Virus record (IMG/VR): IMGVR_UViG_3300044691_000274
Location: 1 to 64,000 of that record
Reading direction: 5' to 3' (one strand)
DNA: 64,000 nt
Origin: a virus
Both the position numbers and the translations under genes were made by a program. Position 1 is the stretch's first letter; each line of letters opens with the position of its first letter. Positions 1 through 64,000 of the stretch are shown here, one piece after another. The notes under the pieces are model-generated. The model searched no databases and had not been told where the DNA came from. It worked only from the letters and a program-made list of their open reading frames with translations.

Positions 1-8
1 ACGCGGTC

Positions 9-641
9 GTGGCGGATATGAAGGAGCTGAAGCTGCTGAAGCCGCCGTTTCGGAGCTTCGACATCAAGGTGTCGGCACGCGGCATGAAGACCTTGGCCGT
101 GGATATGGGGTTCAGCGACAACGGGGCGCCAGTCATGCACCGGGGCATGACCGTCCAAGCCGAGTTTGATACAGATTACAATGAATTCGGGTTCGACCTC
201 GTGCCGGACGGAATGCGGCCGGGCTACTCAGCCATGTCGTTCGTTAAGACTCGAAAGCCAGAAGAGCAGGCGGGTTTCAAGCAGACCTTCTCTGCGATCT
301 GCCGCGACATCATCAAGGTGTTGATCGTGGTGCTCTCCATTCGCAACGTCGAGAAGACGGTCAAAGCCAACAAGCTCGCCAAGCTCGGGATCGGCAAGAA
401 CCCTTACGCGCACACGACCACGCTCTCCATCGGCAAGATCACAGAGCGCGTCACGGGCCGCCTATCCCCGGCAACCGGCGGGGAGGTTCGCCCGCACCTG
501 CGCCGAGGTCACAAGCGCATGCAGCACCATGGACCTGGCAACTCGCTCGTGAAGGAAATTCGCATCGAGCCGACCATAGTCCACGCCGATCGCGGCTGGA
601 TCAGCGAGCGCACCGCGTACAAGGTTCGCAAGGCGGCCTAA
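9..641 (+). CDS. Phage hypothetical protein, probably 5'-truncated by the window edge
   Basis: Frame is open to the window edge; C-terminal RPHLRRGHxR motif common in phage hypothetical proteins; GC3-biased codons. Confidence 0.6.
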   Translation: MADMKELKLLKPPFRSFDIKVSARGMKTLAVDMGFSDNGAPVMHRGMTVQAEFDTDYNEFGFDLVPDGMRPGYSAMSFVKTRKPEEQAGFKQTFSAICRDIIKVLIVVLSIRNVEKTVKANKLAKLGIGKNPYAHTTTLSIGKITERVTGRLSPATGGEVRPHLRRGHKRMQHHGPGNSLVKEIRIEPTIVHADRGWISERTAYKVRKAA

Positions 642-772
642 ATGCAGTTGACTGCACCTGTGGCCTAGTGGTATCAGTAGGTCTGCACTAGGTTTTGGCA
701 CTTCTTTAAGGTGTCAGGTGGTCAAGGAGGACTGCCTAAAACCGGATCGCATCAATTTCCGGGGGCTAAACG

Positions 773-1228
773 GTGTCCGACGAACAAGAACCACCCGCAC
801 CAGTCGGCCGTGAGAAAGGCTACGCCAACCTGCGTCCGAAGCCATGGAAGAAGGGCCAGTCCGGCAACCCAAGCGGTCGGCCGAAGAACTTGGCGCGCAT
901 CGGCGACCTCTTCACAAAAGAGATGTTCAAGAGCGTCCCCGTCAAGATGGAGGGGATGATCGTGAATAAGCTGCAGGCCGAAATCCTGGTGTCCCAGATG
1001 GTGAAGCAGGCCATCTCCAAGGGCGGCCAGGCGACTAGGCTCGCGCTTCAATTCATGGAGCAGCATGAGGCCCGCGAAGAGCGCCGAGAAGAGCGCAAAG
1101 CCAAACAGATCGCCGAGGGCTTGGTCGAGTTCGACTGGGATGCGGAGAAACATGAGCTAGCCGAGCGGCTGATTAGGAAGGCCGAGCTGTTGCGATTACC
1201 TGCACCGACACCGAAGGACGAAACCTAA
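773..1228 (+). CDS. DUF5681-type protein (possible small terminase or DNA-binding protein)
   Basis: PWKKGQSGNPSGRPK signature; coupled (TAATG) to the downstream methyltransferase. Confidence 0.7.
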   Translation: MSDEQEPPAPVGREKGYANLRPKPWKKGQSGNPSGRPKNLARIGDLFTKEMFKSVPVKMEGMIVNKLQAEILVSQMVKQAISKGGQATRLALQFMEQHEAREERREERKAKQIAEGLVEFDWDAEKHELAERLIRKAELLRLPAPTPKDET

Positions 1229-2784
1229 TGGCCGCCAAGAAGAACTACCACAAGCCCCCGGAAGACCCGCGCACGATTGGCGGAGGTCTCAAGGCTGCCG
1301 GCCGCGAGCGCCGCGAGAAGCTGTCCATGATCATCAACACGACGCCGCGAAACATCCGCAACGATCTGATGCCGTCGATGGAATTGCAGACACTTGCAAT
1401 CAAAGACCTCGTCATGCCCAAGAACATGGTGCGCAAGATGGACGAAGGGCACATCAAGGAGATCGCCAACGGCATCCAGGCGATGGGCTTCTCTGTCCCA
1501 GTGCTGGTCGGCAAGGGCAACGTCATCCTCAACGGCGCCTCATCCGTCAAGGCGGCCGAGAGCCTGGGGATGACCGACGTCCCGTGCGTGCTGCTAAGCC
1601 ACCTCTCCGACGACGAGCAGCGCGTGCTTCGCATCTCCATCAACCGCATGAGCCAGAAGGGAACCTGGGACCTCGACGAACTGAAGAAAGAGTTCGAGGA
1701 GCTGATCAACAACGACGCGCCGCTCGCAAACTCGGGCTTCCAGCCGGATGAGATCGACCAGATCATCATGGGCGACGACCTCGACGTGATCGAAGAGGGA
1801 GACCTCACCCCGCACACCGTCGCGACCGCGCGCGCCGGAGACATCTGGGAGCTTGGCCCGCACAGGCTCATCTGCGCCTCGTCGACCGATCCGGAGACCT
1901 TCAAGGCAATCACCGCTGGCGACCCGCCGGCCCGCTTCGTCCTGACCGACGAGCCATACAACGTCAAGATCGACGGCAACGTGTCGAACAGCGGCCATCG
2001 CGAGTTCCTCATGGCGTCCGGCGAGATGACCGACCAGGAATTCCTCAACTTCAACGAGCAATGGATGGCGGCTGTGCTGCCCTGCCTCTGCGACGGCGGC
2101 ATCCTGGGGACGTTCATCGATTGGCGTGGCCTCGTCACCGTGCAAGTGTCTGCAAACAAGCTCGGCCTGCACCCGCTCAACCTGATCGTGTGGGCAAAGA
2201 CCAACGCTGGCATGGGCGGGCTATATCGCTCCCAGCATGAGCTGCTGCCGCTGTTCAAGGTCGGCAACGCCAAGAACGTCAACAACATCGAGCTTGGCAA
2301 GCGCGGACGCTGGCGCTCCAACATCTGGACCTATCCCGGCGCCTCGTCGTTTGGCTCGGACGCCCAGAAGGGCCTCAAGGATCACCCGACGGTCAAGCCG
2401 ACGCTCATGCTCAAGGACGCCCTGCTCGACCTCACCAACCGGGGTGACATCGTCATCGACCCGTTCCTGGGCTCAGGCTCCACCCTCATGGCTGCTGAGG
2501 CCACAGGGCGCGTTTGCAGGGGCGTGGAGCTGGACCCGATCTTCGTGGACGTCATCATCCGCCGATACGAGCTTGTCAGCAAAGGCGTGCTGGCCCGCCT
2601 CATCTCGACCGGTGAGAGCTTCGCCGAAGTCGTGGCGCGCCGCGCGCTGGAGGCAAGCGAGCAGGTCAAGGCCGCCGCGATCGCAATCTCGACTGAAGAG
2701 ATCGTCCTATCCAAGGACGGAACACCAGAGCCCAGCATCGACGTGGGGCCGTTTGAGGAGAAGACCGATGGTCAAGAAGACTAA
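1228..2784 (+). CDS. ParB-N domain fused to N6-adenine/N4-cytosine DNA methyltransferase (beta class)
   Basis: ParB-like N-terminus (IANGIQAMGFSVPVLV..VILNG); WELGPHRLIC; motif IV read as TDEPY; HPTVKP; motif I DPFLGSGST. Confidence 0.9.
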   Translation: MAAKKNYHKPPEDPRTIGGGLKAAGRERREKLSMIINTTPRNIRNDLMPSMELQTLAIKDLVMPKNMVRKMDEGHIKEIANGIQAMGFSVPVLVGKGNVILNGASSVKAAESLGMTDVPCVLLSHLSDDEQRVLRISINRMSQKGTWDLDELKKEFEELINNDAPLANSGFQPDEIDQIIMGDDLDVIEEGDLTPHTVATARAGDIWELGPHRLICASSTDPETFKAITAGDPPARFVLTDEPYNVKIDGNVSNSGHREFLMASGEMTDQEFLNFNEQWMAAVLPCLCDGGILGTFIDWRGLVTVQVSANKLGLHPLNLIVWAKTNAGMGGLYRSQHELLPLFKVGNAKNVNNIELGKRGRWRSNIWTYPGASSFGSDAQKGLKDHPTVKPTLMLKDALLDLTNRGDIVIDPFLGSGSTLMAAEATGRVCRGVELDPIFVDVIIRRYELVSKGVLARLISTGESFAEVVARRALEASEQVKAAAIAISTEEIVLSKDGTPEPSIDVGPFEEKTDGQED

Positions 2785-3103
2785 GGCAGCAACTGATCCG
2801 CTTGAGAAAAAGCAGGTTGTGCGCACTCGTGCAGTGGTGCGTCAGCGAGGCGAAAAAGTGTGGCTAGCGAAGGAAAAAGTGCTGGCCACAGAGGCGCTTG
2901 GGTTTCGCCACACTGACGCCGAAGTAACCCAAGCGGTTCGCCGGGCATATCTCCGGGGCTATGGCGACGGCGTTGAGGGCAAGCCTGCTGACTTCGTGAC
3001 GACAGGCATTCCCCCGATCGACACTGGCGAGCTTCGGCGCACCAAGGCCGATCGCCTCAAGAGCAACCCGCAGCTCATCCGCGAAGCAATGGTCACCCTC
3101 TAA
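2768..3103 (+). CDS. Hypothetical protein
   Basis: ATG at 2768 with GAGGAG upstream; AYxRGYxDG motif. Confidence 0.55.
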   Translation: MVKKTKAATDPLEKKQVVRTRAVVRQRGEKVWLAKEKVLATEALGFRHTDAEVTQAVRRAYLRGYGDGVEGKPADFVTTGIPPIDTGELRRTKADRLKSNPQLIREAMVTL

Positions 3104-3205
3104 CATGCTGCCCGGCCTGCGCCCCATGTTCCGATCCCCGGAGGAGCGCAGGTGCTGGGAGCAATCCGTCCTCGACTATCGAGCCAAACGCAAGGAAGCC
3201 AAGCT

Positions 3206-3724
3206 ATGCCAAAACGAAGTGACGTCTACGCAGCCATCGACGGAGAGCGCTTCTATCAAGAGCGCAAGTGGGGAGCAGAGCAAGATTTGCTACCCGACCG
3301 TACGCTGAGCATCGGCGAGGAAATCCTGCTCGCGGGAGAGTACCTCGACAAGGCGCGCCACGAATGGTCGATCGCCAAGCGGCCGGAGACCAAGGCGCTG
3401 GACATGATCCGCAAGGCAGCCGCCATCCTCGTTCATGCGATGGAAGACCACGGCATCGTCGAGCGTGACAACTATGGCTTCCCGGTTGAGCTGACGCTGG
3501 ACAACGCGGCCCAAGTGTTCCTCGACGACTGCCACTCACTGGCCCGTCGAATAAGCGACCGCAACGACCACATCGCAGAGTTAGACACCAAAATGGGCAT
3601 GAAGAACAGCCACATCGAGAATTTGGAAGCAACTATCCGCTCGATGCAAACAACTGCACTGGACATGGCGGGCAAACTAGCGTCTTATCACAAGGCGTTC
3701 GGCGAGATCACCACTCACGCCTGA
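3206..3724 (+). CDS. MazG-like (all-alpha NTP pyrophosphatase-like) protein with coiled-coil tail
   Basis: AIDGERFYQERKWG...GEEILLAGEYL...IRKAAAILVHAME pattern resembles phage MazG-like helical hairpins; AAGGA upstream. Confidence 0.4.
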   Translation: MPKRSDVYAAIDGERFYQERKWGAEQDLLPDRTLSIGEEILLAGEYLDKARHEWSIAKRPETKALDMIRKAAAILVHAMEDHGIVERDNYGFPVELTLDNAAQVFLDDCHSLARRISDRNDHIAELDTKMGMKNSHIENLEATIRSMQTTALDMAGKLASYHKAFGEITTHA

Positions 3725-3733
3725 CCGAATACT

Positions 3734-3809
3734 TGCCGAGTAGCTCAGTTGGTAGAGCGCCTGACTGTTAATCAGGATGTCGCTGGTTCGAGCCCAGCCT
3801 TGGCAGCCA
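3734..3809 (+). tRNA. trnN: tRNA-Asn(GTT)
   Basis: 76-nt cloverleaf: acceptor TGCCGAG/CTTGGCA, D-arm GCTC-AGTTGGTA-GAGC, anticodon arm CCTGA-CTGTTAA-TCAGG, T-loop GGTTCGAGCC, encoded CCA. Confidence 0.97.
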
Positions 3810-3849
3810 CTTTTGGCCGATCTGTTGGCCGATCTTTACGAGGAAGCAA

Positions 3850-4317
3850 ATGACTGTTTTGTCTGCCCAGGCAATACGACAGCGCGGCATCTTCACCCCG
3901 TTCTGCGAACGCTCCAAGGTTTTTGGGATGAGCTATGGACTCAGCCCGTGCGGCTATGACATCCGCATCGAGCAGGGCTTCAAGCTGTTCCCCGGCGAGT
4001 TCAAGCTTGGCTCGACCGTCGAGCACTTCATCATGCCGGCCGACCTGGTGGGGATCGTCCACGACAAGTCGACCTGGGCGCGCCTTGGCATCGCGGTGCA
4101 GAACACCGTCATCGAGCCAGGCTGGCGCGGTCAATTGGTCGTTGAGTTGACCAACCACAGCGACCTCGTTCGCGAGATCATGGCCGGCTCGCCGATCGCC
4201 CAGGTGGTGCTCCACAAGCTCGACGAAGAGACCGAGCAGCCCTATCGAGGAAAGTATCAAGACCAGCTGGGCGTGCAGGCTCCGATCTTCGAGCAAAGCG
4301 AACTTTCCATCGTCTGA
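3850..4317 (+). CDS. dcd: dCTP deaminase (trimeric dUTPase superfamily)
   Basis: GYDIR, HDKSTWARLG, VIEPGWRGQLVVEL, IAQV, YRGKYQ motifs. Confidence 0.9.
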   Translation: MTVLSAQAIRQRGIFTPFCERSKVFGMSYGLSPCGYDIRIEQGFKLFPGEFKLGSTVEHFIMPADLVGIVHDKSTWARLGIAVQNTVIEPGWRGQLVVELTNHSDLVREIMAGSPIAQVVLHKLDEETEQPYRGKYQDQLGVQAPIFEQSELSIV

Positions 4318-4336
4318 CGTGTGCAGGTAATTGCAA

Positions 4337-5020
4337 ATGTTGCGAGCCCTCGATCTGTTCTGCGGCGCCGGAGGAGCCACCAAGGGCCTGCAGCTTGCTG
4401 GCTTCCACGTGACCGGCGTCGACTTCGAGCCGCAACCCCACTATTGCGGCGACCAGTTCATCCAGAAGAGCGTGTTCGACCTAGAGCCGTGGGTCTTCAA
4501 CCTGTTCGACCTGCTCTGGGCCTCGCCCAAGTGCCAAGCCAGCACCATCCTCAAGCACATGCACAACGCCAAGAAGCACGAGGACCAAATCCCCGCGACG
4601 CGCGCGCTGCTGCAGAAGACGGGCAAGCCTTACATCATCGAGAACGTGATGGGCGCCTCGCTGCTCAAGCCGTTCGTCCTGGACGGCACCATGTTCGGGC
4701 TGGAGACATCGTGCGGCGCGCAGCTGCTCCGGCCACGACAATTCGAGACCAGCTTCGAGTTCGGCCCGACGCCGCTCAGCAACAAGATCAAGGGCCGCAA
4801 GGTGATTGGCGTCTACGGCGGCCACCTGCGCTGTCGCATCCGTCGTGATGGATCGCACGCGCGCGGCATCCAGGACTTCCCGATCGCTGAGGGCTATCGC
4901 GCCATGGGCATCGACTGGATGACCCTTGGTGAATTGAGCCAAGCAATTCCCCCGGCCTATTCCAAGTTCATCGCCAACCGTTGGAGGCAGCACGTGCAAA
5001 CGTCTGCAATCGCGGCATGA
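4337..5020 (+). CDS. Short C5-cytosine DNA methyltransferase
   Basis: Motif I LDLFCGAGG, motif IV ASPKCQ, motif VI IENV, C-terminal AMGIDWMT..ELSQAIPP. Confidence 0.85.
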   Translation: MLRALDLFCGAGGATKGLQLAGFHVTGVDFEPQPHYCGDQFIQKSVFDLEPWVFNLFDLLWASPKCQASTILKHMHNAKKHEDQIPATRALLQKTGKPYIIENVMGASLLKPFVLDGTMFGLETSCGAQLLRPRQFETSFEFGPTPLSNKIKGRKVIGVYGGHLRCRIRRDGSHARGIQDFPIAEGYRAMGIDWMTLGELSQAIPPAYSKFIANRWRQHVQTSAIAA

Positions 5021-6945
5021 GCGCGCTCGCCTTCACGCCGTACATCGAAGTCTTGGACGAGTTCCGCGCGTTCGGTAAAGCCGGCGATTACGTGTGGGCC
5101 AACTCCAAGGAAATTCAGGACGAAGACGAGCGTCTCGAATACCTGAAGGATGCAATCGTTTGGCTGACCCTCAAGCTGGCCGAGAAAGGCAAATGGCGCG
5201 AGACGCCGGTCGACTTCCGCACCTTCGTCGAGCACGCCTCGCTGCTGAACAAGCGGAACATCCTCTATCCAGAGGTGATGCGCTGCGGCATCGAGATGAA
5301 CTCCGGCCGCTATGTAGAGGCGGTGCTGACGGGAGGCATCGGCGTGGGCAAGACCCATCTGTCGATCTATTCGATGGCGTATCAAGTCTACCTGCTAAGC
5401 TGCATGGCCAACCCGCACAAGATGTATGGCCTCGACCCGGCCTCGTTTATTGTGATGATCTTCCAGTCGATCAACAAGAACCTGGCGATGGACGTCGATT
5501 ACCGCGCGTTCCGCGAAGTGGTTGAACACAGTCCTTACTTCGAGAACCACTATCGCTTCGACCACCAGAAGCTCTCGGAGATGGCCTTCCCGAACAGCTT
5601 GCTGATCAAGCCGGTCTCAGGCGCCATCACGGCCTCCATTGGACAGAACGTCATCGGGGGCATCCTCGACGAGGTGAACTTCATGGCGGTGATTGAGGAG
5701 TCGAAGCTGTCGCGCGACGGCTCGGTCTTCGATCAGGCGGCGGCGAATTACAACTCGATCGCTCGACGTCGTGAGTCGCGCTTCATGAAGATGGGCGTGT
5801 TGCCGGGCCTGCTGTGCCTCGTGTCGTCCAAGAACTATCCAGGCGGGCTCACGGACCGCAAGGTGGAAGAGGCGCGCACGAACAAGCTGATCTACGTCTA
5901 CGAGAAGCGCGTCTGGGACATCAAGCCTTACGACTTCAAGCCCGAGCGCTTCCGCGTGTTCGCGGGCGACCCGACCCGCCATCCCCGAATTCTAACCGAC
6001 GAGGACGTTGTCCCGGAGGCCGACGAGCGTCTCGTGATCGAGGTGCCTTACGAATATCGCTTCCGCTTCGAGAACAACCTGATCGACTCGATCCGCGACA
6101 TCGCGGGCTTCTCGACGCAAGCCTTGCACCCGTTCATCCTCAACACCGAAGCGGTCAACCGATGCTTCGGCAGCGTGAAGTCGATCCTGTCGCGCGACGA
6201 CGCCGACTTCAAGGTGACGTTCCTGAAAGGCTATCCCGATTTCATCCAGAACAGGGAAGAGCCGCGCTTCGCCCACGTCGACTTGTCCCAAACGAGGGAC
6301 AGCACGGGGGTCGCGATGGGCCACGTGCCAGGCTTCAAGATGTGCAGTCGCGGGGTCGATGGGTGGGAGAAGCTGCCGATCATCCAGTTCGACTTCCTGC
6401 TGGAGGTCAAGCCACCGGCCGGCGGGGAAATCCTGTTAGAGAACGTGCGCTCGGTCATTTACAAGTGCCGCGAAAATCTGCACCTGGACGTCCGCTGGGT
6501 CAGCTTCGACGCTTTCCAATCGAGCGACTCCAAACAGCTGATGGCGCTCAAAGGCTTCTCGACCGGCCACCAGTCCGTTGACAAGACGACGATGCCTTAC
6601 GACCTGCTCAAGCAAGCGCTCTACGACGGTCGCGTCATCGCGCCCAAGCATGAGAAGGCGCTGAGGGAACTCTGCACCCTGGAATTCGACGCCAAGCACC
6701 AGAAGGTCGATCATCCCCCGCAAGGCTCGAAGGACATAAGCGATGCGATGGCGGGCGTCGTCTACGGGCTCACGATGCGGAGCGCGACGTGGATCAATCA
6801 CGGCGTCGAGACGCGGGAAGCACCATCCATCATGGCGGCGGTCGGCGCCGATCAGGTCAAGCAGCAGGCGAACACGACCTACGTCAACACGATGCGCGGC
6901 CAGCGCGGCGTCGGCCCATTGGAGACAGATGATGGCGACTTTTAG
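5017..6945 (+). CDS. terL: Terminase large subunit
   Basis: Walker A LTGGIGVGKT, Walker B ILDEV, nuclease motifs HVDLSQTRDSTG and KVDHP..GSKDISDA; ATGA overlap with the upstream gene. Confidence 0.9.
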   Translation: MSALAFTPYIEVLDEFRAFGKAGDYVWANSKEIQDEDERLEYLKDAIVWLTLKLAEKGKWRETPVDFRTFVEHASLLNKRNILYPEVMRCGIEMNSGRYVEAVLTGGIGVGKTHLSIYSMAYQVYLLSCMANPHKMYGLDPASFIVMIFQSINKNLAMDVDYRAFREVVEHSPYFENHYRFDHQKLSEMAFPNSLLIKPVSGAITASIGQNVIGGILDEVNFMAVIEESKLSRDGSVFDQAAANYNSIARRRESRFMKMGVLPGLLCLVSSKNYPGGLTDRKVEEARTNKLIYVYEKRVWDIKPYDFKPERFRVFAGDPTRHPRILTDEDVVPEADERLVIEVPYEYRFRFENNLIDSIRDIAGFSTQALHPFILNTEAVNRCFGSVKSILSRDDADFKVTFLKGYPDFIQNREEPRFAHVDLSQTRDSTGVAMGHVPGFKMCSRGVDGWEKLPIIQFDFLLEVKPPAGGEILLENVRSVIYKCRENLHLDVRWVSFDAFQSSDSKQLMALKGFSTGHQSVDKTTMPYDLLKQALYDGRVIAPKHEKALRELCTLEFDAKHQKVDHPPQGSKDISDAMAGVVYGLTMRSATWINHGVETREAPSIMAAVGADQVKQQANTTYVNTMRGQRGVGPLETDDGDF

Positions 6946-7120
6946 CTTTCCTGGTCGGGCCAACGCTAGGCTGTTCACCTGGGACCTAGACACGATGGCG
7001 GTCTATTACGACTGGCCCGACGACGTGACCGTGCATGTGACCCCCGACGACCGGCTGGACGAGGTTCGCATCAAGGCCAAGCAGCTAGGCGGCAGGGAGA
7101 TCGAAGATGCCCGCGTTTAG
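6929..7120 (+). CDS. Hypothetical protein
   Basis: GGAG upstream; overlaps terL stop. Confidence 0.5.
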   Translation: MMATFSFPGRANARLFTWDLDTMAVYYDWPDDVTVHVTPDDRLDEVRIKAKQLGGREIEDARV

Positions 7121-7487
7121 GTTCGGCTCCGACACCAACGAGCAGCTGTTCGCCGACGCGCTCAAGGATCGCAACGAGCCGTTCGACGTGCTCGACGGCG
7201 GCATCCTCACCTTCCGCGACGATCCTGAGCTGGAGGCGCTCGCCCGCGACCTTGGCTGGGACGTGCCCGACCCGCGCTCCACGACGGGCGTCAACGCCTG
7301 GACGGACATCAGCGCGCAAAGCGTCCGCGCCAATCCTCCGGCCTACGCACGAGGCGGACAGCCCCTTGTGGAGCGGAGAATTCAGACCACGTTCGTCGGG
7401 GGCGATCCAGAGCCTGTGATGGACAACACCACTCGCCTGCTCGGCATCCTGCCAGCGCGACGTTCAACCCGAGGACAACCGCTATGA
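7107..7487 (+). CDS. Hypothetical protein
   Basis: GGGAG upstream; tiled with neighbours. Confidence 0.55.
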   Translation: MPAFRFGSDTNEQLFADALKDRNEPFDVLDGGILTFRDDPELEALARDLGWDVPDPRSTTGVNAWTDISAQSVRANPPAYARGGQPLVERRIQTTFVGGDPEPVMDNTTRLLGILPARRSTRGQPL

Positions 7488-8017
7488 CCAGCAACACCGC
7501 GCGCGCCAACCTGCGCAACAAGGACGCCGAGATCATCTCGACCGCAGTTCCGGCCCATATGATGCTGCTCATGGTCGAGCAGTGCCAGAAGGTCGGAGTC
7601 GACGTCCGGCTCGACGTGATGAAGCATTTGGTCAACGCTGTGGTCGCGCCGCTCGCGCGCTGCGACTCCGCGACCGTCTCCCGCCTCACCCGTCGGATCG
7701 ATGACACGGCGACGACGCTGCTCCACGACCTGAGCCCAGACGACCCACGGCACGGCCTTTATTGCTGCGCCATGTTCTGCATGAAGCTGGTCGACGAGAA
7801 GCGCTTCCCCGACGCGCGCAACCAGGCGGTCTTGGTCTCGATGCTGCTGATGGACGACATCAAGGACGATCGGCCGGACGTGAATGGCGAGCTGCCGGTC
7901 TGGCGCCTGCAGGAGGCAAGCTGGATCGCCGAGGCCAATCGCTTGATCGGACGAGCCAATCTTTTGGGGCTTTACTTGAAGGACGATCTGGTGCCCCAGG
8001 TGCAAGATGCCTTATAA
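7484..8017 (+). CDS. Hypothetical protein
   Basis: GAGGA upstream; ATGA overlap; typical codon usage. Confidence 0.6.
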   Translation: MTSNTARANLRNKDAEIISTAVPAHMMLLMVEQCQKVGVDVRLDVMKHLVNAVVAPLARCDSATVSRLTRRIDDTATTLLHDLSPDDPRHGLYCCAMFCMKLVDEKRFPDARNQAVLVSMLLMDDIKDDRPDVNGELPVWRLQEASWIAEANRLIGRANLLGLYLKDDLVPQVQDAL

Positions 8018-8465
8018 GAATAAAGAGGATAAGGCTGCCAATAACCGCGCCTGGACTAAGAACAACCGAGAGAAGAGGCGCGCGCATACTAGCGCGTGGG
8101 CGAAGCGTAACCCTGACAAAACCAGTGGCTACGCCAGGGCCTATGGCAGAAAGACTTACGTCAAGACACAGAGGGCTGCTGCCGTGCCAAAGGATGCTAG
8201 CTATTATCGGTTAAAGCGTTACGGTTTGTCCAAGGAGGCGTACTCAGCTTTGTTGGACAAGCAGGATGGCAAGTGCGCGATCTGCCGCGAGGAAATTGCA
8301 CTCCACGTTGATCACGATCATGCGACCGGAGACGTTCGCGGCCTGTTGTGTCGAGCCTGCAATAACGGCATCGGCAATTTCGCCGACGACCCGGCACGTC
8401 TGCAGGCTGCTATTGACTATCTCGCACCTCTAGTGCAATCAACTGCCCTGACGGCAGGAGCCTGA
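8007..8465 (+). CDS. Endonuclease VII-like (His-Me finger) homing endonuclease
   Basis: KRYGL..Q.GKCAIC..LHVDHDH.TG.VRGLLC..CN.GIG; lower GC than flanks. Confidence 0.88.
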   Translation: MPYKNKEDKAANNRAWTKNNREKRRAHTSAWAKRNPDKTSGYARAYGRKTYVKTQRAAAVPKDASYYRLKRYGLSKEAYSALLDKQDGKCAICREEIALHVDHDHATGDVRGLLCRACNNGIGNFADDPARLQAAIDYLAPLVQSTALTAGA

Positions 8466-8466
8466 T

Positions 8467-8811
8467 ATGTTCAAGGAAATTTTCAAGGGCATAGAAGAGT
8501 TCGAGGAATTCATGTCCGTGCTCCTGGACATGACCCGTTTTCTCAAGGAGCAAAGGAAAATCATGACACAAGCGACTGACGACCTCGGCCTGGCCCTCAC
8601 CGGCCTGGCGACTGCAGCGAACGCCGCGACAACGGCGATCTCCACCGAAGCCGCCACCATCGTCACGCAGCTTGCTGCGCTCGGTGTTAGCGACCCAGTG
8701 ATCGAAGCGGCTGCGGTCAACATCAACGCCATCAGCGCGCAGCTGACTTTGGCTGCGGCTGCGGTGATCCCGCCCGTGGCTCCGGCTCCCGCGCCGGCTC
8801 CCGCGAGCTGA
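8467..8811 (+). CDS. Ala-rich hypothetical protein with PAPA tail
   Basis: AGGAG upstream; followed by terminator. Confidence 0.6.
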   Translation: MFKEIFKGIEEFEEFMSVLLDMTRFLKEQRKIMTQATDDLGLALTGLATAANAATTAISTEAATIVTQLAALGVSDPVIEAAAVNINAISAQLTLAAAAVIPPVAPAPAPAPAS

Positions 8812-8821
8812 ACGAACCTTT

Positions 8822-8852
8822 GCGGCCTCGGGCTTCGGTCCGGGGTCGTTTT
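8822..8852 (+). terminator. Intrinsic terminator
   Basis: 12-bp stem (with G-U pairs), C(UUCG)G loop, short T run. Confidence 0.7.
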
Positions 8853-8985
8853 CGTGCAATCATTTGCACCACTGATTAACTCCGACGGCCTCTGCCGCTT
8901 GCAAGTGATTGCAAAAAGAGCGATGGGTGGGGACGGAAGCTAAGGTAAGGGCCAACACGAGGTTGCCCTTCACGGAGTCGCTTTT

Positions 8986-11519
8986 ATGGTTCTCGTCTCT
9001 GTCAACGACGCTGCCATCGGCTTGGCTCTCGCTCGCGGGACGCTGACATACACCGAGTTCAAGACCCGCTTCTTCGGAGAGACCTGGATTTCGATCGCGG
9101 ACGAAGTTGGCGTGATCGAGGTTCACCCCTCGCTCGCTGACGCCGAGGCGGTCGTCAACAGGGTGAAAGAGCGCTACCCGGTCTGGAAGGACGTCGTGGT
9201 GCCGGTCAAGACGAGGGTCGCATGAGCCGGGTCTGGGAAGGCGTCGAGAAGACCGACCGGCGCCAGCACAACCACCGATGCACCCTCTGCAAGCGCATCC
9301 TGGCCGATGGCGAACAGGCTCTCTTCTATCGCTTCAACAAGGGCACGCGGGCGGCTCATATCGAGTGCGCCGATGTGCCGGATGCGGGGATGACCACCCG
9401 CGAACGCTTTCACGCATGGGCAGCAGCATGAGCCTGCGGTGCCGAAAAAGTGATTTGGTCAAGCCAGACCACATGACGCTGGACCAATGGGAAGTCTCAC
9501 TGCTCAGCGAGAAGCGGGACATCATCGCCCAAATTCGCCGCGAGGTTCACTCACGCGGGAACACGCATCAAGCGTACGCTGACCGCGTCGACCGCGCGCT
9601 GGCGTTTATCAAGGAGGGGGAGCTAACATGAGCCGGGCAAAACAGGTCCACCTCGACACTCCGGGCGACTTCCTAGTTGAGTGGCTGCCAGGTGGCAAGA
9701 CCGTCAAGCTGACCCTCAACAACGACACCGAGGAGTTGGCTTCCTATGAGATGCCCACAGAGAACCTCCACGCCTTTTTCACCGACATCAAGGCGACCCC
9801 CGCGCAGTTCGCTGCTCTACGTCAAGGAATGAACTGATGAAATTGACCAACGAACAACTCACCCGGATGGCCGAGTTCGGCAACGATCCCGGACGGGAAG
9901 GCTCTTCCTCTGTGGCGACCGAGCTTCTCGCCGCCCGCGCGCTGTTGGGAGATGCGCTTGAGCACATGCCAGTCGGATACCCGCCGGACCCCGCCATAGT
10001 CGCCCTCCGCGCCGAGATCGAGGAGTTGAGGAAGCCATGAGCGCCAGCCTTAGAGCCGCGCATATCGCGCTCGCCGCAGCGCTGAACGCAGCCGATGCCT
10101 GGCACACCGAAGCCTTGGCTGCGCTGCCGGACGGCCACACCTGGCGGGACGTAGACTTGCTGTCGATCGAGAAGAGCAAGCGCCACATGACCGCCTATGG
10201 GGCATACGACGTGGTCGCGGCTGAGTTCGATCGCCTGGTTGCAGAGGAGATGCTCAAATGAGCGACGTGAAGAGGCAGTTCGATAACGCCTTGGCTCTCG
10301 TGACCTGGCAGCACGATTGCGGGACTCGACCAGAGCAACGCCCTGATGGCTGGCCCACACGCAGCGACCTGCAGTGGTTCTCGGAAGCTGAGTGGGCGAT
10401 CCACAGGGCCATGGGTGCGGTTGAGTCGGCCGGCGGCAGCGTCGCGCTGACAGACGCCATCACGCTGCTTGCCAAGGCCAAGGCTCGCGTCGCGGATCAC
10501 GTGGAGGGCAAGCCATGACCGTCGCTCAGCTGATCGCCAAGCTCCAGGAGCTACCGCCGGACGCGATCGTCAACCGCATCGACAACGAGAGCTATTGCGC
10601 GATCCCGATCGAGAGGGTCGAGGTCAGCGCTGCAGACTGCTTTTTCGCTCCGCCCGGCCTGGTGGTGATTTTCTGATGACCGTAGCTCAGCTGACAGCCT
10701 GGCTACAACGCCAAGACCCCGACGCGCTCGTCATGAGCATGGGGTCGCTGACCGGCTGGAACGAGGTCTGGCACAACGAGGCGTTCGAAGTGAAGAAGCG
10801 CACTCCGAGGATCAAGGCTGCTGGGGATTTCATCTTCGTGCAGCGGACAGACAAGACCAAGGCCAAGCGCATCAAGGCCGTAACATTTTACTGAAGGGAA
10901 GTTGCACCATGACCAATAAACAAGCCCCCAAGATCAATCGTCGCGAAATCCCGATTGGGCCAGAAGCCTGGGCAGTCGGGCTGATCGTGTTCTTCACAGT
11001 GCTGATCGCTATCGCCTACGTGGGGTCCCCGCATTGAGCGGTGAAATTAACTGCAGCCGGGGAAATGCAAGGTTTGGACATGAGAAAGCGTAAGCGCAAA
11101 GAGCCCACATGGCAGGCCGTCCTGCTTCGGGCGACGTTCGCTCAGCCGGAGAACAGGCCGCGCGTCATCCAGTCGAAGAAGCCCTATTCCAGAAAGGGCG
11201 CATTCACTCCAACGAATGCAAATACTTGCACGCGGGGCGAAGGAGAGCGATCGTGAGTCACCCCAACGGAGTGACCCTGATGGCCAAGACCTTTTACGCC
11301 TCGATCTGGTTCCGCAAAGAGAAGCCCTATGGGGTCGGCAAGACCTCGCACGAGCGCCACTCTTACATCGTCGAGGGCTATCGCGGCGAGATCATCGGCG
11401 GGCTGCCAGCCGGCCGCATGGTCTACACCGGCTCTTGCGACACGCGCGACGAGGTCAAGACCGAACTCGTTCAGCATCTCAAGCGATTGGGCTATAGCGG
11501 CACCCTCAGCTTCGTTTGA
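8986..11519 (+). other. Array of about 12 small overlapping hypothetical ORFs (early or host-takeover type)
   Basis: ATGA/TGATG-coupled ORFs 8986-9225, 9222-9431, 9428-9631, 9628-9837, 9837-10040, 10037-10261, 10258-10518, 10515-10676, 10676-10894, then 10909-11037, 11080-11256, 11280-11519; two adjacent ones start MTVAQL. Confidence 0.6.
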
Positions 11520-11581
11520 GTGGGTTGCAATTAAGTGCAATCTGAGTATGGTGCGGACTGCCAGGCAACATGGAGGTTCCT

Positions 11582-13504
11582 GTGGCGTCAAAGCATATCT
11601 ACCGCATATCGGGCTCGGTCTGCGACTATAGCGAGGACCCCAAGTCCAAGGAAGCCAAGGCGCTGCTCGGCGGCAAAGGCGCTGGCCTCGTGATGATGGC
11701 CAAGGCCGGCTGCAACGTACCTCCAGCCTTCACGATCACGACCGAGGTGTGCAACGCCTACCGCGAACTGAAGCCCAGCAAGCAGCAAGTGCTCCTGGTC
11801 GACCTCATGCTGGAGGTCATGGATCACATGAAGTGGTTGACCGAGCAGTTCGGCTATACGCCGCTGGTCTCGGTCCGCTCCGGCGCCCCGGTTTCGATGC
11901 CCGGCATGATGGACACCATCCTGAACGTCGGCATGACCGAAGGCAACTTCGACAATTGGGAGAAGCGGCTCGGCAACCGCGCGGCGATCGACAGCTGGCG
12001 CCGGCTGATCCAGATGTTGGGCTCGACCGGATATGGCATCGATATGGCCAAGTTCGACGACCAGCTGGCGGCGACCAAGAAGCTCTACAAGGTCGAGTCC
12101 GACACCGACCTGACCTCCGACATGCTCGACAACGTCCTGCAGCGCTACCGCAAGGTGTTCAAGGAGGCCATGGGGTTTGAGTTCCCCGACAACGACGCGG
12201 AGGTGCAGCTTCACGTTGCCATCAAAGCAGTGTTCGACTCCTGGATGAACCCGCGCGCGATCGAGTATCGCAAGATCAACCACATCGACGAGGGCATGGG
12301 CACAGCAGTCACCGTCCAAGCGATGGTCTTCGGCAACATGGGCGACGACTGCGGGACAGGCGTGCTGTTCTCCCGCGAGCCTTCGACCGGCCAGAAGTTC
12401 ATGATGGGGGAGTTCCTGACCAACGCGCAAGGCGAGGACGTGGTCGCCGGCATACGAACGCCGATGAGCGTCGAGCGGATGCACCCTTCACTCGTCCTCG
12501 AAGACATCCCGCACCAAGATATGTGGCATGACATATACACCACCCTGCTACACCTCTGCGCCCATCTGGAGGACGCTTATATGGACATGGTCGACATCGA
12601 GTTCACCGTCCAGAAGGGCGAGCTGTTCGTCCTCCAGAGCCGCTCGGGGAAGCGCAGCGCGCGGGCAGCGTTCCAGATCGCGACCGACCTGGTGTCAGAG
12701 GGCAAGATCACAAAGGATGCCGCCCTTGGCCGCCTCACGCGCGAGCAGTTCAAGGTAGTGCGGCGCCCGACCATCGACCCAAGCTTCAAGGGGAAGCCCG
12801 ATGACATCGGCCTGCCGGCGTGCCCCGGCGTGGTCAGCGGCATCCCCGTTTTCACATCCGAGGCTGCAGTCAATTGCAAGGAGCCCTGCATCCTGGTCCG
12901 GCATGAGACCGACCCCGACGACATCGCTGGCATGGCCAAGGCGGTTGGCATCCTAACACAGACCGGCGGCGCCACGAGTCACGCAGCGGTGGTCGCGCGC
13001 GCCATGGACAAGGCTTGCGTGGTTGGTTGCACGACCCTCGACATCCCAGACATCAAGGAGCAGGTGAAAAAGCTGACGATCGACGGCTCCACCGGCCGCG
13101 TGTGGTTCGACATCGACGTCCCGGTTATCGACAGCTCGGATGAGGAGTCGGTCAAGAAGGTGACGGCCTGGTGTATGGCGAAGCAGGGAGCAATAGAGGC
13201 GAGCCCAGTCGGACTAGGCGAGGAGCAGCATCTGGTGTTCGCCGCGCACTGGTGGGGCAGCGAGATCGCGGCCGAAGCCATCCTGGCCGACATGCCCAAG
13301 ACGGCGCTGCTCGACGACCGGCACCCACGAGCCTTCGCCAGCGCGAGCGACTTCGTGGTGCAGCATTGCTTCGGCGAGGTGGAGAGCGCTGGGTTCTTCC
13401 CGGTCCTCAAGAAGCTGGCGAAGGAGCACAAAGTGAAGTTCGCGCCAGTCCTTGGCAATGCCTGCCCAGGAGAATATGCGGTCTTTCAAACGCTGACGAG
13501 TTAG
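11582..13504 (+). CDS. ppdK: PPDK-family dikinase: ATP-grasp plus phospho-His swivel domains, lacking the C-terminal PEP/pyruvate barrel
   Basis: LLGGKGAGL, PLVSVRSGAPVSMPGMMDTILN, VQAMVFGN, NAQGEDVVAGIRTP, DIEFT..LQSRSGKR, GGATSHAAVVAR; about 640 aa, no CGEH motif; GGAGG before GTG 11582. Confidence 0.88.
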   Translation: MASKHIYRISGSVCDYSEDPKSKEAKALLGGKGAGLVMMAKAGCNVPPAFTITTEVCNAYRELKPSKQQVLLVDLMLEVMDHMKWLTEQFGYTPLVSVRSGAPVSMPGMMDTILNVGMTEGNFDNWEKRLGNRAAIDSWRRLIQMLGSTGYGIDMAKFDDQLAATKKLYKVESDTDLTSDMLDNVLQRYRKVFKEAMGFEFPDNDAEVQLHVAIKAVFDSWMNPRAIEYRKINHIDEGMGTAVTVQAMVFGNMGDDCGTGVLFSREPSTGQKFMMGEFLTNAQGEDVVAGIRTPMSVERMHPSLVLEDIPHQDMWHDIYTTLLHLCAHLEDAYMDMVDIEFTVQKGELFVLQSRSGKRSARAAFQIATDLVSEGKITKDAALGRLTREQFKVVRRPTIDPSFKGKPDDIGLPACPGVVSGIPVFTSEAAVNCKEPCILVRHETDPDDIAGMAKAVGILTQTGGATSHAAVVARAMDKACVVGCTTLDIPDIKEQVKKLTIDGSTGRVWFDIDVPVIDSSDEESVKKVTAWCMAKQGAIEASPVGLGEEQHLVFAAHWWGSEIAAEAILADMPKTALLDDRHPRAFASASDFVVQHCFGEVESAGFFPVLKKLAKEHKVKFAPVLGNACPGEYAVFQTLTS

Positions 13505-13510
13505 GCTATA

Positions 13511-13891
13511 GTGAAGTCAACTGCACAAATCGCGGCGATACGCGCCAGCCAAAAGGCATATCGGCTACGGAACAAGGAGGCTGTCGCCGCGCGCAAGCGA
13601 GCGTATCGTGCCACCAAACCGCCAGCCATTAAGAGGGCTTGGCAAAGGCGCAACGCCAAAGAGCCTTGGTTGGTGAACAGGTATGGGATCACGCAAGAGG
13701 AACGAGACGCGATGATCGCGGCGCAGGGCGGGCGGTGCCTGATCTGCCAAGAAGAGACGAAGCTGCACGTGGATCACTGCCACGAGACGAAAAAGGTTAG
13801 AGGCTTGTTATGCAGGGAGTGCAACACCGGCCTCGGAAAATTCAAGGAACGGGTCGACCTCTTGGAGAGAGCGATCCACTACTTAGCGTAA
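13511..13891 (+). CDS. Endonuclease VII-like homing endonuclease
   Basis: RYGIT..QGGRCLIC..LHVDHCH....VRGLLC..CNTGLG. Confidence 0.88.
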   Translation: MKSTAQIAAIRASQKAYRLRNKEAVAARKRAYRATKPPAIKRAWQRRNAKEPWLVNRYGITQEERDAMIAAQGGRCLICQEETKLHVDHCHETKKVRGLLCRECNTGLGKFKERVDLLERAIHYLA

Positions 13892-13907
13892 CTACACGGA
13901 GGCCGTC

Positions 13908-14189
13908 ATGCCCTTAGTTCTTCGCTTAAAGTCAGGGCAGGATTTCTTCGTCAAGGGCGTCCAGATCGTGGTCGACAAGCTCCACGGCGACGCGAAGTTC
14001 GACCTCAAGGTCCCGTCAACCGGCCGAGTCTATTCGATCGACGAAGACGCGGCGACGGAAATGCGGGAAGTCGAGGACGTCTTCCTATCGTCCGGCGGCC
14101 GAGTCCAAGCAGGCATCGCCAAGGTGATGATCGACGCACCCCGCTCGATCGACATCCAGCGCGGGGAAAACGTACGAGGGCACAAGTGA
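13908..14189 (+). CDS. CsrA/RsmA-like RNA-binding protein (extended, 93 aa)
   Basis: N-terminal LVLRLKSGQDFFV and C-terminal AKVMIDAPRSIDIQRGE parallel CsrA LILTRRVGE..I and VRIGVNAPKEVSVHREE. Confidence 0.6.
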   Translation: MPLVLRLKSGQDFFVKGVQIVVDKLHGDAKFDLKVPSTGRVYSIDEDAATEMREVEDVFLSSGGRVQAGIAKVMIDAPRSIDIQRGENVRGHK

Positions 14190-14389
14190 GCTTCCGGCTA
14201 TACGAGATCACAGAGGAGGTCGTCATCCAGGCCAAGCACCTGGGACTCTTCGGCGACACGAAGAAGAGGCTGCAGCGCGCGGCGCGCCGGAGCGTTCCTT
14301 ATACGAGTGACCTCGGCAATCGCCGCTTCCTAGATTTTGCATTGACCATCACTGACGATGTGGTGGTGAACATCGAGCGCATCCACTGA
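14186..14389 (+). CDS. Small hypothetical protein
   Basis: GTGA overlap with the CsrA-like gene. Confidence 0.55.
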   Translation: MSFRLYEITEEVVIQAKHLGLFGDTKKRLQRAARRSVPYTSDLGNRRFLDFALTITDDVVVNIERIH

Positions 14390-14457
14390 TTTGGTGGTTG
14401 CAATTGATTGCAATTCGGTTATCGTCCACGCAGGCACCCAAACAGGAGGTTCGGGTC

Positions 14458-15006
14458 ATGAACAAGCCGATCCACGTACACGACTTTTCCAAGGGGACGC
14501 CTCCGCCAGGCGCCAACGGCACGATGCCGATCAAGATGGGCTTCAAGGGAGGCTACCTCTCGATCGAGATCATCGGCGGCCCGTTCGACAACTATCGCCC
14601 AGGCGAGAACGGCGACATCGGCATCTGCGTCCGCGCCGAGCGCGTTCCTGCGACCGCCAACATATGGGTGCCCATTCGTGACTTCGACGTCCCGAAGACG
14701 AAGGACTTGGCTCAAGTCGAGCATGCCCTGGAGTGGGCCATCGCGTCGGCGCTGGACGGCAAGCGGGTCTACGTGGGCTGCCAAGGCGGCTGGGGCCGCA
14801 CAGGGCTGTTCCTGGCGCTCATCGCCAAGGTCTGCGGGCTCAAGGACCCGGTCGACTATGTCCGGCACACGTACACGCCGCGCGCGGTCGAAACGAAGGA
14901 GCAGCAGGCATACGTCGACGACTTCGATGTGACCCAGCTGCAGCGCGACCTGCTCTACCGCGCCTGGGGCATCCGTTGGGCGCGCCTTTGGTTCTGGTGG
15001 ACGTGA
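14458..15006 (+). CDS. Cys-based (CX5R) tyrosine/dual-specificity-type phosphatase 1
   Basis: PIRDFDVP acid loop, P-loop YVGCQGGWGRTG, AVET.EQ loop; AGGAGG upstream. Confidence 0.85.
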   Translation: MNKPIHVHDFSKGTPPPGANGTMPIKMGFKGGYLSIEIIGGPFDNYRPGENGDIGICVRAERVPATANIWVPIRDFDVPKTKDLAQVEHALEWAIASALDGKRVYVGCQGGWGRTGLFLALIAKVCGLKDPVDYVRHTYTPRAVETKEQQAYVDDFDVTQLQRDLLYRAWGIRWARLWFWWT

Positions 15007-15233
15007 TGCGGGTCAAGGAACTGATAGCCTTACTCGCAAAGGCTGACCCAGAGACGTTTGTCGTTCTCGATGAAAGCGAGTTGCTCGTGCTTGTGAGCGA
15101 CGTGGAATACATCCTCCCGTACAAGCAGGGGAGCGTTATTCCGAAGGCCGTTATTCTCAGAGCACGCCTCTACAGTCCAAAAACCGTGCTTGGGTGGACT
15201 CCCATCGACCCGGCTGCGCGGTCCTCGATTTGA
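15006..15233 (+). CDS. Small hypothetical protein
   Basis: TGATG overlap; MRVKELIALL start resembles the MTVAQL ORFs. Confidence 0.5.
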   Translation: MRVKELIALLAKADPETFVVLDESELLVLVSDVEYILPYKQGSVIPKAVILRARLYSPKTVLGWTPIDPAARSSI

Positions 15234-15296
15234 CTTGCAAGTAATTGCACGCGGAGCTATGACTCCGGGTGACACTAGGGCCAACAGGAGGTTGCC

Positions 15297-16367
15297 TTGG
15301 CGATAACCGATCCGCAAGACACTCTCGCCTACCACGCCTCGCGCGTGTTCTGCCAACAGCGGGACATGTCCGAGGTGTCGTGCGAGCAGGTCGCCAAGGT
15401 GGTTGCCGAGTTCAAGAGCAGCGATCCAAAGCCCAACACCGTGCCGGAGACCGACGCGCTCTGGTTCTATGGGATGAACCACGGTGTGGCGCTGATCGCC
15501 CAGCATCGCGCGCCGCTTGAGCCGCTCGATCCCTGGGAGCTGAGCTTCGTCCAGAAATACCACGAGTACATGGGGCCGAAGGCGGTCCGCGCGTTCTACT
15601 ATCTCATCTGGATTTGCATCCGCGAGGCGCGACACAACAAGTCGCTGACCGCCGACCTGCCGAAGATCGAGAAGCTGTTCGGCGAGAAGATGGCAGCCTT
15701 CATGAACGGCGCCGGCGGAGAGGACGGCATCTCGAAGCGCTTCCTCGACAACCCGCCTCCGATGACCATCGGAAACTTCGTCAAGGCGATAGCCTGGCAG
15801 TTCGACAACAGCACTTGGCACAAAGGTTATGGCGGCAAGAAGTGGGGCGTCGTGACCGATTGCCTCGTACGCTTCTGCACCGGCGAGTATAGTGCCGAAG
15901 TAATGTTGGATCAAGTCTGGACATTGGCACATAACGGGGGTCCCATCTTCAACAAGGGATTTTGTTATGACCATTACGACTCGATTGTACTCTATCGAAT
16001 ACTTGACGTTCAACGCTCTGGCCAGGTGCCGGAAGCTTGCCTGTTCGACGTGGACTGCAAACAATACGCTGCACTCGACCTGATCGCCCTCATGAAGGAC
16101 GTCAAGGACCGCTATCCCGTTATCGGCGACTATGTCGACTGGATCAAGGTCGAGGCGCTCGGGGCCGTCAAGACGTATGAGGCAGACATCGAGAACCAGA
16201 GCAAGACCCCGGAGCAGAAGGCGGCCGAGGCCGAGCTAGTCGCCAAGAAAAAGGCGCTGGCAGCGGCGGCGCAGCAAGCCATCTGGGAGAAGAAGAACAA
16301 GCAGGCCAAAGACTGGTTCCAGGTTATGCCTGGGCTCGAAGTCAAGAAAATCGTGAGGGCAGCATAG
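15297..16367 (+). CDS. Phage protein of unknown function with enzyme-like motifs
   Basis: AGGAGG upstream, TTG start; REARH, GYGG..W, D..W.LAHNGGPIFNKG motifs. Confidence 0.7.
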   Translation: MAITDPQDTLAYHASRVFCQQRDMSEVSCEQVAKVVAEFKSSDPKPNTVPETDALWFYGMNHGVALIAQHRAPLEPLDPWELSFVQKYHEYMGPKAVRAFYYLIWICIREARHNKSLTADLPKIEKLFGEKMAAFMNGAGGEDGISKRFLDNPPPMTIGNFVKAIAWQFDNSTWHKGYGGKKWGVVTDCLVRFCTGEYSAEVMLDQVWTLAHNGGPIFNKGFCYDHYDSIVLYRILDVQRSGQVPEACLFDVDCKQYAALDLIALMKDVKDRYPVIGDYVDWIKVEALGAVKTYEADIENQSKTPEQKAAEAELVAKKKALAAAAQQAIWEKKNKQAKDWFQVMPGLEVKKIVRAA

Positions 16368-16369
16368 TC

Positions 16370-17152
16370 ATGGGCAAGGGTCTAAACGACGCGATCCACG
16401 GCGACCGGGCGAAAATTCGGGGATACACTCCGCCGAAGGAGAAGACCTGGGACGAGTGGCTCAACTCGAAGAACGATCCCAAGCCGTCCGCCGGCTTCGC
16501 GGGCGATTATTTCAAGGGGGCCACGTCCTACGCCAACGACGCGAAAGGCGCGAAGGCGGGCTACGTCTCCTGCTATCACTCGCACCCGCCGCTCAAGCTG
16601 CCTGGCACTGAGCTGGTGATCTACGGCGGCTCCTGCAGCAGCCCGGTCGTCAAGGACGCCGACATCTACATCAGGTTCGACGCCGGCATGCTGCCAAGCA
16701 ACAACGAGACCAAGTTCCTGCCGGACCGCAAAGACATTTTCTACCGCATCTCCGACATGCGACCGCCGACCAACCCCAAGACGTTCGCCCAGCTCGTCGA
16801 CTGGACGGGCCAGCAGCTGGCGGACGGGAAGAAGGTCCACTGCGGCTGCATCGGCGGCCACGGCCGCACAGGGACGTTCCTAGCGGCCCTCGTCTCCCGC
16901 TTCGGCGAGTCGGACGCGATCGCCTACGTCCGGAAGAATTACTGCAAGAAGGTGGTCGAGAGCAGCGACCAGGTGAAGTTCCTCGGCGCGCACTTCGGAG
17001 TCAAGGCCGCCGCGCACACCAAGGAGTATGAGACCAAGCCCAAGAAAGCAGCCACCAAGTTCCTGACCTACTCGTCTGGGACAAAACAGTCGCAGGGCCG
17101 CGAGCCGATCAAGTTTACGAACGTTAGCGGCAACGGTTGCATCTGGGGATAG
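16370..17152 (+). CDS. Cys-based (CX5R) phosphatase 2
   Basis: ISDMRPP acid loop, P-loop VHCGCIGGHGRTG, YVRKNYC...VES..Q. Confidence 0.85.
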   Translation: MGKGLNDAIHGDRAKIRGYTPPKEKTWDEWLNSKNDPKPSAGFAGDYFKGATSYANDAKGAKAGYVSCYHSHPPLKLPGTELVIYGGSCSSPVVKDADIYIRFDAGMLPSNNETKFLPDRKDIFYRISDMRPPTNPKTFAQLVDWTGQQLADGKKVHCGCIGGHGRTGTFLAALVSRFGESDAIAYVRKNYCKKVVESSDQVKFLGAHFGVKAAAHTKEYETKPKKAATKFLTYSSGTKQSQGREPIKFTNVSGNGCIWG

Positions 17153-17243
17153 TTAACCTCTTCTTGGCCTTACTGTCGATGTCGCTGGACACACTACGGC
17201 GAACGAGTGATGGTGGGCCGGCCAACTAATCAAGGAGGATCAG

Positions 17244-18242
17244 GTGGCGTCTATACAATTAAAGGCTGCTGCGTTCAACGGCACTTCGTTCATGAAGGCC
17301 GTCGGCGTGGACGCCAAGGTGTTGGAACAGCTCAAATCTTTGGGCTGGGCAGTGCAAATGACTGCAAAAAAGCTCGTGCTTGCCAAAGAGGGCAGCGAGA
17401 TATCGACCCCGATCACGTCTGAGATGATCCACAAGGCGTATTCCGGGGAGCTGATGAACCATCCAATAATGCTGTCGGCGCTGGAGAACCTCGCGATGGA
17501 GGCGATCAACATCGTCGGCTTTGCCATTCCCAAGAATAAGGTCTCCTCTCTCAAGTTTGAAGACGTCTTCGATCAGTCGGGTGTGCTGGAGGCAGCCAAG
17601 CTGGGGCCGGCAACCGAGCAGCTGCTGAAGGCGGCAACAGCCGCTCCGCCGGCAACCACGCAGATGGTCAAGCAATTCTTCGCAGCGAACCTCGGGCTGC
17701 CGCAGTCCATCCTCATCAATAGCTACGCCAAAAAATTCGGGGTGTCTGCCTTCATCGCAGCCGACGCGGTGCAGACTTGGTTGAACGGGCACGCAACTGT
17801 GGTCGCCACCGGAGGCCCATCGTCCACCTTCGTCGTCGTCAACAGCGGATCATTTCCGACGTTCGACCTCGCCAAGATGGAGACCTCTCCGCCGGTCAAG
17901 CTCCGCGACGCGAACATGATGTACCAACCGGTCAAAGGTTCGTCAGATGGATCGCGCTATTTCATGATCGCTGCCAACAAAGACGTGCGCATCGCCGCGC
18001 GCTTTAAGGCGGACAAGCTCGGCATCCGGATCGAGGGGCCGAACTGGAAGAAACATCTCTCCGGGATCACGCAGCTCGGCATCGTGCAAGACTCCGGCGG
18101 CAAGGATTACGCCAGCCTGCACCTCGAAATACACGACATAGTGGTGGCCAAGAAGACCATGGGAGCCATCCTGATGGGCCTGAGCCTGCCGCTGGATACC
18201 CCGATGCCAAACATGGAAGTCATCTACGGGAAGGGAAGCTGA
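17244..18242 (+). CDS. Hypothetical protein
   Basis: AAGGAGG upstream; 332-aa ORF. Confidence 0.7.
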   Translation: MASIQLKAAAFNGTSFMKAVGVDAKVLEQLKSLGWAVQMTAKKLVLAKEGSEISTPITSEMIHKAYSGELMNHPIMLSALENLAMEAINIVGFAIPKNKVSSLKFEDVFDQSGVLEAAKLGPATEQLLKAATAAPPATTQMVKQFFAANLGLPQSILINSYAKKFGVSAFIAADAVQTWLNGHATVVATGGPSSTFVVVNSGSFPTFDLAKMETSPPVKLRDANMMYQPVKGSSDGSRYFMIAANKDVRIAARFKADKLGIRIEGPNWKKHLSGITQLGIVQDSGGKDYASLHLEIHDIVVAKKTMGAILMGLSLPLDTPMPNMEVIYGKGS

Positions 18243-19082
18243 TGCGCGCGATGCTGCGACGGTTCTGGGAGCGAGTTCGCCCCCGCGACGGCAAGCCAGG
18301 AGAGTGTGGCGCGGACGGCGACTTCCCATGCGTGCATCCCCGGTGCTGCCAGCCGGGCTGGGAACACGAGGGAAAATACGGACCCAATTGGGCTTCCGGC
18401 CGATGCTTCAAAATGCGCGACTGGAGTAAACCGCAATGATTTCGCTTGAGGATTTCGACTCGCTGCAGGTTGGAGACGTGCTTGAAGCGAACCCGATCTT
18501 CCCCGCGCTCGATCCGGGCACCCCGGTCAAGCTGCGGTGCGATCGCCGGGGCGACCTGAAGGGCAAGGACGAGGACTTGATGGTCGAGTTCGTGGCCACC
18601 TATTTCGGCGTCACGCTCGGCCGGTGGAAGTGCAAGAAAGAGGCGAGTGGACTCAAATGGGAACTCTGAACCGGCCGCTGATGTTCGTCTTGGCCGACGC
18701 ACTGGGGATGCCCCTGTCCGTGGACCCCGACACCAACGCGATCAACGGCGAGACGACGCGCGACGTGAACCTTGGCGGCCTGCGCCTCACGGTGCCCATC
18801 CGAGTGGTCAGCAGCGCGGTGGGCGACAGCTACCACATGGCGATCGTCAAGGTGTTCGGGAACTTGTCGATGCTGGTCTATTCGCGCCGGGTCGCCAACG
18901 CGGACGTCGTCTACCTCCACCTGCTCAACATCGCCAAGATCGACAAGATGTCGGGCTACCTGGAGAAGCTCGGCGCCTTCGGCCCGCTCGACGTATTGGA
19001 GAAGCTCAAGCCTGGCATCGTCGCGAGCTTCTATAAGAACACCCCCACCGTTTGGATGAAGCTTGAAGAAGCAAAAGCTTGA
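18242..19082 (+). other. Three small coupled hypothetical ORFs (18242-18439, 18436-18669, 18657-19082)
   Basis: Overlapping start and stop codons; codon usage. Confidence 0.55.
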
Positions 19083-19113
19083 CTGCACAGCTTAGCTCGG
19101 GCACGGTTGGCTC

Positions 19114-21513
19114 ATGATTACTTTCTATACGTCAGCCAAGGCGGAGTCGGCAGAGGCCATCTTCGGCAAGTCGCTGAAGTCGTTCCGCCCGAACATCCCC
19201 ACCCATCGGTTCGTCCCGCGCAAGGAGGGCGTCGCGCTGCCCAAGCCTGAGCCGGGCGAGGTGGTCATCGTCTGCGGCCCGTGGTGCTTCCTGGACGTGC
19301 AATTGGCCGGCCTGGCGCCGAAGAACCGGTCCCTCAATTCAATGCGGGAGCGTGCAATTGCCTGCAATGGCGGCTGGTATCTGCTGACGTTCGACCCGAG
19401 CGTGCTCCAGACCGAGCCGGAGAAGCGGGAGATCATCGACTGGGACGTCCGCCTCGCCCACCGCCTGATGACCACCGGGGACCTTAAGCCCAAGGTCGGG
19501 GATTACGTTTGGGTGGCCTCCTATGCGCAGTTAATTGCAGACATCGAAGCCGAGTTCGAGAAGACCGGCAAGCCGGTGAAAGTCAGCTTCGACACCGAGA
19601 CCATGGGGCTTTACCCCTGGTATCCGAAAAAGGACTTCGTCTGCCTTCAGGTCACGCATCGCAAGGGCCGCTCCGAGCTGATCTACCTTGGCCAGTCCCG
19701 CGCGCACCCGATCGAGCTTGAGGCCGGCATCCTCGACCAAATCAAGTGGCTGCTGAACAGCCCCAAGGTCCGCCTGCGCATGGCGAACGGCAAATACGAC
19801 CTGATCTGGATCAAGGAGAAGTGGAACATCGACTGCACGAACTTCACGTTCGACACGCTGCTGGTCGGCTCACTGCTCGACGAGAACCGGAGCGGCTCCC
19901 TCAACATCCACGCCAAGCTGTTCACCGATTTCGGGGGCTACGACGACGACTTCAACGCCAAGTTCGACAAAGGCAAGATGGACGAGGTCCCGGTCGAGGA
20001 CATGCTCGTCTACGCGGGCGGGGACACCGACGCCTGCTACCAGGTGGCCGACATCATGCAGGCCGAGCTAGACGAGGACCCAGCGCTCAAACGGTTCTAC
20101 GTGACCATCCTGCACCCGGCGGCGCGCGCGTTCGAGAAGATCGAGCGGCGCGGAGTCCTGATCGACCAGGAGAAGTTCGCCATCCTCCGGCAGGACCTGC
20201 AGAAGGCCATCAAGGACAGCCAGAACGCCCAGATGGACCTGCTGCCGCCGAAGATGCGGATCAAGTGGATGGACCGCATCGACGACCAGCTGGCGCAGGG
20301 CAAGAACCCGCTGCTGCCCTCGATCGTCAACGAATACTTTTTCACCCCGCACGGCCTGAACCTCAAGCCGCAGCTCTACACGCCGAAGGACAAGAAGGCA
20401 TCGCTTGCGAAGGCCCACCTCCGCCTGGTTGGAGAAGGGCACCCGGTGGCCGGCAAGCTGATCGCGGAGATGACGATAGGCGACTCTGCGTCCAAGACGC
20501 TGTCGACCTTCGTGGACGGCTTCCTCAAGCACCTGCGTCCGGATGGCCGCTTCCACCCGAGCTACATGCTGTTCCACGGTGGCTTCGGCGACGGCGACGA
20601 GGACGACGCGGGCACCACCACCGGCCGGCTGAGCGCCAAGGAGCCCGCCTTCCAGATCATCCCCAAGAAGACCAAGTGGGCCAAGCGTATCCGCGAGTGT
20701 TACATCGCGCCTCCCGGCAAAGTCATCGTCTCGATCGACTATAGCCAAGGTGAACTGCGCGTCGTCGCGTGCTTCGCGCCAGAGAAGACGATGATCCAAG
20801 CCTACAAAGACAACCTTGATCTGCACGCGGTGACGGGCGCGCGGCTCGCGGGGGTGGACTTCAAGGAGTTCATCACCTGGAAAGACCACAGCGACAAAGA
20901 ATTGGCGGACCTTTTCGACAAGCACAGAGGGAACGCCAAGCCTGCGAACTTTGGGCTGCTCTATGGTCAGATGGCCCCAGGCTTCATGGCTTACGCTTAT
21001 GCCAACTACAATATCAAGCTTACACTGGCCCAAGCCGAAGAGATGCGGGACGCTTTCTTCAGCCTATACCCAGGGTTGCTTGACTTCCACAAACGCCAGA
21101 TCAACATCACTGGCCTGCACGGAGAAGTGCGCAGCCCGCTCGGCCGCATCCGCCACCTCCCCAACATCTGGAGCAAAATCGGCGCCATCCGAATGAAGGC
21201 GGAGCGCCAGGGGATCAACGCCCCGATCCAATCGTGCCTGGCCGACATGATGGAATGGGCGATCGCGCTCATAAACGACGCGTTCCCGAACGAAGAGGTC
21301 CAGGTGGTCGGCAACATCCACGACGCGCTCATCGCCTATATCGACGAGGACAAGGTCGAGGCCATCCTGCCGCAGGTCATGGAGATCATGTCCACCCTGC
21401 CGCTCCACAAGATGGATTGGCACCCGCAGGTGCAGTTCACGGTCGACGGCGAGTACGGCTCCAACCTGGCCAACATGAAGAAGTTCAAGCCAGCCCTAAA
21501 ACTTGCCGCCTGA
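19114..21513 (+). CDS. polA: Family A DNA polymerase with 3'-5' exonuclease and a degenerate UDG-like N-terminal domain
   Basis: Exo I FDTET, exo II NGKYD, exo III YAGGD; TTTGRLS; motif A DYSQGELR; motif B RGNAKPANFGLLYG; motif C IHDA. Confidence 0.95.
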   Translation: MITFYTSAKAESAEAIFGKSLKSFRPNIPTHRFVPRKEGVALPKPEPGEVVIVCGPWCFLDVQLAGLAPKNRSLNSMRERAIACNGGWYLLTFDPSVLQTEPEKREIIDWDVRLAHRLMTTGDLKPKVGDYVWVASYAQLIADIEAEFEKTGKPVKVSFDTETMGLYPWYPKKDFVCLQVTHRKGRSELIYLGQSRAHPIELEAGILDQIKWLLNSPKVRLRMANGKYDLIWIKEKWNIDCTNFTFDTLLVGSLLDENRSGSLNIHAKLFTDFGGYDDDFNAKFDKGKMDEVPVEDMLVYAGGDTDACYQVADIMQAELDEDPALKRFYVTILHPAARAFEKIERRGVLIDQEKFAILRQDLQKAIKDSQNAQMDLLPPKMRIKWMDRIDDQLAQGKNPLLPSIVNEYFFTPHGLNLKPQLYTPKDKKASLAKAHLRLVGEGHPVAGKLIAEMTIGDSASKTLSTFVDGFLKHLRPDGRFHPSYMLFHGGFGDGDEDDAGTTTGRLSAKEPAFQIIPKKTKWAKRIRECYIAPPGKVIVSIDYSQGELRVVACFAPEKTMIQAYKDNLDLHAVTGARLAGVDFKEFITWKDHSDKELADLFDKHRGNAKPANFGLLYGQMAPGFMAYAYANYNIKLTLAQAEEMRDAFFSLYPGLLDFHKRQINITGLHGEVRSPLGRIRHLPNIWSKIGAIRMKAERQGINAPIQSCLADMMEWAIALINDAFPNEEVQVVGNIHDALIAYIDEDKVEAILPQVMEIMSTLPLHKMDWHPQVQFTVDGEYGSNLANMKKFKPALKLAA

Positions 21514-21603
21514 GTGCAAATACTTGCAAACCCTATTTGCAGGTGGCGCTCGACTCTGCCAACGATGAGAGCGATAGTGGCTTCGTTGAAACAGGAGCCC
21601 CCG

Positions 21604-21756
21604 ATGTTCGTGCTTGAGACCAAAGACAGCCAGCGCGCCAAATGGCGCCGTGTCAAATACCTTGCCGCCTTCGCAACGCGAGAGGCCGCGCAAGGTTGGA
21701 TCGACGACTTCGACAACGGCGGCGGCCAAGGCGTGTTCCGGATCACCGAACTCTGA
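21604..21756 (+). CDS. Small hypothetical protein
   Basis: AGGAG upstream; followed by terminator. Confidence 0.5.
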   Translation: MFVLETKDSQRAKWRRVKYLAAFATREAAQGWIDDFDNGGGQGVFRITEL

Positions 21757-21760
21757 ACTT

Positions 21761-21790
21761 AAAGAGGGGGCTTGAGGTCCCCCTTCTTTT
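21761..21790 (+). terminator. Intrinsic terminator between replication and head modules
   Basis: AGGGGG..CCCCCT stem followed by TCTTTT. Confidence 0.65.
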
Positions 21791-21911
21791 CCTGTACGGT
21801 CATGCAATCAACTGCACTGACTCCCGGCTTGCCGGACCAGCAGTGCAGCGTCCGTAGGCGACGCAGTATGTGCAATTGATTGCAAACGCTGCTGAGCCGG
21901 TGGAGGTTCGC

Positions 21912-23909
21912 ATGGTCGATCAAGTCGTCAAGGACGGCGAGAAGCCTGTTCAGCAAGTGCTGCGCTTGGTTGTGCCCAACGCTGGCATCCGCACGGACTT
22001 GGCCGGCCTACGCAAGGACCTCGGACCGCATGGTGGCAACACCAAAGGCAAGGACGGCACGGACGCCATCCAGGACAACGTCTTCGAGCCGGAAGACGAA
22101 TATCAGCAGCTCTACGTCGGCGCGACGCGCGACCAGGGCGTGATCCAGCCCCCGTACAATCCCCGCCAGCTCGACTATCTGAGCCAGCAGAACAACACGC
22201 TCGGCCCCTGCATCGAGGCGATGGTCACGAACGTCGACGGGACCGGCTACGACTTCGTCTCGGAAGACACCGACGAGGACGACGCCCAGGACGACCCGAA
22301 GGTCGACGAGCTAGAAGAGTTCTTCGCTCAGCCGTGGCCCGACATGTCCTTCCTGGAGATGCGCAAAATCCTGCGGCGCGACGAGGAGCGCACCGGCAAC
22401 GCCTATATCGAAGTCCTGCGGAACGCCCAAGACGAAGTCGTCATGTTCCGGCACATCGACGCGAAGATGATGCGGATGCTGCGCCTCGACGACGCCATCC
22501 CGGTAGACAAGACCGTGAACCGACAGGGCAAAGACATCACGCTCAAAGTCATGTCCCGAGAGCGCCGTTATTGCCAGCTCGTCAACGGCGTAACCCTGAT
22601 GTATTTCAAGGAGTTCGGCGCTTGCCGGGACCTCCATAAGAAGACGGCTGTGTGGTCGCCCCAAGGCCAGCGCCTGCCGGCGGCGCAGCGCGCGACCGAG
22701 GTCATTCACTTCACGCTGATCCCCGACGCGCACACGCCTTACGGCATCCCGCGCTGGATCATGCAGACCCCGTCCATCCTCGGCTCGCGCCAGGCGGAAG
22801 AGTTCAACCTTGAGTTTTTCAAGAGCGGCGGCATCCCGCCGGTGATGGTCATCCTGCAGGGGGGCACGCTCCAGGCCAAGACCCGCCAGGCGATCGAGAA
22901 CATGAACGCGGGCGACGCCTCGAAGAAGAACCGGATGCAGGTGCTCGAAGTCGAGCCCACGGCAGGCAGCCTGGACAAGGCAGGCGTAGCCAAGGTGACG
23001 GTCGAGCGCTTCGGGTCGGATCGCCAGAAGGACTCGATGTTCGAGGAATACGACGCCAAGTGCGAGGAGCGCGTCCGCCGCGCCTTCCGCCTGCCGCCGA
23101 TGTTCCTGGGGCAGTCCAAGGATTACAATTTCGCGACAGCCTTCGCCTCGTACACGGTGGCCGAGGCCCAGGTGTTCAAGCCGGAGCGCGAGGCGTTCGA
23201 CATGGTCATCTCGATGAAGCTCCTGCCCGCCATGGGCTACGAGGGCTATAAGATGCGGTCGAAGAAGTTGGTCATCGAAGACGCGACCCTGAAGCTGCAA
23301 GGCATGGAGGTGATCATGGCCATGGGCGACCAGGTGGAGCCAGGCGACGTGGTCAAGGCGGTCAACGACATCACCGGCACCACGCTCAAGGTCTCCGACA
23401 ACGCCCCCGACCTCGCCGCCAAGCAACAGCAGCAGGTCCAGCAGACGATGATGCAGCACCAGATCGGCATGGCGCAAGCGAACGCTGGCGCGGGCGCCGC
23501 GAACAAGGGAGCGATCAAGCCGATCAACCCCCAGCCCAAGTCTCCGACAGGTCTCCCCGTACCAGGCAGTATTAGGGCCAACGGCGGCAACCCAGGCGCC
23601 ATCAAGCCGAAGCAGTTGCCAGGCGTCATGGGAGGCGCCGGAACGCCTGTGGCCGCGCCTACGCGCAAGACCGACATGACGATCCCGGAGTTCGCCATGC
23701 ACGCCGTCAAGGCTCTGCGCAAGCGCGACCTTATCGAACTGGCTTGGGTCCTCCCGATCATCGGCGGCCTCGACGAGGACAGCCGGGCTCAGTTCGACGC
23801 GGCGACCGCCGACTTGGCGTTCGTCGACACCACCTACGATCCGGCGGGTCTCGCAGCCCTCGCCAGCGCGACGATGGACGTCATGGCCGGCTGCGGCCAC
23901 AGCCACTGA
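21912..23909 (+). CDS. Portal protein (PBSX/XkdE-like) with Gln/Pro/Gly-rich extension
   Basis: D.ERTGNAYIEV.RN, EVIHF, YGIPRW, N.EFF..GGIP, AFRLPPMFLG, NFATA; GGAGG upstream. Confidence 0.9.
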   Translation: MVDQVVKDGEKPVQQVLRLVVPNAGIRTDLAGLRKDLGPHGGNTKGKDGTDAIQDNVFEPEDEYQQLYVGATRDQGVIQPPYNPRQLDYLSQQNNTLGPCIEAMVTNVDGTGYDFVSEDTDEDDAQDDPKVDELEEFFAQPWPDMSFLEMRKILRRDEERTGNAYIEVLRNAQDEVVMFRHIDAKMMRMLRLDDAIPVDKTVNRQGKDITLKVMSRERRYCQLVNGVTLMYFKEFGACRDLHKKTAVWSPQGQRLPAAQRATEVIHFTLIPDAHTPYGIPRWIMQTPSILGSRQAEEFNLEFFKSGGIPPVMVILQGGTLQAKTRQAIENMNAGDASKKNRMQVLEVEPTAGSLDKAGVAKVTVERFGSDRQKDSMFEEYDAKCEERVRRAFRLPPMFLGQSKDYNFATAFASYTVAEAQVFKPEREAFDMVISMKLLPAMGYEGYKMRSKKLVIEDATLKLQGMEVIMAMGDQVEPGDVVKAVNDITGTTLKVSDNAPDLAAKQQQQVQQTMMQHQIGMAQANAGAGAANKGAIKPINPQPKSPTGLPVPGSIRANGGNPGAIKPKQLPGVMGGAGTPVAAPTRKTDMTIPEFAMHAVKALRKRDLIELAWVLPIIGGLDEDSRAQFDAATADLAFVDTTYDPAGLAALASATMDVMAGCGHSH

Positions 23910-23919
23910 GGAGACGACA

Positions 23920-24375
23920 ATGTTGAATTTCGACAAGGTCAAGAAGGAAGAGATGCTGCGCGAGTCGCATGTCGACCCTCTGGTCGAGGGCCTGATCAAG
24001 GCCGAGAACGAGCGGCATCCGACGGGTCAGTTCAAGCTGGGTCCGGCCGGATCGCAGAAGAAGCTCGGCGGCATGGCGTTCGACGCCGCGCGCGAGCATA
24101 TCGACAATTGCGAGAAGGCGGCCCAGGCCGGCAAGGCCGACGAGGCGCAGTTCCACGCGAACATGTCGCAGCAATATGCGGGCATCGGCGTCCAGAACCA
24201 CATGATGGGCGGCTACCTCCAGAACCCCCAGCAGATGACTGGGTTCGGCGACGGAAGCAGAGCCGGAGCACCTCAGCCGGGAGCAGGAGCGGCGCCAGGC
24301 GGCGGGAAGCCGGCGCAGCGTCAGAAGTCCGACATCGACAAGGCCGTCGAAGCCATCAAGGCCCTCGGCGCGTAA
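23920..24375 (+). CDS. Putative internal head protein
   Basis: Between portal and MuF; GAGGAG upstream; RHPTGQF motif. Confidence 0.55.
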   Translation: MLNFDKVKKEEMLRESHVDPLVEGLIKAENERHPTGQFKLGPAGSQKKLGGMAFDAAREHIDNCEKAAQAGKADEAQFHANMSQQYAGIGVQNHMMGGYLQNPQQMTGFGDGSRAGAPQPGAGAAPGGGKPAQRQKSDIDKAVEAIKALGA

Positions 24376-24411
24376 TCCGTGCAATCACTTGCACTTCAAT
24401 AGGAGAGCACC

Positions 24412-24819
24412 ATGACGCATTTTGCTAGGGTTCCACCGGCGCGCGCGGCGCGCATGGTCAAGGACTCGAACTTCTTCTCGGGCGACCAAGGCGGGGCGGA
24501 CGCAGGCGCGGCCGGGCAGTCGATGCCAGCATACCCCCAGCCGTCGCCGGCCAGCCACATGAACGAGATCGCCGATCGCCACGATCGCGAGTCCGACCTG
24601 CACAGCAACATCTCGAACCAGACCGCGATGGCCAATATGCCCAAGCGATCGAACGAGCATCAGCAGATCGCTGACCAGCACAAGCTTGCGGCGGGCCACT
24701 ACCGCGCGGCGGCCAACTCCCTCGGAAACGGGGCCGACAAGGCAGCGGCGGCACCCCATCTCAAGCAAGCGCGCGCGTGCGCTGGACAAGCTGGCGAATT
24801 GAGCAAATGTGGGAACTGA
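24412..24819 (+). CDS. Putative internal head protein (His/Ala-rich helices)
   Basis: AGGAG upstream; starts MTHFAR. Confidence 0.55.
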   Translation: MTHFARVPPARAARMVKDSNFFSGDQGGADAGAAGQSMPAYPQPSPASHMNEIADRHDRESDLHSNISNQTAMANMPKRSNEHQQIADQHKLAAGHYRAAANSLGNGADKAAAAPHLKQARACAGQAGELSKCGN

Positions 24820-24879
24820 AAGTAACGGGACGCAGGCGCCTGCATGGCTAAAGTGCAAGTGCTTGCAGCGGAGACGACC

Positions 24880-25104
24880 ATGACCCACTTCACACGGATG
24901 GAAAAGGGCGATCAGCCCCGCGATGCCGACGGCAAGTTCGGCTCAGGCGGCGGGGAAGGACCCCGTGCTGAGGACAAGTTCAATAAAGGCCAGAAGGTCA
25001 AGACCCGCTACGGCGAGACAAAAACCGTCGCGAGCGTCAACCACCCGATGGTTACGACGACCGACGGCAGCGATTACCACCACACGAAGGTTTTCGCGAG
25101 CTAA
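24880..25104 (+). CDS. Putative internal head protein
   Basis: GGAG upstream; starts MTHFTR; PRDADGKFGSG motif then an SH3/KOW-like segment. Confidence 0.55.
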   Translation: MTHFTRMEKGDQPRDADGKFGSGGGEGPRAEDKFNKGQKVKTRYGETKTVASVNHPMVTTTDGSDYHHTKVFAS

Positions 25105-25106
25105 CG

Positions 25107-27035
25107 GTGAAGATCGAACCCAAAGCCTTCCTCGCCATTGAGCGGTCAATGGCCGCAGCCATGCACGCCGAGTGGGACCGTCTGGCGTCCTCGGTGTTCG
25201 TGAAGCTGCGTGAGAAGCTTGAGGCCAAGGATTGGGCCGGCGCGGAGACGCTCGCCAATGAGCTGACGCTCAAAGGTGTGGTTCAATCCGTCCGGCCCAA
25301 GCTCGAAGAACTGGCGACCTCCGCCTTGCTCTTCGGCGCCCACCGGGTGACGGGGGACGTCTCCACGACCAAGTTCACCAAGGGCAAGGTCATCCCCAAG
25401 GAGCTGCACACGGCGATCGACCAGCTGGAGCACGCGATCGAGCACGACGCCTCCGATTTCGTCCGCAAGCAGCTGCACGGCAAGATCGCAGCCATGAAGG
25501 TGGCGGACCCCCGCGCGCACATGCAGAAGGACTCGATCTACGACGAGCCCTCCAAGCGACCGGACCGGCAGACCGACGAGGAATATCCTCCGGAGCCTGA
25601 CGAGGACGGCGAGACGGCGCGCGCGCAGGAGAAGCTCTACGGCCAGGCAGGCTACGCGGCGAAGGACGACCTGTCGACCGAACAGCTGGCAGAGACCGGG
25701 GGCCTCCTAGAGCCCGAGCAGTCCGAAAAATCCCGCAAACTTCGGACAAAGAAGTCAGTCGTTGAGACGCTCTACGTCTACCGGCCGCTGAAGAACGCCG
25801 AGCAAGTGATCGCTTGGGCGAAGGGCCAGGGGTTCGAGACCTGCCTGCAGCCGGACGACATGCACGTCACGATTTGCTACAGCAAGACCCCCGTGGACTG
25901 GACCCTCTTCGATCCGGACCCGAGCGTCCTAATCGTCTCGCCCGCGTTCGACCGCGACGTCCTGCAGTTCGGCAAGGCGGCGGTGCTGACGTTTCACTCG
26001 GACGCGCTGTTGGCCCGCCACGAGCACTTCGAGGCGGTCGGCGGTGCCAGCTACGATTTCGACGAATATAAGCCGCACGTCACGCTCAGCTGGAAAGACT
26101 GGGTCCCGGTGGACTCCACCTATCACGGCCCGCTCGTGTTCGGCCCGGAGGTGTTCGAGAAGATCGAGGACGACTGGGCGGCCGACATCGTCGAGAAGGC
26201 CGAGATCGACCTGATCTCCCAGCTCAACGACGCGGTCCAGAACGGCGGCAAGGTGGCGATCGACCTCGGCGCCAGCATGACCACCTCCCGCCTGGTCTCG
26301 CTCGGCTTCCTCTCGCAAGCGCAGGCGTCCGGCCACTCGAAGTATCGGGTGGACGAGGTGCTCGACGACAAGACCTGCCCGGTCTGCATGCAGATGAACG
26401 GCATGGAGTTCGACGTCGATCAGCAATATGGCCGCACGCTCCAGGCCCTGGGCACCAGCGATCCGGCCGAGCTAGCCTCTATCGCGCCTTGGCCCGAACT
26501 GGCCGACGTGCTGGGTGTGGACGCGGATGAGCTGCAGGGCAACGGCTACGGCGCGCCGCCATACCATCCGTTCTGCCGGGGCATGATGGAACTCGTCGAG
26601 GACGGCGACGTGCAGTTGACTGCGCCAGGCGTAGGAGGTTTCGGTGGGGACGAAGACGACTTGGGTGGAGCGGCCGTCGACATCGGGGCCGGGGCAGCCG
26701 GGCATGGAGGGAACGAGTGGAACGATGACGATGTCCAACAATTGGGTTGGGATCGTTTCGAAGTCACCGATCCCCACGTATTCGCAGACATTGATGCAGC
26801 GTTTGAGGAAGGGGACTACGACCAAGCGCAAGAGATGATCGAGGCGTGGAAGTCCAAGGCGGTGGCGAAGGAAGACATCACCGAAGGCCCCAACGTCCCG
26901 AAGAAAAAGAGGCGCGCGCAGACGCCGGCCGGAGACGCCCAGGACTACGACGACATCCAACAAGACAGCTCGAACGTCTCCTTTGACTCCGGTGTTTCCA
27001 ACGACATGAACGCTCCGCTGGACCGCGACGCCTAA
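25107..27035 (+). CDS. MuF-family minor head protein with internal 2H phosphodiesterase (Acb1-like) domain
   Basis: MuF motifs DDKTCPVC and PPYHPFCRG; paired 2H motifs DDMHVTICYS and YKPHVTLSW at about 25760-26190. Confidence 0.85.
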   Translation: MKIEPKAFLAIERSMAAAMHAEWDRLASSVFVKLREKLEAKDWAGAETLANELTLKGVVQSVRPKLEELATSALLFGAHRVTGDVSTTKFTKGKVIPKELHTAIDQLEHAIEHDASDFVRKQLHGKIAAMKVADPRAHMQKDSIYDEPSKRPDRQTDEEYPPEPDEDGETARAQEKLYGQAGYAAKDDLSTEQLAETGGLLEPEQSEKSRKLRTKKSVVETLYVYRPLKNAEQVIAWAKGQGFETCLQPDDMHVTICYSKTPVDWTLFDPDPSVLIVSPAFDRDVLQFGKAAVLTFHSDALLARHEHFEAVGGASYDFDEYKPHVTLSWKDWVPVDSTYHGPLVFGPEVFEKIEDDWAADIVEKAEIDLISQLNDAVQNGGKVAIDLGASMTTSRLVSLGFLSQAQASGHSKYRVDEVLDDKTCPVCMQMNGMEFDVDQQYGRTLQALGTSDPAELASIAPWPELADVLGVDADELQGNGYGAPPYHPFCRGMMELVEDGDVQLTAPGVGGFGGDEDDLGGAAVDIGAGAAGHGGNEWNDDDVQQLGWDRFEVTDPHVFADIDAAFEEGDYDQAQEMIEAWKSKAVAKEDITEGPNVPKKKRRAQTPAGDAQDYDDIQQDSSNVSFDSGVSNDMNAPLDRDA

Positions 27036-27166
27036 ACTACGCTTGGCTCGCGTTCTGCGCCAAGGTGTGCAATTACTTGCACGCGCCTGTTGCCCCCCTC
27101 GCTTCGATGTGTCACGTCTCTTCGTGTGCAGTTATTTGCACGTGAGGTGATCTGGGGTTCGGACAA

Positions 27167-27811
27167 GTGACTGTGACTGCCCAATTGGTGAAAACCCGGA
27201 AGGCGATCACGGTCCAGGACGCGGTCCAGATCAAGAAGCTCGATCGTGAGGAGCAAGTCGTATTCGGCGAAGTGTACGCGCCAGGTTTTCCGGACTCGCA
27301 GGGCGACTTCATGTCACCCGACGAAATCAAGAAGATGGCCTACAACTTCATGCGTAAGGGGGCGTTGTCGAACATCGACACGAACCACACGCAGACGCCA
27401 AACGGCTCCTACGTGGTCGAAAGCTTCATCGCACGTGACGATGACCCTGTCTTTATTCCGGGTAGCTGGGTCTTGGGCGTCAAAGTCCCTGACCAGGGCG
27501 TCTGGCAGATGGTGAAGTCTGGAGAGCTGAACGGCTTTTCGCTTGATGGGTTCGGGGTCCGCACGGACTCGGTGTTCTCAGTCGAAATGCCCGAGCTGCT
27601 CAAAGGAGAGACCACCGAGGTCTCGGACCATAGCCACGTGTTCACAGTCAAGTTCGACCGCGCGGGCAACTTCCTGGGTGGGACGACTGATCCGGGGCGA
27701 GACGGACACGTGCATAAGATTGCACGAGGCACGGCGACTGAGCGAGCGGGCGTTCCCGCGCACAGCCACCGGTTCTCGTTCGTAGAGGGTGTTCTCAATG
27801 CCTCGTCTTGA
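27167..27811 (+). CDS. XkdF-like prohead serine protease
   Basis: VFGEVYAP..PDSQGD, IDTNH, VVESFIAR, GSWVLG, W..VKSGELNGFS. Confidence 0.88.
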   Translation: MTVTAQLVKTRKAITVQDAVQIKKLDREEQVVFGEVYAPGFPDSQGDFMSPDEIKKMAYNFMRKGALSNIDTNHTQTPNGSYVVESFIARDDDPVFIPGSWVLGVKVPDQGVWQMVKSGELNGFSLDGFGVRTDSVFSVEMPELLKGETTEVSDHSHVFTVKFDRAGNFLGGTTDPGRDGHVHKIARGTATERAGVPAHSHRFSFVEGVLNASS

Positions 27812-29417
27812 CCTGAAGGCCACAGAGCTGACGAACACGGACGTCGACTTCGTTGCTTTCGTTAAGCACGGAGCCAACCGAATTCCGTTCCGCATCACAA
27901 AGTCAGAGGACGAACCCATGGACCTTTACTCTCTCGGCCGGCGCTTCCTGAACAAGGCGGACCTGGTCCCCACCGTCGTCGCGATCATCAGCAAGTCTGA
28001 AGTCGCCCCCGAGGTCCTGAAGGTGCTCCTCCCCGGCGCGCTGAAGAAGTCCGAGCAGGACGGCATGTTCACGTTCGTCGCGGAAGGCGCCAAGAGCGAA
28101 GGCGGAGTCCTCGTCAAGCTGGACGAGAGCCTGGCCGTCATCATCACCAATTCCAACCTCCGCAAGGCGTTCCCCGCTTCCGAGTCGGTCAACGGCTTCG
28201 GCGCCGCGCGCGCTGAGCATGACTTCCTCGTGGCGGACGCCATCGCGAAGGCAGAGACCCCGGCGCTCGCCCGCGACGCTATCGCGAAGGCAGGCGAAGC
28301 TTTTGCGGCTCACGTCGAGCTGCTCGCGGCGGTCCTCCCGGCCAACATCTTCAAGGCTGAGCAGCTCCTCAAGATCGGCTCTGGCAACGCAGAAGGCGCG
28401 GCCGGCACCAACCAGGAGACCGGCGACGGCCTCGGCGACAAGGCCAACGGCAAGGCCAACGGCAAGGCCAAGAAGTCCTCGGACGGCAAGACCCTCTCCG
28501 ATGAGGGCGATCCCGGCGCGAAGGACCCGCTGATGCCCGGCGCAGACGCAGGCAAAGGCCCACAGCGCGCCGCCAAGGCCGATGCAGGCAAGAATGGCAC
28601 CGGAGCTGGCGTCGAACTCGGCGCGGGCACGGGGACCAACCCCAACGCCACGGACGACGACGAGGACGAAGAGATCAATGCGGCCCCCGGCGAGCGCGTG
28701 TCGGGAGACAATTCCGGCCTCCCCGCCAAGGTGAACGCCAAGAAGGCCGCGATCGCAGCTGCCATGCTTGCCCTCACCAAGGCGACCGAGATGGAAGACG
28801 ACGACTCGACCAACGGCGCCCAGAGCGACGTTCCGGCCAAGGTCAAGGCGCCGACCACCAAGGATGCCAACCTCGCTGAGGTCCGCACGGTCGGAGCCAG
28901 CGGCGAAGGCGCGCGCCAGGCTGCGGCCGACAGCAAGCTCGACCATCGAGACACCGTCACGGACGAAGTTGGGGCCGATGGCCTCAGCAAGCCCAAGGGC
29001 GCGACCCTAAGCACTGAAGGCGTCCCGGCCAAGCTTTTGGCCCCGACGACCAAGAACGACGGCGACGCCGACATCGGCAAGGACGGGAAGGGCAAAACTC
29101 TCCCCGAAGCCCAATCCGGTGCCGGCGCGCAGGAGAAGGACGTTCAGACCCTCAAGTCTGAGACGGCCATCATGGTCGCAATCCAGGCGCTCGCTAAGAG
29201 CGTCCAGGAGAGCGTTGCCGGCGTGACCAAGTCTGTCTCTGATCTGTCCGTGAGGGTGGATGAGGTGACCGGCATGGCGAAGAAGACCGACGCGGCCCTC
29301 AACGGGACCGTGTTCGCGGAGAGCGGAGACGATCGTCAAACTTGGGCGAAGACCACCAAGTCCGACGGAGCCCCGCCGCTTCTCGACACGGGCTATGGCC
29401 GTCGCAGGACCGCGTAA
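27798..29417 (+). CDS. Scaffold-like head protein
   Basis: Between protease and capsid; low-complexity D/G/A/K centre, C-terminal coiled coil, many K-[AS] sites. Confidence 0.65.
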   Translation: MPRLDLKATELTNTDVDFVAFVKHGANRIPFRITKSEDEPMDLYSLGRRFLNKADLVPTVVAIISKSEVAPEVLKVLLPGALKKSEQDGMFTFVAEGAKSEGGVLVKLDESLAVIITNSNLRKAFPASESVNGFGAARAEHDFLVADAIAKAETPALARDAIAKAGEAFAAHVELLAAVLPANIFKAEQLLKIGSGNAEGAAGTNQETGDGLGDKANGKANGKAKKSSDGKTLSDEGDPGAKDPLMPGADAGKGPQRAAKADAGKNGTGAGVELGAGTGTNPNATDDDEDEEINAAPGERVSGDNSGLPAKVNAKKAAIAAAMLALTKATEMEDDDSTNGAQSDVPAKVKAPTTKDANLAEVRTVGASGEGARQAAADSKLDHRDTVTDEVGADGLSKPKGATLSTEGVPAKLLAPTTKNDGDADIGKDGKGKTLPEAQSGAGAQEKDVQTLKSETAIMVAIQALAKSVQESVAGVTKSVSDLSVRVDEVTGMAKKTDAALNGTVFAESGDDRQTWAKTTKSDGAPPLLDTGYGRRRTA

Positions 29418-29473
29418 AAAGCGGATTTTTTAACCAGGAACCGAGTGCAGTTGTCTGCACGATAGGAGATGAT

Positions 29474-30466
29474 ATGTCTAGCAACGGAAGCCTGCTCCGC
29501 AAGGCCGACCTCGCCATCGCGGACCTAGCCACCAACGGTGGTGAACTCAACCCCGAACAGGGCGCCGCGTTCATTCGCGTGCTCATCAAGCAGCCGACGC
29601 TGATCCGCGTTTGCCGCGTGGTCGAGATGATTTCGCCCGAGCGCAAGATCAACAAGATCGGCTTCGGAGCGCGTATCCTTCGCGCCGCGACGTCGGGCGT
29701 TGCTCTGGCGGCCAACGACGGCACGCTCGGCACCCGCGCCAAGCCCACGACCAGCCAAATCCAGCTCAACACGAAAGAGCAGATCGCTGAAGTGCGCATC
29801 CCGTACGACGTGATGGAAGACAACATCGAGCGTGCGACGACCGCCGGCAACGAACTGCCGAACACCGGTCCGGCCGGCCTCCGCCAGACGATCATCGACC
29901 TGATCGCCGAGCGCGCTGCGTTGGACATGGAAGAGCTGGGCCTCCTGTCGAACCTGGGCTACACCAACGGCGCCGACGCGGGCGACCAGGCGTTCCTCAG
30001 CCAGTTCGCTGGTTGGCTGAACAACGGCTTGACCAACGGCAACGTCTTCGACGCGGCCGGGCAGTCGATCAACAAGTCGATTTTCAAGCAGGGCTTGAAG
30101 ACGATGCCGTCGCAGTATCAGCGCAACAAGGCCGCTCTCAACCACTTCGTCTCCGTGAACAACGAGACCGAGTATCGGGACACCTTGGCTGATCGCGGCA
30201 CGGCGCTCGGCGACCAGATGACCCAGGGCACGACTTCGACGTTTGCCTTCGGTTCGCCGGTCGTTCCGGTCGCTCTCATGCCCGAGAGCAACGGCCTCTA
30301 CACGGACCCTGCCAACCTGATCTTCGGCATCCAGCGCCAGGTCTCGATGGAGTTCGACAAGGACATCACTGCCCGCGTCTACATCATCGTCCTGACCGCC
30401 CGCGTTGCCTTCCAGATCGAGGAAGCTACGGCGCTCGTCGCGTACGAGAACATTCAGACGATCTAA
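29474..30466 (+). CDS. Major capsid protein
   Basis: GG.LNPEQ...FI, KINKIGFG.RIL, PYDVMEDNIE, TDP.NLIFGIQR; AGGAG upstream; followed by terminator. Confidence 0.9.
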   Translation: MSSNGSLLRKADLAIADLATNGGELNPEQGAAFIRVLIKQPTLIRVCRVVEMISPERKINKIGFGARILRAATSGVALAANDGTLGTRAKPTTSQIQLNTKEQIAEVRIPYDVMEDNIERATTAGNELPNTGPAGLRQTIIDLIAERAALDMEELGLLSNLGYTNGADAGDQAFLSQFAGWLNNGLTNGNVFDAAGQSINKSIFKQGLKTMPSQYQRNKAALNHFVSVNNETEYRDTLADRGTALGDQMTQGTTSTFAFGSPVVPVALMPESNGLYTDPANLIFGIQRQVSMEFDKDITARVYIIVLTARVAFQIEEATALVAYENIQTI

Positions 30467-30493
30467 ACGAACCGTTGCAATTAACTGCATAGC

Positions 30494-30523
30494 GGGGTAG
30501 GCTTTCGGGCCTGCCCCTTTTTT
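30494..30523 (+). terminator. Intrinsic terminator after capsid gene
   Basis: GGGGTAGGC-TTTCGG-GCCTGCCCC then T6. Confidence 0.85.
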
Positions 30524-30536
30524 ATATGGTGCCACC

Positions 30537-30881
30537 GTGAGCGCGCGACGAAAGCCTGAACCAGGAACGGTTCGCGGCCTGTGCGTCAACCGCTGCGGGC
30601 GCCTGCAGATGAGTCGTGGCGACGGCAGGTTTCGGGCAGAGTGCCCAGCCTGTCATTCGCGTGCGTACGGGATCGAGCGTAATCCGGACACCAGGCACAC
30701 GGCGGGCTACCGGAAGCATAAGAAATTGATCTGCGCGGGATGCGGGTTCGAGCCGGTGCATAGGTGCCAGCTGGACGTACACCACAAAGACGGGAACCAC
30801 GAAAACGACGATCCGGGCAATCTGGAGACATTGTGCGCGAATTGTCATCGCCTGGTCAGTTGGAAGCAGAAGTGCAGTTGA
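30537..30881 (+). CDS. HNH endonuclease
   Basis: CxxC motifs, LDVHHKDGNHENDDPGNLETLCANCH. Confidence 0.85.
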   Translation: MSARRKPEPGTVRGLCVNRCGRLQMSRGDGRFRAECPACHSRAYGIERNPDTRHTAGYRKHKKLICAGCGFEPVHRCQLDVHHKDGNHENDDPGNLETLCANCHRLVSWKQKCS

Positions 30882-30963
30882 TTGCATTTGACGAGTGGTG
30901 TAGGGTCCGTAAATGGGCCTGCCCCTTTTTCGTCAGGGGCCGCTCTCGACAAAGGAGTGTCGC

Positions 30964-31152
30964 GTGACATCGAAAGTGACAGTTGAGGCGGACGGAAGTC
31001 TTCCTATCCGGGTGACCGAGAAGACGTTGGCGTATCCGTTCGTCGTGAGCGAGATCGCACACGTCTTGAAGCCGGGCGAGAGCCGGGTGTTCCACGTCCA
31101 CTCCGGCATGGACCTCGACGTCCACGAAGTCGCATCCACGGACGATGTGTGA
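30964..31152 (+). CDS. Small hypothetical protein
   Basis: AAGGAG upstream, GTG start. Confidence 0.5.
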   Translation: MTSKVTVEADGSLPIRVTEKTLAYPFVVSEIAHVLKPGESRVFHVHSGMDLDVHEVASTDDV

Positions 31153-31162
31153 GGAGCACCAA

Positions 31163-31624
31163 ATGGAAGTAGTTCTGCACGGCCCGGCCCGCCTGAACAA
31201 GCACGGTCACGTCTTCAACAAGGGCGTCCGGACACCGGTCAAGCCCAACCCTGCGCTGGAGCACGCGTTGCTTAGCGACGACCGGTTCGAGATTTTCGGC
31301 GAGCCCTCGGGCGAAGTCGACGCGGTCAACAGCCCGGCTCGGCGCCTCGACATGATCGAGGAAGCGATCGGCTTGCTTGAGCCGGACGACGGAAATTTCG
31401 ACGAAGCCACCGGCAAGGCCAATATCAAGGTCCTCAGCGAACGCACCGGCATCGCTGTCACAGAAGAAGAGCGTGACGCCGCCATGCGCCGGAGCGCCGT
31501 GCGTGACGACAAGCCCGCTCTCACGCCGATCACGACCGCCGACGTTGCGCAGGCCAAGCTCGATCGCGTCAAGCGCACGAACCTGCACTTCACTCGCCCT
31601 CCCGCCAACTCGGTGGACATGTAA
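31163..31624 (+). CDS. Hypothetical head-associated protein
   Basis: GAGGAG upstream; position after capsid. Confidence 0.55.
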   Translation: MEVVLHGPARLNKHGHVFNKGVRTPVKPNPALEHALLSDDRFEIFGEPSGEVDAVNSPARRLDMIEEAIGLLEPDDGNFDEATGKANIKVLSERTGIAVTEEERDAAMRRSAVRDDKPALTPITTADVAQAKLDRVKRTNLHFTRPPANSVDM

Positions 31625-32292
31625 TGCTCCTCGCTCAAGTCTCCGACATCCTGAGTGACCTCGGCTTCGACGCTATGACCGACATCACGTTTGCAGCAGT
31701 GCAGGCGCTTGATGCGGCCGAGCAACAGCTGGCGGCTGCAATGGATACGGAGTTTGAGCAGGGGACGTTCACCGACACCTTCTTCGTGACAGAGCCCCGC
31801 TATCGGCAGGGCCGCGTCTTCCAAACAGAGTTCAGGCTCAATCGCGCGTTCGTGACGAGCCTGACCTCAATCTACGCGAACAGCAGCATCGACGCGCTCT
31901 ACGGCACGGCCTCACCCCTCGGATCGTGGAGCAACCCCGTCGTCGGGACGCCCACCCCCGACACGACTCCGGACCTGTCTGCGTTCGTCACGCTCGAAGC
32001 TGAGAAGGGAGTCATCCGGGACATCCGGAACCCCTACCGCAACCAATATGTCCAGATCACGTACACCGCCGGCTTTCCGGTGGACCCCAGCTTGCCGAAC
32101 AGCTACCTCATCAGCGCTGTGCCGACGTGGCTGCAGCAGGCCGCTAAGATCGCGGCAATGATCGCCCTCTCCGACAGCCCGTCGCTGACCGAGGCGGATA
32201 TCAAGGTCGACACCAAGCTGCTCGGCCTCACCCTCAACTCGCTGCTCGGCCGCAAAATGCGGTACGCACCGATGTCGATCCTGCCCATCTGA
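31624..32292 (+). CDS. Head-tail adaptor
   Basis: VQITYTAGF..VP.WLQQAA pattern; gene order. Confidence 0.7.
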   Translation: MLLAQVSDILSDLGFDAMTDITFAAVQALDAAEQQLAAAMDTEFEQGTFTDTFFVTEPRYRQGRVFQTEFRLNRAFVTSLTSIYANSSIDALYGTASPLGSWSNPVVGTPTPDTTPDLSAFVTLEAEKGVIRDIRNPYRNQYVQITYTAGFPVDPSLPNSYLISAVPTWLQQAAKIAAMIALSDSPSLTEADIKVDTKLLGLTLNSLLGRKMRYAPMSILPI

Positions 32293-32300
32293 GGGCAGCC

Positions 32301-32951
32301 ATGTCGACCGCCTTCACGATGGAATTCGACTTCCGAGGCCAGCGCTTCAACGACGCAGCGGTGGGCCTTCAGGAGTTCTACAAGGTCCTGGAGAAGGACT
32401 GGGACGGCGCGGCCTCCCAGCTCTCGAAGTCGATGCGCGAGTTCCTCACCCAAGTCGTGCAGGCAATTGCAACGCGCGACGGTGGGGCGTGGCCCGGCGG
32501 CACGAGCGCGACTTCGCTCTCCAAGCGCAGCGGCGACCTGATCGCGGCGATCGCCGGCAGCGTCAAAGTCAACGGCTCAACCTTCGCGACGATTGAGGGC
32601 GAGATCGGGGCGCCTGGCATCCCATACGCGCGCATCCAGGAGACCGGCGGCACGATCAGCGCGAAGAACGGGAAGTTCCTTTGCATCCCGCTCCCCAGCG
32701 CGCTCGATGGCTCGGGGCGCCCGCTGCAGTCCAGCCCCCGAAATTGGCCCAACACGTTCTGCGCGCGGTCCAAGGCCGGCAACCTGCTCATCTTCCAGAA
32801 GCGCGGGACCCAGATCATCCCGCTCTACGTCCTCAAGACCTCCGTCACGCTACCGCCGCGCCTGAACATGCGCACGACGATCGAAGCCGGGGTCCCCTAC
32901 TTCGTCAACCGCGCGATGGACGACCTTGTCCGCGCCGTCCAGAAGGGCTGA
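32301..32951 (+). CDS. Neck / tail completion protein
   Basis: RSGDL..SV, PYARIQETGG.I.AK..KFL.IP, V.LPPR; gene order. Confidence 0.65.
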   Translation: MSTAFTMEFDFRGQRFNDAAVGLQEFYKVLEKDWDGAASQLSKSMREFLTQVVQAIATRDGGAWPGGTSATSLSKRSGDLIAAIAGSVKVNGSTFATIEGEIGAPGIPYARIQETGGTISAKNGKFLCIPLPSALDGSGRPLQSSPRNWPNTFCARSKAGNLLIFQKRGTQIIPLYVLKTSVTLPPRLNMRTTIEAGVPYFVNRAMDDLVRAVQKG

Positions 32952-32955
32952 CACC

Positions 32956-33462
32956 ATGGCCGAGAGTGATCGCAACCCGCTCGCCAACATGACTTCGATC
33001 AGGCTCAAAATCCTGGGGGCCATGGCCAACTCCTTCTCGGCCATGGACGCGTTCCATCCGCCGGAGGACCCATACGGGATCACCTTCGGGACGGTGGCGA
33101 TCGGCCCGCTGATGAAGGCCGATAACCGCAAGCGATATTCGCTCGGCATCGTGGCCGGTCACGAGAAGGAGGCGTTCGAGATGCCGTTCGTCATGTGCTT
33201 CCTGACGGTCAACGTCGAATTCCGGGTGACGATCAACAGCGACGACACGGCGCCAGGCATCATGATCGAAGAGGCGCTCACGGTCGTGAAGCGCAAGCTC
33301 ACGGAAGACCGGGGCTGGGGCGGCCTGGCGATCGACACCAAGGTCGTCAATTCCGAAGTCGACATGATCACGTATGGCGACCGCGCACCCCATGGAGTCT
33401 GCGTCGCCGTGGTGCAATATCGCTATGGGCAGCAGGACCCGCGCAACGACATGCCGACCTGA
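32956..33462 (+). CDS. Tail terminator-like protein
   Basis: SIRLKIL, D..WGGLA; gene order. Confidence 0.55.
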   Translation: MAESDRNPLANMTSIRLKILGAMANSFSAMDAFHPPEDPYGITFGTVAIGPLMKADNRKRYSLGIVAGHEKEAFEMPFVMCFLTVNVEFRVTINSDDTAPGIMIEEALTVVKRKLTEDRGWGGLAIDTKVVNSEVDMITYGDRAPHGVCVAVVQYRYGQQDPRNDMPT

Positions 33463-33589
33463 TCCCTGGCTTGCGTTCTGCGCCAGGCTTCGGAAAATAG
33501 GTTGACCCGGTTCGCTGCGTGCAGTTACTTGCACATAGCTTGGAGCCGGAATTAGCCCCCGGCGCACCACAACAGGAAAAGGTGCTCCA

Positions 33590-34945
33590 GTGACCGAACT
33601 CTCCGTGAAAGTTAAGACCGGCCAGTTTTCCGCCCTCAGCCACGTCTATGGTCGTGAGAAGGCCGGGCTCGCCAACATCATCCGCCAGATGCTCGTGACG
33701 ACAGCTCAGAACAAGGTTTGGGGCGCGTCCCTCAGCTCTTTCACCGATAACTCGACTGGCACCAGCACGCTCGGCGCCGTCGCCAATTTCGTGCAGCCGC
33801 CCTCTTCGACGGTCACAGCATCGCTCGGCGAAGCGACCGCGTCCCTCACGACCTCGCTCGGCAAGACCAAGAACGCCACGCTGGTCATGATGAACACCCT
33901 GAACACCACCCGCAAGCTGCTCGGCCTGCCGATCCTTAGCTACACGGAAGGCACGCAGGCTGCGGCCAACACCGTCCCGGCGCAAGACACGTCGGGCACT
34001 GGCGCGGTGGTTGGCTCGACCGTCACTTACGGTTCGGCTCTTGCCGCTACGGTCGCGGTCAAGACGAACATCTACGAGCTGCGCCAGGCGCTCAATGAAA
34101 TACTGGTCGCCATCGGCGCCCCGGTCGTTGGTGGAACCTTCAAGCACAATGATACCACGCCGTTCGTGGTGCTCCAGGCCATCCCGGCTCTTGCCTCCAG
34201 CGCGGACGGCACGAACTCGGTCCTGGTCACGGACGCCACCACGTTCCTGGCGTCGGTCGCCAACGCCTTCGCTTCGCTCGCGGCGACGTATAACAAGTAC
34301 GTCCCTGCGGCGGCCACGTTCGCTCTGACCGACAGCACCACGGGCACCTCGGCTGCGGTGCTCGCAGCCAACGCATCCCCGGCGCCTGCGGCCGGCGCGG
34401 CGACGACCTCGGCTCCCAAGGCTGGGTTCGACACCGTCCTCGGCGTCATCAAGAACGCAGTCAGCTCGCTGGCGTTCGCCTACAACGAACTCGCTCTCGA
34501 AGCGGGCGCGCCGTCGGCGGCTCTGGTCGTCGACAACTCAGGCGGCACGGTCTCCTCGACCTTGGCGGCCATCGCTGCTCTGACTGCGGTTGACGGTTCG
34601 ACCGGCACAGTCGCGGTCGACCAGGCCACGGCACTCGCGCGCATGACGGTGGTCAGCAACTCGCTCTCCAGCCTTGGAGCGGCAGTCTCGTCGCTGGCCC
34701 GCAACTTCGACAACGTCCCGCCGCTCGGCGTCGATGCTCTCGGAGGTGTGGTCGGCCAGACCTTGTCGGCGATTGCCTCCACGGGAACGGGCGTCGGCGG
34801 AGTGACCAACGTCACGCTCCTCAACGCGGCAGTGACCACTTGGTTGGCTGGGACGGCGAGCAACATCGCCTCCATCGCCACGGTCATCAACGCGGCGAAC
34901 GCGATGATGGTCACGACCAAGCCGCTCTTGGTCATCGCAGGTTAA
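33590..34945 (+). CDS. Ala/Thr/Ser-rich repetitive putative virion protein
   Basis: Almost no charged residues; recurring TD[NS]xxGT motifs; located before tail tube. Confidence 0.6.
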   Translation: MTELSVKVKTGQFSALSHVYGREKAGLANIIRQMLVTTAQNKVWGASLSSFTDNSTGTSTLGAVANFVQPPSSTVTASLGEATASLTTSLGKTKNATLVMMNTLNTTRKLLGLPILSYTEGTQAAANTVPAQDTSGTGAVVGSTVTYGSALAATVAVKTNIYELRQALNEILVAIGAPVVGGTFKHNDTTPFVVLQAIPALASSADGTNSVLVTDATTFLASVANAFASLAATYNKYVPAAATFALTDSTTGTSAAVLAANASPAPAAGAATTSAPKAGFDTVLGVIKNAVSSLAFAYNELALEAGAPSAALVVDNSGGTVSSTLAAIAALTAVDGSTGTVAVDQATALARMTVVSNSLSSLGAAVSSLARNFDNVPPLGVDALGGVVGQTLSAIASTGTGVGGVTNVTLLNAAVTTWLAGTASNIASIATVINAANAMMVTTKPLLVIAG

Positions 34946-34983
34946 GGGCAGCCATCGCGCACTCACACAAGAGGAATTGAACG

Positions 34984-36597
34984 ATGTCTGTCCTTCTGAC
35001 CCGCAAGGCCGTCCTCCAGGCCGCCATGGAAAGCGTGTACAACACGCCCCAGGCGGTCGGGGTCAACGACGGCTTCCTGATCTCGAACCCGATGTTCACC
35101 ATCAAGCCGAACGTCCTGGAACGAAACTTCGTCCGCAACGACCTGTCGCCGATGCCCATCATCATCGGCCGCAAGATCGCCTCCATGGAGTTCGAGACCG
35201 AGCTGCGAAGCAACGGCAACTCGAACACCGCCGCGTCGATGGTCCCCGCGCTGATCACCCGCCTCTTCCGGGCGTGCGGTTACGCGCTCACCAGCAATCG
35301 CGGCCCTGTCGTCAAGGGGCCATACGACTCGGGCACGTACCCGGTCGAGATCACCTGGACGCCGGTTGGCGCCGGGGCGACGGCCTCCGACGTCTTCACC
35401 GCAACGGCGCAGTTCGCCACTGGCGACATCGTCCATATCGGCTCGAAGGCGTACACCTTCCAGGCGTCGCTGACCAACGTGGACGGTAACGTCTGGATTG
35501 GCGCGAACGAGGCGGCTGGCTTGGCCAACCTGATGAACGCGGCCAACCTCGGCCCAGGCGCGGGCATTGCCTACGCTGCGGCGACGGTGAAGCAGCCTGA
35601 CGGGGTCATCGCGACCTCGACCGGCACCACGCTCACGGCGACGGCTCCGGCGATCGGCGCGTCGTATAACAGCGTCGCGACGACCTACACGCCAATCGGC
35701 TCTTCGGAAGGCTCCTGGGCGCATGCCACCCTACAGGGCGGCGTGGACCTCGCGACCAACACCGACGTGATCCTGTATCAGCTGACCTGCACGGTCGCCG
35801 GCCCATCCGGCACCGCCCAGATCGCTGTGACCTCGGACACGCTCGGAGAAGCGACAGCGGCAGCGGTCGTCACCTCGGCGACGCCGTTCACGATCGGCAC
35901 CAAGGGGCTGACCATCACGCCAGTGTTCGCGGGCAGCCTCACAGCTGGTCAGACCTGGTCGGCATGGCTGATGCCCGCTGGTTGGTCGCTCGACCCGATC
36001 TCGGACGTTTTCGAGAGCGCGACCCTCGTCATGCACAAGGACGGCGTGAAGCACGTCATGCCCGGCACGTTCGGCACCTTCGACATCACCGCGCAGGCCG
36101 GCAACTTCGCGACCATCAAGTGGATATTCACCGGCAGCTGGGTCGAACCGACTGACGATCCGAACCCGCCGCCGATCTTCGAGCGGACCTTGCCTGCGCA
36201 GGTGCAGTTCGCGCGGCTCCAGATCGGGACGTTCAAGGCGACGGTCGAGAAGTTCACCTTCAACCAGATGAACGACGTCCAAATCCGCCCCGACGTGAAC
36301 GCGCAAGACGGCTACAACGGCACTCGCATCGTGGCGCGCAAGCCCGAAGGCGGGATCAACCCCGAAGCCGACCTCGTCGCCAACAACGACTTCTGGGGCC
36401 AGTTCGCTGCCGCCCAGGAGATGCCCTTCCAGATGCGCGTCGGCAACGTCGCGGGCAACACGGTGTGGATGCTCGCAGCCAACGTGCAGTATTCCGGCAT
36501 GACCTACGGCGATCGAAGCGGCATCCTCGTCTACGACGCTGGCCTGCGGTTCGCCCGCTCGCTGGGCAATGATGAGGCCACGTTTTATTTTTGCTAG
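34984..36597 (+). CDS. Major tail tube protein with inserted beta-rich domains
   Basis: N-terminal LLTRKAVL.A..ES.Y..P, LFRACG; C-terminal YGDRSG..VYD..LRF; followed by terminator. Confidence 0.8.
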   Translation: MSVLLTRKAVLQAAMESVYNTPQAVGVNDGFLISNPMFTIKPNVLERNFVRNDLSPMPIIIGRKIASMEFETELRSNGNSNTAASMVPALITRLFRACGYALTSNRGPVVKGPYDSGTYPVEITWTPVGAGATASDVFTATAQFATGDIVHIGSKAYTFQASLTNVDGNVWIGANEAAGLANLMNAANLGPGAGIAYAAATVKQPDGVIATSTGTTLTATAPAIGASYNSVATTYTPIGSSEGSWAHATLQGGVDLATNTDVILYQLTCTVAGPSGTAQIAVTSDTLGEATAAAVVTSATPFTIGTKGLTITPVFAGSLTAGQTWSAWLMPAGWSLDPISDVFESATLVMHKDGVKHVMPGTFGTFDITAQAGNFATIKWIFTGSWVEPTDDPNPPPIFERTLPAQVQFARLQIGTFKATVEKFTFNQMNDVQIRPDVNAQDGYNGTRIVARKPEGGINPEADLVANNDFWGQFAAAQEMPFQMRVGNVAGNTVWMLAANVQYSGMTYGDRSGILVYDAGLRFARSLGNDEATFYFC

Positions 36598-36602
36598 TCT
36601 GA

Positions 36603-36631
36603 AAAGGGCCGGGGGAAACTCCGGCCTCTTT
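36603..36631 (+). terminator. Intrinsic terminator
   Basis: GGCCGGGG-GAAA-CTCCGGCC then TCTTT. Confidence 0.8.
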
Positions 36632-36660
36632 CATTTTGCAAGTAGCTGCACGGGGGCGAC

Positions 36661-36861
36661 ATGGCCTACGAGGTCAAAGTCTACGTCGTGCAGAAGGGCG
36701 ATCACGAGGGGAACCTCGGAGAGATACTCGCCGTCAAGCTGACTTACGGCGCGGCTCACGCGGTCGCCAAGCAGCACGCTCCCGCCAAGGTCCATTTCGC
36801 TGTCGCCGATAAGGCCGAGAGCCGAAACATTTTCGCGCACGGCGGCCTCCCGTTCAAATAG
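36661..36861 (+). CDS. Small hypothetical protein bracketed by two TGCA boxes
   Basis: 66-aa ORF between boxes at 36637 and 36869. Confidence 0.5.
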   Translation: MAYEVKVYVVQKGDHEGNLGEILAVKLTYGAAHAVAKQHAPAKVHFAVADKAESRNIFAHGGLPFK

Positions 36862-36933
36862 CCACTTGTGCAGCTAACTGCAAAGAGCTAGTGTGCTGCC
36901 ATCGACCAACGCCATACAGCCCAGGAGGCAGCC

Positions 36934-37458
36934 ATGGCCCTAATTGCGATGACGACGAGCGACCAGCTCGATTACGTTTCAATCCTTGATCCCGCCAAGA
37001 AGCTCGTCAAAAAGCCCGTCAAGCAGAGCGAAGCCGATCTCGCTGCCGGCCTTGAGGAAAAGGAAAAGTTCGTCGAAGAGTTCGAGATCGGACCCGGCGC
37101 AACCGTATTCAAGCTGCGTGGTTTGGACGTGTTCCTGATGGGGCACATCTATGACAACGCCTCGTCCCTGTCCGGCAAGTCCGGCTCCGATGAAGTCGGC
37201 ATCCACACCAAGGTCAATGCGACCAACCTTGAGACCGTCCGCCACGGCCTCATGGGCTTCGTCAACTTCGCGGACAGCAAGGGCGGCCAGGTCGTCTACA
37301 AAACCGAAAAAGCCGTGGTCAACGGGCGCAAGTACGACGTGGTCTCCGAGGAAACCATGAACGCCTTGGGCATACGGCTGATCCAGGAGCTGTCGAGCGA
37401 GGTCAAGCGCATCAGCGAGGTCTCGCGGGCAGAGGAAAAAAACTCCGTCGGGGCATAA
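36934..37458 (+). CDS. Tail assembly chaperone (G)
   Basis: Between tube and tape measure; AGGAGG upstream; slippery A-AAA-AAC near its end. Confidence 0.8.
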   Translation: MALIAMTTSDQLDYVSILDPAKKLVKKPVKQSEADLAAGLEEKEKFVEEFEIGPGATVFKLRGLDVFLMGHIYDNASSLSGKSGSDEVGIHTKVNATNLETVRHGLMGFVNFADSKGGQVVYKTEKAVVNGRKYDVVSEETMNALGIRLIQELSSEVKRISEVSRAEEKNSVGA

Positions 37459-37916
37459 CCGCGATCCGGTTGATGCCCGAGCGGCAGTGTCACAAGTGCA
37501 AGCGTCAAACGGAATGGGGATGTGAGGCGAGCCGCTTCGTCTCTTCGGAAGAAGACCCCAACGCCGCGAAAGACGCTGATGGAATTTGGTGGGCCTGGTC
37601 GAAGCCGTCCATGCTCCCCATGACCGTAGACGACGAGGAAAGCTGGGCCTGTCCGCGCCAAGACATCAAACAGCGCGGGCCGGTCTGGAGCAAAATCCTC
37701 TTCTACTACGGGTTCTACAAGAAGGGCCATCTGCCGCAAGCCGGCGGCCTGGAAGACCAGTCGAACAAGGCCATCGCGCTGTTCCGCATCTTCGACAACG
37801 TCAATGCGGAGTGCGACGGGGTCGAGGTCGACCGGAGCCACGTAGGAGAGGATCGAGCCAGGCAACTGGCCCCGATAGTAGCGGAGCGGGACAAACACGA
37901 TGTCAGACGCGGGTGA
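37437..37916 (+). CDS. Tail assembly chaperone T portion, reached by -1 frameshift at A-AAA-AAC (37437-37443)
   Basis: The -1 frame is open from 37440 into ORF 37470-37916, which has no clear RBS; G.LP.AGGL.DQ motif. Confidence 0.8.
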   Translation, partial: KKLRRGITAIRLMPERQCHKCKRQTEWGCEASRFVSSEEDPNAAKDADGIWWAWSKPSMLPMTVDDEESWACPRQDIKQRGPVWSKILFYYGFYKKGHLPQAGGLEDQSNKAIALFRIFDNVNAECDGVEVDRSHVGEDRARQLAPIVAERDKHDVRRG

Positions 37917-40900
37917 GCTGAGCTTTCTCCTGAAAATGCGCGATGAGGCTTCGGCCGTCATTCGCGGATTTGCGGGCGCGGTTCAGTCCTCCAGCGCAGC
38001 TCACCAAACCGCGTCCTCTGCCGCCAAAGAGCACGGCGCCAGCCTCGACCATCTCGTCAACAAGGCCAAGGAAGCCGCAGAGGCGTTTGCCGCTGTGTGG
38101 ACGGCCAATGAGATGAGCCGCGAGACGTTGGGCGCTTGGGCCAAGCTCGAAGTCTCCATGACCCGCATCCAGCAGGTGTCTGGTCAGACCCAAGCCTCGC
38201 TCGACGGGCTTCAAGGGACGCTCGAAGAGCTGGCGGGCCACAGCCTAGATCAGACAGCCGGCCAACTCGCCAATGTCGCGCTGCAGGCCACGCGCCTCGG
38301 CGTCTCGGGCACGCAGGTCAAGGAGTTCACAACCACCGTCAGCCAGCTGGCCACGGCCACCGGCATGTCCACGTCGGCGATCGAGCACGGCATGTCGACC
38401 ATCCTTGCTGCGACCGGCGAGAGCGCTAACGGCGCGAAGCATTTCGGCGAGGTGTTCGCGGAGCTGGCCAACAAGACGCGCGACGGCGGTGAGGGCCTCA
38501 TGCAGGCCGCCCAAGCCCTGACCATGATGACGGCTGGCATGGGCTTGTCGTCGGAGAAGACCCTCGCCCTATCGTCCGCCTTGGGGAACCTCGGGCTACG
38601 CTCGCGCACGGCGGGCATGGCGGTCGGCCAGGCGATGCAGGAGTTCGAAAAGCTCGCGACCAACGACAAGATGTCCGACCAGCTCGGGCAGATGTCGCTG
38701 GCGCTTGGCATGACGGCCGAGCAGTTCAAGGAGATGCAGAAGAACGACCCGTCTGGGGTCCTGATCAAGTTCGAGGAGGCGATCCGGAAGGTCCAGGCGT
38801 CGGGTGGCAGCGTCGATGCGTTCCTCAAGCAGTTCAACCTGTCGGGGCGCATGACAGAGACAACGTTCATCGCGCTCTCCAAGCAGCTCGACCAGGTCAA
38901 AGAGAAGATGGACGCCGCTGCCAACTCGGCAGGTAGCACCAAGCTTAAGGACGACGCAGAGGCGCTGTCCAACACGCTGACCGGGCAGTTCCACGCCGCA
39001 GCCATGGCGGTGGAGGATTTCGGCATCGCGATCGGCAAGGCCGCAGAGCCGCTGGCGCTGCCCGTCATCAAGCAGGCCGTGGCCGACATCCACATGCTTT
39101 TCGACGCGTTCGAAGCGTTGCCTGAGCCAATCAAGGAGGTCGTCGCGGGGCTGCTGATCGGCGTGCCCATGTTCATCGCCGCCGCGACCGCATTCAAGTT
39201 CCTGACCGAAGTCATCCTGACCGGTATGGGGACCCTCCGCAGCATGAGCGGCATCCTGGGTGTCGTCACCAAGGTGATGATGACCTTCAGGGACGCTGAG
39301 GAGCTGGTGGCTCTCGAAGGCGCGCATGTCGCCGCAGGCTCGGCCGCCGCAGCTGAAGGCATCGCAGCGACAGGCGCAGCCGCGCGCACCGCAGAGGTGG
39401 GCTTCGCCGGGCTTGCCGGCCGCCTTCTGTCCATCACGACCTATTTCCTCGCCGCGCGTGAAGCAGGCATCCTGGCCGGGGGCTTCCTGAACTCGGTGTT
39501 GCCTGACAGCGTCAAGCAGGGCGTCCAGAGCTTCCGTCAGAACACGACCATCGGCCAGGGCATGAGCTGGGTCGGCAGCCACGTGCTGGGCGTCAATAGC
39601 GCTGAGCAAGACGCTCAGAAGAAGCAGGAAGAGGAAGAGCGAGCCAAGCGCGAGGCCGACGACGAGAGCTTCCGCAACAGCCCGTCCGGCATGGCGCGCG
39701 GGCGGCAGGCTGAGCGTTCGACGTCGGGGGCCAACGACAATGGTGGCGGTGGCAACCCGCAAGCCGCCATGTGGGAAGGCGCGCTCAAGGGCCTGGACGA
39801 TTACGAGACGAAATTGGGCGAGCTGAAGACCCAGCTCGACGCCATCAAGAACCTGCAGGCGCTGCCGGCTGACCAAAGGACAATTTCCAGCGAGCAGCTG
39901 CAGATCGAGAAGAACATCGTCGCGGAGAAAATCCGGGCGCTCGACCCAATGAACAAGATGCGGGACAGCTGGCGCGAACAGCTGCAGGCCGCGACCGCTT
40001 ATACGAAGGTCCAGCAGGAGCAAGCCGCGATCGAGAAGGCGGTTGCCGACGCACGTCGCTCGAACCCGCGTTTCAGCGCCTCGGACGAGACCGAGATGCG
40101 CGGCGCGATGAAGGCCACGAACACGGCTGAGCACAATAAGTCGTTCGCCGAGGACATGACCACGGCCAACCAGCAGCTCGCCGCTGCCGCCGCGATCTCC
40201 CAGACGTCTAAGGATCAGCTGCAGATCGACCAGCAGATCGCCGCCGTCGCCAAGACGAAAGGCTGGACCGACGCGCAGATCGCTCAGTACAAGCAGGTCC
40301 TGGAGCTGACCAAGCAGATCGAGGAGCGGACAGCGCAGTTCAAGGCCCTGAACCCGCAGGCTGCCTCGATCCAGAGCTATAACGACCAGCTCATGCTCCT
40401 GAAGAAGAACCTCGACGCCGGCAACATGAGCCAGGGCGAGTACAACCGCGAGAAGGCCAAGCTCGACGAGGACACACTCAGCGCGCGCGACCCGATCGGC
40501 GCCATCGTCGAGTCGCAGCAGGAAGAGATCGCCCAGCTGGGCGTCATCGGCCAATACCGCGAAGCCGATCTCAAGACACTGCAGGAGATCACCGCCCTCA
40601 AGAAGCAGGGCATCAAGGTCGACGACCAGACGGCTGGCCAGCTCCAAGGAGGCAATCGCGCGATCCAGGACATCAAGGAGGCTCAGTCCCAGATGCAGGG
40701 GCTGGAGGACAGCTTCGGCTCTGGCCTCGGCAACGCGATCTCCGGCGCGCTCTCGGGCCAGAAGGGCGCGTTCCAGAAGTTTGCCGCTGACTTCGGCAAG
40801 CAACTGTTCGACAGCGCGTGGAAGAACATCTGGAAGCAGATCGAAGGCCAGATGAGCGGCGGCATGAATGGGATGCTCGGCGGCCTCTTCGGCAAGGCCA

Positions 40901-42513
40901 AGGACGCGACCAGCTCGCTCGCCGGGGCCGGCGAAAAGCAGATGGCCGACACTATGTCGACTGCCGCCATGACCGTGCAGGCGGCGAACGTCACCATCAA
41001 CAGCGCGACCGCAGCGGCCACCGCAGCGACGGGCGGAGCCACGGCTGAAGGCGCCGCGCCCGACGTGACCGGCAGCACCGGCAACCAGGCGACGGCTCCG
41101 AGTGCAGGTATCAGCAAGTTGGTCTCGACTGGCGCAGGCGCAGCCAACGACAACAGCCCGAGCGGCAGCGCGAGCGGGGGCATAGGCTCGGACGCGCATA
41201 TCGCCACGATCGCCAAGGCCATCACGTCGGGAGGGGGTGGCATCGGGTCTGACTTCAAGGCCAGCGGTGGCATGGGTGTCAAAGACCTGATCTCGAAGGC
41301 GCAGAGCGCGCTGAAGGGCGCGAGTGGCATTGGTTCGGACGCAGTAGCGGGCGGTGCTGCGGCTGGCGCTGCGGGCGGCGCTGCGGGCGGCGGGGATGGC
41401 CTAGCCGCGTCCATGAAGGCATTGAAGGGCTTCGAGGGCTTCGCACCCAAGGCGAAGTGGGACGTCAACCATTACCGTGCCGGCTACGGCTCTGACACGA
41501 CGACCGACCCGAAGACCGGCGCTGTCCGTTCGATCCAGAAGGGTGACACCGTCTCGCGCGCTGAGGGCGACGCAGACTTGCAGCGTCGCGTCCAGACGGA
41601 GTTCATGCCGAAGGTTCGCGGGCAGGTGGGCGGCGACAAGTTCGACGGCATGAGCCCAGAGCAGCAGGGCGCCCTGACGTCCATGGGCTACAACTACGGC
41701 AAGTTGCCGAAGGACGTGGCCAGGGCGGCGCGCAGTGGCAGCACGGAAGACGTCGAGAAAGCCATGCGGGCGCACGAGCACGACAACGGTGGGATCAATC
41801 TCAAGCGTCGCGACCAGGAAGCCGACCTGTTCGGCGGCAAACAGCAGATGGATCAGGCCGCCAAGCTCGCTTCCCAGACCAAGGAGCAGGCCAAGGCCAT
41901 GCAGGACCAGGTGCAGGCGGCCAGCAAGGCTACGCAAGGGATCGGCAGTCTGAACAGCGGCATCGGCGAAATCGGCACGAAGGCGGCCGGCGCGGTGCCT
42001 GACATGAGTTCGTTCTCGGGTTCGATCGAGAAGATGGTCTCCAGTTTGGCGAGCGGAGCTGGTGGCGGGGGCGGTGGTGGCCTCGGCGGGATCGGCGGCG
42101 TGGTCAGCGGGCTGTTCTCGGCGGCGCATACCGGCGGCGTCGTCGGCTCGATGAACACCGGCATGTTGCGCTCGGTCAACCCGAACGTCTTCAACTTCGC
42201 CCCGCGTTTCCACGACGGCATGGGCAGCGACGAGTTCCCGGCTGTCCTGCAGAAGGGCGAACGGGTGCTGACCCAGAACCAGGACCAGCGCTCGACCGCG
42301 CTCATGAGCCGCATGGCAGCTGCGCTTTCCAACAAATCGACCCCCGCTGGGTCGGCTCCGGTCACGAACCCGGCATCGGGCGCTCAGGCGCGCGGCGGGC
42401 ACACAACCGTCAACGTCTACACGCCCAACGCGAGCAGCTTCCGCAGCTCGCAGTCCCAGATCGCAGCGACGACGCACGCCACCATGCGCCGCGCCAACGC
42501 CAAGCATAATTGA
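37900..42513 (+). CDS. Tape measure protein with internal lysozyme-like domain
   Basis: 1537 aa, Ala/Gln helical; GH24-like FEGF..KAKWD....AGYG...RR.QEA.LF at about 41410-41840; C-terminal HTGG / APRFHDG / EFPAVLQKGERVL. Confidence 0.92.
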   Translation: MSDAGELSFLLKMRDEASAVIRGFAGAVQSSSAAHQTASSAAKEHGASLDHLVNKAKEAAEAFAAVWTANEMSRETLGAWAKLEVSMTRIQQVSGQTQASLDGLQGTLEELAGHSLDQTAGQLANVALQATRLGVSGTQVKEFTTTVSQLATATGMSTSAIEHGMSTILAATGESANGAKHFGEVFAELANKTRDGGEGLMQAAQALTMMTAGMGLSSEKTLALSSALGNLGLRSRTAGMAVGQAMQEFEKLATNDKMSDQLGQMSLALGMTAEQFKEMQKNDPSGVLIKFEEAIRKVQASGGSVDAFLKQFNLSGRMTETTFIALSKQLDQVKEKMDAAANSAGSTKLKDDAEALSNTLTGQFHAAAMAVEDFGIAIGKAAEPLALPVIKQAVADIHMLFDAFEALPEPIKEVVAGLLIGVPMFIAAATAFKFLTEVILTGMGTLRSMSGILGVVTKVMMTFRDAEELVALEGAHVAAGSAAAAEGIAATGAAARTAEVGFAGLAGRLLSITTYFLAAREAGILAGGFLNSVLPDSVKQGVQSFRQNTTIGQGMSWVGSHVLGVNSAEQDAQKKQEEEERAKREADDESFRNSPSGMARGRQAERSTSGANDNGGGGNPQAAMWEGALKGLDDYETKLGELKTQLDAIKNLQALPADQRTISSEQLQIEKNIVAEKIRALDPMNKMRDSWREQLQAATAYTKVQQEQAAIEKAVADARRSNPRFSASDETEMRGAMKATNTAEHNKSFAEDMTTANQQLAAAAAISQTSKDQLQIDQQIAAVAKTKGWTDAQIAQYKQVLELTKQIEERTAQFKALNPQAASIQSYNDQLMLLKKNLDAGNMSQGEYNREKAKLDEDTLSARDPIGAIVESQQEEIAQLGVIGQYREADLKTLQEITALKKQGIKVDDQTAGQLQGGNRAIQDIKEAQSQMQGLEDSFGSGLGNAISGALSGQKGAFQKFAADFGKQLFDSAWKNIWKQIEGQMSGGMNGMLGGLFGKAKDATSSLAGAGEKQMADTMSTAAMTVQAANVTINSATAAATAATGGATAEGAAPDVTGSTGNQATAPSAGISKLVSTGAGAANDNSPSGSASGGIGSDAHIATIAKAITSGGGGIGSDFKASGGMGVKDLISKAQSALKGASGIGSDAVAGGAAAGAAGGAAGGGDGLAASMKALKGFEGFAPKAKWDVNHYRAGYGSDTTTDPKTGAVRSIQKGDTVSRAEGDADLQRRVQTEFMPKVRGQVGGDKFDGMSPEQQGALTSMGYNYGKLPKDVARAARSGSTEDVEKAMRAHEHDNGGINLKRRDQEADLFGGKQQMDQAAKLASQTKEQAKAMQDQVQAASKATQGIGSLNSGIGEIGTKAAGAVPDMSSFSGSIEKMVSSLASGAGGGGGGGLGGIGGVVSGLFSAAHTGGVVGSMNTGMLRSVNPNVFNFAPRFHDGMGSDEFPAVLQKGERVLTQNQDQRSTALMSRMAAALSNKSTPAGSAPVTNPASGAQARGGHTTVNVYTPNASSFRSSQSQIAATTHATMRRANAKHN

Positions 42514-42522
42514 GGAACGACC

Positions 42523-43632
42523 ATGGCTCTCCTTTGGATCGACGGGTTTGACGCCTACTCGCCAACAAGCGGCACGGTCATAGAGACGGTGCTGAACCAG
42601 CAGGGCTACATCGTGGTGGACCCCAACACGACGGACCTGCGCGCAAGCAACGTCACGCAGAGCGGCATCGGCTTCAGCCTGGATTTCGTCGGCACCGGCA
42701 CGTTGACACTGCCGTTCGGCAACTCGCCGGGGGTCATCGTCGGGTTCCGGTTCAATTCGCCGGTCGCGCTCGGCACTATCTTCGAGCTGAAATACAACAA
42801 CCTGCTCGGGGTGTTCACGACGCAGCTGGTTGTTTGGCTGAACGATCAGAACGGTATTTCGGTCGGGACGCAGGACGGCGACATCCTAGCCTCGACCCCG
42901 GTCAACTCGGTCCTGACGAACACCTGGTATTACCTGGAGCTGCTCTACGTCCCGAGCCCGACCAACGCCGGCACCGTTAAGCTCAGGATCGACGGCGTCG
43001 AACTCATCACCATCTCTGCAACAAAGACGGCCTTCGCCAACATCGCGAGCACGGTGGGCCAGGTCACGTCGAGCCTCGTCAACCAGATCAGCTTCAATTG
43101 GGTCGGCGGAGAATTCTCGCCAGGAGCCTTTAACGTTATGCCGGCCTTCGGCGGCTCTATCGACGACTTTTACCTGCTCGACACGACGGGCACGTTGTTC
43201 AACACGTTCCTGGGGGACGTGGTCGTTCATGCGGTGTTCCCGGCCTCCGATGCTGGCACGAACACCATGAGCCAGGTGGGCGGCGGCGCGGGGCATTTCA
43301 CCTCGGTCAAGGAAGTCGCGCCCGATGGCGACAGCAGCTATGTCTTCGGCAGCACCTCGGGGCTGAAGGAGCTGTACACGGTCTCGACACTGCCCGCCGA
43401 CATCATCGACGTGCTCGCAGTCAGCGTAGACGTCATGGCGCGCAAGGCCGCGATCGGCGACGGTTCGTATGAGAGCGCCTTGGTCTACAACACGGTCGAA
43501 GTCGACAGCCAGGCGTTCCCAGCCGCGTCCTCGTACACGGCGACCCACTTCATTGTCACGACGCCGCCAGGCGGGGGCTCGTGGACGCTCTCACTCGTGC
43601 AGAGCGCTAAGATCGGGTTCAAACTGCCGTGA
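42523..43632 (+). CDS. Minor tail protein (beta-sandwich)
   Basis: MALLWIDGFD start, WYYLEL..V.LRIDG, IDDFY..D. Confidence 0.6.
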   Translation: MALLWIDGFDAYSPTSGTVIETVLNQQGYIVVDPNTTDLRASNVTQSGIGFSLDFVGTGTLTLPFGNSPGVIVGFRFNSPVALGTIFELKYNNLLGVFTTQLVVWLNDQNGISVGTQDGDILASTPVNSVLTNTWYYLELLYVPSPTNAGTVKLRIDGVELITISATKTAFANIASTVGQVTSSLVNQISFNWVGGEFSPGAFNVMPAFGGSIDDFYLLDTTGTLFNTFLGDVVVHAVFPASDAGTNTMSQVGGGAGHFTSVKEVAPDGDSSYVFGSTSGLKELYTVSTLPADIIDVLAVSVDVMARKAAIGDGSYESALVYNTVEVDSQAFPAASSYTATHFIVTTPPGGGSWTLSLVQSAKIGFKLP

Positions 43633-44819
43633 GCGTCACCTTCCTGATCACGGACACACAGTTCACCCGAGGCAAGCTGGAGGTGGTCGGCGTCCCCACG
43701 CCCCCAGACGTGTCGCTGACGCGCGCAGTTTTGCAAGTAGCTGCAACGGCGCCGGCCAACCCAGCCATCCGGCTCGGTCGGGAGAGCATGCAGGTGATGG
43801 GGCAGGTCCCAGCGCCGATCGTCCATTTAGGCCGCGCGGTGATGCAGGTCCTCTGCACGCACACGCCCAACTATGCGAGAATTCCCGTGATCGTATCAGA
43901 CGTGTTCCCATACGACATCTCTTACGACTCTGTCGGCTCGACCCGGTTCGCGACGGACGTCCTCGTCGTGGACTCGGGCGACGATCAGCGGACCCAGCGT
44001 TGGGATCAGCCCGTCATGGAATACGACGTCGCCTATGGCGTCCGTACCATGGAGCAACTGATCGCGCTGGTGGCCTTCTTCCGCTCGATGCGGGGCCGGG
44101 CTATCGCGTTCAACTATCAGGACAATGTCGATTACACGTCCTCGATCCCGACGCGGTTCGAGTCGCGCGCGGCGCCGCCCATCACGCCCTTCGACCAGGG
44201 GTTCGCGGTCGGCGACAGCAACACGATGACGTTCCAGCTCTACAAGACCTACGCCACGGCGACGCAGACCCAGCCGCGCCCGATCACACGTCCGATCCCC
44301 GGCACGACTCGCATCGGGGTGAACGGCGTCGAGGTCACCAACTGGACCGTCGACACGAACACCGGCCTCGTCACCTTCAGCTCAGCGTTCTTCAAGCTGT
44401 TCACGGACGCGCTGACGACCTCGGTCCTCACCGGCAACACCGGGCGGCTTAGCGGCGTGGCCAACGACTTCAACGGTTTCAAGCCGTTCGTCGGCTACCG
44501 GGTGACGACCTCGGGCTTCGTCAACGCCCAGAACAACGTGCCGCTGACCCAAGTCGCGACCATCGGCGCGGTGGCCGCTAACGGCTCGACGATGGACATC
44601 AATTTCCCGGCGAGCTTCGGCGGCGTGGTCGAGATCACAGCCAACGCAACGGTGTCGCTCCATCCGGCGCCGCAGTCGGGGTCGTCGCTCACCGCAGGCT
44701 TCTGGTTCTATGTGCCAGTCCGCTTCGACACGGACACGCTGCCTTTGACTATTGCGGATTACGGTGTCGGCGGCGCGAACAGCGTCAAGCTGATCGAAGT
44801 CCGGCCGAACGCATTCTGA
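43629..44819 (+). CDS. Distal tail protein, DUF2460 (GTA g12-like)
   Basis: FP.DISY.S.G, FF.SMRGR, VGD.....FQL.KTY, RPITRP, TAGF.FYVPVRFDTD. Confidence 0.85.
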   Translation: MSVTFLITDTQFTRGKLEVVGVPTPPDVSLTRAVLQVAATAPANPAIRLGRESMQVMGQVPAPIVHLGRAVMQVLCTHTPNYARIPVIVSDVFPYDISYDSVGSTRFATDVLVVDSGDDQRTQRWDQPVMEYDVAYGVRTMEQLIALVAFFRSMRGRAIAFNYQDNVDYTSSIPTRFESRAAPPITPFDQGFAVGDSNTMTFQLYKTYATATQTQPRPITRPIPGTTRIGVNGVEVTNWTVDTNTGLVTFSSAFFKLFTDALTTSVLTGNTGRLSGVANDFNGFKPFVGYRVTTSGFVNAQNNVPLTQVATIGAVAANGSTMDINFPASFGGVVEITANATVSLHPAPQSGSSLTAGFWFYVPVRFDTDTLPLTIADYGVGGANSVKLIEVRPNAF

Positions 44820-44826
44820 GGGCGTC

Positions 44827-45615
44827 ATGAAAAGCATCCCTTCACCGCTGTTCACCGAGCTGCGATCTTCGAACCCCCGCATCGCGACGGGTTGGCTCGT
44901 CACGCGCAAGGACGGGGCGCAATATGGCTTCACGACGTCCGACATCGAGTTCGTCTACCAAGGACTCCTGTTCACGCCAGCCAACGGCTTCAACCCGTCC
45001 GCGATCGTCTCCAAGGCCGACGCCTCGGTCGACAACCTGGAGGCCCAGGTGCTCCTGTCCGATGTGATCACCGAGGAGGACCTGCGCGGCGGGGTGTGGA
45101 ACAACGCTGCGATCAAAGTCTTCTGGATTTGCCCGTTCCATCCGGAGTGGGGAGTCGTCCCGCTGCGCGGCGGCATCTTCGGCGAGGTGGTCATCAAGGA
45201 GGGGGATTTCACCGTCCAGCTCCGCGCGCTGTTCGAGCAGCTCCAGCTGCCGTTCGGTTATCAGTATTCGCTCCAGTGCCAGGCCCAACTCGGCGACGCG
45301 CGGTGCAAGGTGAAAGTAACTGCACCGGTCTGGCAGCCGAACCACACGTACAGGCTCGGGCTGATCTCGGACGCGGGCATCGGGGACATCGTTCAGCCGA
45401 CCGTCCCGAACGGCTTCTGGTACGTGGCCGCATACACGACCGAGGTGGGCCTCCAGTCAGAGCGCCTGCCGACGCTGCCAGGCCAAGGGCTCTCGGGCAA
45501 CGACGACCTGGGTCCGAACGACGACACCCAGACCGCTGTCGGGCCGGCGCAGGACAACTTCACCGAGTTCCATCCGATCTCGCCGGTCATGGACATTTTC
45601 GGGATTGAAATCTGA
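44827..45615 (+). CDS. Tail hub protein N-terminal part, DUF2163 (GTA g13-like)
   Basis: W.VTRKDG..YGFT, ITEEDL.GG.W..A, C.A.LGD.RC. Confidence 0.85.
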   Translation: MKSIPSPLFTELRSSNPRIATGWLVTRKDGAQYGFTTSDIEFVYQGLLFTPANGFNPSAIVSKADASVDNLEAQVLLSDVITEEDLRGGVWNNAAIKVFWICPFHPEWGVVPLRGGIFGEVVIKEGDFTVQLRALFEQLQLPFGYQYSLQCQAQLGDARCKVKVTAPVWQPNHTYRLGLISDAGIGDIVQPTVPNGFWYVAAYTTEVGLQSERLPTLPGQGLSGNDDLGPNDDTQTAVGPAQDNFTEFHPISPVMDIFGIEI

Positions 45616-46460
45616 TGGGCGGCAAGAGCAGCAACAATAGCGGGTACAACGCGCTGCAGGGCGGGAGAGGTGCCATCATCGCCGACCCGACGCCACCGAC
45701 CGCGACCTCAGTTTCGGGCGCCACGGAGCCCGTGTGGCCCACGTCGCCCGGCGCGACCATTCCTGATGGCGGCGTCAGCGGACCTCCGGTCATCACGGTG
45801 ATCATCGAGACGGCGCTGACGAACAGCAATTTCATCATCCGAGGGATCGACACGACCCACCTGACCGTGGGCATGCGCGTCTCGTGCGGGGGCCTGTATT
45901 ATCCGGCAAACACGGTGATCCAGTCGATCGGCACATTCGGTTCGGGGTCCATCGTCACCAGCAATCCACCAACGTTGCCCACGGAGTTCGTCGGTCCCGT
46001 TTTCCTCACGTTCCAGAGCGGCGGGGGCGGCACGGGCGCGATCATTTGGACCGCGATCCCAGCGCGCCAGAGCCTGCCGGGGACCGTGACGGCCATCCTG
46101 AACGAGGCGACCTTCAACCACGACCTCGGCCTCTACCCGAGCCATTATTTTCAATATGGGACCGTGACCTGGCTCACAGGGGACAACGCCGGCTTCACTT
46201 GCGACGTGCGCGACTCGCTCGCCAGCGTGCGGGGGTCCCAGCCTTACGTCTACATGCTGGAGATCGCCCCGAACCCGATCCAGGTGGGCGACACGTTCAC
46301 GGCACTCGTCGGCTGCTCGAAGATCAGGAGCAAGTGCCAGGCGTTCAACAATCTCGACAACCATCGAGCCTTCCCGGACATGCCGACCGAGGAGCGCGCG
46401 CTGGCGACGCCGAACATTTCGAACCAGGGCTTCTCGCCCAACAGCTCAAGCTCGAAGTGA
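45615..46460 (+). CDS. Tail hub protein C-terminal part (BR0599-type domain)
   Basis: YFQYG.VTWLTG.NAG, IQVGD.F....GC.K....C..FNN..N.RAFP. Confidence 0.8.
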   Translation: MGGKSSNNSGYNALQGGRGAIIADPTPPTATSVSGATEPVWPTSPGATIPDGGVSGPPVITVIIETALTNSNFIIRGIDTTHLTVGMRVSCGGLYYPANTVIQSIGTFGSGSIVTSNPPTLPTEFVGPVFLTFQSGGGGTGAIIWTAIPARQSLPGTVTAILNEATFNHDLGLYPSHYFQYGTVTWLTGDNAGFTCDVRDSLASVRGSQPYVYMLEIAPNPIQVGDTFTALVGCSKIRSKCQAFNNLDNHRAFPDMPTEERALATPNISNQGFSPNSSSSK

Positions 46461-46464
46461 CGCC

Positions 46465-46929
46465 ATGAAGCCCGAAGAGCTGCCAGTCGCCTACACCGTC
46501 AGCCGCCGCGAGATCATCAGGGTCGCGCGCGAGTGGATCGGCGCGCCTTATCGCCATCAGGGTCGCGGCAAGCGCGGCATCGATTGCGTTGGCCTGCTCA
46601 TTGAGGTCGCAGCCGGGGTCGGCCATCCAGTCGTGGCGCCGCACGCCTATTCGACCATGCCACAGGGCTGGCAGCTGCTGGTGCCGTGTGACGAGCAGCT
46701 GTGGAAGCCGGTTCGCCAGGCGCCAATCCCCGGCGACCTGGTCGTGTTCTGGGGCTGGCACCCGGCCGAGCCGCAGCACTTCGCCTTCGTCGCGGAGCAC
46801 GCCGGCCGCATCACGATCATCCATTCGTTCTCGAAGTTCGCCAAGGTCGTCGAGCAGGGCTGGAACCGGCATTGGACCGGGAAATTCCACTGCCTCTACA
46901 ACCTGCCAGGCACAGAGGAGATCTACTGA
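46465..46929 (+). CDS. NlpC/P60 tail peptidase (GTA g14-like)
   Basis: AREWIGAPYRHQG....GIDCVGL, PGDLVVF, H..F, IIHS. Confidence 0.9.
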   Translation: MKPEELPVAYTVSRREIIRVAREWIGAPYRHQGRGKRGIDCVGLLIEVAAGVGHPVVAPHAYSTMPQGWQLLVPCDEQLWKPVRQAPIPGDLVVFWGWHPAEPQHFAFVAEHAGRITIIHSFSKFAKVVEQGWNRHWTGKFHCLYNLPGTEEIY

Positions 46930-46930
46930 A

Positions 46931-49588
46931 ATGGCCGCCCTCGCAGTAGAACTCGTCATCGGCCTCGGCGGCATGCTGCTGACGTCGCTGTTCCAGCCGA
47001 AGCCCAAACCACAGTATGGTTCCAGGCTCTCAAACATCAACGTCCCGCCTGTTTCGGTGGGCAACACGATCCCGCGCGTCTGGGGCACGTTCAAGGTGCC
47101 TGGCCAGATGATCTTCGCCTCGCCGCTGATCGAGACGATGCACACCCATCACGCGGCCAAGAAGGGCGGCGGCAAGGGCATGGGCGGGGGAGGCAACAGC
47201 GCCACGACCTACACGTACACGTATTCGGTCGACATCGCGGTCGCGGTCTGCGCGGGACCGGTCTACCGCATCAACCGCGTCTGGGCGAACCAGAAGCTGC
47301 TCTATATCGACCCGACGGTGGCGGCGCGCGAGCAGATCGACTTCGACGCGGCCTACCAGTCGGAGGCGACCCGCCTGATCGACGAAGAGGGCTTGGACGT
47401 GGCGCAAGCTGCCGCATCCGCCTACATTTTCGCCTATAACAATTTCTACACCTTCGAGGTCACGAACCTGACCGTCGACCTGGCGGCTGTCTACGTCACG
47501 ACGCACCCGATCGACGACACGCAGGGCATCACCGGGCAGATGCTCCTTCCGGGGCCGGAAGTGCTGACCATCCTGAACCAGCTGTTCAGCGGCATCAACA
47601 CGAACAACACTTTCGAGGCCCAGATCAACCGCTTCGACGTGATCGAGATTTTCCTCGGGTCCGACCGGCAGGGTCCGAGCGGCTTGCTCGAAGGCTACCT
47701 GGGCATCGGCAACGTGCCAGCGTTCCGGAACTGCTGCTATTTCGTGCTGACCAACCTGCAGCTGATGGACTTCGGCAACACGGTGCCGTCGATGACCGTT
47801 GAGGTCCAGACCAGCCCCTCGGGGACGACTAGCCTCGTCGAGGTGATCACGTCCATGTGCTTCCAGTCAGGGCTGGCCGACGACCAGTTCGACGCTACCT
47901 CGAACGTGGACGACACGCCGTTCCAAGGCTTCGCAGTGCTGGCCAACACCTCAGTCCGTGAGACGGTGAGCGAGCTGCAGAAGGTGTTCCCGATCGACGC
48001 GGCCGAGACCGGCTACGGGATCGTCTTCTCGATGGTCAACAAGCGCGCCTCCCAGATTTTTAATCGACCGGACCTCGGAACGCACCAGGACTCGGAGGCG
48101 CTGCCGCCGTCGATGGAAACGACCATCACGTCGGATTACGACCTGCCGTATCGGATCAACCTGAAATATCAGGAGGCGGCGCGCAGCTATTCGCCGAATA
48201 TGCTCTACGCCATGCGGTCGAACACGCCCTCGAAGACCGTCGAGGACAACGACGTGACTGTGGCGCTCGATCGCGCGGTGGCGCAGAACGCGGTCTCGAA
48301 CCTGCTCGCCCATCGCATGTTTGGCCGGCGCTCGTACAAGATGTCGTTCCCTCGCCAGTACGTCACGGTGGAGCCGACCGACGTCTTCAAGATGCCGAAC
48401 AAGGTCAATGCCGCGTTCATGGACCAATATTACGTGACGGAGGTTCATGTTGGGGCCAACGGCATCGTCAGTCTGACGGCTGTAGACCACATTTACGTCG
48501 ATCCGAACCTGAACCCTCTTGACCAGGTGTCGCAAGACTTCGACGTTGCTGTCGGAGGCAACACCTCGCTGCCCACGACCTCGCAGACGGTGCCGTTCCT
48601 GCTCGACACGCCGCTCCTGACCGACGTCGACACGGACGGGCCGGGCTTCTACGTCGTGCTCTCAGGCGCCTTCAACGGCTGGTCTGGGGGCTCGCTCTTC
48701 GTCGATGCGGCGGCGCCGACAGTCTCGACCGCCTACGGCCTGGACATCCTGACGCCAACGGCGGGCTCGGCATGGACGACGATCGCCTCGAACGGCATCA
48801 ACGTCCCCCAGGGGACCGCACTAGGCACACTCGCGCCGAATATGGTCTCCTGCTACTGGGATCGAACCAGCGTGCTCCTGGTCCGGATCGCCAACGGCAT
48901 GGACTTGGTGGCAGCCGCCGAGGACGACATCCTCGTGCAACCGCTGAACGTGACCATGATCGGCAACGAAGTCGTCCAATATGCCAACGTCGTCGACAGG
49001 GGGAACGGCCTCTGGCAGGTCTCGACCTTCTTGCGGGGACTGAAGGGCACCGAGCGCTGGATCAACAGCCATGTGGCTGGAGAGAGGTTCGTCCGCCTGA
49101 CCAGCGCCATGAAGCGCGTCAGGACGACCATCGCCGACGTGAACCAGAGCGACAACTTTCAGGCCATCAGCAACAGCCAGCCTGCGTCCACGGCCGTTTC
49201 GTTCTCCTTCAGCGACACCGGCAATTCCATGCGGCCGCTCACGGTGGCGGTCGAGCGCAAGTTCCGGAACGTGACTGGGGCGATCGAGGTGGACTGGGTC
49301 CCGCGCGTGCGGCAGAACGGCTCGTGGCTCTCCCTGTCCGACGTCAAGCTCGCGGCGAACGATCTGCCGGAGCAATATCAGGTGGACGTCTGCACGACGG
49401 CCGATCCGACCACGGCGGTGGCGACCTATACAATCACGCCGACGCCTGGCGCCCTCGCGGGGACGTTCGTTTACACGACAGCTCAGCAAGTGACGGACCT
49501 TGGCGCGGCGGCCAACCCCGTTCATCTGGCGATCTATCAAATGTCCGCTGTTATTGGTCGTGGCTTCGGACTCGGTGTGAAAGTGTGA
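46931..49588 (+). CDS. Central tail tip / host-specificity protein (GTA g15-like)
   Basis: G..IPRVWG..KV.GQ.IF, VPAFR...Y.V...L.L.DFGN.VP, IGNEVVQY, LRGL.GTE. Confidence 0.85.
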   Translation: MAALAVELVIGLGGMLLTSLFQPKPKPQYGSRLSNINVPPVSVGNTIPRVWGTFKVPGQMIFASPLIETMHTHHAAKKGGGKGMGGGGNSATTYTYTYSVDIAVAVCAGPVYRINRVWANQKLLYIDPTVAAREQIDFDAAYQSEATRLIDEEGLDVAQAAASAYIFAYNNFYTFEVTNLTVDLAAVYVTTHPIDDTQGITGQMLLPGPEVLTILNQLFSGINTNNTFEAQINRFDVIEIFLGSDRQGPSGLLEGYLGIGNVPAFRNCCYFVLTNLQLMDFGNTVPSMTVEVQTSPSGTTSLVEVITSMCFQSGLADDQFDATSNVDDTPFQGFAVLANTSVRETVSELQKVFPIDAAETGYGIVFSMVNKRASQIFNRPDLGTHQDSEALPPSMETTITSDYDLPYRINLKYQEAARSYSPNMLYAMRSNTPSKTVEDNDVTVALDRAVAQNAVSNLLAHRMFGRRSYKMSFPRQYVTVEPTDVFKMPNKVNAAFMDQYYVTEVHVGANGIVSLTAVDHIYVDPNLNPLDQVSQDFDVAVGGNTSLPTTSQTVPFLLDTPLLTDVDTDGPGFYVVLSGAFNGWSGGSLFVDAAAPTVSTAYGLDILTPTAGSAWTTIASNGINVPQGTALGTLAPNMVSCYWDRTSVLLVRIANGMDLVAAAEDDILVQPLNVTMIGNEVVQYANVVDRGNGLWQVSTFLRGLKGTERWINSHVAGERFVRLTSAMKRVRTTIADVNQSDNFQAISNSQPASTAVSFSFSDTGNSMRPLTVAVERKFRNVTGAIEVDWVPRVRQNGSWLSLSDVKLAANDLPEQYQVDVCTTADPTTAVATYTITPTPGALAGTFVYTTAQQVTDLGAAANPVHLAIYQMSAVIGRGFGLGVKV

Positions 49589-49623
49589 TGCAATTAACTG
49601 CACGATAGGATAGAGTTCCTGTT

Positions 49624-50067
49624 ATGACTTGGGGCGCGTTGCGAGGTTTATCTGAAGAGGAACGCCGCGCGCATAAGCGTAGCGTCCATAAGGTGTGGCG
49701 TGCCAAGAACGCGGAGCACATACATAATTATCAGACGGAATACAGAGCTAAAGACCCTGAGAAGGCTAGGGTGGATAACGCCATTTGGCGCAAGAAAAAC
49801 ATAGATCACGTACGGGCAAAGAATAGAGTAAACAAACTGAAAAGTATGTATGGCCTTACCGTGCCAGCTCTTGAAGCCATGAAACAAGCGCAAGCGTTTA
49901 GGTGTTTACTCTGCGATAAAGAGAAGCCACTGAACGTAGATCATTGTCATAAAACGGGGCAAGTACGCGGGTTACTATGTACGGACTGTAATACCTCGTT
50001 AGGTAAGTTCAACGATGACCCGAATATGCTACGCCGTGCTACTGCATATTTAGAAGGAACGCTGTGA
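49624..50067 (+). CDS. Endonuclease VII-like homing endonuclease
   Basis: MYGL, CLLC, LNVDHCHKTGQVRGLLC..CN..LG; markedly AT-rich. Confidence 0.88.
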   Translation: MTWGALRGLSEEERRAHKRSVHKVWRAKNAEHIHNYQTEYRAKDPEKARVDNAIWRKKNIDHVRAKNRVNKLKSMYGLTVPALEAMKQAQAFRCLLCDKEKPLNVDHCHKTGQVRGLLCTDCNTSLGKFNDDPNMLRRATAYLEGTL

Positions 50068-51437
50068 TGGCTGTCACTCCCAACCTGGGCTTGACCTTAA
50101 TGAGTAGTTCCCAAGCGCAGAAGGAGGCGGTGTTCAACAACGCCATCGTCGCCTTTGATGCGCTGTTCAAGGGCTCGGTCATCAGCTTGGCGCTGAACAC
50201 TCCGCCTGGCTCGCCTAGTGCGGGCGACATTTACATCGTGGCGTCCGGAGGCAGCGGGCTGTGGTCGGGCCACGATCACTCGATCACGTTCTATTTCAAC
50301 GGCTGGCAGTTCTTCACTCCGCCCCTAAAACTCACGCTTTTCGACCAAAACACGGCTGAATTCTACACTTATCAGGGAGGTTCGACCTTCTGGGTCGCCA
50401 ATCCTTCGGGCCTCGTCGCGGTCCTGAACGACCTCACGAACGTCGCCGGCACGCCGACCAACGGGCAGGTGCTGACGTACAATACGAGCACAAGCAAGTG
50501 GGGTCCGGTCACGCCGTCCGCAGGCGCGCTCTCGGTGTTGACAGACGTCAACGTCACAGAGGGCAGCCCGATCGACGGCCAATACCTCATGTGGAACAAT
50601 GGGACGAGCAAGTGGGTCGCCCACGCCGTCCCGACATACCCGACTGCTCTCACCGGCCTGACCGACGTCAATGTGACGGAAAGCTCGGGCATCGACACTT
50701 ATTTGCTGTCCTGGCACAACTCGACTGGCAAGTGGGTCGCCATCGCGCCGACCGCGCTGACCTCGCTGGCCTCGCTCGCCGGGGTGGGCGACGTCACATA
50801 CGGTTCAGGGCCGACGATCGGCGACGGCCTGGTCTGGAGCGGCTCGCACTGGGCGCCTTCGTCCTCGACCATGAGCTATAAGTTCGAGAGTCTGACGGAC
50901 GGCCCCGGCCTGTTCGCGGGCCACGGCGGCTCGGTCGTCATGGTGGACGTCAGCGAGACGACGCTCGACTATATGACGCTGCCCACGCTCGCTTCGAACA
51001 TGAACGCCAGCCTGGCCTACGCCGGCCTGAACGACGTCACCATCACCTCGCTGGCGACCGGTCAAGTCATGGTGTGGAGTGGAACGAAGTGGACGAACCA
51101 AGCCCACGTCGATTTCCCATGCGGGTCCGCCGTAGTCTCGACCGGCACGCACAACGTTGATCGCAGCGTCGGCGAAGTCCAGCGACTCAGCCTGACGGGC
51201 AACACCACCCTAACCGTATCCAACTGGCCGGCCTCGGGGCTCTTCGGGCGCCTGGTCCTAGAAATCCAGAACACCGGGGCGTTCAACATCACGACCTGGC
51301 CCACCGGCACGATCTGGCCGGGCGGCACCGTGCCGACCATCACGCCGGGCAGCGGCAAGAAGGACGTCATCATCCTGATGTCGTTCGACGGCGGCACGAC
51401 GATTTATGGTAGTGCAGCGGGACAGAATTTCAGCTAA
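50067..51437 (+). CDS. Tail fibre protein with DUF2793 N-terminus
   Basis: TPNLGL....SQAQKE..FN.A; PP.SP..GD.YIV; repeated L.DV....GQ.L.W....KW units. Confidence 0.8.
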   Translation: MAVTPNLGLTLMSSSQAQKEAVFNNAIVAFDALFKGSVISLALNTPPGSPSAGDIYIVASGGSGLWSGHDHSITFYFNGWQFFTPPLKLTLFDQNTAEFYTYQGGSTFWVANPSGLVAVLNDLTNVAGTPTNGQVLTYNTSTSKWGPVTPSAGALSVLTDVNVTEGSPIDGQYLMWNNGTSKWVAHAVPTYPTALTGLTDVNVTESSGIDTYLLSWHNSTGKWVAIAPTALTSLASLAGVGDVTYGSGPTIGDGLVWSGSHWAPSSSTMSYKFESLTDGPGLFAGHGGSVVMVDVSETTLDYMTLPTLASNMNASLAYAGLNDVTITSLATGQVMVWSGTKWTNQAHVDFPCGSAVVSTGTHNVDRSVGEVQRLSLTGNTTLTVSNWPASGLFGRLVLEIQNTGAFNITTWPTGTIWPGGTVPTITPGSGKKDVIILMSFDGGTTIYGSAAGQNFS

Positions 51438-51471
51438 GGTGTGCAATCAATTGCACCACAAATAGGAGAGC

Positions 51472-51918
51472 ATGATGCCCGGTGGAAAAGGACCGACCTT
51501 CGATGGTCAGCTTCTTGGACTAATTCTGAATGGCTCACCGATCGCGAACATCGCGGACAACGCCGCGTCCTCGCCATTGACGAACCTGTATTTGTCGCTG
51601 CACACGGCGACTCCCACGGGAGGCAACCAAGGCACCAGTGAGGCGGCTTACACCAGCTACGCGCGCAAGGCGCTAGCCCGCAGCACCGGCAGTCCGTCGT
51701 GGACCATCTCGGGCGCGGTCGCGACCCTGGCGGCCATCCAGTCGTTCGTCGCGGCGACCGGCGGCTCTGAGACAGAACAGTTTTGGGGCATTGGCGTGTC
51801 TGCCACCGCGCATGACACTGGCGAACTCCTTTACTGGGGTCCAGTCACTCCAAACATCGTGGTTTCCAGCGGTGTCACCCCGCAGCTCGGCACCGGGACG
51901 ACTATCACCGAAGCCTGA
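51472..51918 (+). CDS. Putative virion (fibre-associated) protein
   Basis: LYLSLHTA.P..G.Q.TSEAAYTSYAR motif; AGGAG upstream. Confidence 0.65.
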   Translation: MMPGGKGPTFDGQLLGLILNGSPIANIADNAASSPLTNLYLSLHTATPTGGNQGTSEAAYTSYARKALARSTGSPSWTISGAVATLAAIQSFVAATGGSETEQFWGIGVSATAHDTGELLYWGPVTPNIVVSSGVTPQLGTGTTITEA

Positions 51919-51952
51919 TCTCAGGTTTGCAAGTAACTGCAACAGAAGGACC

Positions 51953-52612
51953 ATGCCAATGCGCGCTTCTCTCTTCGCTCTCGGACTCGCCGCTCTTCTC
52001 TCCAGCCCAGCCGCAGCGGCGCTCGTCAACGAGGGTGAGTGGACCCTCGACACGACCACGAACCTGGAGTGGCGACATCCACAGCTAACGCGAGGTGTTG
52101 AAGACCCGTTGGGCGCAGGCGGCTTGGCAGGTGCAGGGTGGAACTACGCAAGCGGTGATGAGTTTTTGGCCCTTGTGACCGATTACGTTGGCCCTGCAGT
52201 AGGAGCTTTGCCACCGATAGACCTAAGCGCAGACGGGAACGTCGTGGGGTACAGCACGTCCTATTTTCTGCCAGTAATTCAATTAATAGGGGCATTAGGC
52301 GGGCCTACCTACGCTGTAAGCTACAACGATCCGGGGGCATATCGTGTGCACAGTACCCAGTACGAGCAGATGTCTATTTGGGGCATACTTGAGGTGAGCC
52401 CTAACCAATACGCTGAAGGTTACCTTATTTCGGACCTGTGGCCGACGTCTGCGGGCGCGTGGGCCTACGGAGACTCCAACGGCGGGGTAGCACAGTTCGA
52501 AGGCAGCTTCTTAGTTCGGGAGGCCCCTGCTCCAGAAATCTCGACCATGCTCATGATGCTCATGGGCTTCGTGGGCCTCGGTTACGCCGGTCGGCGCCGC
52601 GCGGTGATCTAA
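51953..52612 (+). CDS. PEP-CTERM (exosortase-sorted) surface protein
   Basis: Signal peptide MPMRASLFALGLAALLSSPAAA; C-terminal APEISTMLMMLMGFVGLGYAGRRR; atypical codons. Confidence 0.75.
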   Translation: MPMRASLFALGLAALLSSPAAAALVNEGEWTLDTTTNLEWRHPQLTRGVEDPLGAGGLAGAGWNYASGDEFLALVTDYVGPAVGALPPIDLSADGNVVGYSTSYFLPVIQLIGALGGPTYAVSYNDPGAYRVHSTQYEQMSIWGILEVSPNQYAEGYLISDLWPTSAGAWAYGDSNGGVAQFEGSFLVREAPAPEISTMLMMLMGFVGLGYAGRRRAVI

Positions 52613-52613
52613 G

Positions 52614-54623
52614 ATGGCCTACGCTAACGCAGCCGGGCAATACGTCAACTACGGCAATGGCACGACGACCGGCTATTACGCCCTGACCAAGTGGGCGGCC
52701 GGCGCGGCGGTGACCGTTGGCATGCTGCGCCGACAGCTTACGGTGACAGGGTTCGTAGCCGAGCGGGTGTTCGTCTGCATAGTCGCCGGCACCACTGGAT
52801 CGACTGAGCCTACGTGGGTGTTGACCAAAGGCGCGCGGTCGCCCGCTACAGGCACTGACGGCACAGCTGTTGTCTGGATGGAAGTGACTGGGCAGCCAGG
52901 CGTCAACGGCGACGTGACAGCGAGGACAGACGGCGTCGTCAACTGCCCTCAGTGGACTGTCAGCTCGACCCCGGCCCTTGGCACAATCATCTACGTCCCG
53001 AGCAACGGGTCACTGCAAATATGCACCACCTCGGGAGCTGGCGGAGCCACTATACCAGGAACGTTCAGCACGACGCCAAGCACCCCAGCAGCAGATGGCT
53101 CGGCGTCGTGGACCAGCCTTGGATTGGCCAGCAGCTTCAGCATATGGAGCGCGCCACACGCGCGCCTGAATAACGCCTGGACGTCCACGTGGGGCTTCGC
53201 CGGACAAGATTTCTACGTCTCCTCGATCCACGCGGAGACCCAGAGCACTGCGATGACGCTCACTAGCCCAGGCACGGTCACGACGCCGTGCCGAGTGATC
53301 TGCGTCGCCCAGTCGCCAGCCTCAACGCCTCCCGGCTCGGCTGACGTGACCACAGGCGCGTCGATCTCGACGAGTGGCAACACCGACATGAGCCTGTGCC
53401 CTGGCACGAACATGACCTATATCTACGGCGTCGCGTTCACGTGCAGCAACGGAGCGGGCGCGAGCGGGACCTTCTCGATGGCGGTAGGCGTCGCCACTCT
53501 CACGCTCGAAAACTGCTCAGTCGTTTTGGGTACGACGTTTGGCAATCCGTTGAAGGTCGGACCGGCCACCGCCAGCCAGCAGGCGACTGTGCTCTGGAAC
53601 AACGTCAAGTGGGCATCCGGCAATTCGGCCCAGGCGATCCAGGTACAACAGGCGGATTTCACCTGGAGGAACACGCCAAGCGGCGCGTTCAGCGGGGCGC
53701 AAGCCGGCAACCCTGCTGTTCAGGCCAACCCCGGTCCATGCAACATTTTGTTGGAAGGGCTCGATCTCAGCAACAACACGCACCCTGTCGTTGGTTCGGT
53801 ATCCGGCGGGACAGGCTACGCTTGCGTCAAAGACTGCAAACTGCCCCCTGGTATAGCTTGGGGGGTAGCAGGGACCGGGGCCAATTTCACGGTAGACTTG
53901 GTGCGCAGCGACACTGCTGGGGCCACGTATCGCAATGAGCGCCTCTCGTCCCAAGGGTCGCAGACGACCGACACCCAATTCTATCGAAACGGCGGCGCGT
54001 CGGATGGCACCACGCCGGTCTCACATATGATCGTCACTTCTTCGAATGGCTTGCTCTCGACCTGGAACCCGTTCCTTGGCCTCCCGATCGCCATCTGGAA
54101 CGGCACGACGGGGTCGAGCGTGCATGTCACGCTGTTCGGTATTGTCAACGCAGCGGTGGTGCCTAACAACGACGGGTTCTGGTTTGAAGCCGAATATCTC
54201 GGGACGTCGGGGTCCGCCGTCGGCTCCTTCGCTTCGGCCTTCAAGGCGAACGTCCTAGCAGCTCCAGCCGCGCTCACGGCTGACAGCACTTCGAGCTGGT
54301 CCGTAGGCGCACCCTTGCGAACCAACGGTGGATCGTACAGCCCTGCCGACCCCCCGATCGCGGTGGCGAGCAACCCCGGTCGGCTGTTTTTCTGCACCAC
54401 TACCGGAAACTCAGCAGGCTCCGAGCCGACAGGCGTTGGCGGCTATAGCGCGTGTATCGACGGTGGCTCCGTGACGGATAACACAGCGGTGTTCCGCGCA
54501 GGCTGCCGGTTCTCGGTGAGCCTCAACGTCACTCCGCAGCAGGCCGGCTACATCTACGCTTATCCGAAATATGCGCAGATGAGCACGTCCTACTTTATCG
54601 ACCCGCTGATCGTGCTGACCTAA
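52614..54623 (+). CDS. Tail fibre / receptor-binding protein
   Basis: Three C..[AS]GT.G..EP.W-type modules and a beta-helix-like centre. Confidence 0.65.
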   Translation: MAYANAAGQYVNYGNGTTTGYYALTKWAAGAAVTVGMLRRQLTVTGFVAERVFVCIVAGTTGSTEPTWVLTKGARSPATGTDGTAVVWMEVTGQPGVNGDVTARTDGVVNCPQWTVSSTPALGTIIYVPSNGSLQICTTSGAGGATIPGTFSTTPSTPAADGSASWTSLGLASSFSIWSAPHARLNNAWTSTWGFAGQDFYVSSIHAETQSTAMTLTSPGTVTTPCRVICVAQSPASTPPGSADVTTGASISTSGNTDMSLCPGTNMTYIYGVAFTCSNGAGASGTFSMAVGVATLTLENCSVVLGTTFGNPLKVGPATASQQATVLWNNVKWASGNSAQAIQVQQADFTWRNTPSGAFSGAQAGNPAVQANPGPCNILLEGLDLSNNTHPVVGSVSGGTGYACVKDCKLPPGIAWGVAGTGANFTVDLVRSDTAGATYRNERLSSQGSQTTDTQFYRNGGASDGTTPVSHMIVTSSNGLLSTWNPFLGLPIAIWNGTTGSSVHVTLFGIVNAAVVPNNDGFWFEAEYLGTSGSAVGSFASAFKANVLAAPAALTADSTSSWSVGAPLRTNGGSYSPADPPIAVASNPGRLFFCTTTGNSAGSEPTGVGGYSACIDGGSVTDNTAVFRAGCRFSVSLNVTPQQAGYIYAYPKYAQMSTSYFIDPLIVLT

Positions 54624-54627
54624 GCCC

Positions 54628-55029
54628 ATGGCTCGCCAGGCAGGTCTATACACGAACGGCCTCGGAGCGATCTTCGTCAATGAGACGAGGGCGGGCCAAG
54701 TCGGCTTGCCTGGCGAGTTCTTCGACGAGACGTCTGGCCTCACGGTCCACGCCGCGACAGGCTCAGCCACGGGCCAGGCTTCGGTGTCCGGCCAGGGCAA
54801 GGCGCTGTTCACCGGCAACGGCAGCGCGACCGGCCAGGCGTCAGTGTCGGGCTCGTCGTCCTCGGGCAAGCTCGTGACGGGCACTGCCGCAGGGCAGGCG
54901 TCGGTCTCAGGGCAGGGCCAGTCGAAGGCTCTGGCCAACGGCTCCGCCACCGGCCAGGCGTCCGTCTCGGGGCAAGGACGATCCATCACAAGGAACGGCG
55001 GGGCCATCTTTCTGCTGATCGGGGTGTGA
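54628..55029 (+). CDS. Small repeat protein (four A[TA]GQASVSG units)
   Basis: Roughly 20-aa tandem repeats. Confidence 0.55.
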   Translation: MARQAGLYTNGLGAIFVNETRAGQVGLPGEFFDETSGLTVHAATGSATGQASVSGQGKALFTGNGSATGQASVSGSSSSGKLVTGTAAGQASVSGQGQSKALANGSATGQASVSGQGRSITRNGGAIFLLIGV

Positions 55030-55136
55030 CCTCCACACATAGGTCATGTTTCCGCGATTAACCAAAAGAATTGCGGCTATCGCCAGTTGCTAAAAAGTCC
55101 AAAGCGTGCAATTAAATTCATTCTCAGGAGCCTGTC

Positions 55137-56096
55137 ATGTCCGTAGGCGATTTCCCAAAAGCGCTCCTCCGCATCCTCGTCTATGAGGGCGGCAAGGTCG
55201 ACAATCCCAAGGACCCAGGTGGGCGCACGAACAAAGGCATCACCCAGGGGACCTATAACGCCTATCGCCGTCAGATCGGCAAGGCGCCGCAGGACGTCTA
55301 CCTGATTTCGGACGCCGAAGTCGCGACGATCTACCAGCTCCGATACTGGAACGTCATGGCGTGCGACAGCCTGCCGGCCGGGCTCGACCTGGCTGTCATG
55401 GACGGCGGCGTCAACTCGGGCTGTGGCCAGTCCGGCAAGTGGCTCCAGCACGCCCTGGGCGACACGTTCACCGGCACGGTCGACGGCCTCATGGGGCCGA
55501 AGACGATCCAGGCGATCGAGGACTACGGCGACGTCGAGAAGCTGATCGGCGCATACTGCTCGCGGCGCCTCGCCACCCTCCACAGCCTTAAGACCTGGAA
55601 GACCTTCGGGCCTGGCTGGTCCGCGCGCATCGCCAACGTTCTCAAGACCTCGGACGCCTGGGCATCGGGAGCAGAGGCTCCGCACCCGGTAGACGTCACA
55701 GCGGCCGGCGGCCACCAGAAGGCCAAGGTCACCGACATCAAGCCGGCCCCAATCTCGCAGATCACAGCCCACGCTACGGCCGGCATCAGCGGCATCGGCG
55801 CGGTCGCAAGCAACTCAGCCGACCAGCTCAAGCCGCTCACCGACACGCTCCCGCACTGGCAGTGGCTCACGTATGGCATGTCTGGGCTCGCCATTACCGG
55901 AGTGCTTGCCGGCATCGCGGTCAAGATCATCAACGACGTCCGCAACCAGGCCGAGAAGGGCTCAGCCACGGCAACGGTCGATCTGGACGCCGACAGCGCG
56001 CATCCGCAGGTCGCGGTCAACGACAACGCGGCTCCGGCCATCGCATTCGACCCTGATGCGGCCAAGCTGTTGCAAGTAACTGCACAGGCGGCCTGA
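55137..56096 (+). CDS. Endolysin, GH108 family, with peptidoglycan-binding domain and C-terminal hydrophobic segment
   Basis: YEGG.VDNPKDPGG.TNKGIT, LP.GLD....D..VNSG, DG.MGPKT, F..GW..R. Confidence 0.9.
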   Translation: MSVGDFPKALLRILVYEGGKVDNPKDPGGRTNKGITQGTYNAYRRQIGKAPQDVYLISDAEVATIYQLRYWNVMACDSLPAGLDLAVMDGGVNSGCGQSGKWLQHALGDTFTGTVDGLMGPKTIQAIEDYGDVEKLIGAYCSRRLATLHSLKTWKTFGPGWSARIANVLKTSDAWASGAEAPHPVDVTAAGGHQKAKVTDIKPAPISQITAHATAGISGIGAVASNSADQLKPLTDTLPHWQWLTYGMSGLAITGVLAGIAVKIINDVRNQAEKGSATATVDLDADSAHPQVAVNDNAAPAIAFDPDAAKLLQVTAQAA

Positions 56097-56098
56097 CC

Positions 56099-56353
56099 AT
56101 GCTCGCAATCGCCACGTTCTTCATCGGCCCGATCGGTCGCTACGTCGCTCTCGCCCTCGCGGCAGGGGCGGCTCTCGGCTGGTACACGGTCCACGAGCGG
56201 AACATTGGCGCAGCGAAGGTCACGACTCAAATCGAAGAGCAGAACAAGGAAGCTGATCATGAAGCGGAAGGCATACGCAACGGGGTTCAGCGTAATTGCG
56301 CTGTTGTCCCTCTCCCTGCTGACTGCGTGCGCGACGGTTGGTCCCGAGACTAA
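56099..56353 (+). CDS. Inner-membrane spanin (Rz-like)
   Basis: N-terminal transmembrane segment, short coiled coil; after endolysin. Confidence 0.65.
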   Translation: MLAIATFFIGPIGRYVALALAAGAALGWYTVHERNIGAAKVTTQIEEQNKEADHEAEGIRNGVQRNCAVVPLPADCVRDGWSRD

Positions 56354-56483
56354 AGCCGGGGCCTGCAACATCTTCAAGCCGATCACGACGTCGGTCCAGG
56401 ACACACAGCCGACCAAGACGCAGGTTTTCGCTCACAACGCAGTGGGCCACAAAGAATGCGGATGGACTCCGCCCAAGTCCTAA
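56259..56483 (+). CDS. Outer-membrane spanin lipoprotein (Rz1-like)
   Basis: Lipobox LTAC after MKRK signal; overlaps the i-spanin; AAGGA upstream. Confidence 0.75.
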   Translation: MKRKAYATGFSVIALLSLSLLTACATVGPETKAGACNIFKPITTSVQDTQPTKTQVFAHNAVGHKECGWTPPKS

Positions 56484-56507
56484 GTTTGTCACCCGTGAGT
56501 AACCCCC

Positions 56508-56834
56508 ATGGCCGATCCAGCAGCCGCCTTCGATTGGTACGAGGTGCTCAAACAGTGGTCGAACCCGGCTGCGATCATCGGGATCGGGGCTGTGGTCTGG
56601 AGAGTCGCGAGGGGCAAAGTGGCAGCCGGGCTTGAACACTTGCAGCTGCGTCACGACCACGACGAGCTGAAGACGTCCCACGAGAAGCTGGCTGAGAAGG
56701 TCACCGCCGTCCGCGAGGCGATCGCCACGCTGGCCACGAAAGACGACTTGATGAAGCTCGGAGACCGAGTAGCCGACCGCGTAGACGCGAACTTCGGCCA
56801 CCTGGTCAACCTGCTCAAAAAAGAGCACCAGTAA
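56508..56834 (+). CDS. Single-TM coiled-coil membrane protein (possible holin)
   Basis: One hydrophobic helix then coiled coil, within the lysis cassette. Confidence 0.45.
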   Translation: MADPAAAFDWYEVLKQWSNPAAIIGIGAVVWRVARGKVAAGLEHLQLRHDHDELKTSHEKLAEKVTAVREAIATLATKDDLMKLGDRVADRVDANFGHLVNLLKKEHQ

Positions 56835-56846
56835 GGAGAGTTCGGT

Positions 56847-64000: not shown

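What the first reader, a model, noticed from the sequence alone, without database searches (positions are those of the whole stretch)
11562..17248. GGA-loop hairpins over ribosome-binding sites match the neighbouring CsrA-like protein: a self-contained phage translational regulon
Seen: the Shine-Dalgarno sits in a hairpin loop before the dikinase (CAGG-C-AAC-ATGGAG-GTT-CCTG, 11562-11582), phosphatase 1 (ACCC-A-AAC-AGGAG-GTT-C-GGGT, 14436-14456), the 356-aa gene (GG-C-CAAC-AGGAG-GTTG-CC, 15279-15296) and the 332-aa gene (CT-A-ATC-AAGGAG-GAT-C-AG within 17221-17248). The same geometry occurs at 716-737, 30947-30962, 59851-59870 and 61279-61292. The CsrA-like gene itself has ACACGGAGG (13894-13902). 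Stems differ in sequence but keep pairing, and most lie about 20-60 nt downstream of a TGCA box. Known: CsrA/RsmA binds (A/U)CANGGANG(U/A) with GGA in a short loop and blocks translation. Inference: two-tier control, with a DNA box plus phage CsrA, timing these genes. Caveat: any SD contains GGA, so the evidence is the stem geometry.
Basis: partly seen in the sequence, partly recalled or inferred. Interest (0 to 1): 0.78.

Follow-up and report, generated by a model that had tools for sequence, protein, structure and literature searches.

The report
Phage CsrA-like protein with ribosome-site hairpins
A 103-kb uncultured phage and its relatives place the ribosome-binding site of many first-in-transcript genes in the loop of a small covarying RNA hairpin shaped like the best-known CsrA docking site, and all encode a divergent CsrA-like protein, so the phage probably controls its own translation, though binding is untested.

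Summary
The hairpins are real at the stated coordinates. They are not unusually stable: shuffles and non-RBS GGAG sites fold about as well. The evidence is geometry and covariation.

The genome has 11 copies of a core AAC-(N)GGAG-GTT, five of them in the window. Their outer stems differ but stay complementary (permutation p about 1.5e-4). Nine of the 11 lie 41-67 nt downstream of a TGCA-N6-TGCA box.

Across 20 related loci (Rhodobacter, Rhizobium, Stenotrophomonas and Vibrio phages, IMG/VR contigs), 39% of RBS GGAG sites have a stem of 3 bp or more closing a 5-6-nt loop. The figure is 10% at non-RBS sites and 11% in two phages without the gene. That loop, ANGGAX on a short stem, is the published high-affinity CsrA/RsmE site.

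The 93-aa protein is a true but divergent CsrA relative. It keeps the residues equivalent to L4 and R44 and carries a 40-residue insertion. It is conserved throughout the clade.

The regulon link is the best explanation, at about 50%, but it is untested. Two hairpins lack GGA or are not at an RBS. A cis-only leader role remains possible. Earlier notes of this scan report similar circuits on other phage DNA.

The parts
13908..14189 (+). 93-aa divergent CsrA-like protein, the candidate trans-acting factor
   Evidence: Pfam CsrA scores 23.3 bits, below the cut-off of 27. 70 of 87 family members hit Pfam CsrA. The family profile hits CsrA, RsmE and RsmF/N PDB chains at E = 2e-3, through both beta1 and beta4-5/helix. 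The AF2 model has pLDDT 94.7. L3, L5, A77, P78 and R85 are conserved and correspond to CsrA L2, L4, A36, P37 and R44.
11562..11582 (+). SD-loop hairpin before the dikinase (CAGG-C-AAC / AUGGAG / GUU-CCUG); start GTG 11582
11526..11539 (.). TGCA-N6-TGCA box, 41 nt before the hairpin core. It overlaps an inferred -35 TTGCAA, followed by N16 and TATGGT.
   Evidence: The promoter is inferred from the recurring layout; the consensus scanner does not call it.
14436..14456 (+). SD-loop hairpin before phosphatase 1 (ACCC-A-AAC / AGGAG / GUU-C-GGGU); start ATG 14458
14399..14412 (.). TGCA-N6-TGCA box upstream of the phosphatase-1 leader
15276..15299 (+). SD-loop hairpin before the 356-aa gene. The extended stem CUAGGGC-C-AAC / AGGAG / GUUGCCUUGG includes the UUG start.
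   Evidence: -10.7 kcal/mol. Orthologous leaders in 15 phages fold to ((((......)))) with compensatory changes.
15236..15249 (.). TGCA-N6-TGCA box upstream of the 356-aa-gene leader
17221..17248 (+). SD-loop hairpin before the 332-aa gene (AUC / AAGGAG / GAU with outer pairs); start GTG 17244. No TGCA box within 75 nt upstream.
8945..8973 (+). Member of the same hairpin family (GGGC-C-AAC / ACGAG / GUU-GCCC). It has no GGA and does not lie on the RBS; the true SD ACGGAG lies downstream, before ATG 8986.
21890..21912 (+). SD-loop hairpin (GAGCC / GGUGGA / GGUUC) before the portal gene, ATG 21912
   Evidence: -11.2 kcal/mol
30947..30962 (+). CGACA / AAGGAG / UGUCG hairpin before GTG 30964
59851..59870 (+). 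CCG-C-AAAC / AGGAG / GUUU-CGG hairpin before GTG 59870 (46-aa ORF)
   Evidence: RNAfold prefers an alternative fold here.
61279..61292 (+). GAGC / AAGGAG / GCUC hairpin before ATG 61295, with a TGCA box at 61226. The same GAGC/AAGGAG/GCUC hairpin recurs downstream of the box at about 85.84 kb of the genome.
716..737 (+). Very stable 8-bp hairpin with an AAGGAG hexaloop. It is not adjacent to a start codon.
   Evidence: z -3.1

Best explanation
**What it is.** The phage, a 103.5-kb virus record with terminal repeats and nearly all genes on one strand, starts many transcription units with a very short leader. In that leader the Shine-Dalgarno GGAG sits in a 5-6-nt loop, A(N)GGAG, closed by a 3-10-bp stem. 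The 3' arm of the stem fills the spacer and sometimes covers the start codon.

**Proposed mechanism.** These hairpins are translational operators for the phage's own CsrA-like protein, which is encoded in the dikinase transcription unit.
1. As the protein accumulates, it docks on the GGA loop and the closing pairs through the surface made of its N-terminal strand (L3, L5) and its C-terminal strand (I81, I83, R85).
2. This competes with the 30S subunit and shuts down translation of these first-in-operon genes after an initial burst. The logic is that of T4 RegA, using CsrA chemistry.

**Shown:**
- The hairpins exist, and their pairing is under selection within the genome and across the clade.
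- The protein is homologous to CsrA and keeps the key residues.
- The loop and stem geometry equals the published high-affinity CsrA site.

**Inferred:**
- That this protein binds these RNAs.
- That the effect is repression rather than stabilisation or activation. I put repression at about 60:40.
- That the protein works as a self-complemented single chain with one RNA site, which would fit the single GGA hairpin per leader.
- The promoter and 5'-end positions.
For: **Hairpins.**
- Present, and the MFE structure in 9 of 10 leaders.
- 11 paralogous AAC..GTT hairpins have covarying outer stems, p = 1.5e-4.
- Strict-geometry enrichment at RBS: 39% against 10% at non-RBS sites, with a within-genome permutation p of 2e-4 or less.
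- Covariation on 149 unselected sites, with 0 of 500 shuffles reaching the observed score.
- Orthologous leaders show compensatory changes.
- In this genome, 11 of 43 promoter-proximal GGA-bearing RBSs have a stem of 5 bp or more on A(N)GGA(X), against 3 of 40 internal ones.

**Protein.**
- It is a CsrA relative.
- The residues equivalent to L4 and R44 are conserved in 69 and 80 of 87 family members. Their importance is stated in PMC7652899.
- The model is confident.
- The family profile hits all five cultured relatives tested and neither control phage. The controls have RBS hairpin rates of 11% (3 bp or more) and 1.6% (4 bp or more); Fisher p = 3e-5 and 1e-5.

**Match to the known site.**
- Most SELEX hairpins had 6-nt loops and 4 bp or fewer (PMC7652899).

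**Own leader.** The leader of the CsrA-like gene itself is unstructured.
Against: - No binding or expression data exist.
- Individual hairpins are no more stable than shuffles, and a permissive search shows no RBS enrichment.
- Two family members have ACGAG loops without GGA (8954, 80214). 8954 and 716-737 are not at an RBS. This points to a structure-only role for at least some copies.
- The gene and the hairpins co-occur in one lineage, so the association is essentially a single event.
- The gene always sits inside the dikinase-phosphatase module and could serve that module instead.
- Burkholderia phage CSP3 carries a different CsrA-like gene. None of the 18 starts inspected there shows such a hairpin.
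- Pfam CsrA is below the cut-off for this protein, and structural matches to CsrA, RsmF and RsmN are only moderate.
Confidence: 0.5

Rival explanations
1. Cis-only leader design. The hairpins act without a dedicated protein. As 5'-terminal stem-loops they would protect short early mRNAs from 5'-end-dependent decay. They could also present the SD in a loop, or set a fixed, attenuated initiation rate. The CsrA-like protein would act elsewhere, on host mRNAs or within the dikinase/phosphatase module.
For: - In this genome the inferred -10 elements put the transcript start 0-11 nt before the hairpin base (inference).
- The family member at 8954 keeps the structure but has neither GGA nor an RBS role. 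80214 also lacks GGA.
- 8 of the 14 genes with the strongest stems use GTG or TTG starts, and some stems cover the start codon.
- The CsrA-like gene is a fixed part of the dikinase-phosphatase module in 40 cultured phages.
Against: - In relatives such as RcZahn and L011 the hairpin is not at the inferred 5' end, yet the 3-4-bp stem on an ANGGAG loop is still conserved and covaries. Stems that short stabilise or occlude little, but they are what CsrA-type proteins prefer (PMC7652899).
- Two GC-rich phages without the gene lack the feature.
Confidence: 0.3
2. The hairpins are read by a host factor, not by the phage protein. Candidates are host CsrA/RsmA in Vibrio and Stenotrophomonas, or another host RNA-binding protein. 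This would tie phage early expression to host physiology.
For: - The loop and stem match the bacterial CsrA/RsmE consensus (PMC4005645).
- Gammaproteobacterial hosts of clade members have CsrA/RsmA (my knowledge).
- Published work treats phage CsrA homologues as manipulators of host targets (PMC8450108).
Against: - The same hairpins occur in Rhodobacter and Rhizobium phages, whose hosts generally lack chromosomal csrA (my knowledge, not tested here).
- Every clade member examined carries its own CsrA-like gene.
Confidence: 0.12
3. Chance or composition artefact. GC-rich sequence around any GGAGG easily forms small stems, and the apparent family is only a set of duplicated leader cassettes.
For: - Energy z-scores are unremarkable.
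- A permissive search shows equal rates at RBS and non-RBS sites.
- The inner AAC/GTT core is identical among paralogues, so it says nothing about pairing.
Against: - Outer stems differ and stay complementary.
- Within-genome and across-genome permutations, slid registers, non-RBS controls and control phages all reject chance.
- Many pair types occur at every stem position.
Confidence: 0.03

Closest known systems
CsrA/RsmA/RsmE repression at SD hairpins (E. coli glgC, P. fluorescens hcnA; PDB 2jpp)
   Same: - GGA sits in a 5-6-nt loop, A(N)GGAX, directly on a short stem and overlaps the SD.
- The protein shares the beta1 and beta5 motifs, including the equivalents of L4 and R44 (PMC4005645, PMC7652899).
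   Different: - The protein has 93 aa, with about 40 extra residues between the CsrA-like N-terminal strands and the C-terminal AP-x3-I-x-R-G-E strand/helix. It is modelled as a compact 8-strand monomer rather than a 61-aa swapped dimer.
- It scores below the Pfam cut-off.
- Each leader has one hairpin, not two or more GGA sites.
- No CsrB/Rsm-type sponge RNA was found.
- Regulator and targets are both on a virulent-type phage genome.
Phage- and MGE-encoded CsrA/RsmA homologues (Campa et al. 2021, PMC8450108; Vibrio phage vB_VneS_J26 ORF99, PMC12038007)
   Same: - A csrA-like gene on a phage.
- In J26 it sits next to a tyrosine phosphatase in a PPDK-encoding phage, which is the same module as here.
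   Different: - Published homologues are described as highly similar to bacterial CsrA and as tools to manipulate host targets such as CRISPR-Cas.
- I found no paper that describes operator hairpins on the phage's own leaders.
T4 RegA; MS2/Qbeta coat protein-operator
   Same: A phage-encoded protein binds the translation-initiation regions of several early phage mRNAs (RegA), or an RBS hairpin (coat protein), and shuts off translation later in infection. This comparison rests on my knowledge.
   Different: The protein folds and RNA motifs are unrelated. The similarity is one of logic only.
Promoter-early stem-loop cassettes of T4-type phages; 5' stem-loops of T7 late mRNAs and ompA
   Same: Repeated promoter-plus-hairpin units at the start of phage transcripts, and 5' stem-loops that stabilise mRNA. 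This comparison rests on my knowledge.
   Different: Those hairpins do not carry the SD in their loop and do not resemble CsrA sites.

Membership tests
CsrA/RsmA protein family (Pfam PF02599) | Score at or above the Pfam gathering cut-off (27 bits) | tested here: not met
   23.3 bits, E = 6e-5, with only residues 66-87 matched. At family level, 70 of 87 homologues match at E of 0.01 or less, best 1.7e-9.
CsrA/RsmA protein family (Pfam PF02599) | Conserved RNA-binding residues in beta1 (L2, L4) and beta5 (V40, V42, R44) | tested here: met
   The profile-to-PDB alignment maps residues 3-21 to CsrA 2-20 and residues 65-92 to CsrA 26-53. Conservation among 87 members: L3 in 86, L5 in 69, I81 in 53, I83 in 65, R85 in 80.
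CsrA/RsmA protein family (Pfam PF02599) | Fold: five beta strands plus a C-terminal helix, forming an interleaved homodimer | tested here: inconclusive
   The monomer model has 8 strands and a short helix at pLDDT 94.7. Foldseek gives RsmF (4k59) probability 0.99 with E = 0.11. VIA gives RsmN Z 4.8 (rmsd 1.7 over 49 residues) and CsrA 1vpz Z 4.2 over model residues 37-93. The oligomeric state was not modelled.
CsrA/RsmA protein family (Pfam PF02599) | Binds GGA-containing RNA | not testable with these tools
   Needs EMSA, ITC or CLIP.
High-affinity CsrA/RsmE RNA site | GGA unpaired in a hairpin loop of the form A(N)GGAX placed directly on a stem | tested here: met
   Loops found are AUGGAG, AGGAG and AAGGAG on stems. 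The clade consensus is CC-AAGGAG-GG. The definition is from PMC4005645. Exceptions are the ACGAG loops at 8954 and 80214.
High-affinity CsrA/RsmE RNA site | Overlaps the SD or start of the regulated gene | tested here: met
   The starts lie 5-10 nt after GAGG for 10 of the 11 AAC..GTT members. This is not met for 8954 and 716-737.
High-affinity CsrA/RsmE RNA site | Two or more GGA sites 10-63 nt apart, bridged by one dimer (typical of bacterial targets, PMC7652899) | tested here: not met
   By inspection of the leader sequences printed, each short leader has one hairpin and I saw no second GGA site. No dedicated search for second sites was run.
Csr/Rsm system (regulator plus sponge sRNA) | A CsrB, RsmY or RsmZ-type multi-GGA antagonist RNA | tested here: not met
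   The Rfam gathering scan of the whole genome finds only one tRNA.

The most novel reading that the evidence does not exclude
A widespread clade of phages of about 80-100 kb encodes a self-complemented, single-chain CsrA derivative with one RNA-binding face. The clade includes cultured Vibrio, Stenotrophomonas, Rhizobium and Rhodobacter phages. On this reading the protein acts as a private translational repressor of the phage's own first-in-operon genes, through single ANGGAG-loop operators, and so gives a post-transcriptional early-to-middle switch. That switch would be independent of any host Csr system and would work even in hosts that have none.
Probability: 0.35. Interest if true: 0.8.

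Novelty: new variant of a known kind. Interest (0 to 1): 0.62.

Why it matters
CsrA is one of the best-studied bacterial translational regulators. Phage copies have so far been read as tools against the host. If this divergent phage version works on the phage's own leaders, it would be a new, compact class of viral gene-timing circuit, comparable to T4 RegA. The RNA code is well defined: a 6-nt loop on 3-4 bp. It could be a natural single-site, possibly monomeric CsrA scaffold.

The idea is directly testable, because cultured members exist: RcZahn on Rhodobacter capsulatus, DLP3 and DLP5 on Stenotrophomonas, and many Vibrio phages. It also matters for annotation. The family falls below the Pfam cut-off and is labelled 'hypothetical' in most records.

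Tried and rejected
- **Permissive hairpin-energy test in the window.** No RBS enrichment. I kept this as a caveat and replaced it with a strict-geometry test.
- **Single-leader z-scores.** Not significant.
- **Consensus sigma-70 scan.** It does not call the box promoters (8 of 12 matches), so the promoters and 5' ends remain my inference.
- **Single-sequence AF2.** pLDDT 39, useless. Redone with 87 sequences.
- **The search for related loci with the single protein and with the 87-row alignment.** Both failed. An 8-row alignment worked.
- **Word-index homologue search.** It found only 2 relatives. The full HMMER search found 122.
- **Sigma-54 reading of the TGCA box.** Considered from memory and rejected: the spacing is one base short and the first element is TTGCA, not TGGCA.
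- **Lambda CII-type TTGC-N6-TTGC reading of the box.** The repeat matches from memory, but its position relative to the inferred -10 differs. Left open.
- **Independent-lineage check in Burkholderia phage CSP3.** No such hairpins at 18 starts. This is uninformative for this clade, but it shows that a csrA-like gene alone does not predict hairpins.
- **Rfam.** No Csr/Rsm sponge.
- **Literature.** I found no description of a phage-internal CsrA regulon in the held library, which is not proof of absence.

Full report
**Context.** The window is the first 64 kb of a 103,537-bp IMG/VR virus record with direct terminal repeats. It is 61% G+C. My codon-based gene caller puts 133 of 136 genes on the + strand.

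The region of the finding encodes these genes:
- a PPDK-type dikinase without a pyruvate domain (GTG 11582-13504);
- an inserted endonuclease VII gene (13511-13891);
- a 93-aa protein (13908-14189);
- a 67-aa ORF;
- a DSP/PTP-SAK phosphatase (14458-15006);
- a 356-aa protein of unknown function (15297-16367, phrog_20946);
- a second phosphatase (16370-17152);
- a 332-aa protein (17244-18242).

The same gene order occurs in Rhodobacter phage RcZahn, Rhizobium phages RHph_Y1_11 and TM16, Stenotrophomonas phages DLP3, DLP5 and Summit, and Vibrio phages. The 356-aa gene is found in 40 cultured phage records.

**Observation.** A hairpin with GGA in a 5-6-nt loop is the best local structure at eight of nine sites. 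It is the RNAfold MFE in 9 of 10 leaders.

Three details need correction. The dikinase starts at 11582. The hairpin at 716-737 lies 36 nt before the nearest start, so it is not an RBS hairpin. The ACACGGAGG before the CsrA-like gene is unstructured.

**Is it more than chance?** By stability it is not. Leader z-scores against dinucleotide shuffles run from -1.75 to +0.15. With a permissive hairpin finder, RBS and non-RBS GGAG sites look alike (33% against 32% at -5 kcal/mol or better).

The picture changes when geometry and covariation are tested:
- The whole genome holds 11 '+'-strand copies of AAC-N(1-3)-GAG-GTT. Five are in the window (8954, 11567, 14441, 15283, 59856). Ten of them sit 5-10 nt before a start codon.
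- The inner stem AAC/GTT is constant. The outer stems all differ and are all complementary: CAGG/CCTG, ACCC/GGGT, GGC/GCC, CCG/CGG, GGGC/GCCC, ATC/GAT, GGG/CCC, GGGA/TCCC and others.
- Swapping 3' flanks among sites raises the mean energy from -8.28 to -5.0 +/- 0.8 kcal/mol (p = 1.5e-4).
- A second type, N3-4 / AAGGAG / N3-4', occurs at 17230, 30951, 61283 and 724, and beyond the window.
- Gene by gene, 11 of 43 promoter-proximal GGA-bearing RBSs have a stem of 5 bp or more on A(N)GGA(X), against 3 of 40 internal ones.

**Relatives.** A HMMER search gave 122 homologues of the 93-aa protein. Fifteen IMG/VR loci encoding it were fetched. Their leaders, and those of the cultured phages, show one rule. 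The SD sits in an ANGGAG loop closed by 3-4 bp whose letters change in step. Examples are ACC..GGT, GCC..GGC, TCC..GGA, ATC..GAT, AAC..GTT, TGCC..GGCA, GGCC..GGCC and CACC..GGTG. DLP3 has CA..TG against TA..TA, and Vibrio PG28 has GTC-AGGA-GAC against GAC-AGGA-GTC.

I then took every GGAG followed by a plausible start, without selecting for structure:
- 39% have 3 or more contiguous pairs closing a 5-6-nt loop, and 25% have 4 or more. At non-RBS GGAG sites the figures are 10% and 4%. After permuting 3' arms, including within genomes only, the figure is 12% (p of 2e-4 or less).
- On 149 such sites, the count of structure pairs gives a covariation score of 0.385 against 0.186 +/- 0.017, with 0 of 500 shuffles reaching it. 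Slid registers give 0.10-0.20. All five pairs show several pair types.
- RNAalifold on 15 orthologous leaders of the 356-aa gene returns ((((......)))), with compensatory changes at all four pairs.
- Two GC-rich phages in which the family profile finds no homologue, phiKMV and 16-3, have RBS rates at background: 11% and 1.6% (Fisher p = 3e-5 and 1e-5).

**The protein.**
- Pfam CsrA is below the cut-off for this sequence (23.3 against 27 bits). However, 70 of 87 family members hit it.
- The family profile hits CsrA, RsmE and RsmF/N chains in the PDB at E = 2e-3 with two segments: residues 3-21 match CsrA 2-20, and residues 65-92 match CsrA 26-53.
- The residues that the literature names as critical, L4 and R44 (PMC7652899), correspond to L5 (69 of 87) and R85 (80 of 87). 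A77 and P78 are nearly invariant.
- With the alignment, AF2 gives a compact all-beta model at pLDDT 94.7: eight strands and a short C-terminal helix.
- Structural matches to RsmF, RsmN and CsrA are moderate. That is expected when a swapped dimer is compared with a single chain.
- The strand spacing of residues 3-44 mimics CsrA beta1-beta5. Residues 59-90 repeat the last strands and carry the AP..I.I.R.GE motif. This fits the idea of a self-complemented chain noted earlier in this scan (e1-6051986), but I could not inspect the coordinates.
- In Vibrio PG28 the homologue is fused to the downstream small ORF.

[quoted passage not shown] Omission of N is tolerated at lower affinity (PMC4005645). 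In SELEX most ligands had 6-nt loops and four or fewer contiguous pairs (PMC7652899). The clade consensus CC-AAGGAG-GG and this phage's AAC-AUGGAG-GUU and AAC-AGGAG-GUU are of this form.

Phage-borne CsrA homologues are published. They are described as close to bacterial CsrA and as acting on host targets (PMC8450108). The J26 paper annotates ORF99 as CsrA next to a tyrosine phosphatase in a PPDK phage (PMC12038007). I found no paper describing operators on the phage's own leaders. Earlier AI notes of this scan report similar 'phage CsrA plus operator hairpin' circuits on several other genomes. I treat these as leads, not evidence.

**Upstream DNA.** Nine of the 11 AAC..GTT hairpins have a strict TGCA-N6-TGCA box 41-67 nt upstream (p about 1e-10). 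The spacings fall into two classes. In one the box overlaps an inferred -35 TTGCAA. In the other it lies about 8 nt upstream of a TTGACT -35. The inferred -10 elements (gCTATnnT) put the 5' end 0-11 nt before the hairpin base. These promoters are my inference, and the consensus scanner does not call them. The box is far more general than the hairpins. There are 69 copies in 103.5 kb against 1.2 expected. Many are inside ORFs or directly before starts that lack an SD. The box also occurs in relatives.

**Interpretation.** The hairpins are selected RNA structures; I am about 90% sure of that. The best single explanation, at about 50%, is that they are operators for the phage's CsrA-like protein. 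That protein is made from the dikinase transcription unit and would feed back on the first genes of many units.

The main rival, at about 30%, is a cis-only role as a 5' stabiliser or as a way to set initiation rate. The GGA-less and non-RBS copies favour it. So does the 5'-terminal position in this genome.

A host factor is possible, at about 12%. Chance is essentially excluded.

The direction of regulation, the stoichiometry and the link to the TGCA box are all untested.

Noticed in passing
whole genome; in the window e.g. 643, 1385, 2141, 4322, 4995, 8900, 11526, 14399, 15236, 17353, 19353, 21515, 21871, 30476, 36637, 43732, 51928, 56071, 61226: A 14-16-bp box TGCA-N6-TGCA (TTGCAnnTnnnTGCAC) occurs 69 times in 103.5 kb against 1.2 expected. 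It appears in both flank orientations. Copies lie inside ORFs, at promoter-like sites, and 0-13 nt before starts that lack an SD (ATG 4337, 5017, 36661, 56099). It is also present in relatives, at 1-7 copies per 8-14-kb locus. It looks like the operator of a dimeric DNA-binding protein, or a CII-like TTGC-N6-TTGC repeat. The binder is unknown.
   Followed up: partly
window 13511-13891: An endonuclease VII gene (Pfam PF02945) with atypical codon usage sits between the dikinase and the CsrA-like gene. In RcZahn and the Rhizobium phage the CsrA-like gene follows the dikinase directly, so this looks like a mobile nuclease insertion.
   Followed up: no
window 11582-17152: A module of dikinase, CsrA-like gene, small ORF, phosphatase, 356-aa protein and phosphatase is conserved. 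The 356-aa gene, used as its marker, is present in 40 cultured phage records: 33 Vibrio, 4 Stenotrophomonas, 2 Rhizobium and RcZahn. The biochemical target of the dikinase/phosphatase pair is unknown.
   Followed up: partly
L020 9795-10268 (Vibrio phage vB_VpS_PG28): Here the CsrA-like protein has 157 aa and appears fused to the counterpart of the small downstream ORF. The record annotates it as a hypothetical protein.
   Followed up: no
window 708-745: The most stable hairpin of the set (-14.8 kcal/mol, z -3.1) shows an AAGGAG hexaloop but is not next to a start codon. It could be a decoy site, a 5' element or a processing signal.
   Followed up: no
hairpin-led genes, e.g. 11582, 15297, 17244, 30964, 59870: 8 of the 14 genes with the strongest SD-loop stems start with GTG or TTG, and in some the start codon is inside the stem. 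I did not compare this with the genome-wide start-codon usage.
   Followed up: no
window 3734-3806: One tRNA gene (Rfam RF00005, 70.7 bits). It is the only Rfam match in the whole genome.
   Followed up: no
G000 80229-80441 (L023 16229-16441): One hairpin-led gene encodes an Arc-like ribbon-helix-helix regulator (PHROGs). It is a candidate DNA-binding protein for some phage operator.
   Followed up: no

What the first reader, a model, noticed from the sequence alone, without database searches (positions are those of the whole stretch)
11582..17152. Dikinase without a pyruvate domain clustered with two CX5R phosphatases: candidate reversible phosphorylation system
Seen: the PPDK homologue keeps the ATP-grasp domain and catalytic His (GGATSHAAVVAR) but ends about 130 aa after the swivel domain. 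It lacks the roughly 340-aa PEP/pyruvate barrel and its CGEH motif. Within 3.7 kb follow two intact CX5R phosphatases (CQGGWGR, CIGGHGR) flanking a 356-aa unknown with enzyme-like motifs. Known: ATP-grasp plus His-swivel modules are redeployed on other acceptors in rifampin phosphotransferase and glucan-water dikinase, and plant glucan dikinases are opposed by CX5R phosphatases (SEX4/LSF2). From memory, and unverified, similar genes in some Vibrio siphoviruses are simply annotated as a PPDK metabolic gene. Inference: this is not a pyruvate enzyme but a writer/eraser module acting on an unknown substrate (protein, nucleotide, signalling molecule or glycan). The 356-aa protein or the novel C-tail may supply the acceptor site.
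Basis: partly seen in the sequence, partly recalled or inferred. Interest (0 to 1): 0.85.

Follow-up and report, generated by a model that had tools for sequence, protein, structure and literature searches.

The report
Split phage dikinase-phosphatase phosphotransfer module
A phage gene usually labelled "pyruvate phosphate dikinase" is an ATP-driven phosphate carrier that has lost its pyruvate domain; it works with a separate new-fold protein and dedicated cysteine phosphatases, and its target is unknown.

Summary
The 644-aa protein (11570-13504) is a PPDK ATP-grasp plus phospho-His swivel and stops there. No PEP/pyruvate barrel exists anywhere in this complete 103.5-kb phage, nor in 10 family members tested.

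Two active-looking CX5R phosphatases flank a 356-aa protein. That protein gives a confident all-helical model with no match in the PDB.

The order dikinase, PTP-A, unk356, PTP-B, unk332, PolA, portal recurs in 90 viral and prophage loci, down to about 29% identity.

New here: in an unrelated complete virus, one 865-aa protein carries ATP-grasp, swivel and an unk356-like domain, followed by a phosphatase gene. Two further viruses encode a stand-alone swivel domain, an unk356-like protein and a phosphatase. So unk356 is most likely the dikinase's acceptor domain supplied in trans. The poorly conserved C-tail is not.

All four arrangements lie among, or within about 14 kb of, DNA-replication genes. 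The substrate remains unknown; a nucleotide or nucleic-acid hydroxyl is my best guess.

Published phage papers call the gene a PPDK metabolic gene. This scan had already met the module on other DNA.

The parts
11570..13504 (+). Truncated PPDK-type dikinase (644 aa): ATP-grasp, phospho-His swivel (His471), and a variable 135-aa C-tail
   Evidence: Pfam PPDK_N and PEP-utilizers, no PEP-utilizers_C. PDB PPDK matches over residues 26-534. 43% identity to a full PPDK, ending at residue 520. Tail poorly conserved.
13511..13891 (+). Endonuclease VII-family gene inserted between the dikinase and the CsrA-like gene. It is probably a mobile insertion and not part of the module.
   Evidence: Pfam Endonuclease_7, E 4e-25. 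An endoVII hit occurs in only 3 of 80 related loci, never at this position.
13908..14189 (+). Small CsrA-like protein (93 aa), a frequent companion directly after the dikinase
   Evidence: Weak Pfam CsrA hit, 23.3 bits, below the 27-bit cut-off. A homologue lies in the same position in at least 35 of 80 viral loci and 9 of 10 genome loci.
14458..15006 (+). PTP-A, a dual-specificity-type cysteine phosphatase. In the numbering from the TTG at 14398: Cys128, Arg134, Asp95.
   Evidence: Pfam PTP-SAK, 29.3 bits. P-loop GC..G.GRTG and the Asp are conserved in 78 of 78 loci. Absent in L081/L082.
15297..16367 (+). unk356: new-fold all-helical protein, the probable acceptor/substrate domain of the dikinase supplied in trans
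   Evidence: AF2 pLDDT 91. No PDB match. 2550 50%-identity clusters. Fused to a dikinase in L221:7280-9877. Invariant residues: E110, R112, H113, G179, G180, W183, D205, H212, N213, K220, D237.
16370..17152 (+). PTP-B, a cysteine phosphatase with a His in the P-loop (Cys160, His164, Arg166, Asp129). This is the type found in every version of the module.
   Evidence: Pfam PTP-SAK, 29.0 bits. GC[ILMV]GGHGRTG in 77 of 78 loci; the exception is cut by a contig end. The single phosphatase of the three distant modules has the same His-type loop.
17244..18242 (+). unk332: clade-specific companion with a variable N-terminal part and a conserved C-terminal alpha/beta domain (about residues 205-332)
   Evidence: Present after PTP-B in 71 of 80 loci. 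C-domain pLDDT 96-98. Only weak likeness to the MotA C-terminal domain and to DHHA1.
19114..21513 (+). Family A DNA polymerase, the constant downstream neighbour (context, not a proven part)
   Evidence: Pfam DNA_pol_A and 3'-5' exonuclease. Follows the module in 73 of 80 loci.

Best explanation
This is a split, three-part phosphotransferase of the PEP-utilising (PPDK) superfamily, not a pyruvate enzyme.

Step 1, inferred from conserved PPDK motifs: the ATP-grasp domain uses ATP to load the swivel His471 with phosphate, as PPDK does.

Step 2, inferred from a natural fusion: the swivel carries the phosphate to a substrate held by the all-helical unk356 protein. That protein takes the place of PPDK's pyruvate barrel but is encoded separately here.

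Step 3, inferred: the PTP-B-type cysteine phosphatase is the obligate partner in every version of the module. It hydrolyses a phosphate on the product, on a pathway intermediate or on a mis-phosphorylated species. PTP-A is a clade-specific paralogue with a second specificity. unk332 is a clade-specific accessory.

Target, a guess: the hydroxyl of a nucleotide or of nucleic acid, tied to phage DNA replication or modification. The set is a core gene block inside replication modules.
For: 1. The PPDK core is intact and the barrel is absent from the protein, the genome and the family. The ATP-grasp and swivel motifs are the best-conserved parts of the family.
2. Rosetta-stone fusion. In a complete 90.9-kb virus, L221:7280-9877 is one 865-aa ORF with PPDK_N, the PEP-utilizers mobile domain and an unk356-like domain at residues 578-753 (hhalign probability 97.9%, E 5.8e-13). 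A phosphatase gene follows it.
3. Two further viruses carry a stand-alone swivel ORF, an unk356-like ORF and a phosphatase. These three viruses share no detectable portal with this phage and only a distant PolA.
4. Synteny holds in 80 viral and 10 genome loci, down to about 29% identity.
5. Cys, Arg and Asp of both phosphatases are conserved in all loci. A conserved ET..Q stretch follows the P-loop.
6. Replication context in each arrangement: PolA here; RNase H, DnaB-like helicase and primase in G001; a weak helicase-like hit (DinG, E 1e-5) and a UDG-domain polymerase in G002; a distant PolA about 8 kb away in G003.
7. DLP3, which carries the module, has DNA resistant to all 15 restriction enzymes tested (PMC7326821).
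Against: - No biochemical data exist for any member.
- The fusion shows functional coupling, not the reaction.
- unk356-like cores also occur in roughly 900-aa megaphage proteins with no dikinase recognised nearby, so the domain may have an activity of its own.
- This phage has no ThyA-type or ThyX enzyme, which argues against the known hydroxymethyl-pyrimidine route to hypermodified DNA.
- DLP3 also has a glycosyltransferase and sugar-nucleotide genes that could explain its resistant DNA.
- Within the main clade, synteny with PolA, portal and terminase is equally conserved, so adjacency there may reflect descent.
- Two true hydrolases beside a kinase have no obvious role in a simple one-step pathway.
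Confidence: 0.6

Rival explanations
1. A genuine PPDK auxiliary metabolic gene that interconverts pyruvate and PEP to boost host energy metabolism, as the published phage papers state.
For: GenBank annotations and papers say so. TIGR01828 scores 541 bits.
Against: TIGR01828 needs 843 bits and only positions 9-523 of 865 match. No PEP-utilizers_C barrel exists in the protein, in the complete genome or in 10 family members at E<=0.1. The tail shows no profile similarity to a PPDK barrel. A fused relative has a helical domain where the barrel would be.
Confidence: 0.02
2. A regulatory writer/eraser switch on a protein. The dikinase phosphorylates a host or phage protein, and the two phosphatases reverse this or strip host phosphoproteins during takeover.
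For: The nearest solved relatives of both phosphatases are protein-tyrosine or dual-specificity phosphatases. The general acid Asp and P-loop are intact.
Against: No PPDK-superfamily member is known to me to phosphorylate a protein other than the PTS carrier HPr. The module is a core gene block in replication regions of four different virus types, not a variable early or accessory gene. The cassette proteins were not detected in DLP3 virions.
Confidence: 0.12
3. A PTS-like relay. The swivel His~P phosphorylates the CX5R cysteine, and the 'phosphatases' then act as phosphotransferases that hand the phosphate to the final acceptor.
For: The swivel domain is the same module as in PTS enzyme I. 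PTS EIIB proteins use Cys~P. Stand-alone swivel ORFs of 115-127 aa in G002 and G003 look like free carriers.
Against: Both phosphatases keep a conserved Asp and an ET..Q stretch. From my own knowledge of classical PTPs, those features serve hydrolysis of the Cys~P intermediate. The fusion partner of the dikinase is unk356, not a phosphatase.
Confidence: 0.08
4. Counter-defence. The set phosphorylates or dephosphorylates an immune signalling nucleotide or NAD/ADP-ribose derivative, or rebuilds a depleted nucleotide.
For: Rhodanese-phosphatase enzymes act on ADP-ribose-type phosphates in virus-host conflicts (PMC9503650). Pfam's best models for the two phosphatases come from conflict systems (PTP-SAK, Tc-R-P).
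Against: Its position is fixed and its presence universal across a deep clade. From my own knowledge, that is unlike typical variable anti-defence islands. There are no PADLOC matches and no Macro, Nudix or NADAR partner in the block.
Confidence: 0.12

Closest known systems
Pyruvate, phosphate dikinase (EC 2.7.9.1; e.g. C. symbiosum 1KBL/1DIK, Flaveria 5JVN)
   Same: ATP-grasp nucleotide domain and phospho-His swivel, 43% identical to a full PPDK over residues 30-520. The GG.TSHAAVVAR motif is shared.
   Different: The whole PEP/pyruvate TIM barrel is missing. An unrelated helical protein, fused in some relatives, stands in its place.
PPDK-superfamily enzymes with exchanged acceptor domains: rifampin phosphotransferase, glucan-water dikinase, PigC/RedH
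   Same: The same logic: an ATP-grasp plus swivel His serving a non-pyruvate acceptor domain.
   Different: Only weak partial matches, 46-52 bits against cut-offs of 999-1350. The domain order differs from RPH. No carbohydrate-binding module is present. The acceptor domain is a separate gene and the fold is new.
Short actinobacterial 'PPDK' family NF004531 / PRK05878
   Same: It is also a barrel-less PPDK-like protein. The score is 421 bits over profile positions 16-482 of 534.
   Different: The score is below the family cut-off of 456. From my own knowledge, that family's function is also unknown. Whether it has unk356 or phosphatase partners was not tested.
Atypical dual-specificity / archaeal mini-PTPs (Tk-PTP 5Z59, SsoPTP 2I6I, DUSP23)
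   Same: The C(X)5R-T P-loop, the upstream Asp and the compact fold.
   Different: Identity is low (E 1e-6 to 2e-3). PTP-B has an invariant His inside the P-loop and long low-complexity extensions. The substrates are unknown.
Plant starch GWD/PWD with SEX4/LSF2
   Same: A dikinase genetically paired with CX5R phosphatases.
   Different: No glucan-binding modules are present. The LSF2 hit is weak (E 0.02). The context is phage DNA replication, not glucan metabolism.

Membership tests
Pyruvate, phosphate dikinase (TIGR01828) | N-terminal ATP-grasp nucleotide-binding domain | tested here: met
   PF01326, E 2e-46. Aligned to PPDK structures.
Pyruvate, phosphate dikinase (TIGR01828) | Central phospho-His swivel domain with the GG.TSHAAVVAR motif | tested here: met
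   PF00391, E 3.5e-24. His471 lies in GGATSHAAVVAR.
Pyruvate, phosphate dikinase (TIGR01828) | C-terminal PEP/pyruvate TIM barrel (PF02896) | tested here: not met
   Absent from the protein, from the whole genome with positive controls in 14 of 14 genomes, and from 10 relatives. hhalign of the tail against a real barrel gives probability 0.1%.
Pyruvate, phosphate dikinase (TIGR01828) | Score above the curated equivalog cut-off | tested here: not met
   541.5 bits against 843.45.
Rifampin phosphotransferase (NF041857) | Full-length match with the His domain at the C-terminus, score above cut-off | tested here: not met
   46.5 bits against 999. Only the swivel aligns.
Short PPDK-like family NF004531 (PRK05878) | Score above the curated cut-off | tested here: not met
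   421.2 bits against 456. Close, but below.
DSP/PTP cysteine phosphatases (Pfam PTP-SAK, PF22784) | C(X)5R(S/T) P-loop and Pfam score above the gathering cut-off | tested here: met
   29.3 and 29.0 bits against 27. The motifs are conserved in 78 of 78 loci.
DSP/PTP cysteine phosphatases (Pfam PTP-SAK, PF22784) | General-acid Asp about 30 residues before the Cys | tested here: met
   Asp95 (PTP-A) and Asp129 (PTP-B) are at least 90% conserved. Their catalytic role is inferred, not assayed.
Glucan dikinase / glucan phosphatase system | Carbohydrate-binding modules on kinase or phosphatase | tested here: not met
   No CBM family among the Pfam hits of any cassette protein.
Thymidine hypermodification pathway (5-HMUDK plus aGPT-Pplase) | A phage hydroxymethylase (ThyA-like or ThyX) to supply a 5-hydroxymethyl pyrimidine | tested here: not met
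   PF00303 and PF02511 are absent from the complete genome.
Thymidine hypermodification pathway (5-HMUDK plus aGPT-Pplase) | An aGPT-Pplase-type transferase | tested here: inconclusive
   unk356 has no Pfam hit. In the viral structure library it matches only its own orthologues. No direct profile comparison with an aGPT-Pplase was made.

The most novel reading that the evidence does not exclude
The module is a new route of phage DNA or nucleotide modification. A His-swivel dikinase with the unk356 domain phosphorylates, and so activates or marks, a hydroxyl on a nucleotide or on replicating DNA. The two phosphatases trim intermediates. This chemistry would underlie the total restriction resistance reported for DLP3 DNA.
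Probability: 0.25. Interest if true: 0.85.

Novelty: new variant of a known kind. Interest (0 to 1): 0.66.

Why it matters
The family is large: the unk356 profile finds 2550 clusters at 50% identity. It is present in cultured phages of Vibrio, Stenotrophomonas, Rhizobium and Rhodobacter.

The papers I could read on these phages treat the gene as a glycolytic auxiliary metabolic gene, and one even docks PEP into it (PMC12038007). That label is wrong and it propagates. The second phosphatase became 'thymidylate synthase' in DLP5 and in PHROG 17568. unk332 became 'pyruvate decarboxylase' or 'transporter'.

Recognising a split dikinase with a new-fold acceptor domain and an obligate phosphatase defines a tractable unknown enzyme system. 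It sits in the replication core of many phages, some of them proposed for therapy or aquaculture use. It may also explain unidentified DNA modification in this group.

Tried and rejected
- Fold searches with the unk356 model found nothing. Foldseek against the PDB gave best E 0.9. VIA-align wide gave best Z 4.8, mostly on the terminal helix. The viral library returned only orthologues. The PDB sequence profile gave nothing. The ESM Atlas gave scores of 0.84 or less and TM of 0.32 or less.
- unk332 gave only weak leads. The PDB profile found nothing. MotA C-terminal domain and DHHA1 likenesses reached Z<=3.9, Foldseek E>=0.1 and Atlas TM 0.45-0.63 on short stretches. These are leads only.
- hhalign of the C-tail against a PPDK barrel, unk356 and unk332 gave probabilities of 0.2% or less. 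I cannot support, from sequence, the idea that the tail is a decayed barrel.
- The search for long fused forms with the unk356 profile found only two proteins of about 800-900 aa without dikinase domains. The fusion was found instead through a swivel-motif DNA scan of viral contigs.
- PADLOC gave no matches.
- No RNA holder was listed among public runs.
- Burroughs and Aravind 2023 (NAR Genom Bioinform, lqad029), the paper most likely to mention these phosphatase clades, is not held. I could not check whether it describes this module.
- PMC1392941 (VHS1) is not held.
- No paper in the library combines 'hypermodif', 'phage' and 'dikinase'.


Full report
WHAT IS THERE

The window is the first 64 kb of a complete 103.5-kb uncultured soil phage. 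IMG/VR classes it as having direct terminal repeats, and CheckV rates it 100% complete. Genes in the region run on the + strand:

| Coordinates | Product |
|---|---|
| 11570-13504 | dikinase |
| 13511-13891 | endonuclease VII-family gene |
| 13908-14189 | small CsrA-like protein |
| 14458-15006 | PTP-A |
| 15297-16367 | unk356 |
| 16370-17152 | PTP-B |
| 17244-18242 | unk332 |
| 19114-21513 | family A DNA polymerase |
| 21870-23909 | 679-aa ORF homologous to the annotated portal of related phages |

A 654-aa ORF at 4981-6945 takes the position of the annotated terminase of related phages, upstream of the block. It has no Pfam or NCBIfam hit.

THE DIKINASE

- Pfam finds PPDK_N and the PEP-utilizers mobile domain, but not PEP-utilizers_C.
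- Solved PPDKs align to residues 26-534 at E about 1e-112.
- A full-length 881-aa PPDK is 43% identical over residues 30-520, and the alignment stops at the end of the swivel.
- The catalytic motif GGATSHAAVVAR (His471) is intact.
- Across 65 family members, the ATP-grasp and swivel motifs are the best-conserved stretches.
- TIGR01828 scores 541 bits against a cut-off of 843. A short barrel-less 'PPDK' family (NF004531) scores 421 against 456.
- PF02896, the barrel, is absent from the whole genome, while 14 of 14 control genomes gave a hit.
- Ten family members, including RcZahn and Vibrio phage VH2_2019, lack the barrel even at E<=0.1.

THE C-TAIL

- After residue 505 the family has 140-243 residues, and this phage has the shortest tail.
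- Only three columns are invariant, all at the swivel end. Mean column identity is 22%. This phage lacks about 85 columns that most relatives have.
- Profile comparisons of the tail with a real PPDK barrel, with unk356 and with unk332 found nothing.

A catalytic acceptor site in the tail is therefore unlikely. A linker or docking role fits better, but that is inference.

THE PHOSPHATASES

- PTP-A and PTP-B are paralogues, 36% identical in the core.
- Their nearest solved relatives are archaeal mini-PTPs and DUSP23.
- In 78 related loci both keep Cys, Arg and an upstream Asp.
- PTP-A has a variable P-loop position. PTP-B is GC[ILMV]GGHGRTG with an invariant His.
- Both keep a conserved 'VR..Y...AVE[TS]..Q' stretch after the loop. 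From my own knowledge of classical PTPs, a Gln in that place supports hydrolysis of the Cys-phosphate. I therefore read both as true hydrolases. That reading is inference.

UNK356

- 481 close homologues were found. A full HMMER search with a broader profile found 2550 clusters at 50% identity with E<=1e-3. There is no Pfam or NCBIfam family.
- AlphaFold2 with 64 sequences gives a confident all-helical model, pLDDT 91 and pTM 0.83, ending in a long helix and a small beta hairpin.
- Nothing in the PDB resembles it. The viral structure library returns only orthologues.
- Across sequences down to 28% identity the invariant residues are Y58, Y102, R109, E110, R112, H113, G179, G180, W183, G196, D205, L210, H212, N213, K220, L236, D237, Q239 and G242. 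This looks like an active site.

UNK332

- The N-terminal two thirds are variable. The C-terminal domain is conserved and modelled at pLDDT 96-98.
- It shows only weak likeness to the T4 MotA DNA-binding domain and to DHHA1 nucleotide-binding domains. These are leads, no more.

LINKAGE

- In 80 IMG/VR loci found through unk356, every locus with enough flank shows dikinase, (CsrA-like), PTP-A, unk356, PTP-B, unk332, PolA, portal.
- Ten loci in bacterial genomes or MAGs labelled Burkholderiaceae, Acetobacteraceae, Azospirillum, Acidobacteriaceae, Helicobacteraceae and others keep the same gene order.
- Cultured relatives RcZahn, DLP5/DLP3 and the roughly 80-kb Vibrio siphoviruses have it too.
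- L081/L082 lack PTP-A.

Because the whole region is syntenic in this clade, adjacency alone could reflect descent. I therefore looked outside the clade.

INDEPENDENT EVIDENCE

A DNA scan of viral contigs for the swivel motif, followed by my own HMMs, picked out three viruses with other architectures.

- G001 is a complete 90.9-kb virus. L221:7280-9877 (- strand) is one 865-aa ORF with PPDK_N and the mobile domain, plus an unk356-like domain at residues 578-753 (hhalign probability 97.9%, E 5.8e-13, 169 columns). It shares the E.RH, GG..W, D, HN.G..FNK and LD motifs. The helical domain thus sits where PPDK has its barrel, in a protein of PPDK length. The next gene is a phosphatase with IGCMGAHGRTG.
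- G002 and G003 encode a stand-alone swivel domain (115-127 aa, PF00391 only), an unk356-like protein and a phosphatase with GC.GGHGRTG.
- None of the three has a detectable homologue of this phage's portal. Their PolA is only 25-31% identical over part of the protein.

The trio of dikinase or swivel, unk356 domain and His-type phosphatase therefore travels together in unrelated viruses and is fused in one. This is the classic sign that the parts work as one enzyme system.

A caution: unk356-like cores also occur in proteins of about 900 aa in megaphages, with a KOW/SH3-like domain, and I saw no dikinase beside them.

CONTEXT AND LIKELY TARGET

The module lies among, or within about 14 kb of, replication genes in all four arrangements:

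| Virus | Neighbouring replication genes |
|---|---|
| This phage | PolA |
| G001 | RNase H, DnaB-like helicase, Toprim primase |
| G002 | a weak helicase-like hit (DinG, E 1e-5) and a UDG-domain DNA polymerase |
| G003 | a distant PolA about 8 kb away |

- It is a fixed core block rather than a variable island.
- DLP3, which carries it, has DNA resistant to all 15 restriction enzymes tested, and the modification was not identified (PMC7326821).
- DLP3's cassette proteins were not among its virion proteins.
- Against a classical hydroxymethyl-pyrimidine pathway, this phage has neither a ThyA-type nor a ThyX enzyme.
- DLP3 and RcZahn have glycosyltransferase and sugar-nucleotide genes that could account for modified DNA.

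My best guess is a nucleotide or nucleic-acid hydroxyl. I hold that at roughly 40%. The architecture reading, a split dikinase with unk356 as acceptor domain and dedicated phosphatases, I hold at roughly 75%.

LITERATURE

Papers on these phages call the gene a PPDK auxiliary metabolic gene (PMC12038007, PMC10141217). No paper in the searchable library links a dikinase with phage hypermodification. The one paper most likely to treat these phosphatase clades, Burroughs and Aravind 2023, is not held, so prior description there cannot be excluded.

EARLIER NOTES OF THIS SCAN

Earlier notes had met the same module on other DNA and reached similar readings. I used them as leads only. The fusion evidence above was found and tested here.

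VERDICT

The block is a new variant of the PPDK-superfamily theme of exchanged acceptor domains. It has a new-fold acceptor encoded in trans and an obligate cysteine phosphatase. Its substrate is unknown.

Noticed in passing
window 11526-11539, 14399-14412, 15236-15249 (also 12865, 17353, 19353): TGCA-N6-TGCA palindromic boxes sit just upstream of the dikinase, PTP-A and unk356 starts. There are 38 exact copies in the window against about 1 expected. The box at 14399 overlaps the TTG 'start' of PTP-A, which favours ATG 14458 as the real start.
   Followed up: partly
window 13511-13891 and 8007-8465: Two Endonuclease_7-family genes. The one wedged between the dikinase and the CsrA-like gene has no counterpart at that position in the related loci, and looks like a mobile insertion.
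   Followed up: partly
window 13908-14189: A small CsrA-like protein (Pfam CsrA 23.3 bits, below cut-off) follows the dikinase in many relatives. Vibrio phage VH2_2019 labels its counterpart CsrA. Its role in the module is unknown.
   Followed up: no
L002 (DLP5) 12532-13320; PHROG 17568; Vibrio phage records H86, H92, H94: Annotation errors are spreading. The PTP-B orthologue of DLP5 is labelled 'thymidylate synthase ThyX', and PHROG 17568 carries that name. unk332 orthologues are labelled 'pyruvate decarboxylase' or 'transporter'. The 'PDC' metabolic gene of the J26 paper (ORF102) may be an unk332 or PTP-B orthologue. The window's unk332 has no Pfam hit at all.
   Followed up: partly
L222:2048-2431 and L223:5047-5394: These are stand-alone phospho-His swivel domains (115-127 aa, PF00391 only) encoded just before an unk356-like gene and a phosphatase. 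No ATP-grasp gene was recognised in the flanks I held. They could be free phosphocarriers or artefacts of split genes.
   Followed up: partly
L100:4341-7190 (LR756511.1, 595-kb uncultured phage); P0125, P0126: Proteins of about 770-950 aa carry an unk356-like core (hhalign probability 96-97%). The 949-aa L100 protein also has a KOW/SH3-like domain. No dikinase or phosphatase was recognised among the neighbours checked in L100.
   Followed up: partly
L093 (Thalassobaculaceae MAG chromosome): The module stops after unk356. No PTP-B, unk332 or PolA lies in the next 7.8 kb. This may be a decaying prophage.
   Followed up: no
L081, L082: In these viral contigs the dikinase is followed directly by unk356, with no PTP-A or CsrA-like gene. 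PTP-A is therefore dispensable in some lineages.
   Followed up: no
window 1228-2784 and 3850-4317: A ParB_N-N6/N4 DNA methylase fusion and a dCTP deaminase/dUTPase-like gene lie upstream. In Vibrio phage VH2_2019 the dcd gene directly precedes the dikinase.
   Followed up: no
genome 96541-97701 (L087:13541-14701): A tyrosine integrase gene is present, so the phage is probably temperate. This fits the prophage copies found in bacterial genomes.
   Followed up: no
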